Part shown: piece by piece, positions 1-64,000 of the stretch | How positions within the stretch are numbered: position 1 is the first letter of the stretch | How the letters are laid out: each line of letters opens with the position of its first letter | Assembly (NCBI GenBank): GCA_033762295.1 | Contig: JANRLW010000078.1 | Coordinates: 1 to 64,000 of the forward strand | Direction of reading: 5' to 3' | Origin: Capsulimonadales bacterium | Lineage (GTDB): Bacteria; Armatimonadota; Armatimonadia; Armatimonadales; Armatimonadaceae | DNA: 64,000 bases | Position numbers and translations under genes: made by a program | The notes under the pieces: model-generated | What the model was told of the DNA's origin: nothing | The model's database searches: none | What the model saw: only the letters and a program-made list of their open reading frames with translations

Positions 1-726
1 GTCGATCAGGTCGGCGGCGTGTTTGAGGTAGGAACGGAAGGAGGCGTGGGTAAGCAGGGCGATGGGCACGGCGCACAGCAGGGTCGCCAGCAGTTTGTTT
101 CCGATCACCACGCTCGCTACCGTGGAAATGCCGGCTCCCAGAAAATAGCTGGGTGCGGTCCAGAGGAACGATTCCCGCCAGATCGGGATCGGGGAGCGTC
201 CCGTGCAGATCCCGATAATGGTCGCCACGATGATTGTGTTGACGAAAAAGAACGACAGGCAGGCGGCGGAGACGGCAGGGAACGCATGCCAATCCCGCAA
301 GTCGAGCGTATTGCCGTTGAGCGTCAGAAAGACCAGGCTGGCAATCGCGGTATCGATCAGGTTGACGGCGATATTGAAGAGGAACTGGTACCAGGGCTGT
401 CGGGGGTGGAGGCAGCTGGCGACGGTGCTGGCGAAACCGGCGAGGAGCGCGCCCTGGGGACCGAACCGCAGCATGGTCGCGAAGATCATCGCGAAGCCAA
501 GCGACATCGAGCCGTGGTTCTTGTCCAGGTTGCTATCGCCGATCCGGAGCAGCGTGACCTTCCGGTGTCCGGCTGCGGCCGCCAGAACGATAAACAGGCA
601 CAGTTCCGGTACGGTCCCGCCTCCGGCGGGTACGGGAACCCGCGTCATGATCAGAAAGACCGCCGCCATTCCCAGAAGATATATGGCCACCAGCATCCAT
701 CGGGCCGGCAGAGGCAACTCCTTCAT
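1..726 (-). CDS. N-terminal multi-TM membrane sensor domain (MASE-like), probably of an HD-GYP/GGDEF signalling protein; runs off the window start
   Basis: Not in the ORF track. Minus frame from ATG at 726 reads MKELPLPARWMLVAIYLLGMAAVFLIM...GSMSLGFAMIFATMLRFGPQGALLAG...PWYQFLFNIAV...WRESFLWTAPSYFLGA and is open to base 1, with about 7 hydrophobic helices. The catalytic domain is not visible, so the output domain is inferred. Confidence 0.7.
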   Translation of the reverse strand, partial: MKELPLPARWMLVAIYLLGMAAVFLIMTRVPVPAGGGTVPELCLFIVLAAAAGHRKVTLLRIGDSNLDKNHGSMSLGFAMIFATMLRFGPQGALLAGFASTVASCLHPRQPWYQFLFNIAVNLIDTAIASLVFLTLNGNTLDLRDWHAFPAVSAACLSFFFVNTIIVATIIGICTGRSPIPIWRESFLWTAPSYFLGAGISTVASVVIGNKLLATLLCAVPIALLTHASFRSYLKHAADLID

Positions 727-1104
727 GACCGCTCCTTCCGAAAGGACGAAACGCTCCGGTTCCTGCACGCCTTATTTTTGTGGCAATTCATCCTGACACT
801 CCGAACCTACGCCGAGGGAAACCCGTTACCGAGGTAACTCGAAGAGGCAGAAGGCAGATTCAGTGCCATGCCTCTCCGTTCGTAAAGAAAATTTCCGTTT
901 TCGCTTCTTTCCGGGCCGTATCTCCGCATACCGTCAATATTTCACCCGCAATTTTTCGGTGTTATTTCCCTAATTTGCCTATTTTTGCCTGCATATTTGC
1001 CATATTAACACAGAAAAACATCTCGTTCACTTCCCAAACGCGAAAAACCGTGTTAAACCTATAAGCGTCCCCTGCGCTTGACGCATCGGACCGATGAAAC
1101 AAGA

Positions 1105-1212
1105 CGACGAAAAGGCAAACCCGTTGTAAAACGGGGACGCAAAGCCGACGGATCTTGATGTATCCTCGCCGAAAAACGGGGATAACGCAAAGATGGCCGG
1201 GTTACCGAAACG
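1105..1212 (+). ncRNA. c-di-GMP-I (GEMM) riboswitch, aptamer 1
   Basis: AAAGGCAAAC-CCGTT-GTAA-AACGG-GGACGCAAAGCC...GGCCGGGTTACCGAA matches the GEMM-I core (GGCAAAC, GNRA tetraloop, GACGCAAAGC, 3' GGGTTACCG). Confidence 0.9.
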
Positions 1213-1314
1213 ACTGCGCCGTTCCTGCGGTCTGCGCTTCCGTAACACGCCTTCGGCTCCGTGTTCCTTTCTCTCCGACGTTTCCTCGTTAACAGATCGT
1301 CGTTCATCCTTCGC

Positions 1315-1421
1315 AATCGACAAAGGCAAACCCGGCGAAAGCCGGTGACGCAAAGCTACGGGCCTAATCGCCGCGCTCCGCTTTCGGAGCGAACCGGCAG
1401 ATGGCCGCCGGGCTGCCGCAC
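1315..1421 (+). ncRNA. c-di-GMP-I (GEMM) riboswitch, aptamer 2
   Basis: AAAGGCAAAC-CCGGC-GAAA-GCCGG-TGACGCAAAGCTACGGGCCTAA...ATGGCCGCCGGGCTGCCG, canonical GEMM-I; RBS GGAGGAG follows at 1434-1440. Confidence 0.93.
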
Positions 1422-1447
1422 TTTGCGATCGTCGGAGGAGACCACCA

Positions 1448-3220
1448 GTGACAGCGCTCGTTTTCCGAAAACATTCGCAGAGAGAACCCATACCGCAGAC
1501 CGGGTGTACCGCGTCTCACCGATCCCCTCTCGCCGGGGTTCGACGTTCGGTCGGCGTGGGTGGGGCGACGACCCTTCTGGTCCTGGCCGGCGCGGCCCCG
1601 TCCTCCCCCCGTTTGCGTTCCTTCACCCCGTCGTCCACCCCGCAACCTTCGGCGTACATCCGGACGTCCCGTGCCTTGACCGGTGTCGAGGCGCGAACCG
1701 GGGTCATCGTCCGCCTTTCGCCCGGGGTCCGTTCCAGCGACCTGCGCCCGACCATTACCCGTCTGGGCGGTATCGTTTACCGGGATCTTCCGCTGATCGG
1801 TGCGATCGCGGTTCGCCTGCCGGAAACCTCTCACCGGACTCTGGCCGCCCTGCCCGGTGTCGCCCACCTCTCCCCGGACCTGCCGGTGCGTAAAACCGAC
1901 GAGTTTACCGTCGGCCATACCGGCGCCGAACTTGCCGCCCGCCCTGCGCCGACCGGCTTCGGCCTCACCGGAAAAGGCGTCGGCATCGCGGTACTCGACA
2001 CGGGGATTTCCGATCATCCGGACTTTACCGACGCGCGGGGCGCCTCGCGCATCCTGGCGGAGACGGCCTTCGGCGCGGATCTGGCTGCCGACGAATGCGG
2101 ACACGGAACCCACGTCGCCGGCATCCTTGCCGGGAACGGCGCCCGCTCGACCGGTCGGAACTGCTTTCGCACCTTCCGCGGGATCGCGCCCCGCGCCCAT
2201 CTGATCAACGTCCGCGTGCTCGACCGGAACGGGGTCGGCGCAGTCAGCGATGTCATTTCCGGGATCGAATGGATCATCGCCCATCGGGAGCGGTGGAACA
2301 TCCGGGTGGTCAATCTGTCGCTCGGGCACCCGGTCTACGAAAGCGCCGAAACCGACCCGCTGAACCGGGCGGTACGCGCGGCCTGGAAGGCCGGTCTCGT
2401 GGTCGTCTGTGCTGCCGGCAACGACGGACGACTCTCGGATGAGCCGATGTACAGCGATAATGAAGGCTACGGCACCCGGTACGCATCGATCGCCTGTCCG
2501 GGCAACGATCCCTACGTCATCACCGTCGGCGCGACCAAACGCACCGACAATAACCCGGCCCACGACCGCATCGCTTCCTATTCGGGTCGCGGACCCTCCC
2601 GGCAGGATATGACGCTTAAGCCCGATCTGGTCGCACCCGGGAACCGGGTCATCTCGGTTCTGGCTCCCCGGTCGTCGTTCGAGCGCATCTATGCGGTCAC
2701 GAACGGTGTCCCGCACGCCAGTTACTCGCGTTCCCGGACATCGCCGGGTTCGCCCGACTACTTCGCGCTTTCGGGGACGAGCATGGCCGCCCCGGTCGTC
2801 GCCGGAGCGGTCGCCCTGATGCTGGAGAAGGACCCCACCCTCACCCCCGACACCGTCAAGGCACGACTCATGATCTCGGCGGATCGACGAACGGCGTCCG
2901 CCGACCCGGAGACCGTTCTGGCGTACGGGGCGGGACATTTGAACATTCCCGCCGCCCTCCGCTGCGCCGCTCAGGCCGATCCGGGGTTCCGCTCCCTGAA
3001 AGTCGAGGTGTCGCCGGACGGCGACCTGCGCCTCGCTCGACGGCGAACGCCGGCAAGCAAGAACGAGTTCCGGGCGGCTCAGGCCATCTGGGGTAAAGGC
3101 GACAAGCGGATCGCGCTCCCGCTTGCGGCCCTTCGAGATGCCTTGCCCGAGCGTTTGCCGCCGGGACGCGCCACGACCGGGCGCGTCGATTTGGGTGCCA
3201 TCGCCCTCGCCGGCGAGTAA
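1448..3220 (+). CDS. S8 (subtilisin/AprX-like) serine peptidase, paralog 1
   Basis: Catalytic triad motifs IAVLDTGI, HGTHVAG, SGTSMAAP; oxyanion AAGN; I9-like prodomain; GTG start after GGAGGAG. Confidence 0.93.
   Translation: MTALVFRKHSQREPIPQTGCTASHRSPLAGVRRSVGVGGATTLLVLAGAAPSSPRLRSFTPSSTPQPSAYIRTSRALTGVEARTGVIVRLSPGVRSSDLRPTITRLGGIVYRDLPLIGAIAVRLPETSHRTLAALPGVAHLSPDLPVRKTDEFTVGHTGAELAARPAPTGFGLTGKGVGIAVLDTGISDHPDFTDARGASRILAETAFGADLAADECGHGTHVAGILAGNGARSTGRNCFRTFRGIAPRAHLINVRVLDRNGVGAVSDVISGIEWIIAHRERWNIRVVNLSLGHPVYESAETDPLNRAVRAAWKAGLVVVCAAGNDGRLSDEPMYSDNEGYGTRYASIACPGNDPYVITVGATKRTDNNPAHDRIASYSGRGPSRQDMTLKPDLVAPGNRVISVLAPRSSFERIYAVTNGVPHASYSRSRTSPGSPDYFALSGTSMAAPVVAGAVALMLEKDPTLTPDTVKARLMISADRRTASADPETVLAYGAGHLNIPAALRCAAQADPGFRSLKVEVSPDGDLRLARRRTPASKNEFRAAQAIWGKGDKRIALPLAALRDALPERLPPGRATTGRVDLGAIALAGE
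2750..2880 (+). repeat. ~131-bp near-identical repeat, copy 1 (copy 2 at 4581-4711)
   Basis: Two mismatches between copies; spans the SGTSMAAP active-site serine codons. Confidence 0.9.
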
Positions 3221-3302
3221 ACGGCAGTCGACCTAACTTTCGACAAAAGAAGTAATCAATAATAAATAATAGTCCTCTCGTGCAGAAATCGGAAAGAAGA
3301 AA

Positions 3303-5147
3303 ATGCAGAGATACCAATATCGCCCGATGAGAAGGACTTTTCGTTTCGTGACAGGCGTTACCGGACTGGCGCTGGCCCTGACCGCCGCCTTTTCGTCCGC
3401 ACCTTTTGCCTTCGCGCAGAATATCGATGTATCGACGAAATGCGATCCCGCGCTTCGTTCCCGGCTGAGCGCCACGAGAACCGGCAAGTCCGTCAGTGGC
3501 CGCACCGAGGTCATCGTTCGTCTAACCGGCGACCTGACCGATCAGCACAAGCGCGCATTTGAGGCGTTGAACGGGGACATCTATCGTCACCTCCCGATCA
3601 TTCGTTCCGTCGCCCTGAGCGTTCCGACGCGCCACCTGTCGAGACTCGCCGCACTGCCGTTCGTCGCGCACCTCTCCGCCGACGGCATGGTCCGCAAAAC
3701 CGACGAGTTTACGGTCGAACATACCGGCGCACATACGGCGTCCGCCACGTACGGACTGACGGGACTGGGTGTCGGTGTGGCGGTGATCGACAGCGGCATT
3801 TCCAAGCACCGGGACCTGACCACCTCCTGGACCCGGGATGAGGACGACGATGATGACTTTGACTACCGCTCTCTGATACGGGTGACGTTCCTCGGTGACG
3901 GAATCCGACACGATCCGTGCGGTCACGGCACGCACGTCGCCGGCATCCTCGGCGGCAGCGGGCTCGCCTCGTCCAACTGGTACAATTTCCGAACCTTCCA
4001 TGGCATCGCCCGGTCGGCGAAATTGATCAGCCTCCGGGTTCTCGACCGGCAGGGTTGCGGCAATGTCAGCAACGTCATCGCCGCCCTGAACTGGGCCGTG
4101 ACCAACAAGACTCGGTATAACATCCGGGTAATCAACCTGTCGCTCGGAAAACCCGTTACCGAGAGCTACACCACCGACCCGCTATGCCAGGCGGCGGAGG
4201 CGGCTTACCGGGCCGGAATCGTCGTGGTCTGCGCGGCGGGCAACGGCGGACGCAAGAATGCCAGCGTCTCCTCGTCGGACGAGAACGAGGGTTGGGGCAC
4301 AGCGTATGGCTCGATCCAGTCGCCCGCGAACGATCCTTACGTCATTACCGTCGGCGCCTTGAAGCAGGATTCCGTCCGTCCGACGAACCCCTGGTCCAAT
4401 AAGATCGCCACCTACTCGGCACGCGGGCCGAGCGCCATCGACTTTACGATGAAGCCGGATATCGTCGCTCCCGGCAACCGGATCATTTCCGTCAACGCGC
4501 CGGACAGTTTCCTGTTCAATACGTACTGGCAGACCAACGGGGTCCCGATGGATTCGTACGCCAATAACTCCTACGGAACCTCGCCCGACTACTTCACGCT
4601 TTCGGGGACGAGCATGGCCGCCCCGGTCGTCGCCGGAGCGGTCGCCCTGATGCTGGAGAAGGACCCCACCCTCACCCCCGACACCGTCAAGGCACGGCTC
4701 ATGATCTCGGCTCATAAATGGGCGTTCCCCAACGGCAAGGCGGACCCGTGTACGTTCGGCGCGGGAATGCTCAATATTCCGGGCGCACTCGCCAGCACGG
4801 TGAAAGCGACCCGTCCCGCTCTCAGCCCGCCGCTGCAGCTTTCGTCGGACGGTCGGAACGTCCTGGTCGACCCGAGCCAGGTCATCTGGGGCGGCGGACC
4901 CGGCACCAAACCCCCGTCGAACGCCAGCATCTGGGGGACCGACTCGGTCAAGGGGCTTCAGGTGATCTGGGGCGGCGGCACCTCCACCGGAAAGTTCACC
5001 GTCAACGGGACGCCGATGGATGTCACGTGCCTGTCGAACCCGCTCAGCCTGATCTCTTCGAGCGTCTGGTCCAATCAGGTGATCTGGGGCGGCGCCGATG
5101 TGAAGGTCGACCTGAACGCCATCAGCCTCTTCAACGAGAATCGATAA
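3303..5147 (+). CDS. Secreted S8 serine peptidase, paralog 2, with C-terminal IWG repeats
   Basis: Signal peptide ending AFA-Q; VAVIDSGI, HGTHVAG, SGTSMAAP; C-terminal QVIWG x3 plus SIWG. Confidence 0.95.
   Translation: MQRYQYRPMRRTFRFVTGVTGLALALTAAFSSAPFAFAQNIDVSTKCDPALRSRLSATRTGKSVSGRTEVIVRLTGDLTDQHKRAFEALNGDIYRHLPIIRSVALSVPTRHLSRLAALPFVAHLSADGMVRKTDEFTVEHTGAHTASATYGLTGLGVGVAVIDSGISKHRDLTTSWTRDEDDDDDFDYRSLIRVTFLGDGIRHDPCGHGTHVAGILGGSGLASSNWYNFRTFHGIARSAKLISLRVLDRQGCGNVSNVIAALNWAVTNKTRYNIRVINLSLGKPVTESYTTDPLCQAAEAAYRAGIVVVCAAGNGGRKNASVSSSDENEGWGTAYGSIQSPANDPYVITVGALKQDSVRPTNPWSNKIATYSARGPSAIDFTMKPDIVAPGNRIISVNAPDSFLFNTYWQTNGVPMDSYANNSYGTSPDYFTLSGTSMAAPVVAGAVALMLEKDPTLTPDTVKARLMISAHKWAFPNGKADPCTFGAGMLNIPGALASTVKATRPALSPPLQLSSDGRNVLVDPSQVIWGGGPGTKPPSNASIWGTDSVKGLQVIWGGGTSTGKFTVNGTPMDVTCLSNPLSLISSSVWSNQVIWGGADVKVDLNAISLFNENR
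4581..4711 (+). repeat. ~131-bp near-identical repeat, copy 2
   Basis: See 2750-2880. Confidence 0.9.
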
Positions 5148-5176
5148 CCGTCTTTATTCGGAGAGTCAGGAGATCG

Positions 5177-5211
5177 GCCACCGCTGCACGGGCAGCGGTG
5201 GCTTTGTTTTA
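5177..5211 (+). terminator. Intrinsic terminator of the peptidase operon
   Basis: GCCACCGCTGC-ACGG-GCAGCGGTGGC followed by TTTGTTTT. Confidence 0.85.
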
Positions 5212-5301
5212 TGTGTTCCTGCGGAGCTCAGGCGCATCGTCCCTCGGCCGCTCTCCCCGAAACGCCGGAAACCGCGCAAAATCGGGTATCGTACGACCAC
5301 T

Positions 5302-6210
5302 ATGACACGACGGCAGGCGCTGGCCGCAGGAGCGGCATTGCTGGCAGGCGAGGCACGGGCGGAGACGCAGATCGTCTGGGCGAAGGAATGGAAGATTGTC
5401 GAAGGCGATACCGGAAAGGAAATCCGGTCGCGCGACCTGCCGAAACGGCTGGCGGCCTCCGATGTCGTCTTCGCCGGAGAACAGCATGACGATCCGGAGA
5501 CGCATCGCGGCGAACTGGCCCTGCTGGCGACCCTGCATAAGTCGCTGGGCGACCGCCTGACCCTGGCGATGGAGATGTTCGAACGCGACCATCAGGCGCC
5601 TCTCACCGATTACGTCTCCGGCCGTATCGACGAAGCTGCCTTTACGAAAGCGGTCCGACTCTGGAAGAACTACCCGTCCGATTACCGCCCGATGATCGAA
5701 TTCGCGCGGGAGAACCGGATTCCCGTGATCGCGTCCAATGCGCCTCAATCCATCGTCCGTCGTGTCAGCAGAGAGGGTTTGAGCGCCCTTGCGGCTCTGT
5801 CCGCCGAGGAACGGACACAGATCGCGGCCTATGTCAACGCGCCGGAGGGGGATGAGTACGCCCGGCGTTTCGCGGCGGTGATGGGCGCGGGACACGGGGA
5901 TGGCGGCGGAATGGAACCGGCGATGGTCCGACGCTTCCTGGAAGCTCAATGTTTACGCGACGACACGATGGCCGAGAGTATCGTCCGCGAACTGGACCGT
6001 GGCCGGACGGTCCTGCATATCAACGGCAGTTTCCACTCCGACGCCGGTCTCGGAACGGCGGCGCGTGTCGCCTGGCGTCGCCCGCTGACGGCCCGTAGTT
6101 CGGTGATCAAGTTCGTTCCCTTCCGCGAGAAGATCGCTCCCGAGTCGATCAAAGGCGAAGCCCACGTCGGCATTTTCGTGCCCGATCGACGCCCTCCGAC
6201 AACACGTTGA
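5302..6210 (+). CDS. ChaN/PhuW-family (haem-uptake, TIKI-superfamily) exported protein
   Basis: TRR Tat-like signal; VVFAGEQHDD, LAMEMF, DYRPMIEFA, AQCLRDDTMAESI, HINGSFHS motifs. Confidence 0.85.
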   Translation: MTRRQALAAGAALLAGEARAETQIVWAKEWKIVEGDTGKEIRSRDLPKRLAASDVVFAGEQHDDPETHRGELALLATLHKSLGDRLTLAMEMFERDHQAPLTDYVSGRIDEAAFTKAVRLWKNYPSDYRPMIEFARENRIPVIASNAPQSIVRRVSREGLSALAALSAEERTQIAAYVNAPEGDEYARRFAAVMGAGHGDGGGMEPAMVRRFLEAQCLRDDTMAESIVRELDRGRTVLHINGSFHSDAGLGTAARVAWRRPLTARSSVIKFVPFREKIAPESIKGEAHVGIFVPDRRPPTTR

Positions 6211-6466
6211 AAAATTTCAATCGTCTTTATTTCACCTAGGAAACGTACCTTTTTTGGTCACGTCCCCCTGGTTAACGCCCCTATTTTCTGGAAACCTACT
6301 CGGTTCCATGTGATAATTACCACAGCCAGGCGATCAACCGATTGACCGGCAGATGTCGTTTTTCGGAGAGCGGCGGTCGATCCGCCGTTTGCAGGGAGCG
6401 GTGTTTCTCCTCGTCGATTTTCTCGTTTGTCAGTACTTTTGGAATCCAAGGACGACTGTGGTATTT

Positions 6467-6820
6467 ATGGAATTCTCGAACGATCCCGCTTCTTTAAAAC
6501 TGACCGGGCGCCCGGCGGTCCCCGCCGTTCCCGCCCTCTGGCATCCGGCGGACCTGACAGAACAGGCGCAAAAAGTTATCGGCTACGCCGACGCCGCCAT
6601 TTCGGAACACCTGGACGCCATCCGTGCGTTTCAACAGGCATCCCATGCCGTACAGGAGTCGTTAACCTGGGGCAGCGAGCGCACGCTTCGTCGACATCTG
6701 GATCACCTGACCGGTTTGCTGATCTATGGACGCGCCGCGATTTCCGGGTTCGACCGGGAGGACGATCTCTCGGGGGACGACGATGAGGAAGTGATCCGGC
6801 AGACCGCCGACCGCGCATAG
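6467..6820 (+). CDS. Hypothetical protein
   Basis: ATG at 6467 inside ORF 6353..6820; helical with acidic tail; no family recognised. Confidence 0.5.
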   Translation: MEFSNDPASLKLTGRPAVPAVPALWHPADLTEQAQKVIGYADAAISEHLDAIRAFQQASHAVQESLTWGSERTLRRHLDHLTGLLIYGRAAISGFDREDDLSGDDDEEVIRQTADRA

Positions 6821-6832
6821 CCGGTCCGACGA

Positions 6833-7198
6833 CTAATCCGCCGCATCCCCGGTATAGACGCAGCCGGACGTACAGGTTTCGTGCAGAACGATCCGGCTCA
6901 ATCCGGGCAGGCGCGGTTTCAGCCGGGTCCAGATCCAGCGGGCGATATTCTCCGAGGTCGGATTCTCCAGCCCCTCGATTTCGTTCAGATAGTAGTGGTC
7001 GAGCCGCTCGTGTATCGGGCGGAACGCCTCCTTGATATCCGCGAAGTCCATGACCCAGCCGGTCTCCCCGCCGACATCGCCCGTGACATGCAGTTCGACC
7101 CGGAACGAATGACCGTGCAATCGGGCGCACTTATGGCCGGGGGGCACGTTGGGAAGCCGGTGGGCCGCTTCGAAGGTGAAGACTTTAAATATATCCAT
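6833..7198 (-). CDS. queD: 6-carboxytetrahydropterin synthase
   Basis: [32 protein letters not shown]...[25 protein letters not shown]...ETCTSGC; alternative start 7213. Confidence 0.95.
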
Positions 7199-7244
7199 GC
7201 GATCCGTCGCCATCGCTACCCCCGGTCCGCTCGACCGCTCCGCT

Positions 7245-7282
7245 TCGGCCACGGGGCAACGAACGTCGGCCACGGGGCAACG
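7245..7282. repeat. 17-bp direct repeat with 21-bp period
   Basis: TCGGCCACGGGGCAACG at 7245 and 7266. Confidence 0.85.
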
Positions 7283-7389
7283 GACCAATTGGGAGGTATA
7301 TCGTAAATCGTGGTCTTTTGCCACCCCGTTAGCCGGTCGCCGCAACCGAAGCGGCCCTGACGCGTCAAATTGAACGGAGGGAAAATATC

Positions 7390-7779
7390 ATGCGTCCGGG
7401 AGCTGTTCGCGACCCCGCTCTGGTGCTCATTCTGAGCCTCATCACCTGTGGAATCTACTATCTTTTCTGGGTGTCCTACGTTTCCGGCGAGATTCAGGAT
7501 TATCTGGGGGAACCGGACACGTCACCGGGCCTGGAAGTCCTGCTCTTCATCGTTACCTGCGGACTGTACACGTTCTACTGGGATTACAAAATCGCCCAGA
7601 AGATCGCCCGAATGCAGGGATCGCTTGGCCTCCGCGTCGTCGATAACGGCACTCTGTACATCGTTCTCAATCTGATCGGCGTCGGCATGGTCAATGCGCT
7701 GATTCAGCAGGGGCATCTGAACGAAATCTGGCAGGCGTCTCGTCAGCGTCTGCCGAACGGACCGTATCCGTCGCCGTAA
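7390..7779 (+). CDS. DUF4234-like small membrane protein
   Basis: Internally duplicated LITCGIYYLFW / IVTCGLYTFYW motifs; RBS GGAGGG. Confidence 0.8.
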   Translation: MRPGAVRDPALVLILSLITCGIYYLFWVSYVSGEIQDYLGEPDTSPGLEVLLFIVTCGLYTFYWDYKIAQKIARMQGSLGLRVVDNGTLYIVLNLIGVGMVNALIQQGHLNEIWQASRQRLPNGPYPSP

Positions 7780-7784
7780 ACGCC

Positions 7785-8198
7785 ATGAACCGGAGTTACC
7801 TGCCGGACGGATGCCGCCGGTTCGGCTTTGAGGGGCTGGTTTTGCTGGCGGCGGCAGTGGTTCCCGCGCCTGCGCCGGGCGCGGCGACCGTGCTGGGCGT
7901 TCCCTCGCTCTGTCTTTTCCGGGGCCTCACCGGACTACCCTGCCCCGGCTGCGGGATGACGCGATCTCTGGTCTGCTGCGCGCACGGGCGGTTCGGCGAC
8001 GCACTGGCCTTTCACTCGCTCGGCCCGCCGGTATTTTTCGTCCTGACCGCCGTCGTATTGTGCCGGCTTCTCGGAGTGCGGCCGGGGGCAGGCGTCTCCC
8101 GGTGGCTGACCCCGGCCGCCTGGGCGGTTCTGGCGCTTCTGGCGGTCGCCTGGACCGCCCGCCTCCTCGGGTTCCTGCCGCCGCTCCCACCCGGATGA
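7785..8198 (+). CDS. DUF2752-family membrane protein
   Basis: CLFRGLTGLPCPGCGMTRS signature. Confidence 0.85.
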   Translation: MNRSYLPDGCRRFGFEGLVLLAAAVVPAPAPGAATVLGVPSLCLFRGLTGLPCPGCGMTRSLVCCAHGRFGDALAFHSLGPPVFFVLTAVVLCRLLGVRPGAGVSRWLTPAAWAVLALLAVAWTARLLGFLPPLPPG

Positions 8199-8226
8199 GA
8201 TCGCCTTCGGTCACATTCCAATCATT

Positions 8227-8685
8227 TCAGGTCATTTCGATCGCGTCCGGCGGCACGGTCGCGCAGATCGGTCCTCCCTTCGCATCGACGCACCGCAGGG
8301 AGAATTCGATCGTCGGCTGCCGCAGAGCCGCGAGCAAACGCCCCCGGTCGAGGCGGGCCAACGGGATCTTCGCACGACGGACGCCGTGCCAGTTTCCGGC
8401 GGCATCTCGTTCGCCCCAGCAAAGATACAGGAACCGCTCGCCCCGCCGACCATGGACGAACGGTCCGCCAAAGTCGATCTCCTCGGTCGCCGGTGCAACG
8501 GTCATGCGAACCGGCATCGTGAAAACAAGGGGTTCGTCCGTCACCGGAGCATCCTGCACGATCATATCGCGCTCCTGGACTCCGACGCGAAGGGCGGTAT
8601 GTCCGCCCCACTGCCCGGACGGCAGGCTATGACAGCGTAGCGTCAGCAGGATTTCCTGTGTCGTAACCGGGGGTGATGTGAGCAT
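8227..8685 (-). CDS. DUF5990-like hypothetical protein
   Basis: DFGGPFVHGRRGERFLYLCWG...RRAKIPL...DAKGGPICATV. Confidence 0.7.
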   Translation of the reverse strand: MLTSPPVTTQEILLTLRCHSLPSGQWGGHTALRVGVQERDMIVQDAPVTDEPLVFTMPVRMTVAPATEEIDFGGPFVHGRRGERFLYLCWGERDAAGNWHGVRRAKIPLARLDRGRLLAALRQPTIEFSLRCVDAKGGPICATVPPDAIEMT

Positions 8686-8703
8686 GTTCGATCGTACCCG
8701 AAA

Positions 8704-8714
8704 TGTGGTATACT
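8704..8714 (+). promoter_or_regulatory. Extended -10 promoter for the ahcY leader
   Basis: TGTGGTATACT (TG-N-TATACT) about 7 nt before the SAH aptamer. Confidence 0.6.
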
Positions 8715-8720
8715 GAACTG

Positions 8721-8783
8721 CATGCTGAGGAGCGCTGCAACCCGCTTCGGCGGACCAGGCTCAGCATATCAACCGCGCTCACT
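8721..8783 (+). ncRNA. SAH riboswitch
   Basis: ATGCTGAGGAGCGCTGCAAC...CCAGGCTCAGCAT...AACCGCGCTC matches the SAH consensus; directly upstream of ahcY. Confidence 0.93.
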
Positions 8784-8809
8784 CCGAAAGATTCGGGGTG
8801 AGTTTTTTT
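8778..8809 (+). terminator. Riboswitch-controlled terminator
   Basis: CTCACTCCGAA-AGA-TTCGGGGTGAG followed by T7; its 5' arm overlaps the GCGCTC pseudoknot strand. Confidence 0.85.
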
Positions 8810-8828
8810 GTTTTCAGGAGTAACCTTG

Positions 8829-10271
<1,443 letters not shown>

Positions 10272-10351
10272 GAGAAAAGCGGAACCGTTATCGGGAACGA
10301 AGTGTCGATACGGTCCGACCAAATCCTTAAATACTGTGCCATAATGGAAAT

Positions 10352-10385
10352 CAGGGAACGGACGCACGTCCGTTCCCTGTTCTTT
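10352..10385 (+). terminator. Perfect hairpin: ahcY terminator or 5' stem of the next transcript
   Basis: CAGGGAACGGACG-CA-CGTCCGTTCCCTG followed by TTCTTT; TG-C-CATAAT lies just upstream (10337-10345). Confidence 0.6.
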
Positions 10386-10399
10386 CGAAGGAGAGACCC

Positions 10400-10996
10400 A
10401 TGTACCGGGGAACTTTACTTCCTGTCGTTCTGACAGGATTCTTTCTGCTGCCCCTTCCCGTTCGCGCGCAGGACGGGTCGACCGCTCCGCCGCCCGTCGA
10501 GGAGCCGACCGGGTCGGAGACGCCCCGCCCACGTTTTCGTTTCGGTCCGGAACTCGGCTTCTACTTCCTGACGAGCGATCGGGCCGCCGATACGTTCGGA
10601 CGGGTGTTTACGAATGTCGGCTTCGGTTTCGGAGGTGTGCGTCACGCCCGGCGCAAAGGGGAGACGTACTTCGACCTGAACGTCGTGGCGAATCGACGGC
10701 GAGGCAGTGAACTGGTCCTGATTCCGGCGGGGATCGCCTACCGCCGTAGCTTCGCCCGCGAGGACACCGCTCAGATCAACCCGTACTACGGTTTCGGCGC
10801 GAACGTGGTCGGCGTCCATTCACGCTCCGACCGCGACAACCTTCCGTCCCGGTTCCGTTTCGGCGCAGGCGGCAACGTGTTCGCCGGTGTGACGTATCGG
10901 GATACCGGCTACCTTCAGGCCCGGTACCTGCTGATGAGCGACGTTCGCGGCTTCAACCTGTCCGGCGCGTCCCTCGCAGTCGGTTTCCGTTTCTAA
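10400..10996 (+). CDS. Small outer-membrane beta-barrel-like protein
   Basis: Signal peptide, alternating amphipathic strands, NPYYGFGA, C-terminal VGFRF. Confidence 0.7.
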   Translation: MYRGTLLPVVLTGFFLLPLPVRAQDGSTAPPPVEEPTGSETPRPRFRFGPELGFYFLTSDRAADTFGRVFTNVGFGFGGVRHARRKGETYFDLNVVANRRRGSELVLIPAGIAYRRSFAREDTAQINPYYGFGANVVGVHSRSDRDNLPSRFRFGAGGNVFAGVTYRDTGYLQARYLLMSDVRGFNLSGASLAVGFRF

Positions 10997-11613
10997 CGGA
11001 ACCGGCTTACCCGGCGTACACGGCCCTTCCCCCGTCCCTCGGGATTTTCCGAAAAGCACAACGGCAACGCAACCGATCCTACAGCTCCTTCCTGAAGGGC
11101 TTACACCACGACAGGGGACAGGTAACCGCTTAGCTGATGTCATGCTATCGAAAATAGGGAGAGAATAACAAGTAGACACTGGCGATGGTTCGGGCAAGCC
11201 GGGACGGATGGCGAGGACGGATTGGACGGCGGTTCGAAGGCAGGTTGGCCTGAGCCACCGGGCCGCTGCGTCCGAAGATAAAAGCATTACCCTGCGCTTC
11301 GGGGCGCGGCACGGTCACCGGGTTCTCCGTCGAGATCGGAGGCGAGGGGCCGTCAGAAAAGGGAAACTATCCGGCACTCCCGGTCGTAGTCTTTATACCG
11401 GAGGTCCACTCCGGGAGACGGCGAGTTACGGCGGCATCGCTCGCACCCTCCGCATTCGGATCGGGGCGGCCATGGGCGGGAAACGGGAAGCCCGAGAGAT
11501 CGAATTTCACCGGTTTTTCTTCGACGGTCGGCGACGCGAAAGATACTGTTGTATAGTGTAGGAATATCTGGCCTTCGTTAGAACCCCAGGCGGGGCGAAT
11601 GAGGATGATTAAG

Positions 11614-12585
11614 ATGAAGTACAAGCGATGCTGCGCATGTGACTTCTGGGTGACCACTTCGGACGCCCGTTGCCCGAACTGCGGCATTCCGGACCCACGC
11701 TCCGACCGACAGGATCTTCCCATCGAAGCGCCTATGACCGATGGGACGCGTGCCGCATTCGGCGGCTTTATCGGCGCAATCATCGGCGGCTTCCTGATGG
11801 ATGGCATGGGCGTCGCGGTCGGCGTCGCGGTCGGCGTCAGCCTCGGAGTCCTCCTCGGAGCCGATCGCGAGTGGCAGCCGCCGGATCTCGGGAACCTGAC
11901 CCGGCGAACCCACCGTTACCTGCGACAGGACGAGGAGACGATCCAGCAGCGACTGGCCGATATCGCCGCCCGCGAGAAACGGCTGGCCGAAGCGCGCCAG
12001 AAAGTCCTCCAGGAGATCGAACGTGAGCCGAACAGCGAACACTGGCAGAAGGTTCACGCCCTGCTCGACTCTGCCGCCGCGGTCCTGGCCCGTCATCGGG
12101 AGCAGTTCCATGCCAAACTCTGGGAGATCGCCCTGGTTCGCTGGCAGAACACTCTGGAACCGCTGGCCGCCGACTGGGATTCCCTCACCCATGAAAGTGT
12201 GAACCACCGCCTGCGGCTGCTCGAGGCGGCCCGTGATCGCGGACAGGCGTACCTGAACGAGTGGGAAGGCGTGGACCTGACCGAACTGCCGGAGGCGCAA
12301 CGATGTGTCAGCCGGCTGAAACAGGCGCTGGAGTCCTGCGACAAACTACGCGAGGCGCTGATCGTTCAGCAGGCGGCGCTGGCCGTCAAAGGCATCGCCC
12401 CGATGGACGAAAGCCTGAACCCGATGCTGTCTTCCAGCGATTCGCTGAAGTCTCTGGATGTTTTCAATGCGCGGGCCGCCATCGGCGAGTTTTCGTCCGC
12501 CTTCTCGGAACTGGAAGCGGAGTACGCCCGACTGCGCAGCGAGGAGGAACTGGCCGAACGCGCGGTGCTCGCCCGCCGTGTCTGA
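11614..12585 (+). CDS. Zn-ribbon + glycine-rich TM hairpin + coiled-coil hypothetical protein
   Basis: CCAC...CPNCG, two Gly-rich TM segments, long helical C-terminus; start uncertain (11599-11614). Confidence 0.75.
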   Translation: MKYKRCCACDFWVTTSDARCPNCGIPDPRSDRQDLPIEAPMTDGTRAAFGGFIGAIIGGFLMDGMGVAVGVAVGVSLGVLLGADREWQPPDLGNLTRRTHRYLRQDEETIQQRLADIAAREKRLAEARQKVLQEIEREPNSEHWQKVHALLDSAAAVLARHREQFHAKLWEIALVRWQNTLEPLAADWDSLTHESVNHRLRLLEAARDRGQAYLNEWEGVDLTELPEAQRCVSRLKQALESCDKLREALIVQQAALAVKGIAPMDESLNPMLSSSDSLKSLDVFNARAAIGEFSSAFSELEAEYARLRSEEELAERAVLARRV

Positions 12586-12604
12586 CCTACGTTCGTCCGT
12601 TGAG

Positions 12605-12637
12605 AAGAAGCCGGGAGTTCCCCGGCTTTTTCTTTTT
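12605..12637 (+). terminator. Intrinsic terminator
   Basis: AAGAAGCCGGG-AGTTC-CCCGGCTTTTT followed by CTTTTT. Confidence 0.85.
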
Positions 12638-12707
12638 CGGACACCGAACCCCGGCATATAATTTGCGGTCCGAATCGTCAAACCCTTGAAAAAGGGTCGT
12701 CACGGGA

Positions 12708-13115
12708 TTGCCCAGCGAGATGCCACAAACGAAACGACCGTCCGATGACCGCGCGGCTTTACCCTCTGCGAACGCCCCGGAACGCCGGAGAAAACGCGGC
12801 CTGATCTTTCATGGACCTCTGCGCCTGCGCCGGACCGGGGAGAAGGAAGCGTTCTTCATGGTGCTTATCTGCACCTGGGACATGTATACGACGCTCTGGT
12901 GGGTCATCCGGGGCGAAGCGCTGGAGGCCAATCCCCTGCTGGCCTGGACGTTCACATATCACCCGATCTGGTTTGTTCTGGTAAAATCTCTGCTCTGCCT
13001 TCCCGCCATGTATTTTCTGACGAAGGTGGGACAGCGCAGCCCCCGCCTGACCGTCCTCGCCCTCCGCACGATGATCGTCGTCTACATCTCCATCTATTGC
13101 CTGACCGTCGGCTGA
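12708..13115 (+). CDS. DUF5658-like membrane protein, paralog 1
   Basis: DMYTT...EANPLLAW...FVLVKS; start uncertain. Confidence 0.75.
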   Translation: MPSEMPQTKRPSDDRAALPSANAPERRRKRGLIFHGPLRLRRTGEKEAFFMVLICTWDMYTTLWWVIRGEALEANPLLAWTFTYHPIWFVLVKSLLCLPAMYFLTKVGQRSPRLTVLALRTMIVVYISIYCLTVG

Positions 13116-13342
13116 AAAACGCATCCAACAATGCCTGCAGGCTTACACAGAAACATTTTGTTATTCACTGTTAAATATGCTTGTTTTGTGAATGTTATAT
13201 ACTTTTGATAACGTATTCGGAATTTCTGTCGTAAACTATCTTCATCACCGCAAACAAATGCAACCGTAAAAAATCAATAGCTGTCAGCGCACCGACCGGA
13301 GAAAAGAGTCACAGTCCGCACTAAAGGCAATGGAAGGTTCCG

Positions 13343-13795
13343 GTGATGTCAAAATCCGTGGTAGGAAATCGCAGTGATGTCGAAACAGCGGTCCTCCCCT
13401 CCCCCGCTGCCCTGTCCTCTTCCGGGGAGTTTCTGGGAACGAACGCCGACGAGCGACGGCAGGAGCGACGAGGGCGCGTTTTATTTTTTGGCGGTCCGTT
13501 CTATTTTCGACGGGCCGGTGAGAAGGAAGCCCTGATTCTGGCGCTGATCTGCGCCCTGGACATGTATTCGACCCTCTGGTGGGTTTTGCATGGTGAGGCG
13601 CGCGAAGCGAACCCGCTTCTGGCCTGGACCTTTCACTACCACCCGATCGTTTTCATCCTGACCAAGTCGATAACGTTCCTTCCCGCTCTCTATCTGCTGA
13701 CCGTGGCGGCCCAGAAACGACGGCATCTCTCCGTCCGGATGATGCGCCTGGCGATCCTCGCCTACGTCACGATCTATCTTTTCACGGCCCGTTGA
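13343..13795 (+). CDS. DUF5658-like membrane protein, paralog 2
   Basis: DMYST...EANPLLAW...FILTKS; clear paralog of 12708..13115. Confidence 0.75.
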   Translation: MMSKSVVGNRSDVETAVLPSPAALSSSGEFLGTNADERRQERRGRVLFFGGPFYFRRAGEKEALILALICALDMYSTLWWVLHGEAREANPLLAWTFHYHPIVFILTKSITFLPALYLLTVAAQKRRHLSVRMMRLAILAYVTIYLFTAR

Positions 13796-13804
13796 CCCCG
13801 ATCG

Positions 13805-13834
13805 AAAAAAAAGCCGGGAGATTCCCGGCTTTTT
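13805..13834. terminator. Bidirectional terminator
   Basis: A8-GCCGGGA-GAT-TCCCGGC-T5 between convergent genes. Confidence 0.9.
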
Positions 13835-13839
13835 CGCTT

Positions 13840-15465
13840 TCAGGATTTCATTCCGCCCTGCAACTGGTTCTGCTCCGGGGGCGGGACCGGCGGTCCCCCG
13901 TTCCGTTCTCCGAGACGTTGCGTCATTCCCCCCATGGTCTGGGTCATTCCGCTCGCCCCCAGGTTCTGCGCCATGTTCCCCAGGCTCTGCCGCATCGTCG
14001 GTTCGGTCACCACCCAGGTATCCTTCGACCCGCCCCCCTGAGAGGAGTTGACGACATAGGACCCCTCCTTCAGAGCGACCCGGGTCAACCCGCCGGGGAT
14101 GATCGTCACGCCGTCCGGTCCGGTCAGGATATACGGGCGCAGGTCGACACGTCGAGGGACGATTCCGGCTCCATGAATGTAACAGGGCGCGGTTGAAAGT
14201 TCGACCACCGGTTGTGCCAGGTAGTTGCGCGGGTTGGCGAGGATCTTCTCCGCGAACGCTTCCCGTTCGGCGACGGTCGCCTGCGGCCCGATCAGCATTC
14301 CGTACCCACCCGATTCGTTGGCCGCCTTCACCACGAGCGTGTCGAGATTCCGGAGAATATGATCCCGTTCGGCATCCTCCCAGGCGCAGTAGGTCGGGAC
14401 ATTCGGCAACAGGGGATCCTCTCCCAGGTAGTACCGGATGATGTCCGGGACGTAGCGATAAATAACCTTATCGTCCGCCACTCCGGTGCCGACGGCGTTT
14501 GCCAGGGCGACGTTCCCGGCGGCATAGGCGCGCATCAGGCCCGGAATCCCGAGCGCGGACTCCTTCCGGAAGACTTCCGGATCGAGGAAGTCATCATCGA
14601 TGCGGCGATAAATGACGTCCACCCGTTCCGGCCCGCGCGTCGTTTTGACATAGACGGCGTTGTCCCCACCGACGAACATATCGCGTCCCTGAACCAGTTC
14701 GATCCCCATCTGCTGGGCGAGAAACGCATGTTCGAAATAGGCGGAGTTATAGACGCCGGGGGTCAACAGCACGACACGCCGGGCGGGAGTCGGCGACAGG
14801 GCGCGTAGATTCTCCAGCAGTTTCGTCGTATAGTGATCGACCGGCAGAATCCGGTTGGCCGCGAACAGTTGCGGAAAGACGCGGGTCAGGATCAACCGGT
14901 TCTCCAGGACGTAGGAGACCCCGGACGGAGTCCGCAGGTTATCCTCCAGCACGTACCAGACGCCGTCGTTCCCGCGGATCAGGTCCGTACCGCAGATATG
15001 GACGTAGAGGTTCTTCGGCACCGGACAGCCGATGAACGCCCGCCGATAATGCTGCGCCGACTCGATCAACTCCCGTGGAAGAACCCGGTCGGAGAGGATT
15101 TTTGCGCCCGTATACAGGTCGTGCAGAAACAGGTTCAGCGCGCGGATTCGCTGTATCAGTCCCTTCTCGATCGCCTGCCACTCGGAAAACGGCACGATTC
15201 GGGGGATCAAATCCACCGGGAACGTCCGCTCGATCCCCTGCGCGTCGCCATAGACGGTAAAGGTCACGCCCTGATTCATGAGGGTTGCGTCCGCAAGTTG
15301 GACGCGTTGCCGGAACTCCTCAGCGCTGAGCGAGCCTAGCCGGTCGAAAAGTGCCTTATAGTGCGGGCGGGGAGTCTGTGCCGCCGGATCGGCGAACATC
15401 TCATCGTAAGCGTCGGTATAACCGCCGCGTTGACGACCGCCAGCATACGCGCCGAAGAGATTCAT
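13840..15465 (-). CDS. Circularly permuted type 2 ATP-grasp protein (DUF404/DUF407)
   Basis: YDEMF, VLEDNLRTPSGVSY, LLTPGVYNSAYFEH, VDVIYRRIDDDFLDP, VVNSSQGGGSKDTWV. Confidence 0.93.
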   Translation of the reverse strand: MNLFGAYAGGRQRGGYTDAYDEMFADPAAQTPRPHYKALFDRLGSLSAEEFRQRVQLADATLMNQGVTFTVYGDAQGIERTFPVDLIPRIVPFSEWQAIEKGLIQRIRALNLFLHDLYTGAKILSDRVLPRELIESAQHYRRAFIGCPVPKNLYVHICGTDLIRGNDGVWYVLEDNLRTPSGVSYVLENRLILTRVFPQLFAANRILPVDHYTTKLLENLRALSPTPARRVVLLTPGVYNSAYFEHAFLAQQMGIELVQGRDMFVGGDNAVYVKTTRGPERVDVIYRRIDDDFLDPEVFRKESALGIPGLMRAYAAGNVALANAVGTGVADDKVIYRYVPDIIRYYLGEDPLLPNVPTYCAWEDAERDHILRNLDTLVVKAANESGGYGMLIGPQATVAEREAFAEKILANPRNYLAQPVVELSTAPCYIHGAGIVPRRVDLRPYILTGPDGVTIIPGGLTRVALKEGSYVVNSSQGGGSKDTWVVTEPTMRQSLGNMAQNLGASGMTQTMGGMTQRLGERNGGPPVPPPEQNQLQGGMKS

Positions 15466-15645
15466 GCGGGCTGCCGGGTTCTCCTTACATATAGCCTTGT
15501 CGGCTACCTTCTCCCATCTTATCCCGAAATCCTGCCCCGAACCGCAGAATTTGCCAAAGCGCGTCGTTCGCCGGTAGCTTGACCGTTCTCCGTCTTTTTG
15601 TTACACTGAAAACGTGGGAAGATTACACAGAAAAGGGAACTCCTC

Positions 15646-16380
15646 ATGCAGTTGACGATCGTTTTGTTGGTGCTTCTCCTCCCGCTTTTTTTCACGCTCC
15701 TGACGATTCTCACCGGTATGTGGGAAAAGCGCACGCTTTGGACCTTCGTTCCGGAAGCGGAAGCCCCGCCCGGGCTGATCGCCCCGCCGGCCGAATACCT
15801 GATTCGGGCGAACAACGTCGCCATCTCGCTCGGCCTGGGGTATCTGGGAACGTTCGGTCACGGCGGCGGGACGCTTTACCGGGTTCGTTACCATTTGTAT
15901 ATCCTTCCGCGGTTCGAGGCGATCATCGTCGTCGGCGAAGGTTCAATCGCCCGTCTTCCGATCGCAGCCACCACCCTGTACACCCGCCTTTCCGACGGCA
16001 CGTTGGTGGCCACCACCGATAACATGGCGGCGGTGGAGACCGATCTGACGAAAACCACCCTGGAGGAGATATGGACCGGAGCGGATTTTGAGACGCTCGT
16101 CCGTCGTCACCTGGAGCGTCTGGCCGTGATCGCTCCGCAGGTCGCCCCGTTCTCGTATACCGATCCGCTCGCCGATTTCAAGGAGTGGCGGGCGCAACGG
16201 ATCGAGGCACTGATTCGGCAGGGGTATGCCTCCTTTCTCGATGACCGTCGTTTGCAGTGGCGGTACACACCGCTCGGTGCGACCCTGTTCGCCATTCGCG
16301 GCCATTCCCGAAAACCCCGCCCCGTCAGCGCGATGAAGCCGATCCGCACCGGAATCGAACTGCCGGACCCCCGCGCCTAG
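15646..16380 (+). CDS. Membrane-anchored hypothetical protein
   Basis: N-terminal TM helix followed by a globular domain; GC-biased codons. Confidence 0.7.
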   Translation: MQLTIVLLVLLLPLFFTLLTILTGMWEKRTLWTFVPEAEAPPGLIAPPAEYLIRANNVAISLGLGYLGTFGHGGGTLYRVRYHLYILPRFEAIIVVGEGSIARLPIAATTLYTRLSDGTLVATTDNMAAVETDLTKTTLEEIWTGADFETLVRRHLERLAVIAPQVAPFSYTDPLADFKEWRAQRIEALIRQGYASFLDDRRLQWRYTPLGATLFAIRGHSRKPRPVSAMKPIRTGIELPDPRA

Positions 16381-16404
16381 GGCATCGGAAATCCGGCAAC
16401 GCCT

Positions 16405-17916
16405 TCAGGCCGTCAGATAGCTCGGCAACGACAGCCCTTCGGCAGCCGCCCATCGGGCGACGACGTCGCAGCCTTCGGAGAGCAGACGTTCCTCCTCCGC
16501 CGACAGCCGAGCGTAACCTGACGATCCACGAACGGATTTGGGGGACGGCAGCGCGTTGCGCCGACCCCGCGCCTCGGTGATCGCCCGGTTCCGATTGACC
16601 GCGATCGTCATCACCCGCGCCGGTTCCACAAACCGGCTGCTGTCCGCCTGCAGCGACCAGACCGAAACCGTCCCGCGAGCGCAGTGCGCAGCGTAGGTGG
16701 CGACACAGTGGGACATCGCCCGTCCCTCCAGCGCCAGACCGCGCCCGGTCGTGATCTCGCCGACGGTCCAGCGCAGTTTTCGCTCCGGGTCCCGGCTGTC
16801 CCGCGTCTCATGCGTGAACCCCGCGATGCCGGACGGTTCCCACGACTCGACGACGAACGTCCGCGCGATGGACAGATGTCGATGCCAGCGTTCCATCCGC
16901 GCCAGCAGAGCGGCGGCGGTTCGTCCCTTCATCGTGAAGTTCGGCGGAAGCCGATCGTTTTCCCCGGCCCGACGCGGCGTGTAGCGTTCGTAACGCAGGT
17001 AATCCACCAGCGGGCCGACCTGCGACGGATGCAACATCGGGTTATCGACGAAGAATCGGACCACCGTCTCCCAGAAAGGTTCTTCGCGGAACTCCGCTCC
17101 GAGCGGCGTGGCAATGATCGCCTGTGCCAGACGCTCATTGCCGCCCATCCCCAGCACCTGCGCCCAGCGCCAACCCTCCTCCACCGTGCAGTTCGGCGGC
17201 ACGGCCGTCAGCGCCAGATGCGCCATCCGTTTCGTCAGGGTGAACGGGACGGGCAGGGACCGGAGGCTGACACCGTTACCGACCCCGATGAAACAGTCCT
17301 GAGCGGGGCGCGCGGCGTCCTTCATCGGGGCGAACCAGGCGGTATCCAGAAACTCCGGCGGCGGATACCGGCAGAACAGATGGGCGGCGAGATCGCGGAA
17401 CAGACGGCGCGGGTTGGTCCCCTGCGGCGTCCAGGTCTCCGGGGTCCGGACCCAGTCGGCGTGTCGGCAGGCCATCGCCAGCAGCGCGTTCGCATACAGG
17501 CTGCCGGCATAGCGAGCGATGACCGCATCGCATCCCTGAAACCCCTTGAACGGGTGGGTGACCAGCAATAACCGTAGAAACGCCTCTTTCAGATGTCGGC
17601 TGTTACGAATATCGTGGAACCGTCCATACAGGTGGTTCAGATAGGGCCGGTGTCGGGCGTTCTCCGGCATCCGCAGGTTCGCCAGTTCGCGCAGGACCGT
17701 TTCCGGATGGCGTTCGAACTGCCGCGCCGCTTTCAGCACGCTCTCGTGTCGTCGTCGCTCGAACAGCGTGACCTCCTGACGCCGTTCGCCGGGGGTCTTG
17801 CGCGTCGTCGCGCGTACCCCGTTCGCTTCGCACCAGGCCAGATACTCCCGCAGGTCGCGGCACCCGACCTGTCGAAAATGTCCGGCCCATTCCGTCTCGT
17901 CTCGTTTTGTCGCCAT
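16405..17916 (-). CDS. PcfJ-like domain protein
   Basis: LFCRYPPPEFLDTAW, FTMKGRTAAALL..MERWH, LALEGRAMSHCVATY..C..G..SVWSL, EARGRRN; ATG at 17916. Confidence 0.85.
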   Translation of the reverse strand: MATKRDETEWAGHFRQVGCRDLREYLAWCEANGVRATTRKTPGERRQEVTLFERRRHESVLKAARQFERHPETVLRELANLRMPENARHRPYLNHLYGRFHDIRNSRHLKEAFLRLLLVTHPFKGFQGCDAVIARYAGSLYANALLAMACRHADWVRTPETWTPQGTNPRRLFRDLAAHLFCRYPPPEFLDTAWFAPMKDAARPAQDCFIGVGNGVSLRSLPVPFTLTKRMAHLALTAVPPNCTVEEGWRWAQVLGMGGNERLAQAIIATPLGAEFREEPFWETVVRFFVDNPMLHPSQVGPLVDYLRYERYTPRRAGENDRLPPNFTMKGRTAAALLARMERWHRHLSIARTFVVESWEPSGIAGFTHETRDSRDPERKLRWTVGEITTGRGLALEGRAMSHCVATYAAHCARGTVSVWSLQADSSRFVEPARVMTIAVNRNRAITEARGRRNALPSPKSVRGSSGYARLSAEEERLLSEGCDVVARWAAAEGLSLPSYLTA

Positions 17917-17984
17917 CGTGATTTCCCGAACCAGTATCGCCGGTACGAGAAACGACGTTAAACAAACGGACACGGGTACGGCGC

Positions 17985-18030
17985 CGCCTACATCGCCCCA
18001 CATCGCCCCACATCGCCCTACATCGCTATA
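17985..18030. repeat. 10-bp tandem repeat CATCGCCC(C/T)A, about 4.5 copies
   Basis: CGCCTA-CATCGCCCCA-CATCGCCCCA-CATCGCCCTA-CATCGCTATA. Confidence 0.9.
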
Positions 18031-18427
18031 TCGTGCCGTAACGCAGGAACGTATCGCGGTTCGGCAGAACACCGCGCAGGGTTTGCTTGAAAGCGATCTC
18101 GTTCGGCTCGACGACCCCCTGCGCCCGCCGAATGCACGGTCAGCGTGCGTGGCATCCCTTTTCCGCCATACCCGCCCCCCGGAAAATCACAGAAACTGGG
18201 TGCCGGTCAGCGATAGTCGGGCGAAGATCCGCGTGCGAGCGACATGACGTACAGGCAAAGAAAAGCAGCACATAGCGCATTGGATCGAGCCGCTCCCGGC
18301 AAACTTCATCTCGTTTTTGCCGCATGTCTCGTCGCTCGGCGTAAAAATCGGGTATAAAGTAACGTAACCGGGAGGAAGGCTCCTCCACCGTCGCCCATTG
18401 CGCACAGCGCGAAAGGAACACGATTCG

Positions 18428-18795
18428 ATGCAGCCCCGTGACCCGCTCGCCGGACGGATTCGTCTCTACCGTTTTGCCCTGATCCTTGGAATCGCCGTTT
18501 CGCTGCTGCTGCGGCGTTCTGCTACGAACGTGGTCTGCGGATTCGCCAGCTGGAAGCGGAACTTCAACACTCCTCCGCCCGTGTCCGCCTGGCCGAACGG
18601 TTTCGCCGGGAACTGGATCGGCAAAAGAGCGAAATGGACGCCGAAGCGAGGATGCGCCTGCAGATGATACGCCAGGCCACCCTCTCGGAGATGCGCGCCC
18701 GCGACATGCAGATTCAAGCGATGCAGGCGGCGCGGGAGGCTGAAATCCGTCTCCGGCAGGCGGAACAGCGTCAGGAACGCCAGTCGGGCCGCTGA
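18428..18795 (+). pseudogene. Frameshifted TM + coiled-coil protein (pseudogene or sequencing error)
   Basis: RBS GAAAGGA and MQPRDP...LILGIAVSLLL continue in another frame as AAFCYERGLRIRQLEAEL...QERQSGR*; span is 368 nt, one base short of in-frame. Confidence 0.7.
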
Positions 18796-18800
18796 CCCGG

Positions 18801-19373
18801 TTACCCCGGCGTTTCCTCCCCCGCCCCGGTCCCTTTTTCCCACGGGGGATGGAACGCCAGAACCGTCGCGTAGACCGGACAGTCGGGCGTGTGCGCTCCG
18901 GGCAGGTAGCCGCAGCTCATCAGGAACTCGTTGACGATCTCCCCGCCCGTAAATCGAAACGTCTTCTTGAAGAGCCGTACCCATTCCTCCTTCGTTCGCG
19001 GGTGATGGGCATCGAGCCAGCCCTTGAACGATCCGTACTCCGCCCGGAGTCGCACGATCGTTTGCGCGTTCTCGATCGCCGCCCGCACTTTTAGCCGGTT
19101 TCGAATAATGCCCGCATCTGCCAGCAGCCGAGCGACATCGTCCTCGCCGTACCCCGCCACCGTCGCGATGTCGAAGTTGTCGTACGCTCGCCGGAACCCC
19201 TCCTGCTTTTTCAGAATCGTCTCCCACGAAAGCCCGGCCTGGTTGATCTCGAGGATCAGGCGTTCGAACAGGTCGTTGTCCTCGGTCAGCGGGAAGCCAT
19301 AGGCGGTATCGTGGTAGGTCTTATGTACCGGGTGGGCCGCCTCCGACGCGCAGTACTCGCAGTAAGTCGTCAT
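18801..19373 (-). CDS. tag: DNA-3-methyladenine glycosylase I
   Basis: YHDTAYG, LFERLILEINQAGLSWETIL, IIRNRLKV, AH...C. Confidence 0.93.
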   Translation of the reverse strand: MTTYCEYCASEAAHPVHKTYHDTAYGFPLTEDNDLFERLILEINQAGLSWETILKKQEGFRRAYDNFDIATVAGYGEDDVARLLADAGIIRNRLKVRAAIENAQTIVRLRAEYGSFKGWLDAHHPRTKEEWVRLFKKTFRFTGGEIVNEFLMSCGYLPGAHTPDCPVYATVLAFHPPWEKGTGAGEETPG

Positions 19374-19377
19374 CGGA

Positions 19378-20211
19378 TCACTCCGGCCGCACCGTTTTCT
19401 TCAGGAAGCCGCGCACGACATCGAGGAACTCTTCGGGCCGGTCGCGCCGGATGCAGTGACCGGCTCCCGGGATATGCGCCCGCTCCAGATGCGGGACGAG
19501 TCGCTTCAAATCGTCGGCTCCTTCGTCCGTTACCATCGCGCCGAGAGCAGGATCGGCGGTGATCAGCAGGGCGGGACAGGCGATGTTCGGGAGCAATGCG
19601 GACCAGTTCACGGGGGCGGCGTCGGCGCGATTCAGCACCCGAAGGCTGAGCCGGTGCTTGGAATCGGCCCACAGCCCCACTTCTTCGTCCGACCAGTGCG
19701 GCGTCTGTCGTTTCTGCACGGCGATCAGTTCCTCGCGCGTCTGCCGTTTCACTCCCTCCACCCAGCGGCGCATTCCCTCCCAACGCCGGTTCTGCTCTTC
19801 GGTCGGTTGCGTGCTGCCCAGGTTGAGCGCCCCGGCGTCCTCGATCAGGATCGCGCCCGGCAGTTCGGGCCGGGTTCCGGCGAGCACGAAGCTGGTTGCG
19901 CCGCCCATCGAGTGGCCGAGGAGGGCGGGCTTTCGCAGTTCGAGGGCGGTAAGGACCGCCGCCAGATCGTTCGCCAGGTCGAGCAGTCCGTACCCCTCCT
20001 CGGGCGCGTCCGACTTCCCGTGTCCCCGCGCATCCGGAAGGACGACATCAAACTCCGCTTCCAGTTCCTCGGCGAGCGTGGTCCAGCAGGCTCCATCATC
20101 GGAAAACCCGTGCGCCATCACCAGAGCGGGCTTGCCGCTGTTCGCGCCGGTCCGCCGATAGTGCCATTTCAGCCCGTTCACCTCAACATAACCCGATTGC
20201 CACATTGCCAT
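19378..20211 (-). CDS. Alpha/beta fold hydrolase
   Basis: HGFSD, DARGHGKS, GHSMGG nucleophile, AGH. Confidence 0.92.
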   Translation of the reverse strand: MAMWQSGYVEVNGLKWHYRRTGANSGKPALVMAHGFSDDGACWTTLAEELEAEFDVVLPDARGHGKSDAPEEGYGLLDLANDLAAVLTALELRKPALLGHSMGGATSFVLAGTRPELPGAILIEDAGALNLGSTQPTEEQNRRWEGMRRWVEGVKRQTREELIAVQKRQTPHWSDEEVGLWADSKHRLSLRVLNRADAAPVNWSALLPNIACPALLITADPALGAMVTDEGADDLKRLVPHLERAHIPGAGHCIRRDRPEEFLDVVRGFLKKTVRPE

Positions 20212-20281
20212 GATTTCTTCCTTTTGTAGACCACTTGTACGAACATTGGCTTCAGTACCGCCATACCATTCACTAACGCAA

Positions 20282-21043
20282 CTAAACTTTCGCGTTCCAG
20301 CGGACGGCAACAGACTCGACGGCTTTCATAGTAACCTCGATCGAACTTACCGGATCAATGACCAACTCTAACTCGGGCTTACTATTGACAGAGCGTACCA
20401 AAGCAAGAACGTAACGGTCATTCAGCTCCCGAGCAACCGACCACTCTTTGTCCGTAAACGAAATCAGCCCATTTCTTTCGCTGACACCTTTTACTTCGAT
20501 AGCACGATATTCCGTAGGATAGTTAGCACGAAAGTCAAACCCTATCCCGAACATACGTGTATCTTCAAGAGAGCTACCTTTGAACAAGGTGAGGTGGGGA
20601 AATCGCTCCATAAAGTGCTTTTCCGCCGCTACCCCCGTTTTGAGCCGGTTGGCGTATGCGTTATTTTCGGATTCGGATACACTTTGGTCCTTAGGAATCG
20701 CGGCAATCGGGCTTGTGTAAACGGCAACCTCTTTTGCTTCACCATCCAGAACCGTTTTTACGATTTCAAACATTGCAGATTCACTCAGGCTGTCGAATGC
20801 CTGCATGACGATCATACGAGAACGGATTACCGGGCGTTGATACCAACCAACGCGTATGACCGAACAAAACGGATCAAACTCATCCCGCATATTCTTAATT
20901 GTCGCAGGTTTAACTCTCAATAAATCGCCGATTTTCTGAAATGCTTCCTTAAAAGTATTGAATCCTAACGCACGATAGCCTTTACGGTCAAACCGTGAGA
21001 GAAAGTAGGCGACAATTAAGGCACGTCTGTGGTCTTCATCCAT
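20282..21043 (-). CDS. DUF3883 (NO VEIN C-terminal, PD-(D/E)xK) nuclease-like protein, low GC
   Basis: G..AE..F, GFDF, AIEVKG, FTDKEW, YVLALV; N-terminal IKNMRDEFDP..GW domain; visibly AT-richer than flanks. Confidence 0.75.
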   Translation of the reverse strand: MDEDHRRALIVAYFLSRFDRKGYRALGFNTFKEAFQKIGDLLRVKPATIKNMRDEFDPFCSVIRVGWYQRPVIRSRMIVMQAFDSLSESAMFEIVKTVLDGEAKEVAVYTSPIAAIPKDQSVSESENNAYANRLKTGVAAEKHFMERFPHLTLFKGSSLEDTRMFGIGFDFRANYPTEYRAIEVKGVSERNGLISFTDKEWSVARELNDRYVLALVRSVNSKPELELVIDPVSSIEVTMKAVESVAVRWNAKV

Positions 21044-21080
21044 CGGCGACCCGGAAACAGGGACATTTTTTTCTTCCTGA

Positions 21081-21893
21081 TTACTCAAATTCGTACTCAC
21101 CTTGCGTGGCGGCGCGTTCATAAGCCATCCGCGGAATCTGCGTGGCGAGCTTGCCCCCGCTGATGTCGATCATCGTACCGGTGATATATCCCGCCAGGTC
21201 CGACGAGAGGAAGCAGATCAGATTCGCCACCTCCTTCGCCTCCTGCCACCGGCGCAACGTCAGCGTGTCCAGAAGGCGCGACTGCGTTTCCGGCGCGCGT
21301 TCGGTAAAGTGGTTCATCTCGGTCGGAATCATACCGGGGGAGTAGCAGTTGACCGTGATGTTCCAGGGACCGACCTCCCCGGCCAGCACGCGCGTGAAGT
21401 AGTGGACGCCCGCCTTGGACGAGGCGTAGGCCGCGCTTCCGAGCGAGGGTACGATCGCGGCGAACGACGCGGCGTTCAGAATCCGCCCGCTCCTCTGCTG
21501 TTTCATCGTCGGGAGAACGGCCCGGCACATCAGGAAGGTGCCCTTCAGATTGATATCCTGGTTGGCGTCCCACGCCTCCTCGGTCAGTTCCTCGACGTAG
21601 GTGCCGACGGCGACCCCGGCATTATTGACCAGAATATCGATCCGACCGTAGGTGGAAACGACCTCCTCGACCAGAGAGGCGATGGCGGTGGCATCGCGCA
21701 CGTCCACCTTCCGGGCAAGTCCTTCCCAACCCTGTGCCGTAAACTCCGAAGTCAACGCGTCGAGTAAGTCCTGGCGCACATCGGTGGCGACCACTTTGAC
21801 GCCTTCACGGGCAAGCGTGGTCAGTATCTCATTTCCGATACCACGGCCCGCACCGGTAACAAGGGCGACTTTGCCCCGCAGATCGATTTCCAT
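21081..21893 (-). CDS. SDR family oxidoreductase
   Basis: TGAGRGIG, NNAG, YASSK. Confidence 0.95.
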   Translation of the reverse strand: MEIDLRGKVALVTGAGRGIGNEILTTLAREGVKVVATDVRQDLLDALTSEFTAQGWEGLARKVDVRDATAIASLVEEVVSTYGRIDILVNNAGVAVGTYVEELTEEAWDANQDINLKGTFLMCRAVLPTMKQQRSGRILNAASFAAIVPSLGSAAYASSKAGVHYFTRVLAGEVGPWNITVNCYSPGMIPTEMNHFTERAPETQSRLLDTLTLRRWQEAKEVANLICFLSSDLAGYITGTMIDISGGKLATQIPRMAYERAATQGEYEFE

Positions 21894-22114
21894 GATGCTC
21901 CACTTCCGACGGTTGATTTCGATGTTAGGTTAACCGTCTTCACCGAAATAACCTAACCTCCTGAACGTAACCTCATCAAACTTTCTATGAGACCCCGGAG
22001 ATAGGTAAAAGCCGCCCGGTTGGACTTAGTTGGAGATCCTCTGATGAGGCAACCTGAACCGAAAATTCCCCTTCCCGTTTAGCGATTTCTCGCGACGCCT
22101 CGATAGAGCAGGCA

Positions 22115-23245
22115 ATGATGACCTACGACGAAGCGGTTTCTCTGGCGGAACAAGGGTTGCTCTCCGAAGCCGCCGCGCGGTACGGCCTGGAGGGCAGTAC
22201 CTTCAAGCAAGTTCCGGCCCACCCGGGCGGGCGCAATCTTCTCTATTCCGTCGAGAAGGCGGACGCGGCCCCCACCCTGCTTCGTATCGCCTTCTTAAAC
22301 GACCGGAGCCCGGAGGAACACCTCGGTGAAGTGGAATTCGTCCGCTATCTCCACGAACAGGGTGGCAGCGTCCCGGCGGTTCTCCTCTCCCGCAGGGGCC
22401 ATCCGCTCGAAGAGATCCTCTGCCAAAATCATCGATTTTTCGTCTGTCTGTTTGAAAAGGCCCGTGGAATGCGACTGGCAGACAACGGGTATCGCTACCG
22501 GGAAGGCGTTCCCCTGACCGAGTACTTCCATAACTGCGGCAAAGTCCTCGGGCAACTTCACCGGTTGTCGAAAGAGTATGCGCCGGTCCATCGCCGCTAC
22601 GAATTTTCGGAGAAATACACGACCGATTTTATCGACTCGACCGTACCGCCCGCCTTTGTCACCCTGAAAGAGAGGCTGATTCAGCTAACGGAAACACTGG
22701 CAGGGCTGGATAGAAACCGCGAGTCGTACGGCATGATCCACTTCGACTTCAACGACGGCAACTACACGATAGATTACGATACGGGTCAGATCACCGTCTT
22801 TGATTTCGATAACGCCTGTTTCGGCTGGTATCTGTTCGATGTGGCCGACCTCTGGCGAAACGGCGTCGGCTGGATACGATCCGAACCCGACGCCGACAAG
22901 CGTCGGGCGTTCATGGACGACTATTTCCGGACGGCGATTGCCGGTTATCGCTCGGAAACCTCTCCGAACGATTCCGACCTGCGGAAGTTGCCCCTCTTCC
23001 TTCAGGCGACCCTGATGGAAAACGTCCTGGATGAATTTGAAGCGATGCGTCGTGAAGGAGAGGAGCCGGTGGCGGATGCCGAGATGTCATACCGCATACG
23101 GTGTCTGGCGGACAACATTCCGTATCTGGGCCTATTCGACCCGGTTTACTCCCCCGACCAACCGTTCATGACCGTCCCATACGGGGCGTCGGAGCCACGG
23201 AGGGAGGCGTCGAGCGTCTCCCTGCCGGAATTCACTTCGTTCTGA
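22115..23245 (+). CDS. APH/choline-kinase-like phosphotransferase (YerI/AmiN-like)
   Basis: GKVLGQLH, YGMIHFDFNDGNY, TVFDFD, WYLFD. Confidence 0.85.
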   Translation: MMTYDEAVSLAEQGLLSEAAARYGLEGSTFKQVPAHPGGRNLLYSVEKADAAPTLLRIAFLNDRSPEEHLGEVEFVRYLHEQGGSVPAVLLSRRGHPLEEILCQNHRFFVCLFEKARGMRLADNGYRYREGVPLTEYFHNCGKVLGQLHRLSKEYAPVHRRYEFSEKYTTDFIDSTVPPAFVTLKERLIQLTETLAGLDRNRESYGMIHFDFNDGNYTIDYDTGQITVFDFDNACFGWYLFDVADLWRNGVGWIRSEPDADKRRAFMDDYFRTAIAGYRSETSPNDSDLRKLPLFLQATLMENVLDEFEAMRREGEEPVADAEMSYRIRCLADNIPYLGLFDPVYSPDQPFMTVPYGASEPRREASSVSLPEFTSF

Positions 23246-23264
23246 TCCGATCTACTGACTCGAT

Positions 23265-24884
23265 CTACTGATCCAATTTTTTGTCGACCACCGGCCGCTT
23301 ATCCCGATTGGCGAGTTCCACACCGGTCATGAAGATGGTCCGGGTAATCTTCATCAGTTTGGCGAAATCGATCCGGGCCACCTCGTCGCTCGGCCGATGG
23401 TAGTCGACATGGGTGCCATCGAACCAGAAGATGATCGGAACGCCGCGCCGCGCGTAGTTATAATGGTCGCTCCGGAAAAAGAAACGGTTGGGATCGGCCG
23501 GGTCGTCGTAACGGTAGTTGTAGGTGAGGTTCAGATAGCGCGCATTGACCTGTTCGGCCAGTTCACCCAGTTCCGTACTCATCCGCTTCGAGCCGATCAT
23601 ATAGACTTCGTTCGGACCGGAGAGATCGGCGTTACGCGGTTCCGCATCCCCTTCCGGTCGGCTGCGCCCGATCATATCGATGTTTAACTGCGTGATGATC
23701 GAGGTCAGCGGGACGGTCGGACGGCTGGTGAAGTAGTCCGATCCCCAGAGTCCCTTCTCCTCCCCGCAGTGCCAGACGAAAAGAATGCTCCGCCGGGGCT
23801 TTACCTTGCTTCGCCCGAACGCCTCGGCCATGGCGAGCATGGCGACCGTCCCCGAACCGTCGTCGTCCGCTCCGTTGTAGATGGCGTCCCCGCGCCCGTC
23901 CGGTCGACCGACGCCGATATGATCGTAGTGCGCCCCGATCACGACGTACTCGTTCCTCAGGGCCGGGTCCGACCCATCGACGAGAGCGACGACGTTTTGC
24001 GTGGTCGCCTCCTCCTGCTGGCGAACGACGTTCAGCGTCAGGGTCTTCCCGGCGGAGAGTTCGAACGATTCGGTCGGCTTGCTCCGCATCAGGACCGCGC
24101 CCTCGACCTTTTCTCCCGCGAACAGTTTTTCAACCAGCATCGGGGACGGAATGACGGAGAGCGGCCCGCCCGACGGCGTCCGCGTATTTTGCGAGCCGAC
24201 CGGGGTCAACTGGCCCCCGAACCGCTCCCAGCCGCTGCGGAATCCGGCCCAGGCATCCGGCGTCTCCGAGGACGGCAGGCTGAGGATGCCCGCCGCACCG
24301 CTTTTCTCCGCCACCAGACGCACATCCTGATAATCCTTGCCCCGCTCCATCCGTCTCAGGTCCTGAAACGGCACGTCGGCGGGCGAATTACCGGTCACAA
24401 CCAGAAACTTCCCGCGTACGTCGATCCCCTTATACGGATCGATGCCGCGCGACGGAATCACATACCCATGACTGACATAGACGAGCGACCCGGTCCCGCC
24501 GCCCGGCGTCCGGGCCAAGAAATCGTCGCCGTATTTGAGGGGTTCGTTACCGAGGGAGCCGCCCGATCGCTCCGGAACCATCCGTGCTCCCTGCAAAACG
24601 ATCTTCTGAAAATAGGTGCCGTCGCCACCCATCGGCTTCAGGCCCCACGATTTCACGCGTTCGGCGATGAACTTCGCGGCCATATCCAGTCCGGGGGACG
24701 GCGTGTCGCGTCCCCGAAGTTCGTCCGAAGCGATATAGGTCAGGTTCTCCCGCAGGGAATCCTCCCGAATATAGCTTTCCGCCAGCGCCTTTCCTTCGGC
24801 GAAATCACGCTGAGCGCGAGCGGGAGCGGCGGGCAGGAAGACGACGCCCAGAAGACCGACAGCGAACAGAGAGGCAGGTTTCAA
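23265..24884 (-). CDS. Secreted M28 family metallopeptidase with PA domain
   Basis: Signal peptide; GAHYDH, GADDDGSG, GEEKGLWGS, NIDMIG, RSDHYNY, DYH all intact. Confidence 0.93.
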   Translation of the reverse strand: MKPASLFAVGLLGVVFLPAAPARAQRDFAEGKALAESYIREDSLRENLTYIASDELRGRDTPSPGLDMAAKFIAERVKSWGLKPMGGDGTYFQKIVLQGARMVPERSGGSLGNEPLKYGDDFLARTPGGGTGSLVYVSHGYVIPSRGIDPYKGIDVRGKFLVVTGNSPADVPFQDLRRMERGKDYQDVRLVAEKSGAAGILSLPSSETPDAWAGFRSGWERFGGQLTPVGSQNTRTPSGGPLSVIPSPMLVEKLFAGEKVEGAVLMRSKPTESFELSAGKTLTLNVVRQQEEATTQNVVALVDGSDPALRNEYVVIGAHYDHIGVGRPDGRGDAIYNGADDDGSGTVAMLAMAEAFGRSKVKPRRSILFVWHCGEEKGLWGSDYFTSRPTVPLTSIITQLNIDMIGRSRPEGDAEPRNADLSGPNEVYMIGSKRMSTELGELAEQVNARYLNLTYNYRYDDPADPNRFFFRSDHYNYARRGVPIIFWFDGTHVDYHRPSDEVARIDFAKLMKITRTIFMTGVELANRDKRPVVDKKLDQ

Positions 24885-24959
24885 ACGGAGTTCCTCTTTC
24901 CAACGGCACGAGACCGCCGAAGCCTGACGCCTCGGCGGTCTTGGAGCGGAGTACGGTAA

Positions 24960-25742
24960 TCAGTGATGTCCGATGGAGCCGACGCTGATTTCGATGTCGG
25001 CTCGATTCTCGATCTTGTCCACCCGGCCATCACGAATCCAGACGATCCGGTCGGACACATCGACCATCTTGTGGTCGTGGGTCGCGGAGATGATCGTGAC
25101 ATTCTCCTTCTTGTTCAATTCACGAAGGAGGGAGATAATCGCGATCCCGGTTTTCTCATCCAGGTTTCCGGTCGGTTCGTCGGCGAGAACGATCGACGGC
25201 CGGTTGGCGAGGCTGCGGGCAATCGCGACACGTTGCTGCTGACCGCCGGATAGCTGGGACGGTTTGTTGTGCAGTCGATGCCCGAGTTCGACCATGTTCA
25301 GGAGTTCGATGGCGCGGTTCTGTCCCTCCTCGGCCGGCATACCGGCGAAGACGGTCGGCAGCATGACGTTCTCCAGCGCGGTCATGACCGGAATCAGGTT
25401 GAACGTCTGGAAGATGTAGCCGATCGTATGACAGCGGAGGAAGGCGAGTTCCTGCGCGTCCAGCTGCGCCATATCGACGTCGTTGATAAAGACCGTGCCG
25501 CTGTTGGGCTTGTCCAGTCCGCCGATCATGTTGAAGAAGGTGGACTTCCCCGAACCGGACGGACCCATGATCGAGATATACTCGCCCCGCTTGATATCGA
25601 GGGAGATCCCCTTCAGGGCATGGACCTCTTCGTTCCCCATCTTGAAGACCTTGGTGACGTCTTTGGCGCGGACCACATATTCGGTTCGGGAGCCGGACCC
25701 GCGTACGCTTTGCTCCGATGCTTCAGGTGCTTGTGTCGACAT
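24960..25742 (-). CDS. ABC transporter ATP-binding protein (LolD/MacB-type)
   Basis: GPSGSGKS, LSGGQQQR, LADEPTGNLD, ATHD; ATG at 25742. Confidence 0.95.
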   Translation of the reverse strand: MSTQAPEASEQSVRGSGSRTEYVVRAKDVTKVFKMGNEEVHALKGISLDIKRGEYISIMGPSGSGKSTFFNMIGGLDKPNSGTVFINDVDMAQLDAQELAFLRCHTIGYIFQTFNLIPVMTALENVMLPTVFAGMPAEEGQNRAIELLNMVELGHRLHNKPSQLSGGQQQRVAIARSLANRPSIVLADEPTGNLDEKTGIAIISLLRELNKKENVTIISATHDHKMVDVSDRIVWIRDGRVDKIENRADIEISVGSIGHH

Positions 25743-25753
25743 GGTTTTCTTTC

Positions 25754-26410
25754 TCAAACATCCGTACGTAGGGCGGCGGCGGGCGGGATATTGGCCGCCT
25801 GACGCGCGGGAATATAGGTCGCAATGGCGGTCAGCAAGGTGCCCAGGCCGACGCAGACCCAGAACGAACCGAACGGCAACCCGAACAGGTCGCCGATATC
25901 CAGGGAGCCGTGCCAGGTCGTGCCCGGCGGCGCGGTCTTCGGAACGCCGATCACGATTTTGGTCAGGATCATCAGCAACGTCCCGACCGCCCAGCCGAAT
26001 CCGGAAGCGATCGCGCCCATGGCGATGGCCTCGATCATAAAGATCTTGACGATAAACTGGCTCAGCGCGCCGAGACACTTCATGGTCCCGATCTCTCGGA
26101 ACCGCTCGGAGACGCTCATCAGCATCGAGTTGGTGATTCCGACGACGCAGACCGCGAGCGACAGCGCGACCAGCCAGTTCAGACGTGCCGCTTCCGACGG
26201 TTCGATATCCGCTCCCTTGACCGACTTATCCAGGAGGATCGACGCCAGAAAGGCGATACCGAGAAAGATACCGCCCGCCGTGATCAACGATCGCGCGAAC
26301 CGGATACGAACGCTCTTCCAGGCGAACTCCACCGCTTTGGAGAGCGGAAGGGCCACCTGTTTCTTGATGCCGCGATCGGCGGCGATATGGGCGAGATTAT
26401 TGGCGCTCAT
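25754..26410 (-). CDS. Small FtsX-like ABC permease
   Basis: GITNSMLMSVSERFREIGTMKCLGA, PARQAANIPPAAALR; almost no extracytoplasmic domain. Confidence 0.9.
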   Translation of the reverse strand: MSANNLAHIAADRGIKKQVALPLSKAVEFAWKSVRIRFARSLITAGGIFLGIAFLASILLDKSVKGADIEPSEAARLNWLVALSLAVCVVGITNSMLMSVSERFREIGTMKCLGALSQFIVKIFMIEAIAMGAIASGFGWAVGTLLMILTKIVIGVPKTAPPGTTWHGSLDIGDLFGLPFGSFWVCVGLGTLLTAIATYIPARQAANIPPAAALRTDV

Positions 26411-26844
26411 GCTTTTTTCGATTTCCGTGTCGCGGTTCCCGTCCCGCGCTTCAAGATCACCAGCTGACGCTGGGCGAGCATTCGCAGATACGCCGTTACC
26501 GACGTCTCCGCCTGCCGTCGATTCAATTTGTACCGCTCGACCACTTTCTTCGTGATCGCCTCGACGCTATTCGCGCCATCGCACATCTCCCAGACATCGG
26601 AACCGATCTCATCCAGTTCGAGTTTCCGATAGTCGGGCAGTTTGAAGATCCTCGCCACCGCGTTCCCGAACCGATCGCTGCGGCGCGGTATGCGCAGCAG
26701 GGCGACCGGCGGCGTATCGGGGCGCACCGCCTCCCGATCCCACGGCACTTTCGGATTGCGCAGCGGTTTCGACGCCAGCACTTCCGCCCGCGAGACCTTC
26801 GGTTTCCCCCCCGTGATCCGCTCTTTCAAAAACTGCACGATCAT
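26407..26844 (-). CDS. PqqD-family (RRE-like) protein
   Basis: LELDEIGSDVWEMCDGANSVEAI...YL..LAQRQLV; ATG at 26844 overlaps the upstream stop. Confidence 0.8.
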   Translation of the reverse strand: MIVQFLKERITGGKPKVSRAEVLASKPLRNPKVPWDREAVRPDTPPVALLRIPRRSDRFGNAVARIFKLPDYRKLELDEIGSDVWEMCDGANSVEAITKKVVERYKLNRRQAETSVTAYLRMLAQRQLVILKRGTGTATRKSKKA

Positions 26845-27830
26845 CGATGGCACCGTGTCCGCCGCGCGACCTCCGCCACGGAGTCGCCGGAGCGGAACGT
26901 CCGAAAACCTTCCACCAGATACACCTTGTTCGACTCCGCGCACTCCCAGGCGACCGCCGAGAAGCGGGTGGCCGGCACCTGAAACCGCGACAACTGCTGC
27001 GGAACCTGCATCCAGGGCAAACCGATCCCCAGTCCGCCGCTCAGAATCAGCGCCGGATGTCCCTGCGCCTCCCCTTCCGCCGCCGCGTAACGCGCCTGCG
27101 TCAGTTCCGCCTTCGAGTTGATGGTCAGCCAACGGTCCAGATACTCATCCCGACGCGAGATGTTCGCGATTGCCCACTGCTCCACCGACAGCCGTTCGGC
27201 CCGATGAGCGAAGGACAGTCGCAGATAGACATTCATCAACTGCTGTCCGACCAGCGTAAATGTCGCCGGAATCTCCGTATACAGGTCGTAGAGCGCCCAG
27301 ATACGCCATGCCGGGTCGTCGCCGTGGCACCGGAGCGACCCGAGTATTTCGTTCGCCACCGTGCCCAGACTGCCGCGCCCGGAAGGATGTCCGAGCACCT
27401 GCACGATCACCACCCGCTTGCAGGTCTGACAGAACCAGATCGCGCCGAACGCTTTCCGATCCCCGACCCACTGAAACCCCTTCACCGTCCGATCGTCCCG
27501 CAGTACCGACTTCGGCGGCGCGACCTCTTTCGTCGTCAGGTCGATCTTCTTTTTTCGTGCCGTCCGCCGAAGCGCGCCGAAATAGGTCTCCAGACGAGCG
27601 TCGAGTTCCGGCGCCTTTTTCGCCTTCGCCGGTTCCGTCACCCACTTGATTTCGGCTCCCTGCTCCTCGCTGTCGTCGACCCGCAGGTACCCGCTCGTCT
27701 CATCGCCGGAAAATCCGGTCAGGTCCCACTCCTCGGGCACGTCGAGCGTAAAGCCCTGCCAGCCGATCGGCTTGGGTTTCGATTTCGTGGCTGCGGGACG
27801 TCGTGCGTCCCTCTCCTTGACGGTGTTCAT
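26841..27830 (-). CDS. Conserved-looking hypothetical protein of the PqqD/transporter operon
   Basis: Translationally coupled; apparent internal duplication (WQGFTLDVPEEW..WFCQTCKRV / WALYDLYTEIPATF..WECAESNKV). Confidence 0.8.
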   Translation of the reverse strand: MNTVKERDARRPAATKSKPKPIGWQGFTLDVPEEWDLTGFSGDETSGYLRVDDSEEQGAEIKWVTEPAKAKKAPELDARLETYFGALRRTARKKKIDLTTKEVAPPKSVLRDDRTVKGFQWVGDRKAFGAIWFCQTCKRVVIVQVLGHPSGRGSLGTVANEILGSLRCHGDDPAWRIWALYDLYTEIPATFTLVGQQLMNVYLRLSFAHRAERLSVEQWAIANISRRDEYLDRWLTINSKAELTQARYAAAEGEAQGHPALILSGGLGIGLPWMQVPQQLSRFQVPATRFSAVAWECAESNKVYLVEGFRTFRSGDSVAEVARRTRCHR

Positions 27831-27850
27831 GATGCCCCGGACACGATACC

Positions 27851-29899
27851 CTAGAACGGCAGCGGCTGCACCGCTTTGGAAATCAGCGCGAGCGCGATCG
27901 CTCCCATACTGACCAGGCCCATCCCGCAGCCGAAACCGGCCAGAAGCACCGGGGTGTACTGCATCCAGCGCTCGGTTCCGAGGCGCTTTGCGAAGTAGAA
28001 CTTGCCGAAGCAGGCCCCGATAAAGGTCGGAATCGTGTAGTGCGGCATCGCGCCGGTACCGCCGGCCGCGCCGTAAAACGCCAGCATCGGCAGTTTCAGC
28101 AGGGACATGACGCCGTACAGGGCGAGCGTTCCCACCGCACTGATCCCGATCACGGTCGGCTTGATCGCATCCAGAACGAACGTCGAACCACCCGGCTTGT
28201 TGATCTGGTTCCAGATAGCCTGGTTCGCCGCGTTGATCGGCCAGATCTTCTGCGCGTACGGATACTGCGGCGACGGAATCGGCGACGTGTTCCAGATGAA
28301 CTGCCAGTAGAGCAGGCCGCCGATCAGGATGAGCGGGAACATCAGGATCTCGGCCTTGATGATCGACGTGAACTTGGTCCGCGTCAGTTCGACCTCGCGG
28401 AACTGCTGTGCCAGATAGCCATAATCGTGGAGCGGAATGGGGGCGTACCAGACGTCAATTTTCTGGTATCCCGACTTCATAATGGTCAGTTCCTTCAGGA
28501 ACGGGAAGTTGATTCCCTGCGAGGTCAGACCGAACATACGGGCGGCGACAAACGAGTTGATCGGGGTCCAGATCAGGCCGTACGTAATGAGCAGCCAGAG
28601 CGGGAACGTCGGCATCAGCCACTGGGTGAACCCGATATAGACGGCGGTCGCCAGCAGCCAGACGCCGATCGCAATCGGGAGCCAGCTCGGCTTGTCGCCC
28701 CGTCCTCGCGGCACTTCATTCCACGCCCCCCGGTTCTCCCGGTTCAGGCCGCGCGCCGCCTCGATCGATCCCTTGATGACGATGGTCAGACCGATCAACG
28801 CAATGGCGACCTGGATACCGACGCCGATCGACAGCCAGAGGTCGAGGTTGTTCGTGATACGGGTCGGGATCGTCCCCATGCCCGGATGCCACTGCGGCAA
28901 CAGGCCGTTATGGTAGAAGATCGGGTTCAGAACCAGATTGCAGATCAACGAGGAGACAAACGACCCGAGCACCATTTCAAACGGCAGGATGAACCCGACG
29001 AGCACGCTGCCGAGGTCGCCGGTAATCCCGATCGGCGCGGCGGGCAGGATGGTTTCGGTGGAGGGCATCAGGTCGACGAACGGGATCGGAATGATGGTCA
29101 GCGCGGTTCCGAACACGACCCCGGTAAAGACGGGAATCGCCGTGTAGATGGCGCCGAAGACCAGACCGATGGTCGTTCCGGTGGAAAAGATCTGCCAGCG
29201 CCAGGACTCCTCCTTCGACGAGGCTTCCGCCAGCGCGGTCGCACCGGACGCGGCGACGGACGCCAGCGGGAACGGCAGACGTTCGACGTCGGACGTGGCG
29301 CGGAACAGGATATACCCGGCCGGAATCCAGGAGACGCGTTCGAGCAACTGGCTGACGACCAGCACCCCCAGGGGCCCGAACCAGTCCTTGCTGAAGAAGG
29401 TGCGTTCGGCGATACCGGCGGCGTCCGGCTGCGGGGTCGCGAACCACGGCACCTCGCGCGCGATCGCCGCCGCCTGCGGACTCTGGACGAAATACTGGTT
29501 CCAGATCAGGAAGCCCAGCGGTCCTCCGGAGATGCCCCGGTCGCCGAGGGCGGCGGCGGACAGTCCGCCCGCCACGTAGAACAGCAGATAGAGTTCCTGT
29601 CGGGACAGAGGAAGGAACGAACGGCGGCAGATCTCGGCGAAGAGCACGATGGTGACCCACTGGGCGGCCGCGCCGAGTCCCTGCCCGGCCACCAGTCCCA
29701 GGTAGATCGCCCCCGGCATCATGATCAGAGCGACAAAGAACGCCCCGATCAGGGTCTTGATGGTAAACCCTTCCTGGTAAAGAGTCTCCTCGTCACCGGC
29801 GGTATCCTCGACGCGATCTCGGGCCGCGGCGATATCGTTGCCGGACCGCTCCATCGCCTCGCGACGCTCTTCTCTGCTTTCGTCAAATTCCTCGCTCAC
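27851..29899 (-). CDS. OPT-like multi-TM peptide transporter
   Basis: 682 aa with many TM helices; ERLPFP motif resembling the OPT-superfamily loop. Confidence 0.75.
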   Translation of the reverse strand: MSEEFDESREERREAMERSGNDIAAARDRVEDTAGDEETLYQEGFTIKTLIGAFFVALIMMPGAIYLGLVAGQGLGAAAQWVTIVLFAEICRRSFLPLSRQELYLLFYVAGGLSAAALGDRGISGGPLGFLIWNQYFVQSPQAAAIAREVPWFATPQPDAAGIAERTFFSKDWFGPLGVLVVSQLLERVSWIPAGYILFRATSDVERLPFPLASVAASGATALAEASSKEESWRWQIFSTGTTIGLVFGAIYTAIPVFTGVVFGTALTIIPIPFVDLMPSTETILPAAPIGITGDLGSVLVGFILPFEMVLGSFVSSLICNLVLNPIFYHNGLLPQWHPGMGTIPTRITNNLDLWLSIGVGIQVAIALIGLTIVIKGSIEAARGLNRENRGAWNEVPRGRGDKPSWLPIAIGVWLLATAVYIGFTQWLMPTFPLWLLITYGLIWTPINSFVAARMFGLTSQGINFPFLKELTIMKSGYQKIDVWYAPIPLHDYGYLAQQFREVELTRTKFTSIIKAEILMFPLILIGGLLYWQFIWNTSPIPSPQYPYAQKIWPINAANQAIWNQINKPGGSTFVLDAIKPTVIGISAVGTLALYGVMSLLKLPMLAFYGAAGGTGAMPHYTIPTFIGACFGKFYFAKRLGTERWMQYTPVLLAGFGCGMGLVSMGAIALALISKAVQPLPF

Positions 29900-29939
29900 A
29901 ACCGTGTCCTTTATCGTTACTAATGCCGGAAATTCATTG

Positions 29940-32900
29940 CTATGCGGGAACCGCGACCGCAGCCTCGGGACCGGTCTCCGGGCCGCCCTCCGTATGCGTT
30001 GCCTTGGCGGTCATCTCCTCCAGATACCGCTCCCGCTCGGTCGCGCTGAGCGTGCGCCAGATCAGGAACTGCTTGCGAAGGGTGTTCAGGAACCGCCGGT
30101 TGACCCGCTTCCAGTTGGAGACGTCGCCGGAAACGCGGGTGAGGGTCAGTTTCAGGTCGAAGACGTCCGGCAGGTCCGTCGGAACGGTCTCCAGCTTGAT
30201 ATGCTGGGAGACGCCCAGGTCGAACGGTGCCAGCCACGCTTTGCAGCCGATCCGGAACGCCTCGCCGTTGTCGGCGGTGAACGTCTCGCGATAGATGCCC
30301 TCGGTGATAAAGTCGCCGACCGAGTACCCTTCGTAGGAAGCGAACCATTCGGCCAGGAAGCCGTTGACGCCGACCGCCTGATCGCCGGTGACCGCGAACG
30401 GCAGACGGATGCGCCAGGTATCGCCCTCGGGATCGGCCACCTGCCACGAACGCTGGATCGCCGGGGTCGCGACCTCCGACGCCTTCTTCGCCGGCCAGAG
30501 CGTCGAAAGCAGAACGACCGCCACGATGATCAGCGTCGATAGAACCGCCGACAGCGACGAGAAGTTGAGCGACAGGCCGATCACGTTTCCGCTGACCTTC
30601 TCATACAGGAACAGTCCCTGAGCGACGGACTGACCCAGAATGTATCCGGAGACCGCGCCGATGATCGCGAAGACGAGCGCTTCGGCCATGAAGAGCGTCC
30701 CGATATGGGTCGGCGAGAGACCGATCGAGGAGAACGTATGGATCTCCTTGACGCGCTCGAAGACCGAGCCGAGCATCGTGTTGAGAACGATCAGGGCGGC
30801 GATCAGGATCGGGATGATGATCGTCTCGAACCCCTTGCTGCTGTTGGACCCGATCGAGGAGAAGCGGTCGATCTTGCCGTTCTGCGATGCGTAGAGGTTC
30901 ATGTCGACGCGCTTCATCAGGTTGTTCTTCAGGTCGGTGAGAACGCCGGCATTGTCCTCGCCGTAACCGATCGCCACCGAACGCAGGTCGCCGCCGAGGT
31001 TGACCATCGTCCGGTACGGGATGAAGAAGATGACATCCGGGTCGAGGTGCAGGTACTGCTGGAAGCCCGACGAGTTATCGGTCTTGCCCTGCCGCTGAAG
31101 CTGCGCCATCTGCACGAAGTCGACCGGGGTCAACGGCTCCTGGTCCAGGTCGGTGATCTGCTTGAAGCGATCCTGGTCGAGTATGCCGATTACCGTATAG
31201 TTTTGACCGGAGAACTGCACCTTCGCACTGCCGACATCGGCATCGGTGATGCGGAGCGAGTCGGCGATCTTGCGCGGCAGGATGATGTGCTGACGGTCGC
31301 CCGGTTCGAACCAGCGTCCGGCGACCAGCGCATCGGCGGCACGCGTCACCTGCGCTTCCTGCGGCGACAGCCCGACCGCGCCCTTCGCCCCGAACTCACG
31401 GTCGGCGCGTTTCAGGGTGAGGAACGTCTGCTCGCCCGGCTGGGTTCCGAGGAACCAGGCACGCGGGGCGACGGTTCGCACCTGCCCGAACTCGTCGTCC
31501 AGTTGCCGGTAGGCGACCTGCTGGAGAGAGTTCCAGTTCGGGTCGCGGAGCAGAATGCCGGCGTAACGCGGCGTCCCCGGCGCGGGTACCTGATTGAACC
31601 GCAGGTTCTGGACGATCGACGTGAACGCCAGCACGGTGAAGGTCAGCATGACCAGGGTGATACAGGTCAGCGTGGTACGCGCCTTACGCCGCCGCATGTT
31701 GGAAACGCCCAGAGCGAACGCCGCCACCGCGATACTGCCCGTTCCGGCGTCCTTGTCGTGCGTTCCCAGATTCTCCCGGGCCTGCTGTTTCAACTGCGCC
31801 TCGAACTTCTGCCAGACCAGGACGGTGACGAGCACCGACAGGGACAGCATGATGAACGACAGCAGGATGATGCCCGGGTTCAGCGAGATCTGGAACGCCG
31901 GATGGATGATGGCGAACACGATGAACACGCCGACGAAGATCAGGGCCGCCGCCAGCAGCTGGCGCTTCAGGTCGGAGAAGCCGAAGAACAGCCGCTCCAG
32001 GAAGTAGGCGAACGGAATCATCAGAGCCAGATAGAAGATGACTCCGTTGACCACGTCCTGCTGGGTCTTGGTAACGTTCGGATAGGCGCGGGACTCATAC
32101 CCCCAGGCGGCGCGCGACCAGGAGTCGAACGTCTCGTAATCGCGCGCGGCGAGAGCGACCTCCGCCTTCTTGATCGCCTCGGCGGCGTTGGCATGGAGTT
32201 CGATCACGCCCTCGTTCTTGATGTTGTTTTTGAGAAGACGCTTGATCCGGAAGTCGTCGAGCGCCCACATGTCCTTGGCGACTTTGAGGGCGGTGTGGAT
32301 GATCGAGGCGGAGCGGGACGAGTCCGTCGCGTTGGGGCCGGTCCCGGCGCCCATGACATACCCCTCGCCCTCCGGGTTCTTCTCGGTCGAGTTGATGAGC
32401 AGGAAGCGGGTCGCCGCCGGTCCCGCGCCCATCAGGATCTTGAACTGGCGCAGTTTGTTGGTCGATCCGGCGCCACCCCCACCCTGGCCTTCCCCCTGGG
32501 AAGCGGGAGAACCGGGGTTCTGATCGCCGTACTCATTGCCACGCCGGGCGAAGATCAGAGCGGCGTCCTCGACATAGGAGACGCCCGGTTCCGGCCGGGG
32601 AAGCGTGTAGCCGTACTGTCGCGGTTCGCCGTTCGAGACGCCGTCGAAGATGGTCAGTGTGGAAAGGGTGCGCAACGCCTGCTGGTCGACCAGATCGTAG
32701 ATGGCCGTGGCGACACAGGGGAAGACGACGACGGTCACGTCCTTGCGCCCGGTGGTGATACTGATATCGCTCGGATAGTCCGCGCCGGAGACCCCCTTGT
32801 CGGGCGCGAAATCGATGTCCCCGGTTTCGGGATCGAGATGGTACGCGCCGACCGAATGGTTGGTGTTATCGACGGTGCGGGTCGGGACGCCGACAAACTT

Positions 32901-34706
32901 GAAGTTGGTGGCGTTATCACTTTTGCCGTCGCCGTTGTTGACGTACTGCACCCAGTATCCGCGAACGCCGAGGAACGATTTCTGACCGGGGCGGGTTCCC
33001 GCGCCGGGGGTCAGGGAAGGATAAACGGCCAGGGCGTCCGGCACCGGGTCGTTCGGCACCAGTGACTTGCGCGGATTATACTCCCGGACGCGCCCGACGA
33101 CGGTGGCGAACCCGTTTCGCAGTCCCATCCGGGTCCACTGCGACGGCTTGTAAATCGGTACGGCCTTTCCCGGCGGCGAGTTGGGATCGTTGGGATCGTT
33201 GAGATAATGCTGAAACAGACAGAGGAACGTCTGCATCTGCTGGGAAAGGTTGGCGATATTCACCCGCTCGAAGGTATCGAACGGCGTATCGACCAGGTTA
33301 CGGGCGTCGTCGATGGTGGCGAAGGTCACGCCGTAGCCGCCCGCCATGCCGACCGCCTCGGAGTCGAATGCCGGCTTGCCGGGGATAAAGTTGCGCCAGG
33401 ATTTTCCATCGACCGGGTTGACGCCGTCCTGAAACCGCTTCTTCGCCTCATAGCCGAAGACCTCGGCGACCTTGTCGTTGTTTTCGCGGGCGGCGCGGGC
33501 GATGTCCGAGAAATCTTTTTGCGTATCTTCGCGAACGTCGAAGTACCAGCCTTTGTAGAACACCCCCATCGTGTTGCTCTGCGTGGCGAAGTCCAGGCCG
33601 ACCCAGAGGTAGATCGGGTCCTTGATCTCCTTTTCCGGGCCGAAGACCAGGCCGAAGAGTCCGGTATGCAGAAGTTTTTCGAAGGGACCGGGCACCTGCC
33701 ACTCATCGATATGGTTGTTCACATATTCGCGGACGCCCTGCAATCCGAGAAAGTGACCGGAGGTGGCGAGGAACCAGATGGTCCGTTCGTGGCCGATCTT
33801 CTTGAACGTGCGCGCGGTCTGCAGAAGTCCCGCCAGGCCGGTGGCGCTCTCGGCCGAGGGGGCCAGAGCGGGTACGATCGACATGCCGTCGTAGTACGCC
33901 TGAACGACGATCACCTGTCGGGCGATCTTGGGGTCCTTGCTCTGTCCGGGCAACACCCCGATAAAGTTTTTGGACGTCACCTTCTCCCATTTCATGTTCG
34001 CGGTGAGATGGGCCATGACGTTCTTGCGGCCGAGAGCCAGAGCCTGGAGAGCGGCGGCGTCGGAGCGTTTGATGAAGAAGCGCGGGATGGAGATGGGAAC
34101 CCCGATGAACTTGGCTTCGGCCTCGCCGCGCATGGTGCGATCCGGTTCGATGAAGATAACCGCCTTCGCGCCGAGTCGGGGAGCGTTCATCCATTCGAGA
34201 CCGCAGTTAAAGTCGAGCAGGACGACGCTGCCGGTGATGTCCTTGCCGTTGAACGACGAGAGGGAGCCATCCCCGGCGTAGATCAGCGGACCGTCCAGAC
34301 CCTCGGGCGGCAGTTGCGAGGTGCGGATGACATTCGGCCAGAGCGAGTAGAGCGTGTACTGCCGGCCGTTGGCGGAAAGGGTCGCGCCGCGGTCGACCGG
34401 AGTCGTGGCTTCGAACTCCTCGGTTTTAACGTTCGCCGCCCCGAAAAGCTCGTCAAACTGCGCTTTGACATACTCGGCGGCCTTGCGTTCGCCCGGATAT
34501 CCGACGACCCGGGAACCACCGGTCGCCAGAGTCCGGACGGTCGCAGCCATCGCATCGGCATCGATGGTGGCGGAGATATCTCGGTATTTCGCGGCCAGAG
34601 TCTCATCCACTGCCGGTCGCGCGACCGTCGCCAGCGTGAGCAGACAGATCAGGGACAGAAAGCAACCGCGAAGCGTTGGAATCATCATCTTTGTTCGTTT
34701 TCGCAT
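29940..34706 (-). CDS. Giant FtsX-like permease fused to a PA/M28-like extracellular domain
   Basis: 1588 aa; signal peptide, PA domain, degenerate M28 motifs, central TM block, C-terminal VLNTMLGSVFERVKEI FtsX motif. Confidence 0.88.
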   Translation of the reverse strand: MRKRTKMMIPTLRGCFLSLICLLTLATVARPAVDETLAAKYRDISATIDADAMAATVRTLATGGSRVVGYPGERKAAEYVKAQFDELFGAANVKTEEFEATTPVDRGATLSANGRQYTLYSLWPNVIRTSQLPPEGLDGPLIYAGDGSLSSFNGKDITGSVVLLDFNCGLEWMNAPRLGAKAVIFIEPDRTMRGEAEAKFIGVPISIPRFFIKRSDAAALQALALGRKNVMAHLTANMKWEKVTSKNFIGVLPGQSKDPKIARQVIVVQAYYDGMSIVPALAPSAESATGLAGLLQTARTFKKIGHERTIWFLATSGHFLGLQGVREYVNNHIDEWQVPGPFEKLLHTGLFGLVFGPEKEIKDPIYLWVGLDFATQSNTMGVFYKGWYFDVREDTQKDFSDIARAARENNDKVAEVFGYEAKKRFQDGVNPVDGKSWRNFIPGKPAFDSEAVGMAGGYGVTFATIDDARNLVDTPFDTFERVNIANLSQQMQTFLCLFQHYLNDPNDPNSPPGKAVPIYKPSQWTRMGLRNGFATVVGRVREYNPRKSLVPNDPVPDALAVYPSLTPGAGTRPGQKSFLGVRGYWVQYVNNGDGKSDNATNFKFVGVPTRTVDNTNHSVGAYHLDPETGDIDFAPDKGVSGADYPSDISITTGRKDVTVVVFPCVATAIYDLVDQQALRTLSTLTIFDGVSNGEPRQYGYTLPRPEPGVSYVEDAALIFARRGNEYGDQNPGSPASQGEGQGGGGAGSTNKLRQFKILMGAGPAATRFLLINSTEKNPEGEGYVMGAGTGPNATDSSRSASIIHTALKVAKDMWALDDFRIKRLLKNNIKNEGVIELHANAAEAIKKAEVALAARDYETFDSWSRAAWGYESRAYPNVTKTQQDVVNGVIFYLALMIPFAYFLERLFFGFSDLKRQLLAAALIFVGVFIVFAIIHPAFQISLNPGIILLSFIMLSLSVLVTVLVWQKFEAQLKQQARENLGTHDKDAGTGSIAVAAFALGVSNMRRRKARTTLTCITLVMLTFTVLAFTSIVQNLRFNQVPAPGTPRYAGILLRDPNWNSLQQVAYRQLDDEFGQVRTVAPRAWFLGTQPGEQTFLTLKRADREFGAKGAVGLSPQEAQVTRAADALVAGRWFEPGDRQHIILPRKIADSLRITDADVGSAKVQFSGQNYTVIGILDQDRFKQITDLDQEPLTPVDFVQMAQLQRQGKTDNSSGFQQYLHLDPDVIFFIPYRTMVNLGGDLRSVAIGYGEDNAGVLTDLKNNLMKRVDMNLYASQNGKIDRFSSIGSNSSKGFETIIIPILIAALIVLNTMLGSVFERVKEIHTFSSIGLSPTHIGTLFMAEALVFAIIGAVSGYILGQSVAQGLFLYEKVSGNVIGLSLNFSSLSAVLSTLIIVAVVLLSTLWPAKKASEVATPAIQRSWQVADPEGDTWRIRLPFAVTGDQAVGVNGFLAEWFASYEGYSVGDFITEGIYRETFTADNGEAFRIGCKAWLAPFDLGVSQHIKLETVPTDLPDVFDLKLTLTRVSGDVSNWKRVNRRFLNTLRKQFLIWRTLSATERERYLEEMTAKATHTEGGPETGPEAAVAVPA

Positions 34707-34865
34707 TCACCGCCAGGGAAGCGCAGTGTCAACCACGGTGTTTTTTGGAACGTTGAGAGAAAAGGAGCCTCAACGCCGGGCATGCCGCGCCGCTGCTTTG
34801 CACGCCGACATCCGAAGGTGGTGAGGTCATTGTAACATATTTAACACATATAAGGCAACAGGAGA

Positions 34866-35924
34866 TCACGTTCCCGGCCCGCGGACGGGCGCGGTCGACG
34901 CGCGAACGATCACGCGGGAGCGGATGACCCGACGGCGCGGGGGACCAACATAGCGCCGTTCCAGGCGGTCGCGCAGCAGTTCGAGCGCGGTTTCGACGAT
35001 CAGCGATTCGAAGCGGGTGACCGTGGTGAGAGGCGTCGCCAGGTACGGACAGAAGTTCTCGTTGTCGTGCCCGATCACCGAAACGTCCTCCGGGACCCGT
35101 ACCCCGGCGTCCGTGACGCGTCGAATGAACCCGGCCGCCTTCCGGTCGTTGAACAGCGACATCGCCGCCGGCCGGTCCGCCTGAGCGAGCCACGCCTCCG
35201 CCGTCGCCGTCCCGTCCTCGAAATCGTGCCAGTCGCCGCTCGGATAAAAGCGGAGATGCCGCTCCGGATCGAGACCGCAGGCCGTCAGCGCGCGAAAGAC
35301 CCCCTGCGCATGCAGACCGTGCGGCCACTCGTCGAGGCCCACTCCGATGAAACGATGGCCCAGTTCCAGCAGATGACGCATCGCCAGTTCGGCGTGTTCG
35401 ATCTCGTCAAAGACCACACTGTCACACGGGACGTCGCGGTCGTCATCGAAGCTGACGACGATCCCCCCGGCCTCGATATACTCGGTCAGGGCCGCCTCCA
35501 GCGCGGGCGGGTCCTTCCACTCCGTCGCCCAGAGCAGGGCCGCCGGCTGCAATCGAAGAAACCCGTTCACCGCCTCCGCCAGACGCTCCTGATGCGCCGC
35601 CGAAACAAACGCGAGTTCGTACTCGGTCTCCGCCAGGGCGCAATGCAACTGGGTGTACTGCCGTTCCCGGATGTGATAGCCGGAGAAGCGTTTGCTCACC
35701 AGGCCGATCAGGTTTCCGGCGCGGCGGTTCACCAGTCGCCGGGCGAAAACGTTCGGCTGATACCCCAGCCGGGCGGCCTCCTGACGAACGGCTTCGCGGG
35801 TGGCCGGAGCCACCCGAACGTTCGGACGATCCTTCAACGCATCCGCGACCGTCGTCACCGAAAGGTTCATCCGCTCGGCGATGTCTCGAAGCGTAATATT
35901 CCGCCCGACCCGATCCTTCTCCAC
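34866..35924 (-). CDS. LacI family transcriptional regulator
   Basis: ITLRDIAERMNLSVTTVADAL, LGYQPNVFARRL, VPEDVSVIGHD, PLTTV; GTG at 35924. Confidence 0.93.
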   Translation of the reverse strand: MEKDRVGRNITLRDIAERMNLSVTTVADALKDRPNVRVAPATREAVRQEAARLGYQPNVFARRLVNRRAGNLIGLVSKRFSGYHIRERQYTQLHCALAETEYELAFVSAAHQERLAEAVNGFLRLQPAALLWATEWKDPPALEAALTEYIEAGGIVVSFDDDRDVPCDSVVFDEIEHAELAMRHLLELGHRFIGVGLDEWPHGLHAQGVFRALTACGLDPERHLRFYPSGDWHDFEDGTATAEAWLAQADRPAAMSLFNDRKAAGFIRRVTDAGVRVPEDVSVIGHDNENFCPYLATPLTTVTRFESLIVETALELLRDRLERRYVGPPRRRVIRSRVIVRASTAPVRGPGT

Positions 35925-35941
35925 AAAACCTACTATACCGC

Positions 35942-35970
35942 TTGACAAGCTCAATCCCCTATGCCAGAAT
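35942..35970 (+). promoter_or_regulatory. Sigma70-type promoter of the dioxygenase gene
   Basis: TTGACA-17 nt-CAGAAT with TG extension. Confidence 0.75.
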
Positions 35971-35972
35971 GT

Positions 35973-35984
35973 CGTAACGTTACG
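35973..35984. promoter_or_regulatory. LacI-type operator palindrome
   Basis: Perfect CGTAACGTTACG with central CG, over the predicted +1, adjacent to the LacI gene. Confidence 0.8.
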
Positions 35985-36097
35985 GCAACGGTGCGGTATC
36001 GTCGGAGCATCCCACCGGCGACGGGGAAGGGCCGGACCGCAGTCCCCTGATGTCGACCGGATGTCGACTTGATTTCGAGAGAAAAGAGGAAAAGGTT

Positions 36098-36985
36098 TTG
36101 AATTTTATCGATGTTTCTCCGGCAGAGGTACAGGCCGGACAAATGGCTCCGGAAACCCTGGCCGCCGCGCTTTCGTCCCTGCGCACGGACGGTTTCGTCG
36201 TGCTGAACGACATCGTCGATCGGGAGCACCTGCGGCAAATACGCGAGCGGATGTTCGCCGATATTCCGCAGATCCTCACGCGCTCGGACGCACCGTTCAA
36301 CTGGATTACCGGCAATCTGCAGCAGACCGCCCCGCCCTTCCCGCCTTACCTGTTCCGGGATATCCTGGTGAACGACCCGGTCATTCAACTGACCCGCGCG
36401 GCCACGGGCCGACGGATGGTCTGCGACATGTACAGCGGCAATACGGCGATGCCCGGCGAGCAGCGGCAGCCGGTCCATTTCGACTTCGGCCCGCTCTGGC
36501 CGGGGCAGGCTTTCGACCATCCGCCGCACGGGTTCGTCATCAATATCCCGGTGGTCGACATGAGCCCGGAGAACGGTGCGATCGAACTCTGGCCGAAAAG
36601 CCACCTCGCCCCGATCCCGCACGGACTGGAGGGCATCACCCTGACCGAAAAGATGCTGGCCGAACAGCGTTCGATCGCCGCGCCGCTTCAGCCGTCCGCC
36701 CGTCTGGGCAGCGTTCTGATCCGTGATTCGCGCCTCTGGCACGCCGGAATGCCGAACCGGACGGAAACGCCCCGCCCGATGATCGCCCTGACCCACTGGA
36801 TCGAATGGTTCCGGGCGAACGGAGCCGTGACCCTCCCGCGCGGAACCGAGGAGTACGTCCGCCATCCCGACCTGACATTCCGGGCGCGTTTCACCGACGA
36901 GCCGATCGATCATATCCGGCATGGCGACGCCTACGATTTTCGCCCCGAGGATGAGGGCGTGGATGTCGTCGGCGAACAGGTCTGA
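36098..36985 (+). CDS. Phytanoyl-CoA dioxygenase (PhyH) family Fe/2OG enzyme
   Basis: QPVHFD, ENGAIELWPKSH, RLWHAGMPN...R; TTG start after GAGGAAAAGG. Confidence 0.9.
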   Translation: MNFIDVSPAEVQAGQMAPETLAAALSSLRTDGFVVLNDIVDREHLRQIRERMFADIPQILTRSDAPFNWITGNLQQTAPPFPPYLFRDILVNDPVIQLTRAATGRRMVCDMYSGNTAMPGEQRQPVHFDFGPLWPGQAFDHPPHGFVINIPVVDMSPENGAIELWPKSHLAPIPHGLEGITLTEKMLAEQRSIAAPLQPSARLGSVLIRDSRLWHAGMPNRTETPRPMIALTHWIEWFRANGAVTLPRGTEEYVRHPDLTFRARFTDEPIDHIRHGDAYDFRPEDEGVDVVGEQV

Positions 36986-37020
36986 CAAGATCCTCCCGTG
37001 ACGGGGAAATCACAGGCAGA

Positions 37021-37452
37021 TCACAGGGGACGGGTCATTCGGCGATGCGGAATGCCGGCGTCGTCGAACTCCGGCCCCTCGGCGACAAAACCGAGTTTCT
37101 CGTAGAACGGGAGGGCGTAGGTCTGGGCGTCGAGCGCCGCGACGGTGAAACGACGCTCACGGGCGATCTCCAGGATATGGCGCATCAGTATCGCACCGAA
37201 CCCTTTGCCCCGGAACGGCTTCAGGATCGCCACCCGCCCGATCTTTGCGATCCCGTTCCCCCGATCCGTGATCCGCGCCGTGCCGAAGGCGGTATCGCCG
37301 TCCTCCAGCAGCAGATGGATCGCCTCGGCGTCGTACTCGTCCGGTTCGAGTTCGGCAGGGACGTTCTGTTCGTCCACGAAGACCGCAAAGCGGATCGCCA
37401 TCGCTTTCGCCCGGTCGGCATCGGTTTCACAGAGGCGGATCATCATGGACAC
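37021..37452 (-). CDS. GNAT acetyltransferase (ElaA/YjcF-like)
   Basis: IRFAVFVDEQ, KIGRVA, RGKGFG, FYEKLGF, AGIPH. Confidence 0.92.
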   Translation of the reverse strand: MSMMIRLCETDADRAKAMAIRFAVFVDEQNVPAELEPDEYDAEAIHLLLEDGDTAFGTARITDRGNGIAKIGRVAILKPFRGKGFGAILMRHILEIARERRFTVAALDAQTYALPFYEKLGFVAEGPEFDDAGIPHRRMTRPL

Positions 37453-38147
37453 TACCGGATGGACAGGATTTTATGGGTCTGAAGGGAGAGGCGCAGGCGA
37501 TCGGGGTGCGCCCGCACGGCGTCGATACAGAGGCCAACCGCGTCCGGGTTAAGCGCGTTCGGCTGAATAAAGAGCGTCGGTCCCCCCGGACGACCGGCGG
37601 TCGGATTCGCCAGGGCACGCTCCAGGTCCTCCGGCCCGTCGATCACATACTTGAACTCCGTCGCGTGATCCAGGTACCAGGGGTGCAGATGCCCGCCCTC
37701 CGACTCCTTCGGCGAAACGGTCACATGATCCAGTCCCCAGTCCGGGCGCGGATGCATGCCGTTGGTTTCGACCTGGAGTTTGAGGCCCGCCGCATGGAGA
37801 GCGTCGCAGAGCGGTTGCAACTGGTACAGGGTCGGTTCCCCGCCCGTCAGGCAGACCCAGGAACCGCCGAAGGCAAGAACCTCCTCGACAATCGCCTCGA
37901 CCGTCATCTCACGACGCACCCGGAAGTCGGTGTCACAGAAAGAGCAGGCCAGACTGCATCCGGCCACACGCACGAACACGGTCGCCTGACCGACACGCCC
38001 TCCCTCGCCCTGCAGCGAATAGAAGATTTCAACGATCGGAATCCGCCCCTTACGGAGAACGGCGACCGCCTCCTTCGTGGCGGCCCGCGGATCGGGCGTC
38101 TGCCCACGGTAGACTTTCAACGGAACGGCGACGGAAGTAACGCTCAC
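37452..38147 (-). CDS. queE: 7-carboxy-7-deazaguanine synthase (radical SAM)
   Basis: EIFYSLQGEG, CSLACSFCDT, LTGGEP, ETNG, VSPK, RLSLQTHK. Confidence 0.93.
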   Translation of the reverse strand: MSVTSVAVPLKVYRGQTPDPRAATKEAVAVLRKGRIPIVEIFYSLQGEGGRVGQATVFVRVAGCSLACSFCDTDFRVRREMTVEAIVEEVLAFGGSWVCLTGGEPTLYQLQPLCDALHAAGLKLQVETNGMHPRPDWGLDHVTVSPKESEGGHLHPWYLDHATEFKYVIDGPEDLERALANPTAGRPGGPTLFIQPNALNPDAVGLCIDAVRAHPDRLRLSLQTHKILSIR

Positions 38148-38185
38148 ACGGTCATTTTATCGCATCCGCCCGGCATAATAAGGAT

Positions 38186-38632
38186 ATGCAACCGCTCGTT
38201 CTCTCCTTCGAGATTCATACGTTCGACATCGACTTTTCCGGACACGTCAGCAATATCACCTACATCCGCTGGATGGAAGTGACACGTCTCAAACTGGTGG
38301 AAGCGGCGGGTCTCTCGGTGCGGGAGATGGCCGACCGACGCGGCGTGATCCCGGTGCTGATGGAGACGCAGATCAGTTACAAAAAAGCCCTCTATTTTGG
38401 CGAGACCGTCCGGGCCGAGGCGCGGATCATCGAACTCAAACCGGCGTCGGCCTGGGTGGAATACCGATTCTTCAACGGCAACGGCGACCTGGCGGCGGTC
38501 GGTCGTCAGAAAGGAATCTATCTCCATAAGGAGACGCTGCGCCCCTATCGCATGACCGCCGAGGACCGCGCCCTCCTCACCCCGTTTTATTTCCCTGCGG
38601 CGTCCGTCGAGTCGTCCCCGTCGGCGATCTGA
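38186..38632 (+). CDS. Acyl-CoA thioesterase (4HBT/YbgC hotdog)
   Basis: DIDFSGHVSNITYIRWME. Confidence 0.9.
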   Translation: MQPLVLSFEIHTFDIDFSGHVSNITYIRWMEVTRLKLVEAAGLSVREMADRRGVIPVLMETQISYKKALYFGETVRAEARIIELKPASAWVEYRFFNGNGDLAAVGRQKGIYLHKETLRPYRMTAEDRALLTPFYFPAASVESSPSAI

Positions 38633-38685
38633 GCGTCGGCGAATCGTCCGCAGGAATTCGGTCCGACGGCGACCAATGGAGAGAT

Positions 38686-40917
38686 ATGACCGCCCGCCTA
38701 TCGCTCCTTCTTTCGGGAATTCTTCTGGTTTCGCTGTCGATGCCGCGCGCGGTCGCTCACTCCGACTTCGCGCAAGGAACCCCGACGATGCTTTCCGCCC
38801 TGCCGCCCCTGACCGAAACCGAACGTAAGCCCGCCGAGGGCGACTGGCTGGTCGCTCCGATAGCGCAGACCGCTCGCGCCGGACGTGGTGACGCCGCCAA
38901 TGAATTGATCCTGACCAACGGGTTGATCCGACGCGTCTGGCGGGTGACGCCGAATGCGGCGACCGTCGCCCTCGACTGCCTGACGACGAAGGAGTCGTTC
39001 GTCCGCGGCGTCAAGCCCGAGGCGAGCCTGACCCTGGACGGAACCGAGTACGCGGTCGGCGGACTGATGGGGCAACCCGACTACGCCTACCTGCGCTCCG
39101 ACTGGATCGACCGGTTGACGGCGGACCCGAAGGCGTTCCGCTGCGTCGGGGTCGCTACCGGGGGCATCGCCGCCCGCTTCCCCTGGAAACAGGCCCGTTA
39201 CGCCTCGAATACGACCTGGCCGCCGCGCGGCGCGAGCGTCACTCTGAAATTCGCCCCGCCCGACGGCCTCCCGCCCGAACTCACCGTGGACGTTCATTAC
39301 GAGATGTACGACGGAATCCCGGTTCTTGCCAAGTGGGTGACCGTGACCAACGGAACCGGAAAGCCGATCCGTCTCAACGCTTTCAAAAGCGAAATTCTGG
39401 CGACCGTCGAACCGGAAGCGTATGTGGAGGAGCCGACCCGGTGGGAATACCCGAACCTGCACGTCGACAGCGACTACGCCTTCCAGGGAATGGACCCGAA
39501 ATCGGCGAGCAAAACGGTCCACTGGGTCCCCGACCCGCAGTACGAAACGCAGGTCAACTATAACCGCAAAACACCGAACCTCCTGGAGTGTCGTCCGCCT
39601 CTCGGACCCGATGTCGATATCGCCCCCGGCACGACCTTTACCACCTTTCGCACCTTCGAACTCCTCTACGATAGCACCGAACGAGAGCGGCGCGGACTGG
39701 CCCTGCGCCGGATGTACCGGGTTCTCGCCCCCTGGGCGACGGAGAACCCGATCCTGATGCACGCCCGGAACGCCGACCCGCAGACGGTCCGGAACGCGAT
39801 CGATCAGTGCGCCGAGGTCGGCTTCGAGATGGTGATCCTCAGTTTCGGCAGCGGTTTCAACATGGAAAGCGAGGACCCGGCCTACCGACGGACGATCCGG
39901 GAACTGGTCGACTACGGACGGAGCAAGGGCGTCGAACTCGGCGGGTACTCACTGCTCGCCAGTCGCCGCATCAACGACGACGAGGATGTGATCCACCCGA
40001 AAACCGGGAAGACCGGGGGCGCGATCTTCGGCAATTCGCCCTGCCTGTGCGGTCGCTGGGGACAGGACTACTTCCGTAAGGTGAAATCCTTCATCGAGGA
40101 GACCTGCCTGCGTCTGGTGGAGCACGACGGTTCCTACCCGGGCGACGTTTGCGCTTCGACCGCGCACCCCGGCCACCGCGGCCTGAATGATTCGCAGTGG
40201 CGGCAGTGGGAGGCGATAACGGATTTCTACCGGTGGTGCCGGGAACGAGGGGTCTATCTCAATGTCCCCGACTGGTACTTCCTGAACGGTTCGAACAAGA
40301 CCGGGATGGGGTACCGGGAGACGAACTGGTCGCTGCCACGAGAGCAACAGTTTATTCTGGGACGTCAGAACATCTACGACGGCACCTGGTTCAAGGCTCC
40401 GAGCATGGGCTGGATGTTCGTCCCGCTGTCCGAGTACCATGGTGGCGGGGCGGCGGCGACGCTGGAACCGCTGAAGGACCACCTCGACGCGTACGGTCAA
40501 CATCTCGCCCAGAACTTCATGTCGGGCGTACAGGCCTGTTACCGTGGTCCGCGCCTCTTCGACTCGCCGGAGACGAAAGCGGTGGTTCGGCGATGGGTCG
40601 ACCTGTATAAAAAGCACCGTCCGCTGCTGGACGCGGATGTGATCCATCTGGCGCGTCCGGACGGACGCAACCTCGACGGTCTGCTGCATGTCGACCCGTT
40701 CGGCAAGGAAAAGGGACTGGCGGTACTGCACAACCCGACGAACGCGCCGATCACGACCGACTATTCCCTTCCGCTTTACTACACCGGCCTGACAAAGACG
40801 GCGCGGATTCGCATCGACGGCGGAAAGCCCCGTTCCTACAAACTCGACCGGACGTACCGGGCGACGGTCCCGCTCACCGTCCCCGCCCACGGCATGACCT
40901 GGCTGCTCATCGAGTAG
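38686..40917 (+). CDS. Secreted alpha-galactosidase-like glycoside hydrolase (GH36-like)
   Basis: Signal peptide, beta-sandwich N-terminus, TIM-barrel-like VGFEMVILSFGSG / EHDGSYPG; family assignment by resemblance. Confidence 0.7.
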   Translation: MTARLSLLLSGILLVSLSMPRAVAHSDFAQGTPTMLSALPPLTETERKPAEGDWLVAPIAQTARAGRGDAANELILTNGLIRRVWRVTPNAATVALDCLTTKESFVRGVKPEASLTLDGTEYAVGGLMGQPDYAYLRSDWIDRLTADPKAFRCVGVATGGIAARFPWKQARYASNTTWPPRGASVTLKFAPPDGLPPELTVDVHYEMYDGIPVLAKWVTVTNGTGKPIRLNAFKSEILATVEPEAYVEEPTRWEYPNLHVDSDYAFQGMDPKSASKTVHWVPDPQYETQVNYNRKTPNLLECRPPLGPDVDIAPGTTFTTFRTFELLYDSTERERRGLALRRMYRVLAPWATENPILMHARNADPQTVRNAIDQCAEVGFEMVILSFGSGFNMESEDPAYRRTIRELVDYGRSKGVELGGYSLLASRRINDDEDVIHPKTGKTGGAIFGNSPCLCGRWGQDYFRKVKSFIEETCLRLVEHDGSYPGDVCASTAHPGHRGLNDSQWRQWEAITDFYRWCRERGVYLNVPDWYFLNGSNKTGMGYRETNWSLPREQQFILGRQNIYDGTWFKAPSMGWMFVPLSEYHGGGAAATLEPLKDHLDAYGQHLAQNFMSGVQACYRGPRLFDSPETKAVVRRWVDLYKKHRPLLDADVIHLARPDGRNLDGLLHVDPFGKEKGLAVLHNPTNAPITTDYSLPLYYTGLTKTARIRIDGGKPRSYKLDRTYRATVPLTVPAHGMTWLLIE

Positions 40918-41542
40918 GCGGTTCCAGGGCACAGGAGGAGGCCATTCCGCGTTTTTCGTAGTAGCGCTGGTGGTACTCCTCGGCGGGTTGGAAGATCGTT
41001 GCCGGACGGATGGCCGTGGCGATGGGACGGGGGGCGCCCTGATATTTGCCGCTCTTCGACAGGGTCCGGAGCGTCTGTTGCGCGATGCTCGCCTGAGCGG
41101 CGTCGTGGGTAAAGATGAAAGAACGGTACTGCCTTCCCATGGCGGAATCGCGGATGCCCGGACGGGTGGTGTCATGGGCGGTGAAGAGAAGGAGGACCAG
41201 TCTTTCGTAGCTTGTCTTCGTCGGATCGAAGGTCACCTCGACGGCCTCGACATGTCCGGTCCGGTCCTGATGAACGCTTTCGTAGGTCGGGTTCGGCGAG
41301 GTCCCGCCGGTGAACCCGACGCGGGTATCGACGACACCCGGCGCTTTCCGAAACGTCTCCTCCACTCCCCAGAAACAGCCCCCGGCGAATGTCGCCTTCC
41401 GCGCGTTTGCCGGAACCGGGAGGCGTTTCGGTCTCTCCAGCCGCTCACCCCGTGGCGCAGCCGTGTCCCGCACGGCGATGGCGAAAAGCCCTGCCATCGT
41501 CGGGACGATCAGCCCAATGAATACCCAAAACTCTCGGCTCAT
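40907..41542 (-). CDS. msrA: Peptide-methionine (S)-S-oxide reductase, membrane-anchored
   Basis: FAGGCFWGVE, TGHVEAV, QYRSFIF, AEEYHQRY. Confidence 0.95.
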   Translation of the reverse strand: MSREFWVFIGLIVPTMAGLFAIAVRDTAAPRGERLERPKRLPVPANARKATFAGGCFWGVEETFRKAPGVVDTRVGFTGGTSPNPTYESVHQDRTGHVEAVEVTFDPTKTSYERLVLLLFTAHDTTRPGIRDSAMGRQYRSFIFTHDAAQASIAQQTLRTLSKSGKYQGAPRPIATAIRPATIFQPAEEYHQRYYEKRGMASSCALEPPTR

Positions 41543-41596
41543 GTTGTTTTCTCCTCTTCCCTATGCAATCGGCAGACTGCGAAAGTTCCCACTCCG

Positions 41597-42424
41597 TCAG
41601 GACAACGCCCGGTCAAAGGCTTTGCGAATCTTCCCGTCCTTGCCGGTGTCGTAGATGGCGAAGAGGATCCGGTCGAACGCTCCGGCGAAACGGCGGTCGC
41701 GAACCGCATCGCGGAAAATCGGAGCGACCTGGTCGGGGTCGTTGCGGAACGCGCCACAGCCCCAGGCTCCGAGAACGACGGTACGGTGCCGATGTGCGGC
41801 GGCAACGGTCAGGACGTAACGGATACGTCGGGCGAAGGTCGGGGCGAGCAGCGGGGCTTCCTGCGGAGAGTTCTTCAGCACGGCGCCCGCATTGGGAGCG
41901 GGCGCGGTGATAAAGGAAGCGTTGAACGGTACTTCGAGCAGGCGGCGTTGCTCATCGCGCAGGAACGGGACCTCCGGCGAGTAGATAACGTGATCGGTGT
42001 AGAGTGCCGACCGCCGGGCCCGGTTCGCATCGTAGTAGGCGGGCTGCCGCAACAGGCAGGGATAAAGCACCGAAGCGCGACACAGGTCCTCCTCTTGCGA
42101 CTTCGCCCCGGTCAGAAATCCCCCGCCCGGGTTCCGCGCTGAAGCAAAGTTAAGGGCGACGACCCCGGCGACCTCCTCGTCAACGACGAGACGACGTAAT
42201 GCCTGTCCGGTGGTTTCGCCCGTTATTTCCAGGGAGGGAACCGATCCTTCCCCCTCCGTACGCTTCGCCAGCAGGTCTTCCAGCGTTTCGGGAGAGTAAA
42301 GGATCGTTCCCAGGCAGGCGGCGGAGAGCGCATCCGCGAACGTGACGGGACGGCCGGACGGGGCAAGATAGCTTCCGGCTTTGAAGAGACCGAGGTTCTC
42401 CTCCGCAAGCTCCGAGAGTGACAT
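41597..42424 (-). CDS. TIGR02452 family bacterial PARG-like macrodomain protein
   Basis: ALNFASARNPGGGFLTGAKSQEEDLCRAS, LGAWGCGAFRNDP. Confidence 0.9.
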   Translation of the reverse strand: MSLSELAEENLGLFKAGSYLAPSGRPVTFADALSAACLGTILYSPETLEDLLAKRTEGEGSVPSLEITGETTGQALRRLVVDEEVAGVVALNFASARNPGGGFLTGAKSQEEDLCRASVLYPCLLRQPAYYDANRARRSALYTDHVIYSPEVPFLRDEQRRLLEVPFNASFITAPAPNAGAVLKNSPQEAPLLAPTFARRIRYVLTVAAAHRHRTVVLGAWGCGAFRNDPDQVAPIFRDAVRDRRFAGAFDRILFAIYDTGKDGKIRKAFDRALS

Positions 42425-42518
42425 AGTGTACCTTTAACACAGATATTTTCGATCACTCTGTCGTCGCGAGGCGGGATTTTACTAAAGGTGGAAATGGGGT
42501 GCCATTCGGCCTGACAAA

Positions 42519-42554
42519 CCCGCTCATGGCATGACTTGGCTCCTCATCGAATCG
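42519..42554 (+). repeat. Relic duplicate of the 3' end of the GH36-like gene (40882-40917)
   Basis: Encodes PAHGMTWLLIE with five third-position synonymous changes and TAG->TCG. Confidence 0.88.
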
Positions 42555-42579
42555 GCAGCGAATGTACGACGGCGTCTTG

Positions 42580-42783
42580 CTACGCCGCCCGACTCTTTGC
42601 TTCCGCCACGGCAGCGTCAATGATCTCATTGACCAACGCCTCGACCTGGGCGGCGACACTGACCCCGTTCGGATCGGGACCTTCGACGAAGTTTACATTG
42701 GCTGCCGCAAAGAGAGCCTGCAGCAGTCCGTAAAGACGTTGTTTGGCATTAACCGCAGGCGGCTGAAAGTTCGGCATTATCAT
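42580..42783 (-). CDS. Small hypothetical protein (67 aa)
   Basis: Strong RBS AAGGTGGAGG before ATG at 42783; AT-rich upstream region. Confidence 0.65.
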   Translation of the reverse strand: MIMPNFQPPAVNAKQRLYGLLQALFAAANVNFVEGPDPNGVSVAAQVEALVNEIIDAAVAEAKSRAA

Positions 42784-42933
42784 AACCTCCACCTTACGGT
42801 ATCATTTTTTTGTTTTCAATTAAAGAGAACAAATAACATTGTTGTTGTGTCTGCCATAGTCATTATTTTCGTTGTCCGTCCCGGTTCCGGGACCTGTTCG
42901 GGTACAGTGGAACGGACGAAGAAGGAGAAAAGC

Positions 42934-43908
42934 GTGGAAACTCGACGGCTGGGAACCAGTGATTTCAATATTTCGGTGCTGGGGTTCGGGGCATGGGCGA
43001 TCGGCGGGTCGGGATGGCGGTTCGCCTGGGGCCATCAGGACGATAAAGACTCGATCGCGGCAATCCATGAGGCATTGGAAGCGGGCATCAACTGGATTGA
43101 TACCGCCGCTGTCTACGGCCTCGGGCACTCCGAGGAGGTGGTCGCCCGTGCCCTCTCGGAGTGGAAGGGAACCCGTCCCTACGTCTTCACCAAATGCGAA
43201 CGCGCCTGGAACGACAGGCGTGAGATCACTCCGAACCTGAAAGCCGATTCGATCCGGCGCGAATGCGAGAACAGCCTGCGCCGTCTGAAAACCGACGCGA
43301 TCGATCTCTACCAGATCCATTGGCCGCAACCGGATGAGGACATCGAGGAGGGTTGGGCCACGCTCGCCGCGCTACGACAGGAGGGTAAGGTCCGCTTTAT
43401 CGGCGTCTCCAACTTCTCCGTCGCCCAGATGAAACGCGCCGGGGCGATTGCGCCGATTACCTCGCTACAGCCCCCCTACTCCCTGATCGAACGTGGCATC
43501 GAGACGGAAATACTGCCGTACTGCCGGGAGCATGCCATCGGCGTCATCGTCTACTCTCCGATGGAGTCCGGTCTGCTCACCGGAACCATGACCCGCGAAC
43601 GGATCGCCGCCCTGCCCGACGACGACTGGCGACGAAATAACCGGGACTTCAAGGAGCCGAACCTGACCCGCAACCTCGAACTGGTGGAGCTTCTGAAGGC
43701 GATCGGCGAGCGGCACGGGCGCAACGCGGGCGAAGTGGCGATCGCCTGGACCCTGCGGCATCCGGCGGTCACCGGCGCGATCGTCGGACTGCGCCGCCCC
43801 GGTCAGACAGCGGGCGTGATCGGTGCCGTCGGGTTCCGTCTCAGCGACGCCGAAACCGACATGATCGAACGCTTCCTGCACGACCATCCCCTCCCCTCCG
43901 GGACCTAA
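42934..43908 (+). CDS. Aldo/keto reductase
   Basis: LGFGAWAIGG, IDTAAVYG, IDLYQIHWP, IGVSNF; GTG after AAGGAG. Confidence 0.95.
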   Translation: METRRLGTSDFNISVLGFGAWAIGGSGWRFAWGHQDDKDSIAAIHEALEAGINWIDTAAVYGLGHSEEVVARALSEWKGTRPYVFTKCERAWNDRREITPNLKADSIRRECENSLRRLKTDAIDLYQIHWPQPDEDIEEGWATLAALRQEGKVRFIGVSNFSVAQMKRAGAIAPITSLQPPYSLIERGIETEILPYCREHAIGVIVYSPMESGLLTGTMTRERIAALPDDDWRRNNRDFKEPNLTRNLELVELLKAIGERHGRNAGEVAIAWTLRHPAVTGAIVGLRRPGQTAGVIGAVGFRLSDAETDMIERFLHDHPLPSGT

Positions 43909-44208
43909 TCCATGGTCCTCATTCTTGCCACGCTCCATTATTTTAATTTATCATTATATTAACAAATATTAAAAACTGTGAAGGTCGGTTTTCGGCGCTT
44001 AATGGCGTCATACGATCAATGATTTCCATGGGAAACCCATTCCCCGTCCCACCCGTGTTATAAAGGGTGAGCAATTACCGCCCCCAAAGATGATAGGCTG
44101 GCTGAAAACGGAATAACCATCGAGTGGCAACAGGCTCCGCACCGCTGGTGCCAGCCATGGAGAATCCGGACAAAACGGACTGCGGAGCCACGTGAAAGGA
44201 GATTCAAA

Positions 44209-44715
44209 ATGAATGCACAACCTACCAACATCCTCCGCGGACTCCCGCTACGCCGACCGTCGGTCCGTCCGATCCTCGCCGCCCTTCTGGGCGCCGCTTC
44301 CCTGACCGGCATCGCCTTTGCCGCAGGGCAGGACGCCTGGCCGAACGTGACGCCCGATACCAGCACTGAGATCCGCCTGGGTGGGGAAGTCATCATGCGT
44401 CTGGAGGATGCCGGGGGCTATTCCGCACAGGAACGCGCCGGGATCATTCGTGAGAGACTGGTGCCCATCCTGGGCATGGTCGAACCGATGGGAGCCAATG
44501 TCCGTGTCTGGCGCGGTCCTGATGACGCCTGGGCCTCCATCTATGTCGGCAATCGGTTGCTGGTCACCGTCACCGAATCGCTTGCCCGGGCCAACAACTC
44601 TCAGCCGTTCGCGCTGGCGCAGTTGTACGCCGACCGTTTTCGCCGTCTGCTGCCGCAGGTAGCCGCCGTCCGTCCGGCTTCACGGAACGGGTTGCCTTCC
44701 TACGGAGAAGGGTAG
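44209..44715 (+). CDS. Secreted hypothetical protein
   Basis: RBS AAGGAG; signal peptide ending AFA. Confidence 0.75.
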   Translation: MNAQPTNILRGLPLRRPSVRPILAALLGAASLTGIAFAAGQDAWPNVTPDTSTEIRLGGEVIMRLEDAGGYSAQERAGIIRERLVPILGMVEPMGANVRVWRGPDDAWASIYVGNRLLVTVTESLARANNSQPFALAQLYADRFRRLLPQVAAVRPASRNGLPSYGEG

Positions 44716-44805
44716 ACACTTCACGGCCCGGCGGCGCTCCGGTTTCCGACCGGGGCGCTGCCGGCGCCCGGACCGAAGGAGGGTGGATTGATGCTGGCCG
44801 TTTCC

Positions 44806-46080
44806 TCATTTCCCGGAGGTCGGGAGGACGGTTTCCTCTCCGTCTCGGAACTCCGAATACAACGTGTGAATCGCCGCCCGCTGCTCCTCCGTCGGAGCGC
44901 ACGCCCGTATCTGCTCGAAACTCTCCCGTAATCGCCGGGAAACCGCCGGATCTTTTCGGACATAATGCCCGATTTCGCGAAAGGCGGTCTGCGCCAGATC
45001 GGTGAACGTGACGGTGGCGGCGACGACGCGCAGGTTTCCGGACGTATCATAACGTCGGCCGGAGGGTATGACTCGCCCCGCCAGGTGACAAAAACCGGCG
45101 GTCAGGCGATCCAGTGCCTGGATCGCCGTAAACGGATCGTTGACGCCCGGAGATAGCGCGCGCACTGCCACCTCGGTCAGTTCCAGAATCAGAAATTCGA
45201 CATCCTGCGGCGCCGTTCGTCGATCTCCCAGCGTCATGGTGTTCCGGATTCTCCGGCCGAAATCTGGGGGAAGCTTCTCCGACGGGGCGATGGAGGCGAT
45301 CTCGCTCCCGGCGATGAGGAACTGTCCCGGCCTTGCCCGCAAACGGATCACGGTTTCCATCTCCTTTGCCAGCTCAAGCACCGATTCACCGTCGATCGCC
45401 ATGATATATCCGCTCCGTTCGGCCAAGATGGACTCCCTGCCCCCCTCCGCCGGTTCGCGTCCTTCCCCGGAGGACGAAGCGACGTCCTCTCTGTCGTCCA
45501 CGCCGACCTCCTCCGGGTAAAGTCGATCGATGGCCTTCTCCAACTCCTCCGCCACCCCGCCGATGACCCTGCTAGCCTGTATGGAAACGGAAACATGATG
45601 AATGAAGTAGACCAGGACACCGATGGAGAGGATTGCCAGGATCATTCCTCCGGTCACCGCAAGATGGGGGACGAAGTAGCTCTCCTCGACACTGCGAACG
45701 GTCCGCAGTACCAGAAGGCAATAGAGAAAGGTTCCGACGAAGGTTCCGAGCACAAACTGATTCCCCGTATCCCGGAGAAACCCTCGTAACAGGCGGGGGC
45801 CGAACTGCGAGCCGGTCAGGGACAGAACGGCGATGGTGATGGTGAAGGTTGTTCCGGCCACCCCGATGACCGACCCGGCGACCGTCGACAGCAGAGCCCG
45901 CGCCCCTTCCGCCCCGCCGGAGAAGATCCATGCGAAGCGGTGCAGGTAATTATCCTCGATGCGTTCATCCAGCAGGATCAGGACGACGGCAAGTCCTCCG
46001 CTCCCGGCCAGTGTCAGCGAAGGGATCCACCAGTACGACGCGCGAAGCGTCTCGTAAAACAGGGAGAAACGCGCCTTCAT
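44806..46080 (-). CDS. DUF2254 family membrane protein
   Basis: SQFGPRLL, VLGTFVGTFLY, RALSPGVNDPFTA. Confidence 0.9.
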   Translation of the reverse strand: MKARFSLFYETLRASYWWIPSLTLAGSGGLAVVLILLDERIEDNYLHRFAWIFSGGAEGARALLSTVAGSVIGVAGTTFTITIAVLSLTGSQFGPRLLRGFLRDTGNQFVLGTFVGTFLYCLLVLRTVRSVEESYFVPHLAVTGGMILAILSIGVLVYFIHHVSVSIQASRVIGGVAEELEKAIDRLYPEEVGVDDREDVASSSGEGREPAEGGRESILAERSGYIMAIDGESVLELAKEMETVIRLRARPGQFLIAGSEIASIAPSEKLPPDFGRRIRNTMTLGDRRTAPQDVEFLILELTEVAVRALSPGVNDPFTAIQALDRLTAGFCHLAGRVIPSGRRYDTSGNLRVVAATVTFTDLAQTAFREIGHYVRKDPAVSRRLRESFEQIRACAPTEEQRAAIHTLYSEFRDGEETVLPTSGK

Positions 46081-47084
46081 CGGTGACCGTCGCGGCTTGC
46101 GTCTTTGCCCGCTCCGCGGAATCCCGGTTCGGCATCCCTTACCGGGTTTTCCGATTGCGAGGCGATCGGGCGCGGGCGCGGCGCTTCGCCTCTGCCCGCC
46201 GGCCATCCCTCGCGTTGCCGTGAACGATCTCCGTCGGTCTCCTCGGTCTGGTCGTGGAAGAGTATCTGGCGGGTCGGAAACGGCAGATCAATGCCGTTTT
46301 CCGTCAGCGCGTTTCGGATAGCCTCGAGGGCGCGATCCTGCACATCCAGCACTTCCCCTTTGCGCGGTTCGCTCCACCATCGCGCCCGGATATTAATGGA
46401 ACTGGCATCCAGCGCAACGACCAGAGCGTCCGGTTCCGGTTCCTGCAGAACGCCGGGCACGCGGCGCAGGGTTCCGAGGATGATTTCCCGTGCGCGCGAA
46501 ATATCGTCCCCGTAACCGATACCGATATCATATTCCGTCCGGCGCATTCCGAAAGCGGTATTGACCACCACCGAGTTTGTGAAAAGGTCGCCGTTCGGAA
46601 TCACCACTCGCCGCCCGTCATAGGTCTTCAACGTGGTTGCCCGGGTATGAATGTCCTCCACCGTGCCCTCGAAGCCGTTGGCGACGATCTGGTCACCGAT
46701 GCGGAACGGTTCGGTCAGCAGAATCAGGATGCCCGAAAGATAGTTCTTGAAGATATCCTGGAACGCGAACCCGATGGCGACACTGCCGATCCCCAGAAAT
46801 TGGATGACCTGAGCCGGTTGAAACGAGGGCAGAACCACGCTCAAAGCAACGAGAAGACCGACGAGCAGGACCGCCCCATTGGCAAGACGCCCCAGCACCA
46901 GTCCCGCCTGCCGCGCCCGCTGATGTCTTTCCGTCAGACGTCGGACCACCAGGCGGAGCGTTTTGCCGATGAAATAGAACGCGATGAAGACGACGACGCC
47001 CAGGATAAAATTCGGCAGCAGCGCGATCAGATCCTGAATCAGGTTACGGGCCGTTCTCCAGGCGACCGAAAAATCAAACTCCAT
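46077..47084 (-). CDS. MscS family mechanosensitive channel
   Basis: GFAFQDIFKNYLSG, PFRIGD, T.L.T.DG..V.IPN, GIDLPFP. Confidence 0.92.
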   Translation of the reverse strand: MEFDFSVAWRTARNLIQDLIALLPNFILGVVVFIAFYFIGKTLRLVVRRLTERHQRARQAGLVLGRLANGAVLLVGLLVALSVVLPSFQPAQVIQFLGIGSVAIGFAFQDIFKNYLSGILILLTEPFRIGDQIVANGFEGTVEDIHTRATTLKTYDGRRVVIPNGDLFTNSVVVNTAFGMRRTEYDIGIGYGDDISRAREIILGTLRRVPGVLQEPEPDALVVALDASSINIRARWWSEPRKGEVLDVQDRALEAIRNALTENGIDLPFPTRQILFHDQTEETDGDRSRQREGWPAGRGEAPRPRPIASQSENPVRDAEPGFRGAGKDASRDGHR

Positions 47085-47237
47085 TTCCCCTCCGACGGAA
47101 CGCCCGAATGTCATTCGACATTCCTGATACCTGTGAAAGGTTGCCGGAAATAAGGCGCAAAAGGACCGTCGCGGGTTCGCCTGACTGTCAGTTTCGTACG
47201 TCACCGGGGACGGGGCAAGGGGTCCCGCCGGGGAGAG

Positions 47238-47495
47238 TTACCGGGTTGTGAGGAACGGGAAGGGGTCGTTCGAGTTTGGCACGACCGTTTTCTCCTTCTC
47301 CATGGTTCGATCCTTCTTCGAACGTCTCCGGCGAGGGGGCGGAACATAGCCGATGTCCGAGATGGCATTGAAAATCCGTCCGGCGGTCTCGCGACCGCAC
47401 ACGCCCAGATCTCCGCTGATTAATCGTGAAACCGTGGCCTGGGAGACACCCGCCCGTTGAGCCACATGTGCCAGTGTCGATCGCTGTTTTCGCAT
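47238..47495 (-). CDS. Stand-alone LacI-type HTH protein (85 aa)
   Basis: TLAHVAQRAGVSQATVSR...IGYVP with no ligand-binding domain; RBS GAGG. Confidence 0.75.
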   Translation of the reverse strand: MRKQRSTLAHVAQRAGVSQATVSRLISGDLGVCGRETAGRIFNAISDIGYVPPPRRRRSKKDRTMEKEKTVVPNSNDPFPFLTTR

Positions 47496-47647
47496 TCCTC
47501 GCCCTTTTTCGCCTGCCGGATCATTCCGCTCCGTCGCTCCGGGCGATTATATCATGATATTAAGAAATTCAAATCTTTTGAGCGTACTTTTGCCTCGACG
47601 GGCGCTCTACTCCCTTTCGTAACGGCAGGAGGGGGGTCGGTTCCCTG

Positions 47648-48055
47648 TCAATCCGTCGTAACCGTGTCCGAGCGCACCGGGCCGGTACTGCCGCCGTTTT
47701 CCGCCGACACCTCTCCCGATCCCTCCGGATCGCCGAACAGGGAATGTACTTCGCAAAACTCCTCGATCAGATTCATTATTCGAACAATACGCGGTCCTCG
47801 AATCCGATAATATCGCGCGACCCCCTGAGGTTCGACCACCAGAACGCCGGAACGCGTCAGAATGCTGAGATGCTGTGAAGCGCCGGATTGACTGATTCCT
47901 AAAGTGGCGGCAATCTCGTTGACCGTTTTCTCTCCCGAACTCAAAAGCTCGACAATTTTCAGACGCGTCGGATGGGATAACGCGCCGAACAAAAGGCTCG
48001 CCCGCTCGCGCGTTTCCTTCCTCAATTTGAGCGGTGGCAACTCTTTTGATAGCAT
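47648..48055 (-). CDS. ArsR/SmtB family regulator
   Basis: FGALSHPTRLKIVELL, SQSGASQHL, RYYRI. Confidence 0.9.
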   Translation of the reverse strand: MLSKELPPLKLRKETRERASLLFGALSHPTRLKIVELLSSGEKTVNEIAATLGISQSGASQHLSILTRSGVLVVEPQGVARYYRIRGPRIVRIMNLIEEFCEVHSLFGDPEGSGEVSAENGGSTGPVRSDTVTTD

Positions 48056-48172
48056 GGCCCATTCTATCAAACCGAAGAGAACACGGGAAGTCGGCACCGA
48101 ACCGGAAGTCGCGTTTCAGATGCAAATCGGTCGCAATGGTATCGTTCGATCATCGGTTCTCTGAACCGGCTC

Positions 48173-48251
48173 AAAAAAAAGCTTCGCCGTCAGGCGAAGC
48201 TCAATCCCGTCGCCGGGTGGCGGTACGAGAGGAGAAATATGAAGAGAGAGT
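48173..48251 (-). ncRNA. Candidate ~80-nt sRNA or attenuated leader
   Basis: TATAAT at 48263-48258, CU-rich 5' part, terminator AGCTTCGCC-TGAC-GGCGAAGCT followed by a T-run. Confidence 0.55.
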
Positions 48252-48427
48252 GATGATATTATACCCCATGACTCAAAATCTTATAATATAATACGTTATT
48301 AATATTTAACGCGCCGCCCGGCCATCGTTGGCAAACGGGCAACTCTTTCCGCTCCGGACGGTCTAATTAGTCGCCAAACCGGGGCAGGATCGATACCGCT
48401 TCCTGTCCTGATCGGTAGAATGCTCGT

Positions 48428-49343
48428 ATGCTGAACGATATTCCCCTGACGTTTTTCGGATTGATCTTTGCCGGATTGGGAGGCGAACTCTTCATTCGCG
48501 GTTCCGTCGGTCTGGCCGCCTGGATGCGCATTCCTCCCGGAATCATCGGCGCGACCGTGGCGGCGTTTGCGACGTCGAGTCCGGAACTCTCCGTGGCCAT
48601 CATGTCCTCGCTGTCGGGGGAACCGCAGGTATCGGTCGGCGATGCCATCGGCAGCAACGTGGTGAATATCGGGGCGATCCTGGGAGCCGCGTTGCTGCTC
48701 AGCCCGACGCCCGCCCCGCGTGAAGGAATCCGACGCGACTTTCCCGTCGCTCTTCTGGCGCCGCTGGCCATCGGCGTCCTCTCCCTGGACGGCTACCTTT
48801 CGCGCGCCGATGGCATAATACTGCTGAGTCTGTTCGTCCTCTGGTTCATCGCCACCGTCCTTGCCGCCCGGAACGCGCGCGCCGCCGCCCTGGAAGGAGA
48901 GGTCGTCGAGCAAACCCTGGGAGTTCGGCCCGGGAGCGCCGTTCTGTTCTCTCGTTTCCGGAGCGGTCGGCATTGCCTCCGCGTTCGGGGCGGACCACTT
49001 CGTGATCGGAGCCACCGTCGTGGCGCTGGGTACCTCCGTTCCCGAACTCGCAACGACCGTCCTCTCCAAACTGCGCGGACATCAGGAGGTCGCTCTGGGA
49101 ACCATTTTCGGCAGTAACATTTTCAACGGCCTTTTTATCGTCGGACTGGCGGCGGTCCTTGCGCCGATGCGCCTTTCGCCGGCATCCGTTCAGGTCGGGT
49201 TGGCTACCGGAGTGATTCTGACTCTCTGCGCCTACCCTCCTCGCAGCGGGGTGCTGGAACGCGGGCGGGGTTTCCTGCTTCTGACGCTCTATGCCATCTA
49301 CCTCGCGGCGCTCCTATGGATGCGGCCCGCGATCGCGTCCTGA
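48428..49343 (+). pseudogene. Ca2+/Na+ antiporter (YrbG-like), frameshifted with probable internal deletion
   Basis: Alpha1 (ATSSPEL...GSNVVN) and alpha2 (GTSVPEL...GSNIFN) motifs lie in different frames; junction near 48945-48955. Confidence 0.85.
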
Positions 49344-49375
49344 TCGCGTCCTGATCGCGAAGTCCTGATCGCGAA
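49331..49375. repeat. Tandem GATCGCG(AAG)TCCT repeat x4 over the stop codon
   Basis: GATCGCGTCCT-GATCGCGTCCT-GATCGCGAAGTCCT-GATCGCGAA. Confidence 0.9.
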
Positions 49376-49415
49376 ATATCGAACCCAACGTTGCGTCACG
49401 CCGGAAAGGCAGATC

Positions 49416-50639
49416 GTGGAACACTTTATCGAACGAACGGAAGTTTTGCTGCTGATTGCGGCGATCGTCTCCATGATCGCCCGCCGGCTCCGACTTCCTT
49501 ATACGATCGGCCTGCTGGCCGCCGGAATCGGAATCGCTCTCACCCCGCTGACCCCCGGCTTTTCCCTCACCAAGGAACTGCTCTTCACCGCTTTCCTGCC
49601 TCCGCTGATCTTCGAGGCCGCCTTTCAGATGCCCTGGAAGGGGGTCCGTCGTGATTTACCGGTCACTCTCACCCTGGCCACGGCAGGAGTCGCGCTGTCG
49701 TCCGGAGTCGTCGCCGTCGGTAGCCGATACCTGCTCCAGTGGCCCTGGGAAGTGGCCATTCTTTTCGGGGTGCTGATCTCGGCCACGGACCCGGTTTCCG
49801 TGATTGCCACCTTCAAAGCCAACCGGGTTCATGGTCGTCTCGGCTTGCTGGTGGAAGCCGAGAGCCTGTTCAACGACGGCACGGCCGCGGTCCTTTTCGG
49901 AGTGGCGCTGGCCGCGATCGGCGGCGGCGCGCCGAACCCCGTCGGGATCGTCGGCCAATTTCTGATCACGGTGTTCGGAGGCGTTCTTTGCGGGCTGGCG
50001 GTCGGTGGATTCACATTGCTCCTGGCCGGCCGCACCGACGATCATCTCGTCGAGATCACCTTTACCACGATCGCCGCCTTCGGTTCGTTTCTCCTCGCCG
50101 AGCAGTTCCATCTCTCCGGGGTGCTCGCCACGCTCACCGCCGGCTTGCTTCTGGGAAATGTCGGTCCCCTGGGCGCCATCACCGATCGCGGACGCGAGGC
50201 GGTCCTGTCGTTCTGGGAGTATGCCGGCTTTGTCGCCAACTCGCTGATCTTTCTCCTGATCGGTATGCCGCTCGCGCATCGGGACTTTTTGACGACCGGG
50301 TCGGCGATCGGCGTCGCCATCCTCCTGGTATTGATCGGGCGGGCGCTGGCGGTGTACGGAGGCTCCGCGCTTTTTCACCGGGCGGGCGAACTTCGGGTCT
50401 CCCCTGCCCATCAGCATATTCTGTTCTGGGGAGGACTGCGCGGAGCGCTTGCCTTCGCCCTGGCTCTGGCCCTGCCGGAGACCGTTCCGCTACGCGATAC
50501 CATCACTACGGTCACCTTCGGCGTCGTCGCGTTTTCCATCGTGGTTCAGGGCCTGACCATGACCCCGTTGCTGAAACGTCTGGGCGCGATCGGAACGCCG
50601 CCCGGGCCTCAGGCCGGGCCTCAGGGGGAAACGGATTGA
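49416..50639 (+). CDS. CPA1 Na+/H+ antiporter
   Basis: FLPPLIFEAA, SATDPVSV, ESLFNDG, WGGLRGAL. Confidence 0.93.
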   Translation: MEHFIERTEVLLLIAAIVSMIARRLRLPYTIGLLAAGIGIALTPLTPGFSLTKELLFTAFLPPLIFEAAFQMPWKGVRRDLPVTLTLATAGVALSSGVVAVGSRYLLQWPWEVAILFGVLISATDPVSVIATFKANRVHGRLGLLVEAESLFNDGTAAVLFGVALAAIGGGAPNPVGIVGQFLITVFGGVLCGLAVGGFTLLLAGRTDDHLVEITFTTIAAFGSFLLAEQFHLSGVLATLTAGLLLGNVGPLGAITDRGREAVLSFWEYAGFVANSLIFLLIGMPLAHRDFLTTGSAIGVAILLVLIGRALAVYGGSALFHRAGELRVSPAHQHILFWGGLRGALAFALALALPETVPLRDTITTVTFGVVAFSIVVQGLTMTPLLKRLGAIGTPPGPQAGPQGETD

Positions 50640-52219
50640 GGAGTCTCCGTCCCCCCGGACAGAACCGTCCGCTCCAGAAAGGCGGCGGCCTCACGCACCG
50701 AACCGCCGTCCACATCGACGATGCGATTGGCCGTCCGCATCGTCGAATCGGAAAATCGGCCGACAAGCGGTCGTAACGCCTCCGTCAATCCCGCCTTCTC
50801 GGCGCCCTTCGCTGAAAGAAACAACACGGCGTCGTACGGCGGGAACGCCTGACGTTCATCCGCCAGCACCACCAGGTCGTAAGCGGCGATTCGACCGTCC
50901 GTCGAGAACGCCGAAATGACATCCACCTGCCCCCGCCGTACGGCGTCGTACATCAGAGCGGCATCCATTCGGACCCGGTTTCGGAAGCGGAACGCGTAAC
51001 GGTTGCGAAGACGGGTCCATTCCGGTCGGCCGAAAAACTCGTAGTCTCCGCCAATTACCCACCCCGGCGCGAACCGGCGTAGATCCTCCAGGGTACGGAT
51101 CCCCAGTTTTTCGGCGCGGGCGCGCGGTAAGGCCAGCGCGTAGGTATTCTCAAAGCCCAGCTTGCCAATGGTTACGATCCCATGCCGCTCACGCAAAAAA
51201 TCGCTCATCTGCCGGAACATTTCCGCACGCCCCGGAGAATCGGACCGCTTCATCGTATTGGCGAAGATCGTGCCGGTGTAATCCACATACACATCGACAC
51301 TGCCATTGGCAAGCGCATCAAAAAGAAGCGAAGACCCCATGCCGGCCGTCTTTTGAGGGGAAAACCCTTCCCGGGCCAGATAGCGGGTCAGGAACTCGGT
51401 CAACAGGTACTGCTCGGTAAAGGCCTTACCGCCAACCACCACCGTCGGTCCCGTATCCCCCGCGTCCGACTTGCGGATCGCCTCCCGCAACCGGGGCAGC
51501 AGCGCGCCGCTGGCCACAACCGCCACTCCCAGGGCCGCCATCAGAGTACGACGGCGCGATCGCCCCAGGACACCGATCTCCATCTGGCGGATCAGGAAAT
51601 CCAGAAGCAGGGCGAGCAGCGCCGCCGTCACGCAGCCAACCAGAACGGCGTACGGATTCTGTGTCTGCAGGCCCGTAAAAATATAATTCCCAAGGCTGAC
51701 CGCCCCGACCGGCGTCGACAGCGTCGCCGTCCCGACGACCCAGACCGTCGCTGTTCGAATCCCGCTGATGATGACCGGAAGGGCCAGCGGCAACCGGACC
51801 CGGAGCAGGATTTGGACCGGCGTCATCCCCACCCCTTCCGCAGCTTCCAGCAACGCCGGGTCGGTACTTTCCAGACCGGTCACCGTGTTTCTCAGGATCG
51901 GCAGAAGGCTGTAAAGGCTCAATGCGATCAGGGCGGGAACGAAACCGATCTGCCCGAGCAGGGGAACCATCAGAGCCAGCAGGGCAAGGCTGGGAATGGT
52001 CTGAATGATACTGGCTCCCCCGAGAAGAGCCCCTTTCAACCCGCCGTTTCGTAACGCCAGCAGAGTTAGCGGAACGGTGGCCGCCAATCCGAACAGAAGG
52101 GCGGTGAGAGTCAGCAGGATATGACCGCCGAGGAAGTCAGGCAGTCGCTCGAACTGTTCCCCGAGCCGTCTCAGAACGACGGGGTCAAGCCGTATTCCCA
52201 ACAGGGACAGTCCGTTCAT
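50621..52219 (-). CDS. Fused ABC permease + substrate-binding protein, glycine betaine/choline (OpuC-like) class
   Basis: QTIPSLALL, EAAEGVGMT, KAFTEQY, YVDYTGT, FENTYAL, FPPYDA. Confidence 0.9.
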   Translation of the reverse strand: MNGLSLLGIRLDPVVLRRLGEQFERLPDFLGGHILLTLTALLFGLAATVPLTLLALRNGGLKGALLGGASIIQTIPSLALLALMVPLLGQIGFVPALIALSLYSLLPILRNTVTGLESTDPALLEAAEGVGMTPVQILLRVRLPLALPVIISGIRTATVWVVGTATLSTPVGAVSLGNYIFTGLQTQNPYAVLVGCVTAALLALLLDFLIRQMEIGVLGRSRRRTLMAALGVAVVASGALLPRLREAIRKSDAGDTGPTVVVGGKAFTEQYLLTEFLTRYLAREGFSPQKTAGMGSSLLFDALANGSVDVYVDYTGTIFANTMKRSDSPGRAEMFRQMSDFLRERHGIVTIGKLGFENTYALALPRARAEKLGIRTLEDLRRFAPGWVIGGDYEFFGRPEWTRLRNRYAFRFRNRVRMDAALMYDAVRRGQVDVISAFSTDGRIAAYDLVVLADERQAFPPYDAVLFLSAKGAEKAGLTEALRPLVGRFSDSTMRTANRIVDVDGGSVREAAAFLERTVLSGGTETPQSVSP

Positions 52220-53024
52220 TCGCTGTCTCGCCTTTCTCTCCGGCTCCCGGATGGGAAACCGACTCGCGTCCGGTGAGGCGCCGAAGCGCTTCCAGATGTC
52301 GGCGCGGCGTTTCCAGCAATGCGGCGACATAGTCATGTCCGGGGGAGCGCAGCATTTCGCCGGGCGTGCCCATCCGGAGTATGCGCCCCTCGTGCATGAC
52401 CGCCACCTGGTCGGCGAGGAGGAGCGCTTCGGTCATGTCATGCGTCACAAGCACTACCGTCAGATCCATCGTCCGTCGAAGATTGAGGAACTCCTGCTGC
52501 AGTTCGTCCCGCGTGATCGGGTCCAGTGCGCCGAACGGTTCGTCCATCAGGAGCACCTGCGGCGAAGCGGCCAGAGCCCGGGCAAAACCGACCCGCTGTC
52601 TCTGCCCGCCGGAAAGTTCGCTGGGAAAGCGGTGAAGGTAATCCTCGGGCGGAAGGCGAACGAGACGGAGCAGTTCCTCGTTACGGGCGTCTATACGAGC
52701 GGACGACCATCCGAGAAGACGAGGAATAACCGCGACATTCTCGCCGACGGTCATATGGGGAAACAGCCCGATTCCCTGAAAAACGTAGCCGATCGTGCGA
52801 CGCAGGGCAACCGGGTCTCTCCGTAAAACATTCGTTCCGTTGACGTCGATCGAGCCCGAGGTGGGCTCGATCAACCGATTGATCATTTTCAGTGTGGTGC
52901 TTTTTCCGGAGCCCGAACCACCGACCAGAGCGACGGTTTGACCGTGGGCGATCTCCAGGTTCAGATCAAGGACGGCAAACCGCTGCGGCGAATAGGCTTT
53001 GGAAACGTCGTGAAAGCGGATCAT
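52185..53024 (-). CDS. Osmoprotectant ABC ATPase (OpuCA-like, no CBS domains)
   Basis: GGSGSGKS, LKMINRLIEP, LSGGQRQR, LMDEPFGALDP. Confidence 0.93.
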   Translation of the reverse strand: MIRFHDVSKAYSPQRFAVLDLNLEIAHGQTVALVGGSGSGKSTTLKMINRLIEPTSGSIDVNGTNVLRRDPVALRRTIGYVFQGIGLFPHMTVGENVAVIPRLLGWSSARIDARNEELLRLVRLPPEDYLHRFPSELSGGQRQRVGFARALAASPQVLLMDEPFGALDPITRDELQQEFLNLRRTMDLTVVLVTHDMTEALLLADQVAVMHEGRILRMGTPGEMLRSPGHDYVAALLETPRRHLEALRRLTGRESVSHPGAGEKGETANERTVPVGNTA

Positions 53025-54040
53025 GACGTACAGTCACCGGAAGGACGAATGAAAAAAAGGTCCTGCATTCGCGGAGCCTTCCGTAACGCGGATTCTTCCG
53101 CCTCCCGGTGCGAGGACGGCGCAAAGGAGAGGATCGGGCGACCGCCCCCGACCTCGCTTGCCTCTTCCACCAGTTCCTCCGGGACATCCGCGCATTTTCG
53201 GGCGACCAACGCGACATAGTGCAGGGGTTTCCCGTCGACGGAACGACGATGGATGTAGCGCCGCATCGCTTCAATTTGAACCAGTCCATCTTCCCAGAGA
53301 CAGCGCAACAACCGGAAGAAGCCCGTATCATCCCCACCGCAGAAGAACGTCTCCTTTATATTCAGGGCCACCCATCCGGGAACGGAAATACTGTTGAACG
53401 CCCGGGCAAATGCGCGCGGAGGAATATCGCCGAAGCCAAGCGCCGCAACGGTCACCAGGCAGTTCAGTCGCGCGGCCCGCAGGGCCTCGCAAGCGAATGC
53501 CGGCGGATCGGTCAGATCGGCAACGACATAGTCATCATACAATCCGGGGCGATCCCGCCGGGCCGCGACGGCGGCTTCCGTCAGAATATCGGCACCCACC
53601 AGGTAACCGACCGGCAGACGACGCAGTTCCTCGCCGACCATCCCGTTCCCGGCACCAAGGTCGAGTACGCGCAACCCCATCGGAGGGAACTCCGCCCGGT
53701 TCAGTACCTCTCCAAGTAACGAAACCACTTCTTCCGGGGAACAACAGCGCAGAGCGTCACGAAAGAGCCGTTCATACAGACCCGGAATACGATAGATCGC
53801 CTCGTAATCATGGAGACGGAGACGTCTCCATTCCCCGTTGCGATACACTTCGCACCACTCCGTATCCTGCGCATTCCCGAAATCCCGGTCCGGAAATCGC
53901 AGGGGAAGCGGCTTCCCCGTCGGTCCTGCGGGCATGTCCGCCCTGCTGACGGAAGTCGTTCCCAAAGTCACCGCCGCGTCGGCGGCCCCGTCCTTCAGTA
54001 CAGGGGTGGTTCCATTCTCCGTTAACCGCAATTCTGACAT
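53021..54040 (-). CDS. Class I SAM-dependent methyltransferase
   Basis: RVLDLGAGNGMVG; ATG at 54040 after AAGGAG; stop overlaps the ATPase start. Confidence 0.85.
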   Translation of the reverse strand: MSELRLTENGTTPVLKDGAADAAVTLGTTSVSRADMPAGPTGKPLPLRFPDRDFGNAQDTEWCEVYRNGEWRRLRLHDYEAIYRIPGLYERLFRDALRCCSPEEVVSLLGEVLNRAEFPPMGLRVLDLGAGNGMVGEELRRLPVGYLVGADILTEAAVAARRDRPGLYDDYVVADLTDPPAFACEALRAARLNCLVTVAALGFGDIPPRAFARAFNSISVPGWVALNIKETFFCGGDDTGFFRLLRCLWEDGLVQIEAMRRYIHRRSVDGKPLHYVALVARKCADVPEELVEEASEVGGGRPILSFAPSSHREAEESALRKAPRMQDLFFIRPSGDCTS

Positions 54041-54286
54041 TTCGCTCTCCTTATTTTGCGTTTTCGTCAGGCGACCGGTATCCGAACGCATACCGAACGC
54101 CCGCTAAGCCAAACTATCGGAGGCGCCATCCACGCGAGGCACCCGTACGGAGGGTAAACGACGGACGGGCTACGTCTGAGCGCCGAACGAGTTCTCCCTC
54201 TTTCCTTCATTTTCTGTCAGGTCGCTTTTTTCTTTCCTTCCAGGTTCGTATTACTTCAGGCAGGATTACTATGTTCCTTCGGATTT

Positions 54287-54595
54287 TTATGAAAGCACCG
54301 ATGAGGGCAAACCATGGCTCCGGCGGAATTGTTCCAGTAAGCAGAGAGCGTGCAACACCCGGGAATCTCGCAGGTAGTAATGATCCAGCGGTCCACGTCG
54401 GACGCCGACCAGTATGCCGACCTCCGCTAATGCCGCCACATGCGATGCCGCTTGCGTCGGAACCACTCCCAGAGCAAGCGCGATCTCTCCGATATGCATT
54501 TCTTGCTCACGCAGGAGGGTGACGATAACCGGTCGTAACGGATGAGCCAGCGCTTCCAGTAAGCGAGCGATCTCTTCGCAACTCTGAGCAGGCAT
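54287..54595 (-). CDS. ArsR/SmtB family regulator
   Basis: LEALAHPLRPVIV, EIALAL, ASHVAAL, YYL. Confidence 0.8.
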   Translation of the reverse strand: MPAQSCEEIARLLEALAHPLRPVIVTLLREQEMHIGEIALALGVVPTQAASHVAALAEVGILVGVRRGPLDHYYLRDSRVLHALCLLEQFRRSHGLPSSVLS

Positions 54596-54946
54596 TCATC
54601 TTTCCTTTCGGATAGCCGGTGGGTCAGCCGTGACCGCTGTCCCGTCCGAAAAATCATATCGGGCCGGACCGTTGATTGCAACAATATTTCTTTATATTAT
54701 TATATAAAGCATTCCTGCTTTCGGATCGTTCTTTTTGCGTCGCCGTTTTTTTACCGTCCCCGGTGGCGATTTACGCTCCGATTCAGGCCATGACCCGAGC
54801 GGTCAGGCTTGTCACCCGGCCCGCTTTCCCTTATACTGGAACGCGGTTCAGGGCGGTTCAGGGAGTGGTCTTTTCGCGTCGGACGCCGCCGTCCGTCCTT
54901 TGTTACCGTCACGTCATCGAAGGACAAACTGAGGACAATCTGCCGG

Positions 54947-56107
54947 ATGAATCGTGTCATTCTTACCGACGCGCGGGTCGTGCTGCCGGATCGAGCGGAA
55001 GAGGCATCGGTCCTTGTTGAGGACGGGCGCATCGCCGATATCGTCCCCGGACGTCGCTTTCCGGAGGGCGTTTCGCTCGCCGGTCAGTATCTGGTCCCCG
55101 GACTCATTGACCTCCATACCGACTACCTCGAACGCGAGGCGCGTCCCCGGTCCAGCGCCGATTTTCCGCTCGCGATGGCGTTCCATTTTATGGATACGCG
55201 GGCCATCGGCGCGGGGATCACCACGGTCCTCGGGGCGGCCCGGATTACCGAACGCAAGGAGACCTCCGAGCGGATCATCGGCTGGGATGGCGACGGTCTG
55301 GCACTGGCACATGCCTATCAGGAACTCCGCCGGAAGGCTCTCGCCCGTCACTTCGTTCACCTGCGCTGGGACCCCAACTTCCTGCCGGTCGACACCATCC
55401 TGAGCCGACTTCGGGAACTCGACAGCCTCGGCAACCTGGTCTTCAACGACTCCACGCCCGGCGAACGGCAGTTTCGTAACCTGGACGAACTGATACGGAA
55501 CTATGCGTTCCAGCGTAAGGTCAGCCCCGAGGAGGCGCGCGCCCACTTCGATGCCCGAATCGAGCGGGGCCGGACGATCAACAACCGGGGCGCGGTGCAG
55601 GCCGCCCTCGGCGATCGTCTTCCGCTTGGCAGCCACGATGACGCGACGATCGAGCACGTGGACGAGGCGTACCGGTTCGGGGCGACCCTGGCCGAGATGC
55701 CGGTGACGATCGAGGCGGCCCGCCGCGCGAAGGAACTCGGGATGGATGTCTGCATGGGCGCGCCGAACTACTATCGCGGCGGTTCCCACTGCGGAAATCT
55801 GGCGGCGCCCGACGCGGTCGCCGAGGGCCTGGTCGATATCTTCTGTTCGGACTTCCATTTCCCGGCCATGCTCGGCGCGGCGATGCGGATGCTGAAAGCC
55901 GGGATGGCCGCCCCGGATGTATTCCGGTATTTCACACGGAACCCGGCGCGACATCTGCGCCTCGACCACGAACTGGGCAGTATCGAGATCGGCAAGAAGG
56001 CGGACCTCACCGCTTTCGTGCCGCACGACGACTTCGGCCTCGTCACCCATGTCTGGATCGACGGCGAACTCCGCTACCGCATCGCCCACCCGTCGTCCGC
56101 TCCCTGA
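54947..56107 (+). CDS. phnM: Alpha-D-ribose 1-methylphosphonate 5-triphosphate diphosphatase
   Basis: PGLIDLHTDYLE, NDSTPGERQF, SHDD, AEMPVT, MGAPN..RGGSH.GN, SDF. Confidence 0.85.
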   Translation: MNRVILTDARVVLPDRAEEASVLVEDGRIADIVPGRRFPEGVSLAGQYLVPGLIDLHTDYLEREARPRSSADFPLAMAFHFMDTRAIGAGITTVLGAARITERKETSERIIGWDGDGLALAHAYQELRRKALARHFVHLRWDPNFLPVDTILSRLRELDSLGNLVFNDSTPGERQFRNLDELIRNYAFQRKVSPEEARAHFDARIERGRTINNRGAVQAALGDRLPLGSHDDATIEHVDEAYRFGATLAEMPVTIEAARRAKELGMDVCMGAPNYYRGGSHCGNLAAPDAVAEGLVDIFCSDFHFPAMLGAAMRMLKAGMAAPDVFRYFTRNPARHLRLDHELGSIEIGKKADLTAFVPHDDFGLVTHVWIDGELRYRIAHPSSAP

Positions 56108-56139
56108 TCGGCCCCGGATACGCGAAGGCGGATTTGCGC

Positions 56140-57246
56140 CTATTCGTCGTTTCGAATATCCCGACGACGAGGACTTTCCTTACTACGCATCACTATAAAA
56201 TTCCCGGGGGCCAGCTCCCATTCCCATCCGCCGAATTCCAAAGAGATGCGATCCAGAACCAACCACAATGGCACATTTCGACAATGGAATCGACGTAAAA
56301 TGTTGTGGGTATCCTGGTTTGTAATGAAGTTCACCCGGTGCTTCAATGCCAGAAATCGAAGTAACCCGTGCAGATCCCATTCCCCCTCGCCGATAGTGAC
56401 GGAACGATTCAACACGTTGGCGGTTCGGATCATCCGATCACGTGAAAAACGCCGGGTCGGTTCCGGTTCGATTGTGAGAATCACCGGCCTGCCCATCCCG
56501 ATCGTCCCTTTTTTCGGATCGTAATTATTCCAGCGAAAAGTAAACCCGCTCGTATTATTGCCATTTGAAATGGAAACGGAAAGTTCCCGAATGTCTTTTC
56601 CCTTTTCCGTTTCATCTTCGATAGTTAACGCCCCGTTCGCAAAGTCAGCCGTGTCGGTTTGGCTGTTCGGATCACCCCCTGAATCATTCAAATTGTTCAG
56701 CTGGGGATCCCGGATCAAAGCGCCGACAGCGCCCAGTATCGCCGTTTTCATCGGGCCGGGTAATTCCGCAATTTTGAGTTCCTTACCGGCCAACACTTCC
56801 TTCTTCTTGTCGTCGGGCCAGGCATCGAACGCCGCCATAAAGGAATTCATGAACGCGAATCGTTCCTGCTGATAGCTCCCCTGAGGGGCATACAGACGAT
56901 TCAAGGAATCCGACGCGAAAGTCAGATCGTAATGCGGTTTTCCCTGACGATATCGCACCCAGCGCATACGGTAAAGGGTAGCGTACGCCTCCATCAAATC
57001 TCCGGCACGGACATTGCCAAACAAAAAGAAATCCTTATTCCGGTTCATCTCCTCCTCGGTCGTACCGAGAGAGATCATGGCGTTCTGTCGTACCCATCGC
57101 GCCATATCGCGGAAACCGGCCGCGCCCCGTTCCGCAGCCGGGACGACTTTCATTAATCGCGTATCCTGCTGGCTTAGCGTCTTATAGCCCGGTGCGGGTT
57201 TCTCCTGGGCGACAAAGATGATGGGATTCGTAATGGGAATTAGCAT
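56140..57246 (-). CDS. Hypothetical protein, lower GC, with possible STN-like C-terminal domain
   Basis: Long ORF; C-terminal LHGLLRFLA...VPLWLVLDRIS pattern; start uncertain. Confidence 0.65.
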   Translation of the reverse strand: MLIPITNPIIFVAQEKPAPGYKTLSQQDTRLMKVVPAAERGAAGFRDMARWVRQNAMISLGTTEEEMNRNKDFFLFGNVRAGDLMEAYATLYRMRWVRYRQGKPHYDLTFASDSLNRLYAPQGSYQQERFAFMNSFMAAFDAWPDDKKKEVLAGKELKIAELPGPMKTAILGAVGALIRDPQLNNLNDSGGDPNSQTDTADFANGALTIEDETEKGKDIRELSVSISNGNNTSGFTFRWNNYDPKKGTIGMGRPVILTIEPEPTRRFSRDRMIRTANVLNRSVTIGEGEWDLHGLLRFLALKHRVNFITNQDTHNILRRFHCRNVPLWLVLDRISLEFGGWEWELAPGNFIVMRSKESPRRRDIRNDE

Positions 57247-57546
57247 GAGATTTTCCTGTCGTGCGATCCGGTTTGCGAAGCAAAAGGTGCGTTGCCGGGA
57301 AAGCAGGCAAAATCCTTCCCGGCAACGTTTCTCGACCACTTCCGTTCGTTTGACCGGTCGATTACGCACCGACATGTCATTTGAAAGATTTTATGCTTTT
57401 CAATGCCTGAAAGCAATAGTAAATAATTATTAATCGTTCTTTGTCAACACTCCGGTTGCATTCGCGCCGTCCGTTCCTCTCATTTCTTAACGATGGTAAA
57501 ATACCCTGCCGACTCCGGGCTGACGGAGTCCGGCAGGAGACTTTTC

Positions 57547-58818
57547 ATGCGCCTGACAATGTCGTTTCGTTCGTTCGCCCCGCTCGTGGCGACTCTCTGT
57601 CTTTCCGATCCCGTTCTCGCTCAGACACCGCCCACACCGCCCACACCGCCCACTGCAACCCTCCTCCATGCCGCGTTACACGCGAAGAAAAAGGACCGAA
57701 ACCTCGAAGCGTCGGTTCGCGCCCTCTTCCCTGCCGATCAACTGGCCGCCGGCGCGAAACCGAAGGCGGACAACACCTCCGAGGGCATCACCCTCGCCTG
57801 GGCGATCGAAGCGCCCGGCCTCAAAGGGAAGGACGCCCCGCAGGTAAGCATGGACGATCCGACCTTTCCCCCGCTCACGCTGACCCGGATCGGAAAGTCC
57901 GACCTGTTCGCCGGAACCGTCTTCCTGCCGAAGGGAGCCGCCGGGAACTGGCGGTATGTCGTCGGCACGGAGACGAAGGCGACCGGACGCTATGAGGACT
58001 ATCCGATCAACCCGGAGGAGAAACCGCAGCCGGGCGTCCCGAAAGGGACACTGACACAGATGCCGCCCTGGAAAAGTACGGTCTTCGCAGGAACGACCCG
58101 TGACTGGTGGGTCTACGTTCCGGCCGGTATACCGTCCGATCGTCTCCCGGCGGTGATGGTCTGTCAGGATGGCGAGGGGCCGAAGAACTGGCTGCCGACC
58201 GTCCTCGACAACCTGATCGCGAAGGGCGATATCCCGCCGACCGTCGGTATCTTCCTGAATCCGGGCAAGTTCGAGGGAGGACGGTCCAATCGCTCCGTGG
58301 AGTACGACACGCTCTCCGATACGTTCGCCCGGTTCCTGATCGAGGAGATCCTCCCGGAGGTCGAAAAGACGCAGAAGCTGAGCCCGAACCCGGACGACCG
58401 GATCATCTACGGCGTCAGTAGCGGCGGAATCTGCGCCTTCACGGTCGCCTGGGAACGTCCGGACGCCTTCCGCAAGGTCATTTCCGCCGTCGGCAGTTTC
58501 ACCAACCTGCAGGGCGGCCCGACCGGCGTGGCGGGCGGCAACACCTACCCGGCGATCCTTCGCCGCCGCCGGGGCTGGAATCGGGACGGGCAACCCAAGC
58601 CGATCAAGGTGTATTTAAGCGACGGCGCCAACGATCTGGATAACGCCGCCGGAAGCTGGCCGCTGGCGAACCTGGAGATGGATCGCGCTCTGACCTATGG
58701 CGGGTACGAGCATCGGTTCGTCTATGGCAACGGCTTTCACAGCGACCGCTTCGGGCGTTACCTGATGCCGGAGGCGTTGCGCTACCTGTGGGGACGGCCG
58801 GACGTGTCGAAACCGTAA
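57547..58818 (+). CDS. Secreted Fes-like alpha/beta esterase
   Basis: Signal peptide; WVYVP, QDG, NRSVEYD, GVSSGG nucleophile, GFHS. Confidence 0.88.
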   Translation: MRLTMSFRSFAPLVATLCLSDPVLAQTPPTPPTPPTATLLHAALHAKKKDRNLEASVRALFPADQLAAGAKPKADNTSEGITLAWAIEAPGLKGKDAPQVSMDDPTFPPLTLTRIGKSDLFAGTVFLPKGAAGNWRYVVGTETKATGRYEDYPINPEEKPQPGVPKGTLTQMPPWKSTVFAGTTRDWWVYVPAGIPSDRLPAVMVCQDGEGPKNWLPTVLDNLIAKGDIPPTVGIFLNPGKFEGGRSNRSVEYDTLSDTFARFLIEEILPEVEKTQKLSPNPDDRIIYGVSSGGICAFTVAWERPDAFRKVISAVGSFTNLQGGPTGVAGGNTYPAILRRRRGWNRDGQPKPIKVYLSDGANDLDNAAGSWPLANLEMDRALTYGGYEHRFVYGNGFHSDRFGRYLMPEALRYLWGRPDVSKP

Positions 58819-58864
58819 CGCGGGCGACCCGGCCCACCGGTTTGCCGATTCGCCGACCCGGCCA

Positions 58865-59932
58865 TCAACGCCAGCGGGCGACCTGGAAGATGCGTTCGAC
58901 CAGAGCGACGGCGGGCAGGGAGGTCGCCGCATCGTACAGTTCCCGTCCTTCCCCGGCTCTCTCGGTTCCGCGCAGGGCGGCGACAAACCCGGCGTCGGGC
59001 AGGATCGTTCGATAGCGGGCCGGGTCGCCCTCCTCGGTCGGCCCACCCTCCGGTCGGATGTACAGGTCGTGCGGCACATCCTCCCGCAGGAACCATCCGG
59101 CCGTCCCGTTCTGCCCGAAAAGCTGGATGCGTTCGACCTTCTCCGTGGCATCGCCCAGCAGGTTCAGATCCGCCCGCGTGCCGTTGGAGAACGCCAGGTG
59201 GATCGAGCCGCGCACATCGACCTGCGCCGCGCCGGGTCGTTCCAGAATCGCCTCCGCCTCGGTCACCGAGGAGGGAACGAGGCGCACCAGAAGGTCGATC
59301 ATCGACGCGCCCGCGTCCAGCAGGAAGCCTCCCCCCTCTTCCTGATGCACCCGCCAGGTCCGTCGATGCTGCTGCCACCACGGCTGCGCGCGCGTAATGA
59401 TGACCCGATCGAGCGGACCGATCCGCTCGGCGGCATGAAGGAGAAATCGCGCGTGCCCGCGACTCCGGCGGGTATAGGCGACGAACAGAACCAGGCCCCG
59501 GCGCTGCGCCTCCTCGACCAGTTCCGATCCGACCGCGTGTTCGGTGACAAACGGTTTCTCGCACAGAACGTGCGCTCCCGCCTCCAGAGCGTGCCGTACC
59601 TGTTCGGCATGTCGGGAGTGCGGCGTGCAGAGGAGAACGGCGTCGACGCCTTCCGCCATCAACATGTCCTGCTCCGAACGAAACAGGCGCGGACGAGGGC
59701 GGATACGTGCGGCCATTTCGGCAAGCGCGTTGGCATCCGGATCGCAGACGGCCGCGATTTCCACCTCTTCCCGCTCGAGACGCTCCCGATGCAGGTCGCC
59801 GACCAGTCCGCAGCCGACGATACCGATCCGCGGACGGGCCAGCGGACGAAACGCAGGACGCTCCGGCGAGGGCAGCGGGACCGCGGTCCCTTCCGGTACG
59901 ATCGTGGAGGCGGTGGAAGACGTCTCGTTCAT
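58865..59932 (-). CDS. Gfo/Idh/MocA oxidoreductase
   Basis: IGIVGCG, HVLCEKP, GGGFLLDAG. Confidence 0.92.
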   Translation of the reverse strand: MNETSSTASTIVPEGTAVPLPSPERPAFRPLARPRIGIVGCGLVGDLHRERLEREEVEIAAVCDPDANALAEMAARIRPRPRLFRSEQDMLMAEGVDAVLLCTPHSRHAEQVRHALEAGAHVLCEKPFVTEHAVGSELVEEAQRRGLVLFVAYTRRSRGHARFLLHAAERIGPLDRVIITRAQPWWQQHRRTWRVHQEEGGGFLLDAGASMIDLLVRLVPSSVTEAEAILERPGAAQVDVRGSIHLAFSNGTRADLNLLGDATEKVERIQLFGQNGTAGWFLREDVPHDLYIRPEGGPTEEGDPARYRTILPDAGFVAALRGTERAGEGRELYDAATSLPAVALVERIFQVARWR

Positions 59933-60081
59933 AAATTGGCGTCCGTGTCGGCGAATCTCGGAAGAGGGACAACCGCCGGAAACGACCTTCCGTACAGCGC
60001 GACCTCAGGGCTACATTATACGGGCCAACAGGGATGTCCTGCAATCGCCCGTGCCGCACGCCCGACCGGCCTTTCCCGTAG

Positions 60082-60110
60082 TTGCTGTTTGTTGCCGTTA
60101 ATGTTACAAT
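60082..60110 (+). promoter_or_regulatory. Sigma70-type promoter upstream of the pdxT leader
   Basis: TTGCTG-17 nt-TACAAT with TG extension. Confidence 0.7.
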
Positions 60111-60268
60111 CAGCGCAGGGAAAACGCGGCGTCCGGCGGCGTTTCCCGAATCTTCCCTTACGTCTCCGTCGCTCGATGCGGACGACCCGGCGTATCCCCG
60201 CTCCCGGCAGGAGTGTTGCGGGACGCCGGGTTTGTTTTGCCCGGAGCGGCGGCAGGAACCCTGCGCCG

Positions 60269-60949
60269 ATGATCAACGAAAAACCGAAAACTCTTCCGGG
60301 TGACCGCTCTCTCATTAAGGGAGACCCACCCGCGCCGGTTATCGGCGTACTGGCTCTGCAGGGGGATTTTGACGCGCACCTCGCGGCGACCCGCGAGGCC
60401 GGCGGCGACCCGCGCCCGGTACGGACACCCGCGCAAATCCGGCAGATCGATGCCCTGATCCTGCCGGGCGGCGAGTCGACGACCATCGGCAAACTGATGG
60501 CGCGGTACGGACTCGATACCGCCATCCGGGAGGCGCACGCCGACGGAATGCCGATCTTCGGCACCTGCGCCGGGATGATCCTCCTGGCGCGACACATCGC
60601 CCGGGGAGAGATGCGGGGCGGACAGAACACTCTGGGCCTGATGGATATTGCGGTCGAGCGCAACGCCTTCGGACGACAGGTCGATTCGTTCGAAGCCGAT
60701 ATCGACGCGCCGGACATCGCGCCGGAACGTCCGTTGCGCGGCGTCTTTATTCGCGCGCCGATCGTCACCGAAATCGGTCCGGACGTCGAACCCCTCGCGA
60801 CGATCGACGGACGAACCGTGCTGGTCCGGCAGAGAAATCTGCTCGCGGCCGCCTTTCATCCGGAACTGACCGGGGACCACCGGGTGCATCGCTTCTTTTT
60901 ATCGATGGTCGCGTCCCCGGAACCAAATCGAGGAGCAAGCAGTCCATAA
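60269..60949 (+). CDS. pdxT: PLP synthase glutaminase subunit
   Basis: GVLALQG, LPGGESTT, GTCAGMI, RNAFGRQVDSFE, FIRAP, FHPEL. Confidence 0.95.
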   Translation: MINEKPKTLPGDRSLIKGDPPAPVIGVLALQGDFDAHLAATREAGGDPRPVRTPAQIRQIDALILPGGESTTIGKLMARYGLDTAIREAHADGMPIFGTCAGMILLARHIARGEMRGGQNTLGLMDIAVERNAFGRQVDSFEADIDAPDIAPERPLRGVFIRAPIVTEIGPDVEPLATIDGRTVLVRQRNLLAAAFHPELTGDHRVHRFFLSMVASPEPNRGASSP

Positions 60950-61012
60950 GGCATACGCGCAGAACTGTTTCGGGTATTTATCGCAATAATGGTGGTCTAT
61001 GGTGTCATTTAA

Positions 61013-62290
61013 GTGCTGAAACGTCTGCTACTTATGGGAGTCATTGCGCTGGCTCTGGGAGCGTCGGCTCGCTACTTTACCGCGCCGACACCCGCCGTGG
61101 CCGTCGTCAGTCCCGACCGGAATACGCCGACGCTTACCCCGACCGGTAACGGACACCTGCGCTTCGAACCGATCTGGCAGCTGTCCGCGCCCGCTCTGGT
61201 CGATCTGGCGATCGCCCCCAACGGCGAAAGCGTCGCCTGGGTCGACCGGCACGGATCGATCCGTCGCATCGATACGGAAACCCGACGCACCGTCTGGGAA
61301 ACGCCGCCCTACCCCCGGCTGGACTCCCTGCGCCTGTCGACCCACGGCGATGTCCTTGCCTTCTCACGCCTGAATCCGACCCAGACCAGCGTCCGCTTCC
61401 TCGACGCCGCCCGCGGCCCCTTGAAAACCGCGTTGATCCCCGTTCAGGGAGCGGTCTGGAGTGCGGCCATTACCCCGGATGGCCGACAGGCCGTCATCGG
61501 CACCGGAAATTCGCTGCTCTACTTCCTGCCGATGCGGCACAACGCCATCTTCGCCGGAACCCCGATCACCGTACCGGGCATTCCCGAAAGCATCACCGCC
61601 ACCACGTTAAAGGTGCCGCAGCCCGCGCCGAAAGGCGGGACGGCGGAGGAAACGGTCGCCCTCGTCGGCACCTGGGAGGACGGTTCGGTCTGCGCCTGGG
61701 GGAGCGATCGGCTGCCGCGCTGGATTCACGAGGAACGACGTCCCGACGCGTCCTATCAGGTGACCGTCAGTCAGGACGGCTCGACCGCCGCCGCGGTCGC
61801 CTATTTCGGCCCGCACCGGGAATCGGCCCGGCTCCATGTCTGGGACATGACCACCGGAAAACTCCGGTTTATCGAAGACCTGAAGGGGTTCGCGCCGCAG
61901 GTCGCGGTCAGCGCCAACGGGCAGCAGATCGCCGTCACCTACGCCCGCGCCAAGGCGGGGACCGGCGAACGTCCGCCGGACGCCGACCGGGACGTCGAGC
62001 GCAAGATCACCCTGTTCGACCGGGCCGGAAGACGGCTTTTCGAAGAGAAAGGCGGCATCTTTTTCGCGCCGGAACTGATCGGAATCTCCGCCGACGGTCG
62101 CCGTCTGACCGTTCGCGATCCGCACGGAACGATCTGGACGCTGGACCATCGCGGACGGACCATCGCCCGCCTTACCTCCGCCGGTAAATCACGGCAGCTT
62201 CTTCGCGCCCTCACCACCGAGGATGGCCGCTACCTTCTCCTGTATCATAGCGATAACACGCTTTCCCTGTACCGCGCGGTCGCGTCCTGA
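61013..62290 (+). CDS. Secreted beta-propeller (WD40-like) protein
   Basis: Signal peptide; repeated blades (IAPNG, ITPDG, VSQDG, VSANG, ISADG). Confidence 0.8.
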   Translation: MLKRLLLMGVIALALGASARYFTAPTPAVAVVSPDRNTPTLTPTGNGHLRFEPIWQLSAPALVDLAIAPNGESVAWVDRHGSIRRIDTETRRTVWETPPYPRLDSLRLSTHGDVLAFSRLNPTQTSVRFLDAARGPLKTALIPVQGAVWSAAITPDGRQAVIGTGNSLLYFLPMRHNAIFAGTPITVPGIPESITATTLKVPQPAPKGGTAEETVALVGTWEDGSVCAWGSDRLPRWIHEERRPDASYQVTVSQDGSTAAAVAYFGPHRESARLHVWDMTTGKLRFIEDLKGFAPQVAVSANGQQIAVTYARAKAGTGERPPDADRDVERKITLFDRAGRRLFEEKGGIFFAPELIGISADGRRLTVRDPHGTIWTLDHRGRTIARLTSAGKSRQLLRALTTEDGRYLLLYHSDNTLSLYRAVAS

Positions 62291-62328
62291 CCCCTGTCGG
62301 AATTCGTAACGGAGCCTGTCTCATCGCC

Positions 62329-63483
62329 ATGGATCGTATCGAGGAACCCCTGTCCGCCGAGAGTTTTCTGTCCCTGCCGGAAAGTGGTCCGGCGGGCGAG
62401 GCCGCTTTCGACTCGCTGGCCCGCCAGGTGTTTGCCCACCAGTACCGGCGGATCGAACCGTACCGCCGCTTCTGCGAGGGACGGGGCGTCACGCCGGAGA
62501 CCCTGATTACCTGGCGTGATATCCCCCCCGCCCCGGCCGCCGCCTTCAAACAGTTCGCTCTCAGCGCGACGCCGATCACGGACTGCGTTCCCGAAAAAGG
62601 CGGGCGGACTTTCCACTCATCCGGCACGACCGGTTCCGAAACCAGCCGGCACTTTCTGGATCGGAACGCGCTCGATGTCTACCGTTTCTCGCTTCGTTAC
62701 GGATTCCGCCGTTTCGTCCTGCCGGACGGGGCGCGTCTGCCCGTCTTTGCCCTGATGCCGCCGCCCGCGCCCTCCCCGGACACCGATATTTCTCCGAAGA
62801 ACCCTGCCGCGCCTCACTCCTCGCTTTCCTTCATGCTCGGAGAATTGATCGACGACCACGGCGGCGGTTTCTTCGCCCGAACGGGCTGGCAGAACGAACT
62901 GGCGGCGGCGCTCCGCCATCGAACCGAACCACTGGTTCTGTTCGGAACCGCCTTCGCCTTCGTCCACTTTTTCGACGCGATTTCGGAGCGGTTCGCCCTC
63001 CCGGACGGAAGCCGGATCGTGGAGACCGGCGGGTTCAAGGGCCGCTCCCGTGAAATATCCCGTGACGAACTCTACGGTCTGTTCGGGGAACGGTTCGGGG
63101 TTCCGCCGCACTACCGCCTCTCGGAATACGGGATGAGCGAAATGGCATCCCAGTACTACGATTCGACGCTGCGGGACTACCGGGACGGACTCTCGCGGCC
63201 GGTCCGCAAACAGGGAGCCTTCTGGCTGCGTACCCGGTTGATCGATCCGGTGACCGGAACGGATGCGCCGCCCGGCGCGGACGGACTGCTCGCCCACTAC
63301 GATCCCGGCAACCTGAACTCGGTGATGGCGATTCTTACCGAGGACCTGGGACGATGGGCCGAAGACGGCGACGGCTTCCATCTTCTGGGCAGAGCGCCCG
63401 GCGCGGTCCTTCGAGGATGCTCCCTGACCGCCGAGGAATGGGAAAGCCGACGCGGATCCGACGGGATCACACGGCGGCCTTGA
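62329..63483 (+). CDS. LuxE-family acyl-protein synthetase / acyl-CoA ligase-like
   Basis: FHSSGTTG, ETGGFKGR, EYGMSEM, TEDLG, LGR...RGCS. Confidence 0.88.
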   Translation: MDRIEEPLSAESFLSLPESGPAGEAAFDSLARQVFAHQYRRIEPYRRFCEGRGVTPETLITWRDIPPAPAAAFKQFALSATPITDCVPEKGGRTFHSSGTTGSETSRHFLDRNALDVYRFSLRYGFRRFVLPDGARLPVFALMPPPAPSPDTDISPKNPAAPHSSLSFMLGELIDDHGGGFFARTGWQNELAAALRHRTEPLVLFGTAFAFVHFFDAISERFALPDGSRIVETGGFKGRSREISRDELYGLFGERFGVPPHYRLSEYGMSEMASQYYDSTLRDYRDGLSRPVRKQGAFWLRTRLIDPVTGTDAPPGADGLLAHYDPGNLNSVMAILTEDLGRWAEDGDGFHLLGRAPGAVLRGCSLTAEEWESRRGSDGITRRP

Positions 63484-64000
63484 CGCCCGAACGAGCGACT
63501 ATCTCCTCCGCTTCGCGCAAAATATCGGTCGGGTCCTCAATCGCGGTGGCCGCCTGACGCAGCCGTCGCATCTCGTCGGTCGTCGAACGGCCCAGACGGA
63601 TCAGCAGCCGCAGCCTTTTCAGCCGACAGAGACACTCGAGATAGGGAGCGCCCAGAACGGACTGCAGCAGTTCCAGGCCACGGACCGCGAGAGCCTCCCC
63701 CGGTTGACCGCAGTACTCCCGGTACGTCGCCAGCGCATCGAAATAACCGCTATCCGGCACCTGACCCGATCGCTGGGCCAGAGCTTCGGCCAGTCGGCAA
63801 CGTCTGGCCGCTTCCTCCGATCGTCCGCACTCCTCCAGGGCCAGCGCCTCCCACATCAGCAGTTCGATATTCGAGGACGTATTCCCCATCCGACCGACGA
63901 AAAGCTTCCCCGCACCGGACCAGTGCCGCAGGCTCTCGAAATCGTTTCGGACAAAGGCGATCCGACAGAGACGCGCGTAAAACTGAGAGACGAAAAACGG
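63467..64000 (-). CDS. Helical-repeat (TPR-like) hypothetical protein, 5' truncated by the window end
   Basis: Frame stays open from 63889 to 64000 (PFFVSQFYARLCRIAF...). Confidence 0.65.
   Translation of the reverse strand, partial: PFFVSQFYARLCRIAFVRNDFESLRHWSGAGKLFVGRMGNTSSNIELLMWEALALEECGRSEEAARRCRLAEALAQRSGQVPDSGYFDALATYREYCGQPGEALAVRGLELLQSVLGAPYLECLCRLKRLRLLIRLGRSTTDEMRRLRQAATAIEDPTDILREAEEIVARSGVKAAV

Follow-up and report, generated by a model that had tools for sequence, protein, structure and literature searches.

A conserved six-gene membrane system of Armatimonadota that joins a type VII ABC system to a predicted OPT-fold carrier and a PqqD-family protein

Introduction

The described type VII ABC systems include MacAB-TolC, LolCDE-LolA, FtsEX-EnvC, and YbbAP-TesA. 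The OPT-superfamily members characterised to date are proton-coupled importers, and known OPT carriers, such as barley Yellow Stripe HvYS1 (PDB 7wst/7wsr), work alone. RRE domains of the PqqD family occur in PqqD and in lasso-peptide B1 chaperones, e.g., TbiB1; a peptide-binding RRE in the cytoplasm is more usually associated with substrates that are recognised prior to their modification or export. An alpha/beta fold is shared by the PsbP/Mog1/DUF1795-like proteins, among them CyanoP, Mog1, the T6SS immunity proteins TplEi/Tli4 and Tsi3, DcrB, and SciW, and PA-domain M28 aminopeptidases are represented by Aneurinibacillus 2ek8 and B. subtilis YwaD 6hc6, with non-catalytic relatives. Here, we describe a locus that encodes relatives of these families side by side. 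Literature searches found no description of this six-gene system, nor any paper assigning it another function.

Organization and conservation of the gene cluster

The cluster lies in a window of 64,000 nucleotides, the whole stretch of DNA analysed here (positions 1 to 64,000 of contig JANRLW010000078.1, assembly GCA_033762295.1, Capsulimonadales bacterium). It comprises the following seven open reading frames.

G1, 29940..34706, minus strand, 1588 aa; PA/M28-like head with MacB_PCD and FtsX domains
G2, 27851..29899, minus strand, 682 aa; polytopic membrane protein, predicted OPT/Yellow-Stripe fold
G3, 26841..27830, minus strand, 329 aa; cytoplasmic, tandem PsbP/Mog1-like domains
G4, 26407..26844, minus strand, 145 aa; PqqD-family RRE protein
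G5, 25754..26410, minus strand, 218 aa; minimal FtsX permease
G6, 24960..25739, minus strand, about 259 aa; LolD/MacB/FtsE-type ABC ATPase
G7, 23265..24884, minus strand, 539 aa; secreted M28 aminopeptidase, a lineage-specific neighbour outside the core

The ORF check bore out the frames, strand, coordinates, and inventory of the original prediction, which had described seven co-oriented, tightly coupled genes. The intergenic gaps from G1 to G7 are, in order, 40, 20, -4, -4, 14, and 75 nt; the G3 stop codon is overlapped by the G4 ATG (ATGA), and the G4/G5 junction is also an ATGA overlap. The proposed seven-gene operon had to be shortened to a core of six, with an intact M28 peptidase downstream of G6 in only 5 of the 58 loci that have at least 2 kb of downstream DNA. 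This core unit, G1-G6, is a real and unstudied membrane system that is conserved phylum-wide.

G1-G6 were colinear on one strand in 65 of 80 related Armatimonadota loci. Thirteen of the remaining 15 loci are cut by contig ends, and the other two have no G1 in the 2.3 kb that remain before the contig ends. All 65 loci holding the six core genes were colinear, with zero rearranged, and the arrangement is therefore far beyond chance. No flanking gene family was common to more than 11 loci, and the flanks of the window were not kept in related loci, except for one LacI-like match in one locus.

Among 301 sampled genomes of the phylum, the G2 profile (threshold E <= 1e-80) matched in 249 and the G3 profile in 237. 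Their tallies were equal in most families (11/13, 20/23, 2/6, 1/6, 0/3, and 12/34 in f1, f2, f6, f7, f9, and f11, respectively), and the two censuses agreed in the first 20 genomes listed as lacking a match. By these profiles, about a fifth of the sampled genomes are without the system, indicating that it is not essential to all members of the phylum. The same six genes were also found, at 26-65% identity and in changed order (G5 first), on a 42% G+C metagenome contig that carries a DUF6785/DUF6784 paralogue as well and whose G3 is labelled Elusimicrobiota by the data source. Gene order was thus conserved within the phylum, in line with the original prediction, and a second lineage has the same set of genes.

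A type VII ABC motor with a remodelled outer head

It is well supported that G1, G5, and G6 make up a type VII ABC system, with G1 and G5 as the FtsX/MacB-type permease halves and G6 as the ATPase. G1 matched the Pfam families Peptidase_M28 weakly (E 1.7e-4, residues 247-332), MacB_PCD (2e-8), and FtsX (2.9e-14), and its sequence matches in the PDB were 2ek8/6hc6 (E about 1e-12), MacB 5lil, YtrF, LolF, and LolC. Its parts are as follows.

Residues 7-34: signal/anchor (hydropathy)
About 43-336: PA and M28-like outer head (aligned to PA-domain aminopeptidases)
After the head to about 880: outer region with no assigned family
About 884-968: three TM segments (hydropathy)
1010-1035: FtsX TM1
1011-1207: MacB periplasmic core domain
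1289-1407: FtsX TM2-4
170 aa at the C terminus: cytoplasmic tail domain of no known family

The tail and the region 335-1000 had no Pfam match at E <= 1, and an Atlas search with the tail gave no usable match. G5 (Pfam FtsX, E 2.9e-17) has four TM segments, a short loop as its sole outer part, and no MacB_PCD, as judged from hydropathy and Pfam. G6 matched ABC_tran (7.6e-35), and its translation contains the Walker A, signature, Walker B, and H-loop motifs. The best NCBIfam matches of the ABC parts were LolC/E/D, far below cut-off; for G6, LolD TIGR02211 scored 240 bits against a cut-off of 307.75, so that G6 is not a LolD equivalog.

The locus thus shares with type VII ABC systems the FtsX four-helix domain, a MacB periplasmic core domain placed in G1 between TM1 and TM2, and an ATPase of the LolD/MacB/FtsE type; G1 and G5 probably pair as a heterodimer of two dissimilar permeases, like LolC and LolE. 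In contrast to those systems, G1 has four times the length and carries a PA/M28-like head, a further three TM segments, and a cytoplasmic tail domain, and G5 is almost without an outer domain. The cluster encodes no membrane-fusion protein, TolC, LolA, or EnvC-like partner; its constant partners are instead the OPT-fold carrier, the RRE protein, and the PsbP-like protein, and no report of such partners was found in those parts of the type VII ABC literature that were covered.

The outer head has the PA and M28 architecture of the aminopeptidases. Unlike in these enzymes, a zinc-binding His is replaced by Tyr/Phe and the Glu-Glu pair by Gly/Ala-His in 21 of 21 orthologues, whereas G7 keeps the motifs. 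Because the replacement residues are themselves conserved, the site appears remodelled rather than decayed, and the head, judged from this sequence pattern, very probably binds a substrate rather than cutting it.

Predicted OPT/Yellow-Stripe fold of G2

G2 matched no Pfam family even at E <= 10 and no NCBIfam model, and it is present in a single copy in this genome. In a Foldseek search, the AF2 model of G2 matched barley Yellow Stripe 1 over its whole length (7wst_A, E 2.8e-10, TM 0.59/0.65; TM range 0.59-0.67, 682 alignment columns) at 14% identity; the next-best unrelated match had an E of 0.027 and a TM of about 0.1. G2 itself has no PF03169 match, and its sequence link to the family is a remote one through the DUF6785/DUF6784 paralogues (hhalign probability 77%, E 2.1e-5, 366 columns). 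Automatic names of Atlas clusters for G2 read 'peptide transporter family', and 15-33% of the cluster members carry PF03169. The structural model thus supports well the assignment of G2 as an OPT/Yellow-Stripe-fold carrier, and the 'OPT-like' label originally given to G2 was confirmed for the fold but not by Pfam and NCBIfam families. The model is of middling confidence (pLDDT 67.3, pTM 0.68), and a Pfam OPT match is lacking.

In contrast to the known OPT carriers, G2 is always encoded with an ABC motor. The DUF6785 paralogues elsewhere in this genome mostly lie beside genes for sugar-type enzymes, which indicates that the carrier family at large is not specific for peptides. A search for fusions among longer relatives of G2 was negative, which is weak evidence.

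The cytoplasmic proteins G3 and G4

G3 has no hydrophobic segment or signal by hydropathy and matched no Pfam family at E <= 10, with only a sub-threshold match to DUF6487 (0.021). Its AF2 model (pLDDT 92.0, pTM 0.85) matched TplEi/Tli4, PsbP, and Mog1 in Foldseek. Residues 17-169 aligned with CyanoP 2xb3 (Z 14.4, rmsd 2.8, 141 aligned) and residues 174-328 with Tsi3 4luq (Z 10.5) in VIA-align, and SciW 6xrb gave a Z of 9.4. Both domains therefore share the PsbP/Mog1-like fold, in a two-domain arrangement like that of TplEi/Tli4, whereas G3 differs from these proteins in being cytoplasmic, in 7-14% sequence identity, and in family-specific Cys/His motifs. The conserved residues are C134, C137, and H169 in domain 1 and W295-x-C297, N301, and the C-terminal C327-H328 in domain 2.

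G4 matched Pfam PqqD (PF05402) above cut-off (E 6.5e-12 on the 145-aa form, 46 bits against 23.4), the only such match in the genome. Its profile matched the solved RRE proteins 9x90_B (1.3e-8), TbiB1 5v1u (1.7e-7), and PqqD 3g2b (1e-6) across the beta3-alpha1-alpha2-alpha3 region, in agreement with the RRE originally proposed; the NCBIfam lasso, PQQ, and GeoRSP models were all below cut-off. In contrast to the described family members, G4 has its own conserved N-terminal extension of about 60 aa and a basic C-terminal tail, has no RiPP enzyme or precursor nearby, and has the PsbP-like G3 as its predicted partner.

The predicted G3-G4 complex reached ipSAE values of 0.69, 0.66, and 0.68, against 0.00 for the best of three controls; among reference pairs, 116 of 157 solved complexes attained this mark, as against 2 of 215 mismatched pairs, counts that apply only roughly here because we used our own alignments. 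Contacts agreed between runs to at least 60%, with a partner pLDDT of 74-76, and the ATGA overlap of the two genes fits such a pairing. In the predicted interface, W219-A222 and 299-302 of G3, including the invariant N301, face the conserved YKLNRREAE loop of G4. The models thus predict, with good support, a cytoplasmic G3-G4 heterodimer formed through the most conserved residues, and G3 was the only partner of G4 that they supported. G3, first listed as hypothetical, can now be described as a tandem PsbP/Mog1-like protein and predicted G4 binder.

Neighbouring genes

G7 (Pfam Peptidase_M28, 2.3e-39) keeps the HxD, DDDG, EE, and D metal motifs when aligned to 1cp7 and has a signal-like segment at residues 1-24 by hydropathy. 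In locus L045, the cluster has a prolyl oligopeptidase gene within it or beside it. Two different peptidases have been recruited separately, M28 in five loci and prolyl oligopeptidase in this one, which fits import and gives a lead towards a peptide substrate. Some Chthonomonadales loci carry a gene for a LolA-like (DUF2092)/thioredoxin-like protein between G1 and G2, which speaks for a hydrophobic or envelope cargo and against a peptide.

The cluster contains no RiPP precursor, YcaO, or lasso cyclase gene. A radical SAM gene, whose absence had been claimed, does lie at 37452-38147, 2.7 kb upstream of the cluster; it is QueE-like and not linked to the cluster in related loci, and the view that this is not a standard RiPP cluster stands. 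The cluster is likewise neither FtsEX nor LolCDE. A canonical FtsE/FtsX pair with an FtsX_ECD domain (C76) and at least six other FtsX-family genes are found elsewhere in the genome.

Possible function of the system

We tentatively favour, at rather less than an even chance, a reading in which G1-G6 form one membrane machine, with an ABC motor and a peptide-binding head feeding an OPT-fold importer, together with G3-G4. G1 and G5 would assemble as a heterodimer that holds two G6 subunits, like LolC/LolE/LolD2, and ATP-driven movement would be relayed to the outer head of G1 by mechanotransmission. The head would capture a peptide-like substrate outside the cytoplasmic membrane and present or release it to G2, which would move it inward on the proton gradient, like known OPT members. 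At the cytoplasmic face, the G3-G4 pair would receive the cargo or, more cautiously, might gate the motor through binding a peptide segment. This import and hand-off model, whose outline was put forward in the original prediction, is plausible, and a peptide is our best guess for the substrate. The inward direction, drawn only by analogy from known OPT members, would fit, as the OPT-superfamily members characterised so far are, to our knowledge, importers. Characterised MacB-type systems expel or extract substrates, and we know of none that feeds an importer. This expulsion, the typical roles of RREs, the LolA-like insertion, and the non-peptide contexts of the DUF6785 genes are points against the import model, as is the middling confidence of the G2 model.

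Alternatively, the cluster could be an export or secretion machine, in which the RRE of G4 and a chaperone-like G3 recognise a ribosomal peptide or protein segment encoded elsewhere, G2 lets it out, the MacB-type motor expels or positions it, and the head holds it. RRE domains are known as leader-peptide binders acting before modification or export, and G4 matches lasso-peptide chaperones; folds like that of G3 include secretion chaperones and immunity proteins (SciW, TplEi, Tsi3), and characterised MacB-type pumps expel substrates. We nevertheless regard export as unlikely: the 40- and 20-nt gaps are too small for a precursor-like ORF, no flanking gene is conserved, modifying enzymes are absent, the known direction of OPT transport is inward, and the single-copy, phylum-wide occurrence resembles a housekeeping function, unlike most secreted-peptide loci.

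An envelope-remodelling regulator seems a similarly improbable reading. Like FtsEX-EnvC, the ABC part would transport nothing and would switch the head, which would control or scaffold an external hydrolase or bind the wall or a lipoprotein; G2 would recycle fragments, and G3-G4 would couple the system to the cytoplasmic state. Some type VII ABC systems (FtsEX-EnvC, YbbAP-TesA) act purely as mechanotransducers, the head is strongly conserved though catalytically remodelled, several Chthonomonadales operons carry the LolA-like/thioredoxin-like insertion, and the sub-cut-off NCBIfam matches are to LolC/E/D. However, the domain searches revealed neither a peptidoglycan-binding nor a hydrolase-activator domain in G1, and the other FtsX-family genes of the genome provide other candidates for the known envelope roles.

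A cryptic RiPP cluster, in which G4 would serve an unrecognised modifying enzyme (e.g., G3 through its Cys/His residues) and the transporters would export the product, is very unlikely. The RRE of G4 is genuine and the conserved Cys/His residues of G3 adjoin the predicted G4 interface (C297, N301, C327-H328), but the PsbP/Mog1 fold is one for binding and its matches include no known enzyme, both a precursor gene and a known RiPP enzyme are missing, the nearby radical SAM gene is unlinked, and natural-product clusters are not usually conserved as a single copy across nearly a whole phylum. That chance or co-regulation alone has brought together an ABC exporter, a carrier unrelated to it, and an orphan PqqD gene, each with its own function, is hardly credible in view of the unbroken colinearity, the joint occurrence of the set in another lineage, the matching presence-absence patterns of G2 and G3, the predicted G3-G4 binding, and the in-frame fusions.

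In-frame junctions speak for physical coupling of the parts. No stop codon separates the G1 and G2 frames in 1 of 74 loci (L002), and L099 shows the same junction; misreading of a single stop codon during sequencing could account for this lone fusion. In 3 of 69 loci, G5 runs on into G6 as one continuous frame.

Gene content and conservation of the cluster

Seven open reading frames (ORFs) are located on the minus strand at positions 23265–34706, with intergenic gaps of 40, 20, −4, −4, 14, and 75 nt. The inventory of seven genes in the original prediction was correct, as judged from the ORF coordinates and from Pfam and NCBIfam searches, which gave the following assignments.

29940–34706, minus strand: G1, 1588 aa; weak Peptidase_M28 match (residues 247–332), MacB_PCD (1011–1207), and FtsX (1297–1410)
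27851–29899, minus strand: G2, 682 aa; no family match even at E ≤ 10
26841–27830, minus strand: G3, 329 aa; no family above cut-off
26407–26844, minus strand: G4, 145 aa; PqqD (PF05402)
25754–26410, minus strand: G5, 218 aa; FtsX as its sole family
24960–25739, minus strand: G6, approximately 259 aa; ABC ATPase, with LolD, MacB, and YbbA as top NCBIfam matches, each under its equivalog cut-off
23265–24884, minus strand: G7, 539 aa; strong Peptidase_M28 match (Pfam)

Of 276 relatives retrieved from the species-genome collection with a profile of G2 relatives, the 80 best loci were analyzed; among these best 80 of 276, every locus bearing a taxon name was from Armatimonadota. When the seven window proteins were used for tblastn, G1–G6 were all present and colinear on one strand in 65 of the 80 loci, and contig ends truncated 13 more. 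G1 was absent from L024 and L042 solely within the 2.3 kb preceding a contig end. The locus of Chthonomonas calidirosea (L076) contains all six genes. The conservation of gene order, which had been proposed as a check, was borne out in these Armatimonadota loci, and the gene set also recurs, reordered, in a distant contig (L081); the neighborhoods covered were those of Armatimonadota genomes and this one other contig. G7 had been regarded as an operon member; it was found downstream of G6 in just 5 of the 58 loci in which the downstream DNA extended for 2 kb or more, these five being from close relatives, and is thus a lineage-specific neighbor, not a core part.

The genes flanking the cluster in the window, including those for a LacI-type regulator, a 345-aa protein of unknown function, a QueE-like radical SAM protein, and an APH-type kinase, were not found in the 80 related loci except for one LacI-like match. 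No conserved additional flanking component was found in these loci, the largest flank family occurring in only 11 of them. Promoter and terminator scans gave counts no better than those for shuffled sequences; one promoter-like site was located upstream of G1 (34858–34829).

Lineage-specific insertions occur within the operon in related loci. Many Chthonomonadales loci contain proteins of about 275 aa with four transmembrane (TM) segments between G2 and G3; the C-terminal part of this insert looks like a DUF1559-type tail on an unscored reading of the sequence, and the possibility that it is a G3 paralogue was rejected. The inserts between G1 and G2 encode a DUF2092 (LolA-like)/thioredoxin-like protein, a prolyl oligopeptidase (L045), a DNA methylase, and a DUF4190 protein. 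The first of these, at L050:1804–2964, L056:8621–9820, and similar Chthonomonadales loci, is a predicted periplasmic fusion of DUF2092 with an AhpC/TSA/thioredoxin-like domain.

Gene fusions and a gene split were also observed. G1 and G2 share one open frame without a stop codon in 1 of 74 loci (L002:5219–12043), and the same junction was found in a relative from the window's family (L099:3022–10488). The joint G1–G2 frame in this family measures 2488 aa, and the two junctions were counted as one observation. The fusion may be natural or may reflect a sequencing error at a single stop codon, and it fits the predicted topology, in which both the tail of G1 and the N-terminus of G2 would be cytoplasmic. 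In 3 of 69 loci (L029, L062, and L072), G5 runs into G6 in the same frame without a stop codon, in the order permease-then-ATPase, which is the reverse of the domain order of MacB. In L029 (8029–9675), two genes encode the outer head and the FtsX part of G1, the FtsX protein measuring 548 aa, and the match patterns of L031, L039, and L048 indicate the same arrangement.

Each part of this constant six-gene combination is from, or resembles, a known family, and the whole is a type VII ABC system whose partners are without precedent. Among the papers listed by searches of sources other than subscription journals, as judged from titles and the beginnings of abstracts, none described such a combination, and none joined type VII ABC transporters or mechanotransmission with the OPT family.

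Distribution across genomes

The distribution was analyzed in 301 genomes of the phylum that were at least 80% complete. Matches to the G3 profile were found in 237 of the 301 genomes, 199 of 252 high-quality genomes, and 123 of 163 genera, and the G2 profile matched 249 of 301 genomes at E ≤ 1e-80. The tallies for G2 and G3 were equal in most families (f1, 11/13; f2, 20/23; f6, 2/6; f7, 1/6; f9, 0/3; f11, 12/34) and diverged in f18 (0 versus 6/10), f5, f22, and f24, and the first 20 genomes listed without a match were identical for the two profiles. This co-occurrence is a pattern, not a statistic, because the sampled genomes are kin. About four-fifths of the genomes sampled from this little-studied phylum keep the system.

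G1, G2, G3, and G4 each occur once in the window's genome, with G4 as the sole PqqD match. No second copy of the system was found there: none of the 13 places encoding DUF6785 proteins has an FtsX or PqqD neighbor.

Both unannotated families are large. G2-type proteins have more than 1,600 relatives, and the G3 family comprises 1695 representative clusters at E ≤ 1e-3, a number that falls to 281 at the stricter limit of E ≤ 1e-30. Ten tail-end members of the G3 family were looked up, and their sources included Armatimonadota (2), Elusimicrobiota (1), and WS1 (one member); the cluster of the WS1-labelled member also bears Armatimonadota labels (candidate division WS1). A word-indexed search for distant G3 relatives with the G3 alignment gave 10 matches with no taxonomic signal, and a single-protein metagenome search for a distant G3-type locus gave one locus.

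The contig encoding the Elusimicrobiota-labelled G3, L081, has a G+C content of 42%, versus about 62% in the window. Its gene order is G5, a DUF6785/DUF6784 protein, G1, G2, G3, G4, and G6, and the identities to the window proteins are 34% for G1, 44% for G2, 26% for G3, 30% for G4, and 65% for G6. The set is kept at identities of 26–65% and in altered order, which indicates that it survives deep divergence and reordering. The L081 cluster is located between trpG-like (151–723) and trpD/trpC/trpF-like (12109–14668) genes, as if inserted in a tryptophan operon.

Components of a type VII ABC system

G1 and G5 each contain an FtsX-type four-TM permease domain (PF02687; 2.9e-14 and 2.9e-17, respectively), with PDB matches to MacB, YtrF, LolF, and LolC; in G1, these align to the C-terminal part. 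The large extracytoplasmic domain between TM1 and TM2 was detected in G1 as MacB_PCD (1011–1207; 2e-8), and this match places the domain outside the membrane. G5 has, by hydropathy, four TM segments with a loop of about 20 residues and no large outer domain. G6 matched ABC_tran at 7.6e-35, and its translation contains all the ATPase motifs; with LolD, MacB, and YbbA as its top NCBIfam matches, it is a cognate MacB/LolD/FtsE-type ATPase with intact motifs.

The hydropathy profile of G1 indicated a signal or anchor at the N-terminus, then an outer region extending to about residue 880, and three TM segments followed by the FtsX module. From the order of these segments, the 170-aa C-terminal tail is probably cytoplasmic. 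The tail gave no Pfam match and no usable match in the Atlas; the idea that it is a third PsbP-like domain was rejected, as it has no likeness to G3 (hhalign probability, 0.2%).

Residues 43–336 of G1 align to the PA-domain M28 aminopeptidases 2ek8 and 6hc6 (E about 1e-12). In all 21 orthologues aligned with G7, Tyr or Phe stands in place of the first zinc-binding His, and Gly/Ala-His in place of the Glu-Glu pair; the same replacements were seen in the alignment of G1 to 2ek8. Over the region compared, namely the first His and the Glu-Glu region with the last two ligands lying outside the alignment, the head does not have the zinc ligands and catalytic Glu of an active M28 metallopeptidase. 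The replacement residues (YYD, AES, and GHF) are themselves conserved in G1. G7 retains HYDH, DDDG, EE, and NIDM in its alignment to 1cp7, the last His lying beyond the alignment shown. The invariable replacement, the conservation of the replacing residues, and the retention of the motifs in G7 suggest that the G1 head is a remodelled binding module that is very probably non-catalytic. In L027, L052, L058, and L065 (Chthonomonadales/Capsulimonadaceae), the head carries a hydrophobic TM-like insert after the GHF motif, which, if real, would alter the topology of the head.

Assignment to characterized systems was not supported. FtsEX was rejected because G1 and G5 scored 17–26 bits against NCBIfam FtsX cut-offs of 225–255. 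LolCDE was rejected with lolCE (TIGR02212) scores of 17.7 bits for G1 and 37.5 bits for G5 against a cut-off of 362, and G6 was rejected as a LolD equivalog with 240 bits against 307.75 (TIGR02211). Eleven FtsX-family matches were found in the window's genome, where the sole PF18075 match (contig C76, 44895–45146) lies beside an FtsE-like ATPase gene. This canonical ftsE/ftsX pair (C76, 43988–45587; FtsX_ECD present) is 2.4 kb from one DUF6785 paralogue, probably by coincidence.

G2 and its carrier family

G2 had no Pfam or NCBIfam match, and its profile gave no PDB sequence match at E ≤ 1, so that sequence-family searches gave no match to the OPT superfamily (PF03169/TC 2.A.67). The AF2 model of G2 (pLDDT 67.3, pTM 0.68) matched barley Yellow Stripe 1 over the full length in Foldseek (7wst_A, E 2.8e-10; 7wsr_A, 6.2e-10; TM 0.59–0.67), and the next matches had E ≥ 0.027 and a TM of about 0.1 (0.11). 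The predicted structure thus has the OPT/YSL fold, and leads from the Atlas also pointed to an OPT-type protein.

A remote link was detected by hhalign between the G2 profile and eight DUF6785 proteins (probability 76.9%, E 2.1e-5, 366 columns). G2 itself had no Pfam match to the DUF6785/DUF6784 families (PF20581 + PF20580), and a true DUF6785/DUF6784 gene is present in the cluster version of L081. No fused long form of G2 was found in a search whose crowded word index makes this weak evidence. Nothing on DUF6785/DUF6784 was found in the literature searched.

The window's genome contains 13 further DUF6785/DUF6784 membrane-protein genes (L086–L098), located on contigs C16, C76, C2 (two places), C29, C26, C39, C31, C13, C92, C77, C70, and C69, and two of these paralogues bear N-terminal extensions of about 350 aa. 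Their neighbors are mostly sugar-type enzymes (xylose-isomerase-like TIM barrel, GFO/IDH/MocA, enolase superfamily, and DUF2961), along with LacI regulators, APH-type kinases, and one prolyl oligopeptidase. The set looks like an expanded, unstudied solute-carrier family. Since none of its places adjoins FtsX or PqqD genes and its neighbors are mostly sugar-type enzymes, G2 is a distinct single-copy branch of this family.

G3, G4, and their predicted pairing

The model of G3 (pLDDT 92.0, pTM 0.85) consists of two PsbP/Mog1-like domains, with the alpha/beta sandwich fold and Foldseek probabilities of 1.00 to PsbP and TplEi. Domain 1 (17–170) matched CyanoP 2xb3 (Z 14.4, rmsd 2.8, 141 aligned residues) and also Mog1, TplEi/Tli4, LpqN, DcrB, and SciW. 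Domain 2 (174–329) matched Tsi3 4luq (Z 10.5, rmsd 3.4, 111 aligned residues) and the C-terminal domain of MucB/RseB. The PsbP/Mog1-like fold is a binding fold. The conserved Cys and His residues of G3 (C134, C137, and H169; W295-x-C297, N301, and C327-H328, the second motif being kept in distant members too) suggest one or two metal sites.

The identity of G4 as an RRE/PqqD protein with the winged-helix RRE region, for which a check had been named, was upheld by its PF05402 score (46.1 bits versus a cut-off of 23.4) and by matches of the G4 profile to solved RREs (9x90_B, 1.3e-8; 5v1u, 1.7e-7; 3g2b, 1e-6). G4 is extended at its N-terminus by a conserved segment and ends in a basic tail.

In the window, G3 and G4 overlap as ATGA; the two genes adjoin in all 71 loci holding both, with a median spacing of 21 nt. 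Complex prediction for the pair gave ipSAE values of 0.69, 0.66, and 0.68, whereas none of three controls exceeded 0.00. In the calibration set, 116 of 157 solved complexes but just 2 of 215 mismatched pairs attained this ipSAE mark; the calibration applies roughly here, as the prediction was run with alignments made for this analysis. The runs agreed in at least 60% of contacts, with a partner pLDDT of 74–76. The predicted interface consists of invariant G3 residues (W219–A222 and E299–K302) and the conserved YKLNRREAE loop of G4. We know of no solved complex of an RRE with a PsbP-like protein, so mere reproduction of a known structure by the predictor is unlikely. The model supports putative binding between G3 and G4. 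These results assign a predicted fold and a putative partner to two large unannotated families, those of G2 and G3.

Possible function of the six-gene unit

In the proposed mechanism, a G1/G5 heterodimer with two copies of G6 would form a type VII ABC motor, and its ATP-driven motion would reach the remodelled PA/M28 head of G1. The head would capture a peptide-like substrate outside the membrane and hand it to G2, which would perform proton-driven uptake as an OPT-fold carrier, and the G3–G4 pair would take the cargo or gate the motor. The OPT members known so far import their substrates, and recruitment of a peptidase beside the cluster has occurred in separate lineages with two different enzymes; for these reasons uptake of a peptide-like cargo is the favored mode, which we regard as quite possible but tentative. 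Against it, known MacB-type systems push outward, and a cytoplasmic-side RRE is more typical of export or modification, so that the unit might instead export its cargo. Genes of the wider carrier family are located beside those for sugar enzymes, and the LolA-like insert hints at a hydrophobic cargo, both of which also speak against the favored mode. We consider export unlikely, and a role of the unit as an envelope regulator similarly improbable. A RiPP cluster was rejected: as originally predicted, G1–G7 include no precursor and no modifying enzyme such as an rSAM/SPASM, YcaO, or lasso cyclase/protease, no gap is long enough to contain a precursor gene, and the upstream radical SAM protein is QueE-like and absent from all 80 loci. 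The gene for the latter (37452–38147, minus strand) encodes a small protein resembling 7-carboxy-7-deazaguanine synthase, with all models under cut-off, and is unrelated to the cluster.

The complete proposal is a hybrid transporter that is near-core in Armatimonadota and would also occur in other phyla. In this proposal, a type VII ABC mechanotransducer whose head is a remodelled aminopeptidase would be physically joined to an OPT-fold carrier driven by protons and would supply it with peptide-like cargo captured by the head, and an RRE–PsbP-like heterodimer would either receive this cargo or gate the motor. As a whole, this remains a doubtful though possible reading. If true, it would provide the first RRE outside RiPP or cofactor biosynthesis and the first MacB-type motor serving uptake. 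An uptake machine of this kind would depart from the rule under which MacB-type motors act only outward, would show coupling of a primary and a secondary transporter, and would extend the roles of RRE domains, which have hitherto been linked to RiPP and PQQ biosynthesis, to membrane transport or the control of transport. Few type VII ABC systems exist, and every one characterized to date (efflux, lipoprotein sorting, cell division, and lipid hydrolysis) has revealed a new envelope process.

Other features of the window

The G+C content falls to 54% at 20001–22000, a stretch that includes a NOV_C-domain protein (20282–21121), and a PcfJ-like protein is encoded further upstream (16405–18072). 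The region 16405–22000 is possibly a small foreign island.
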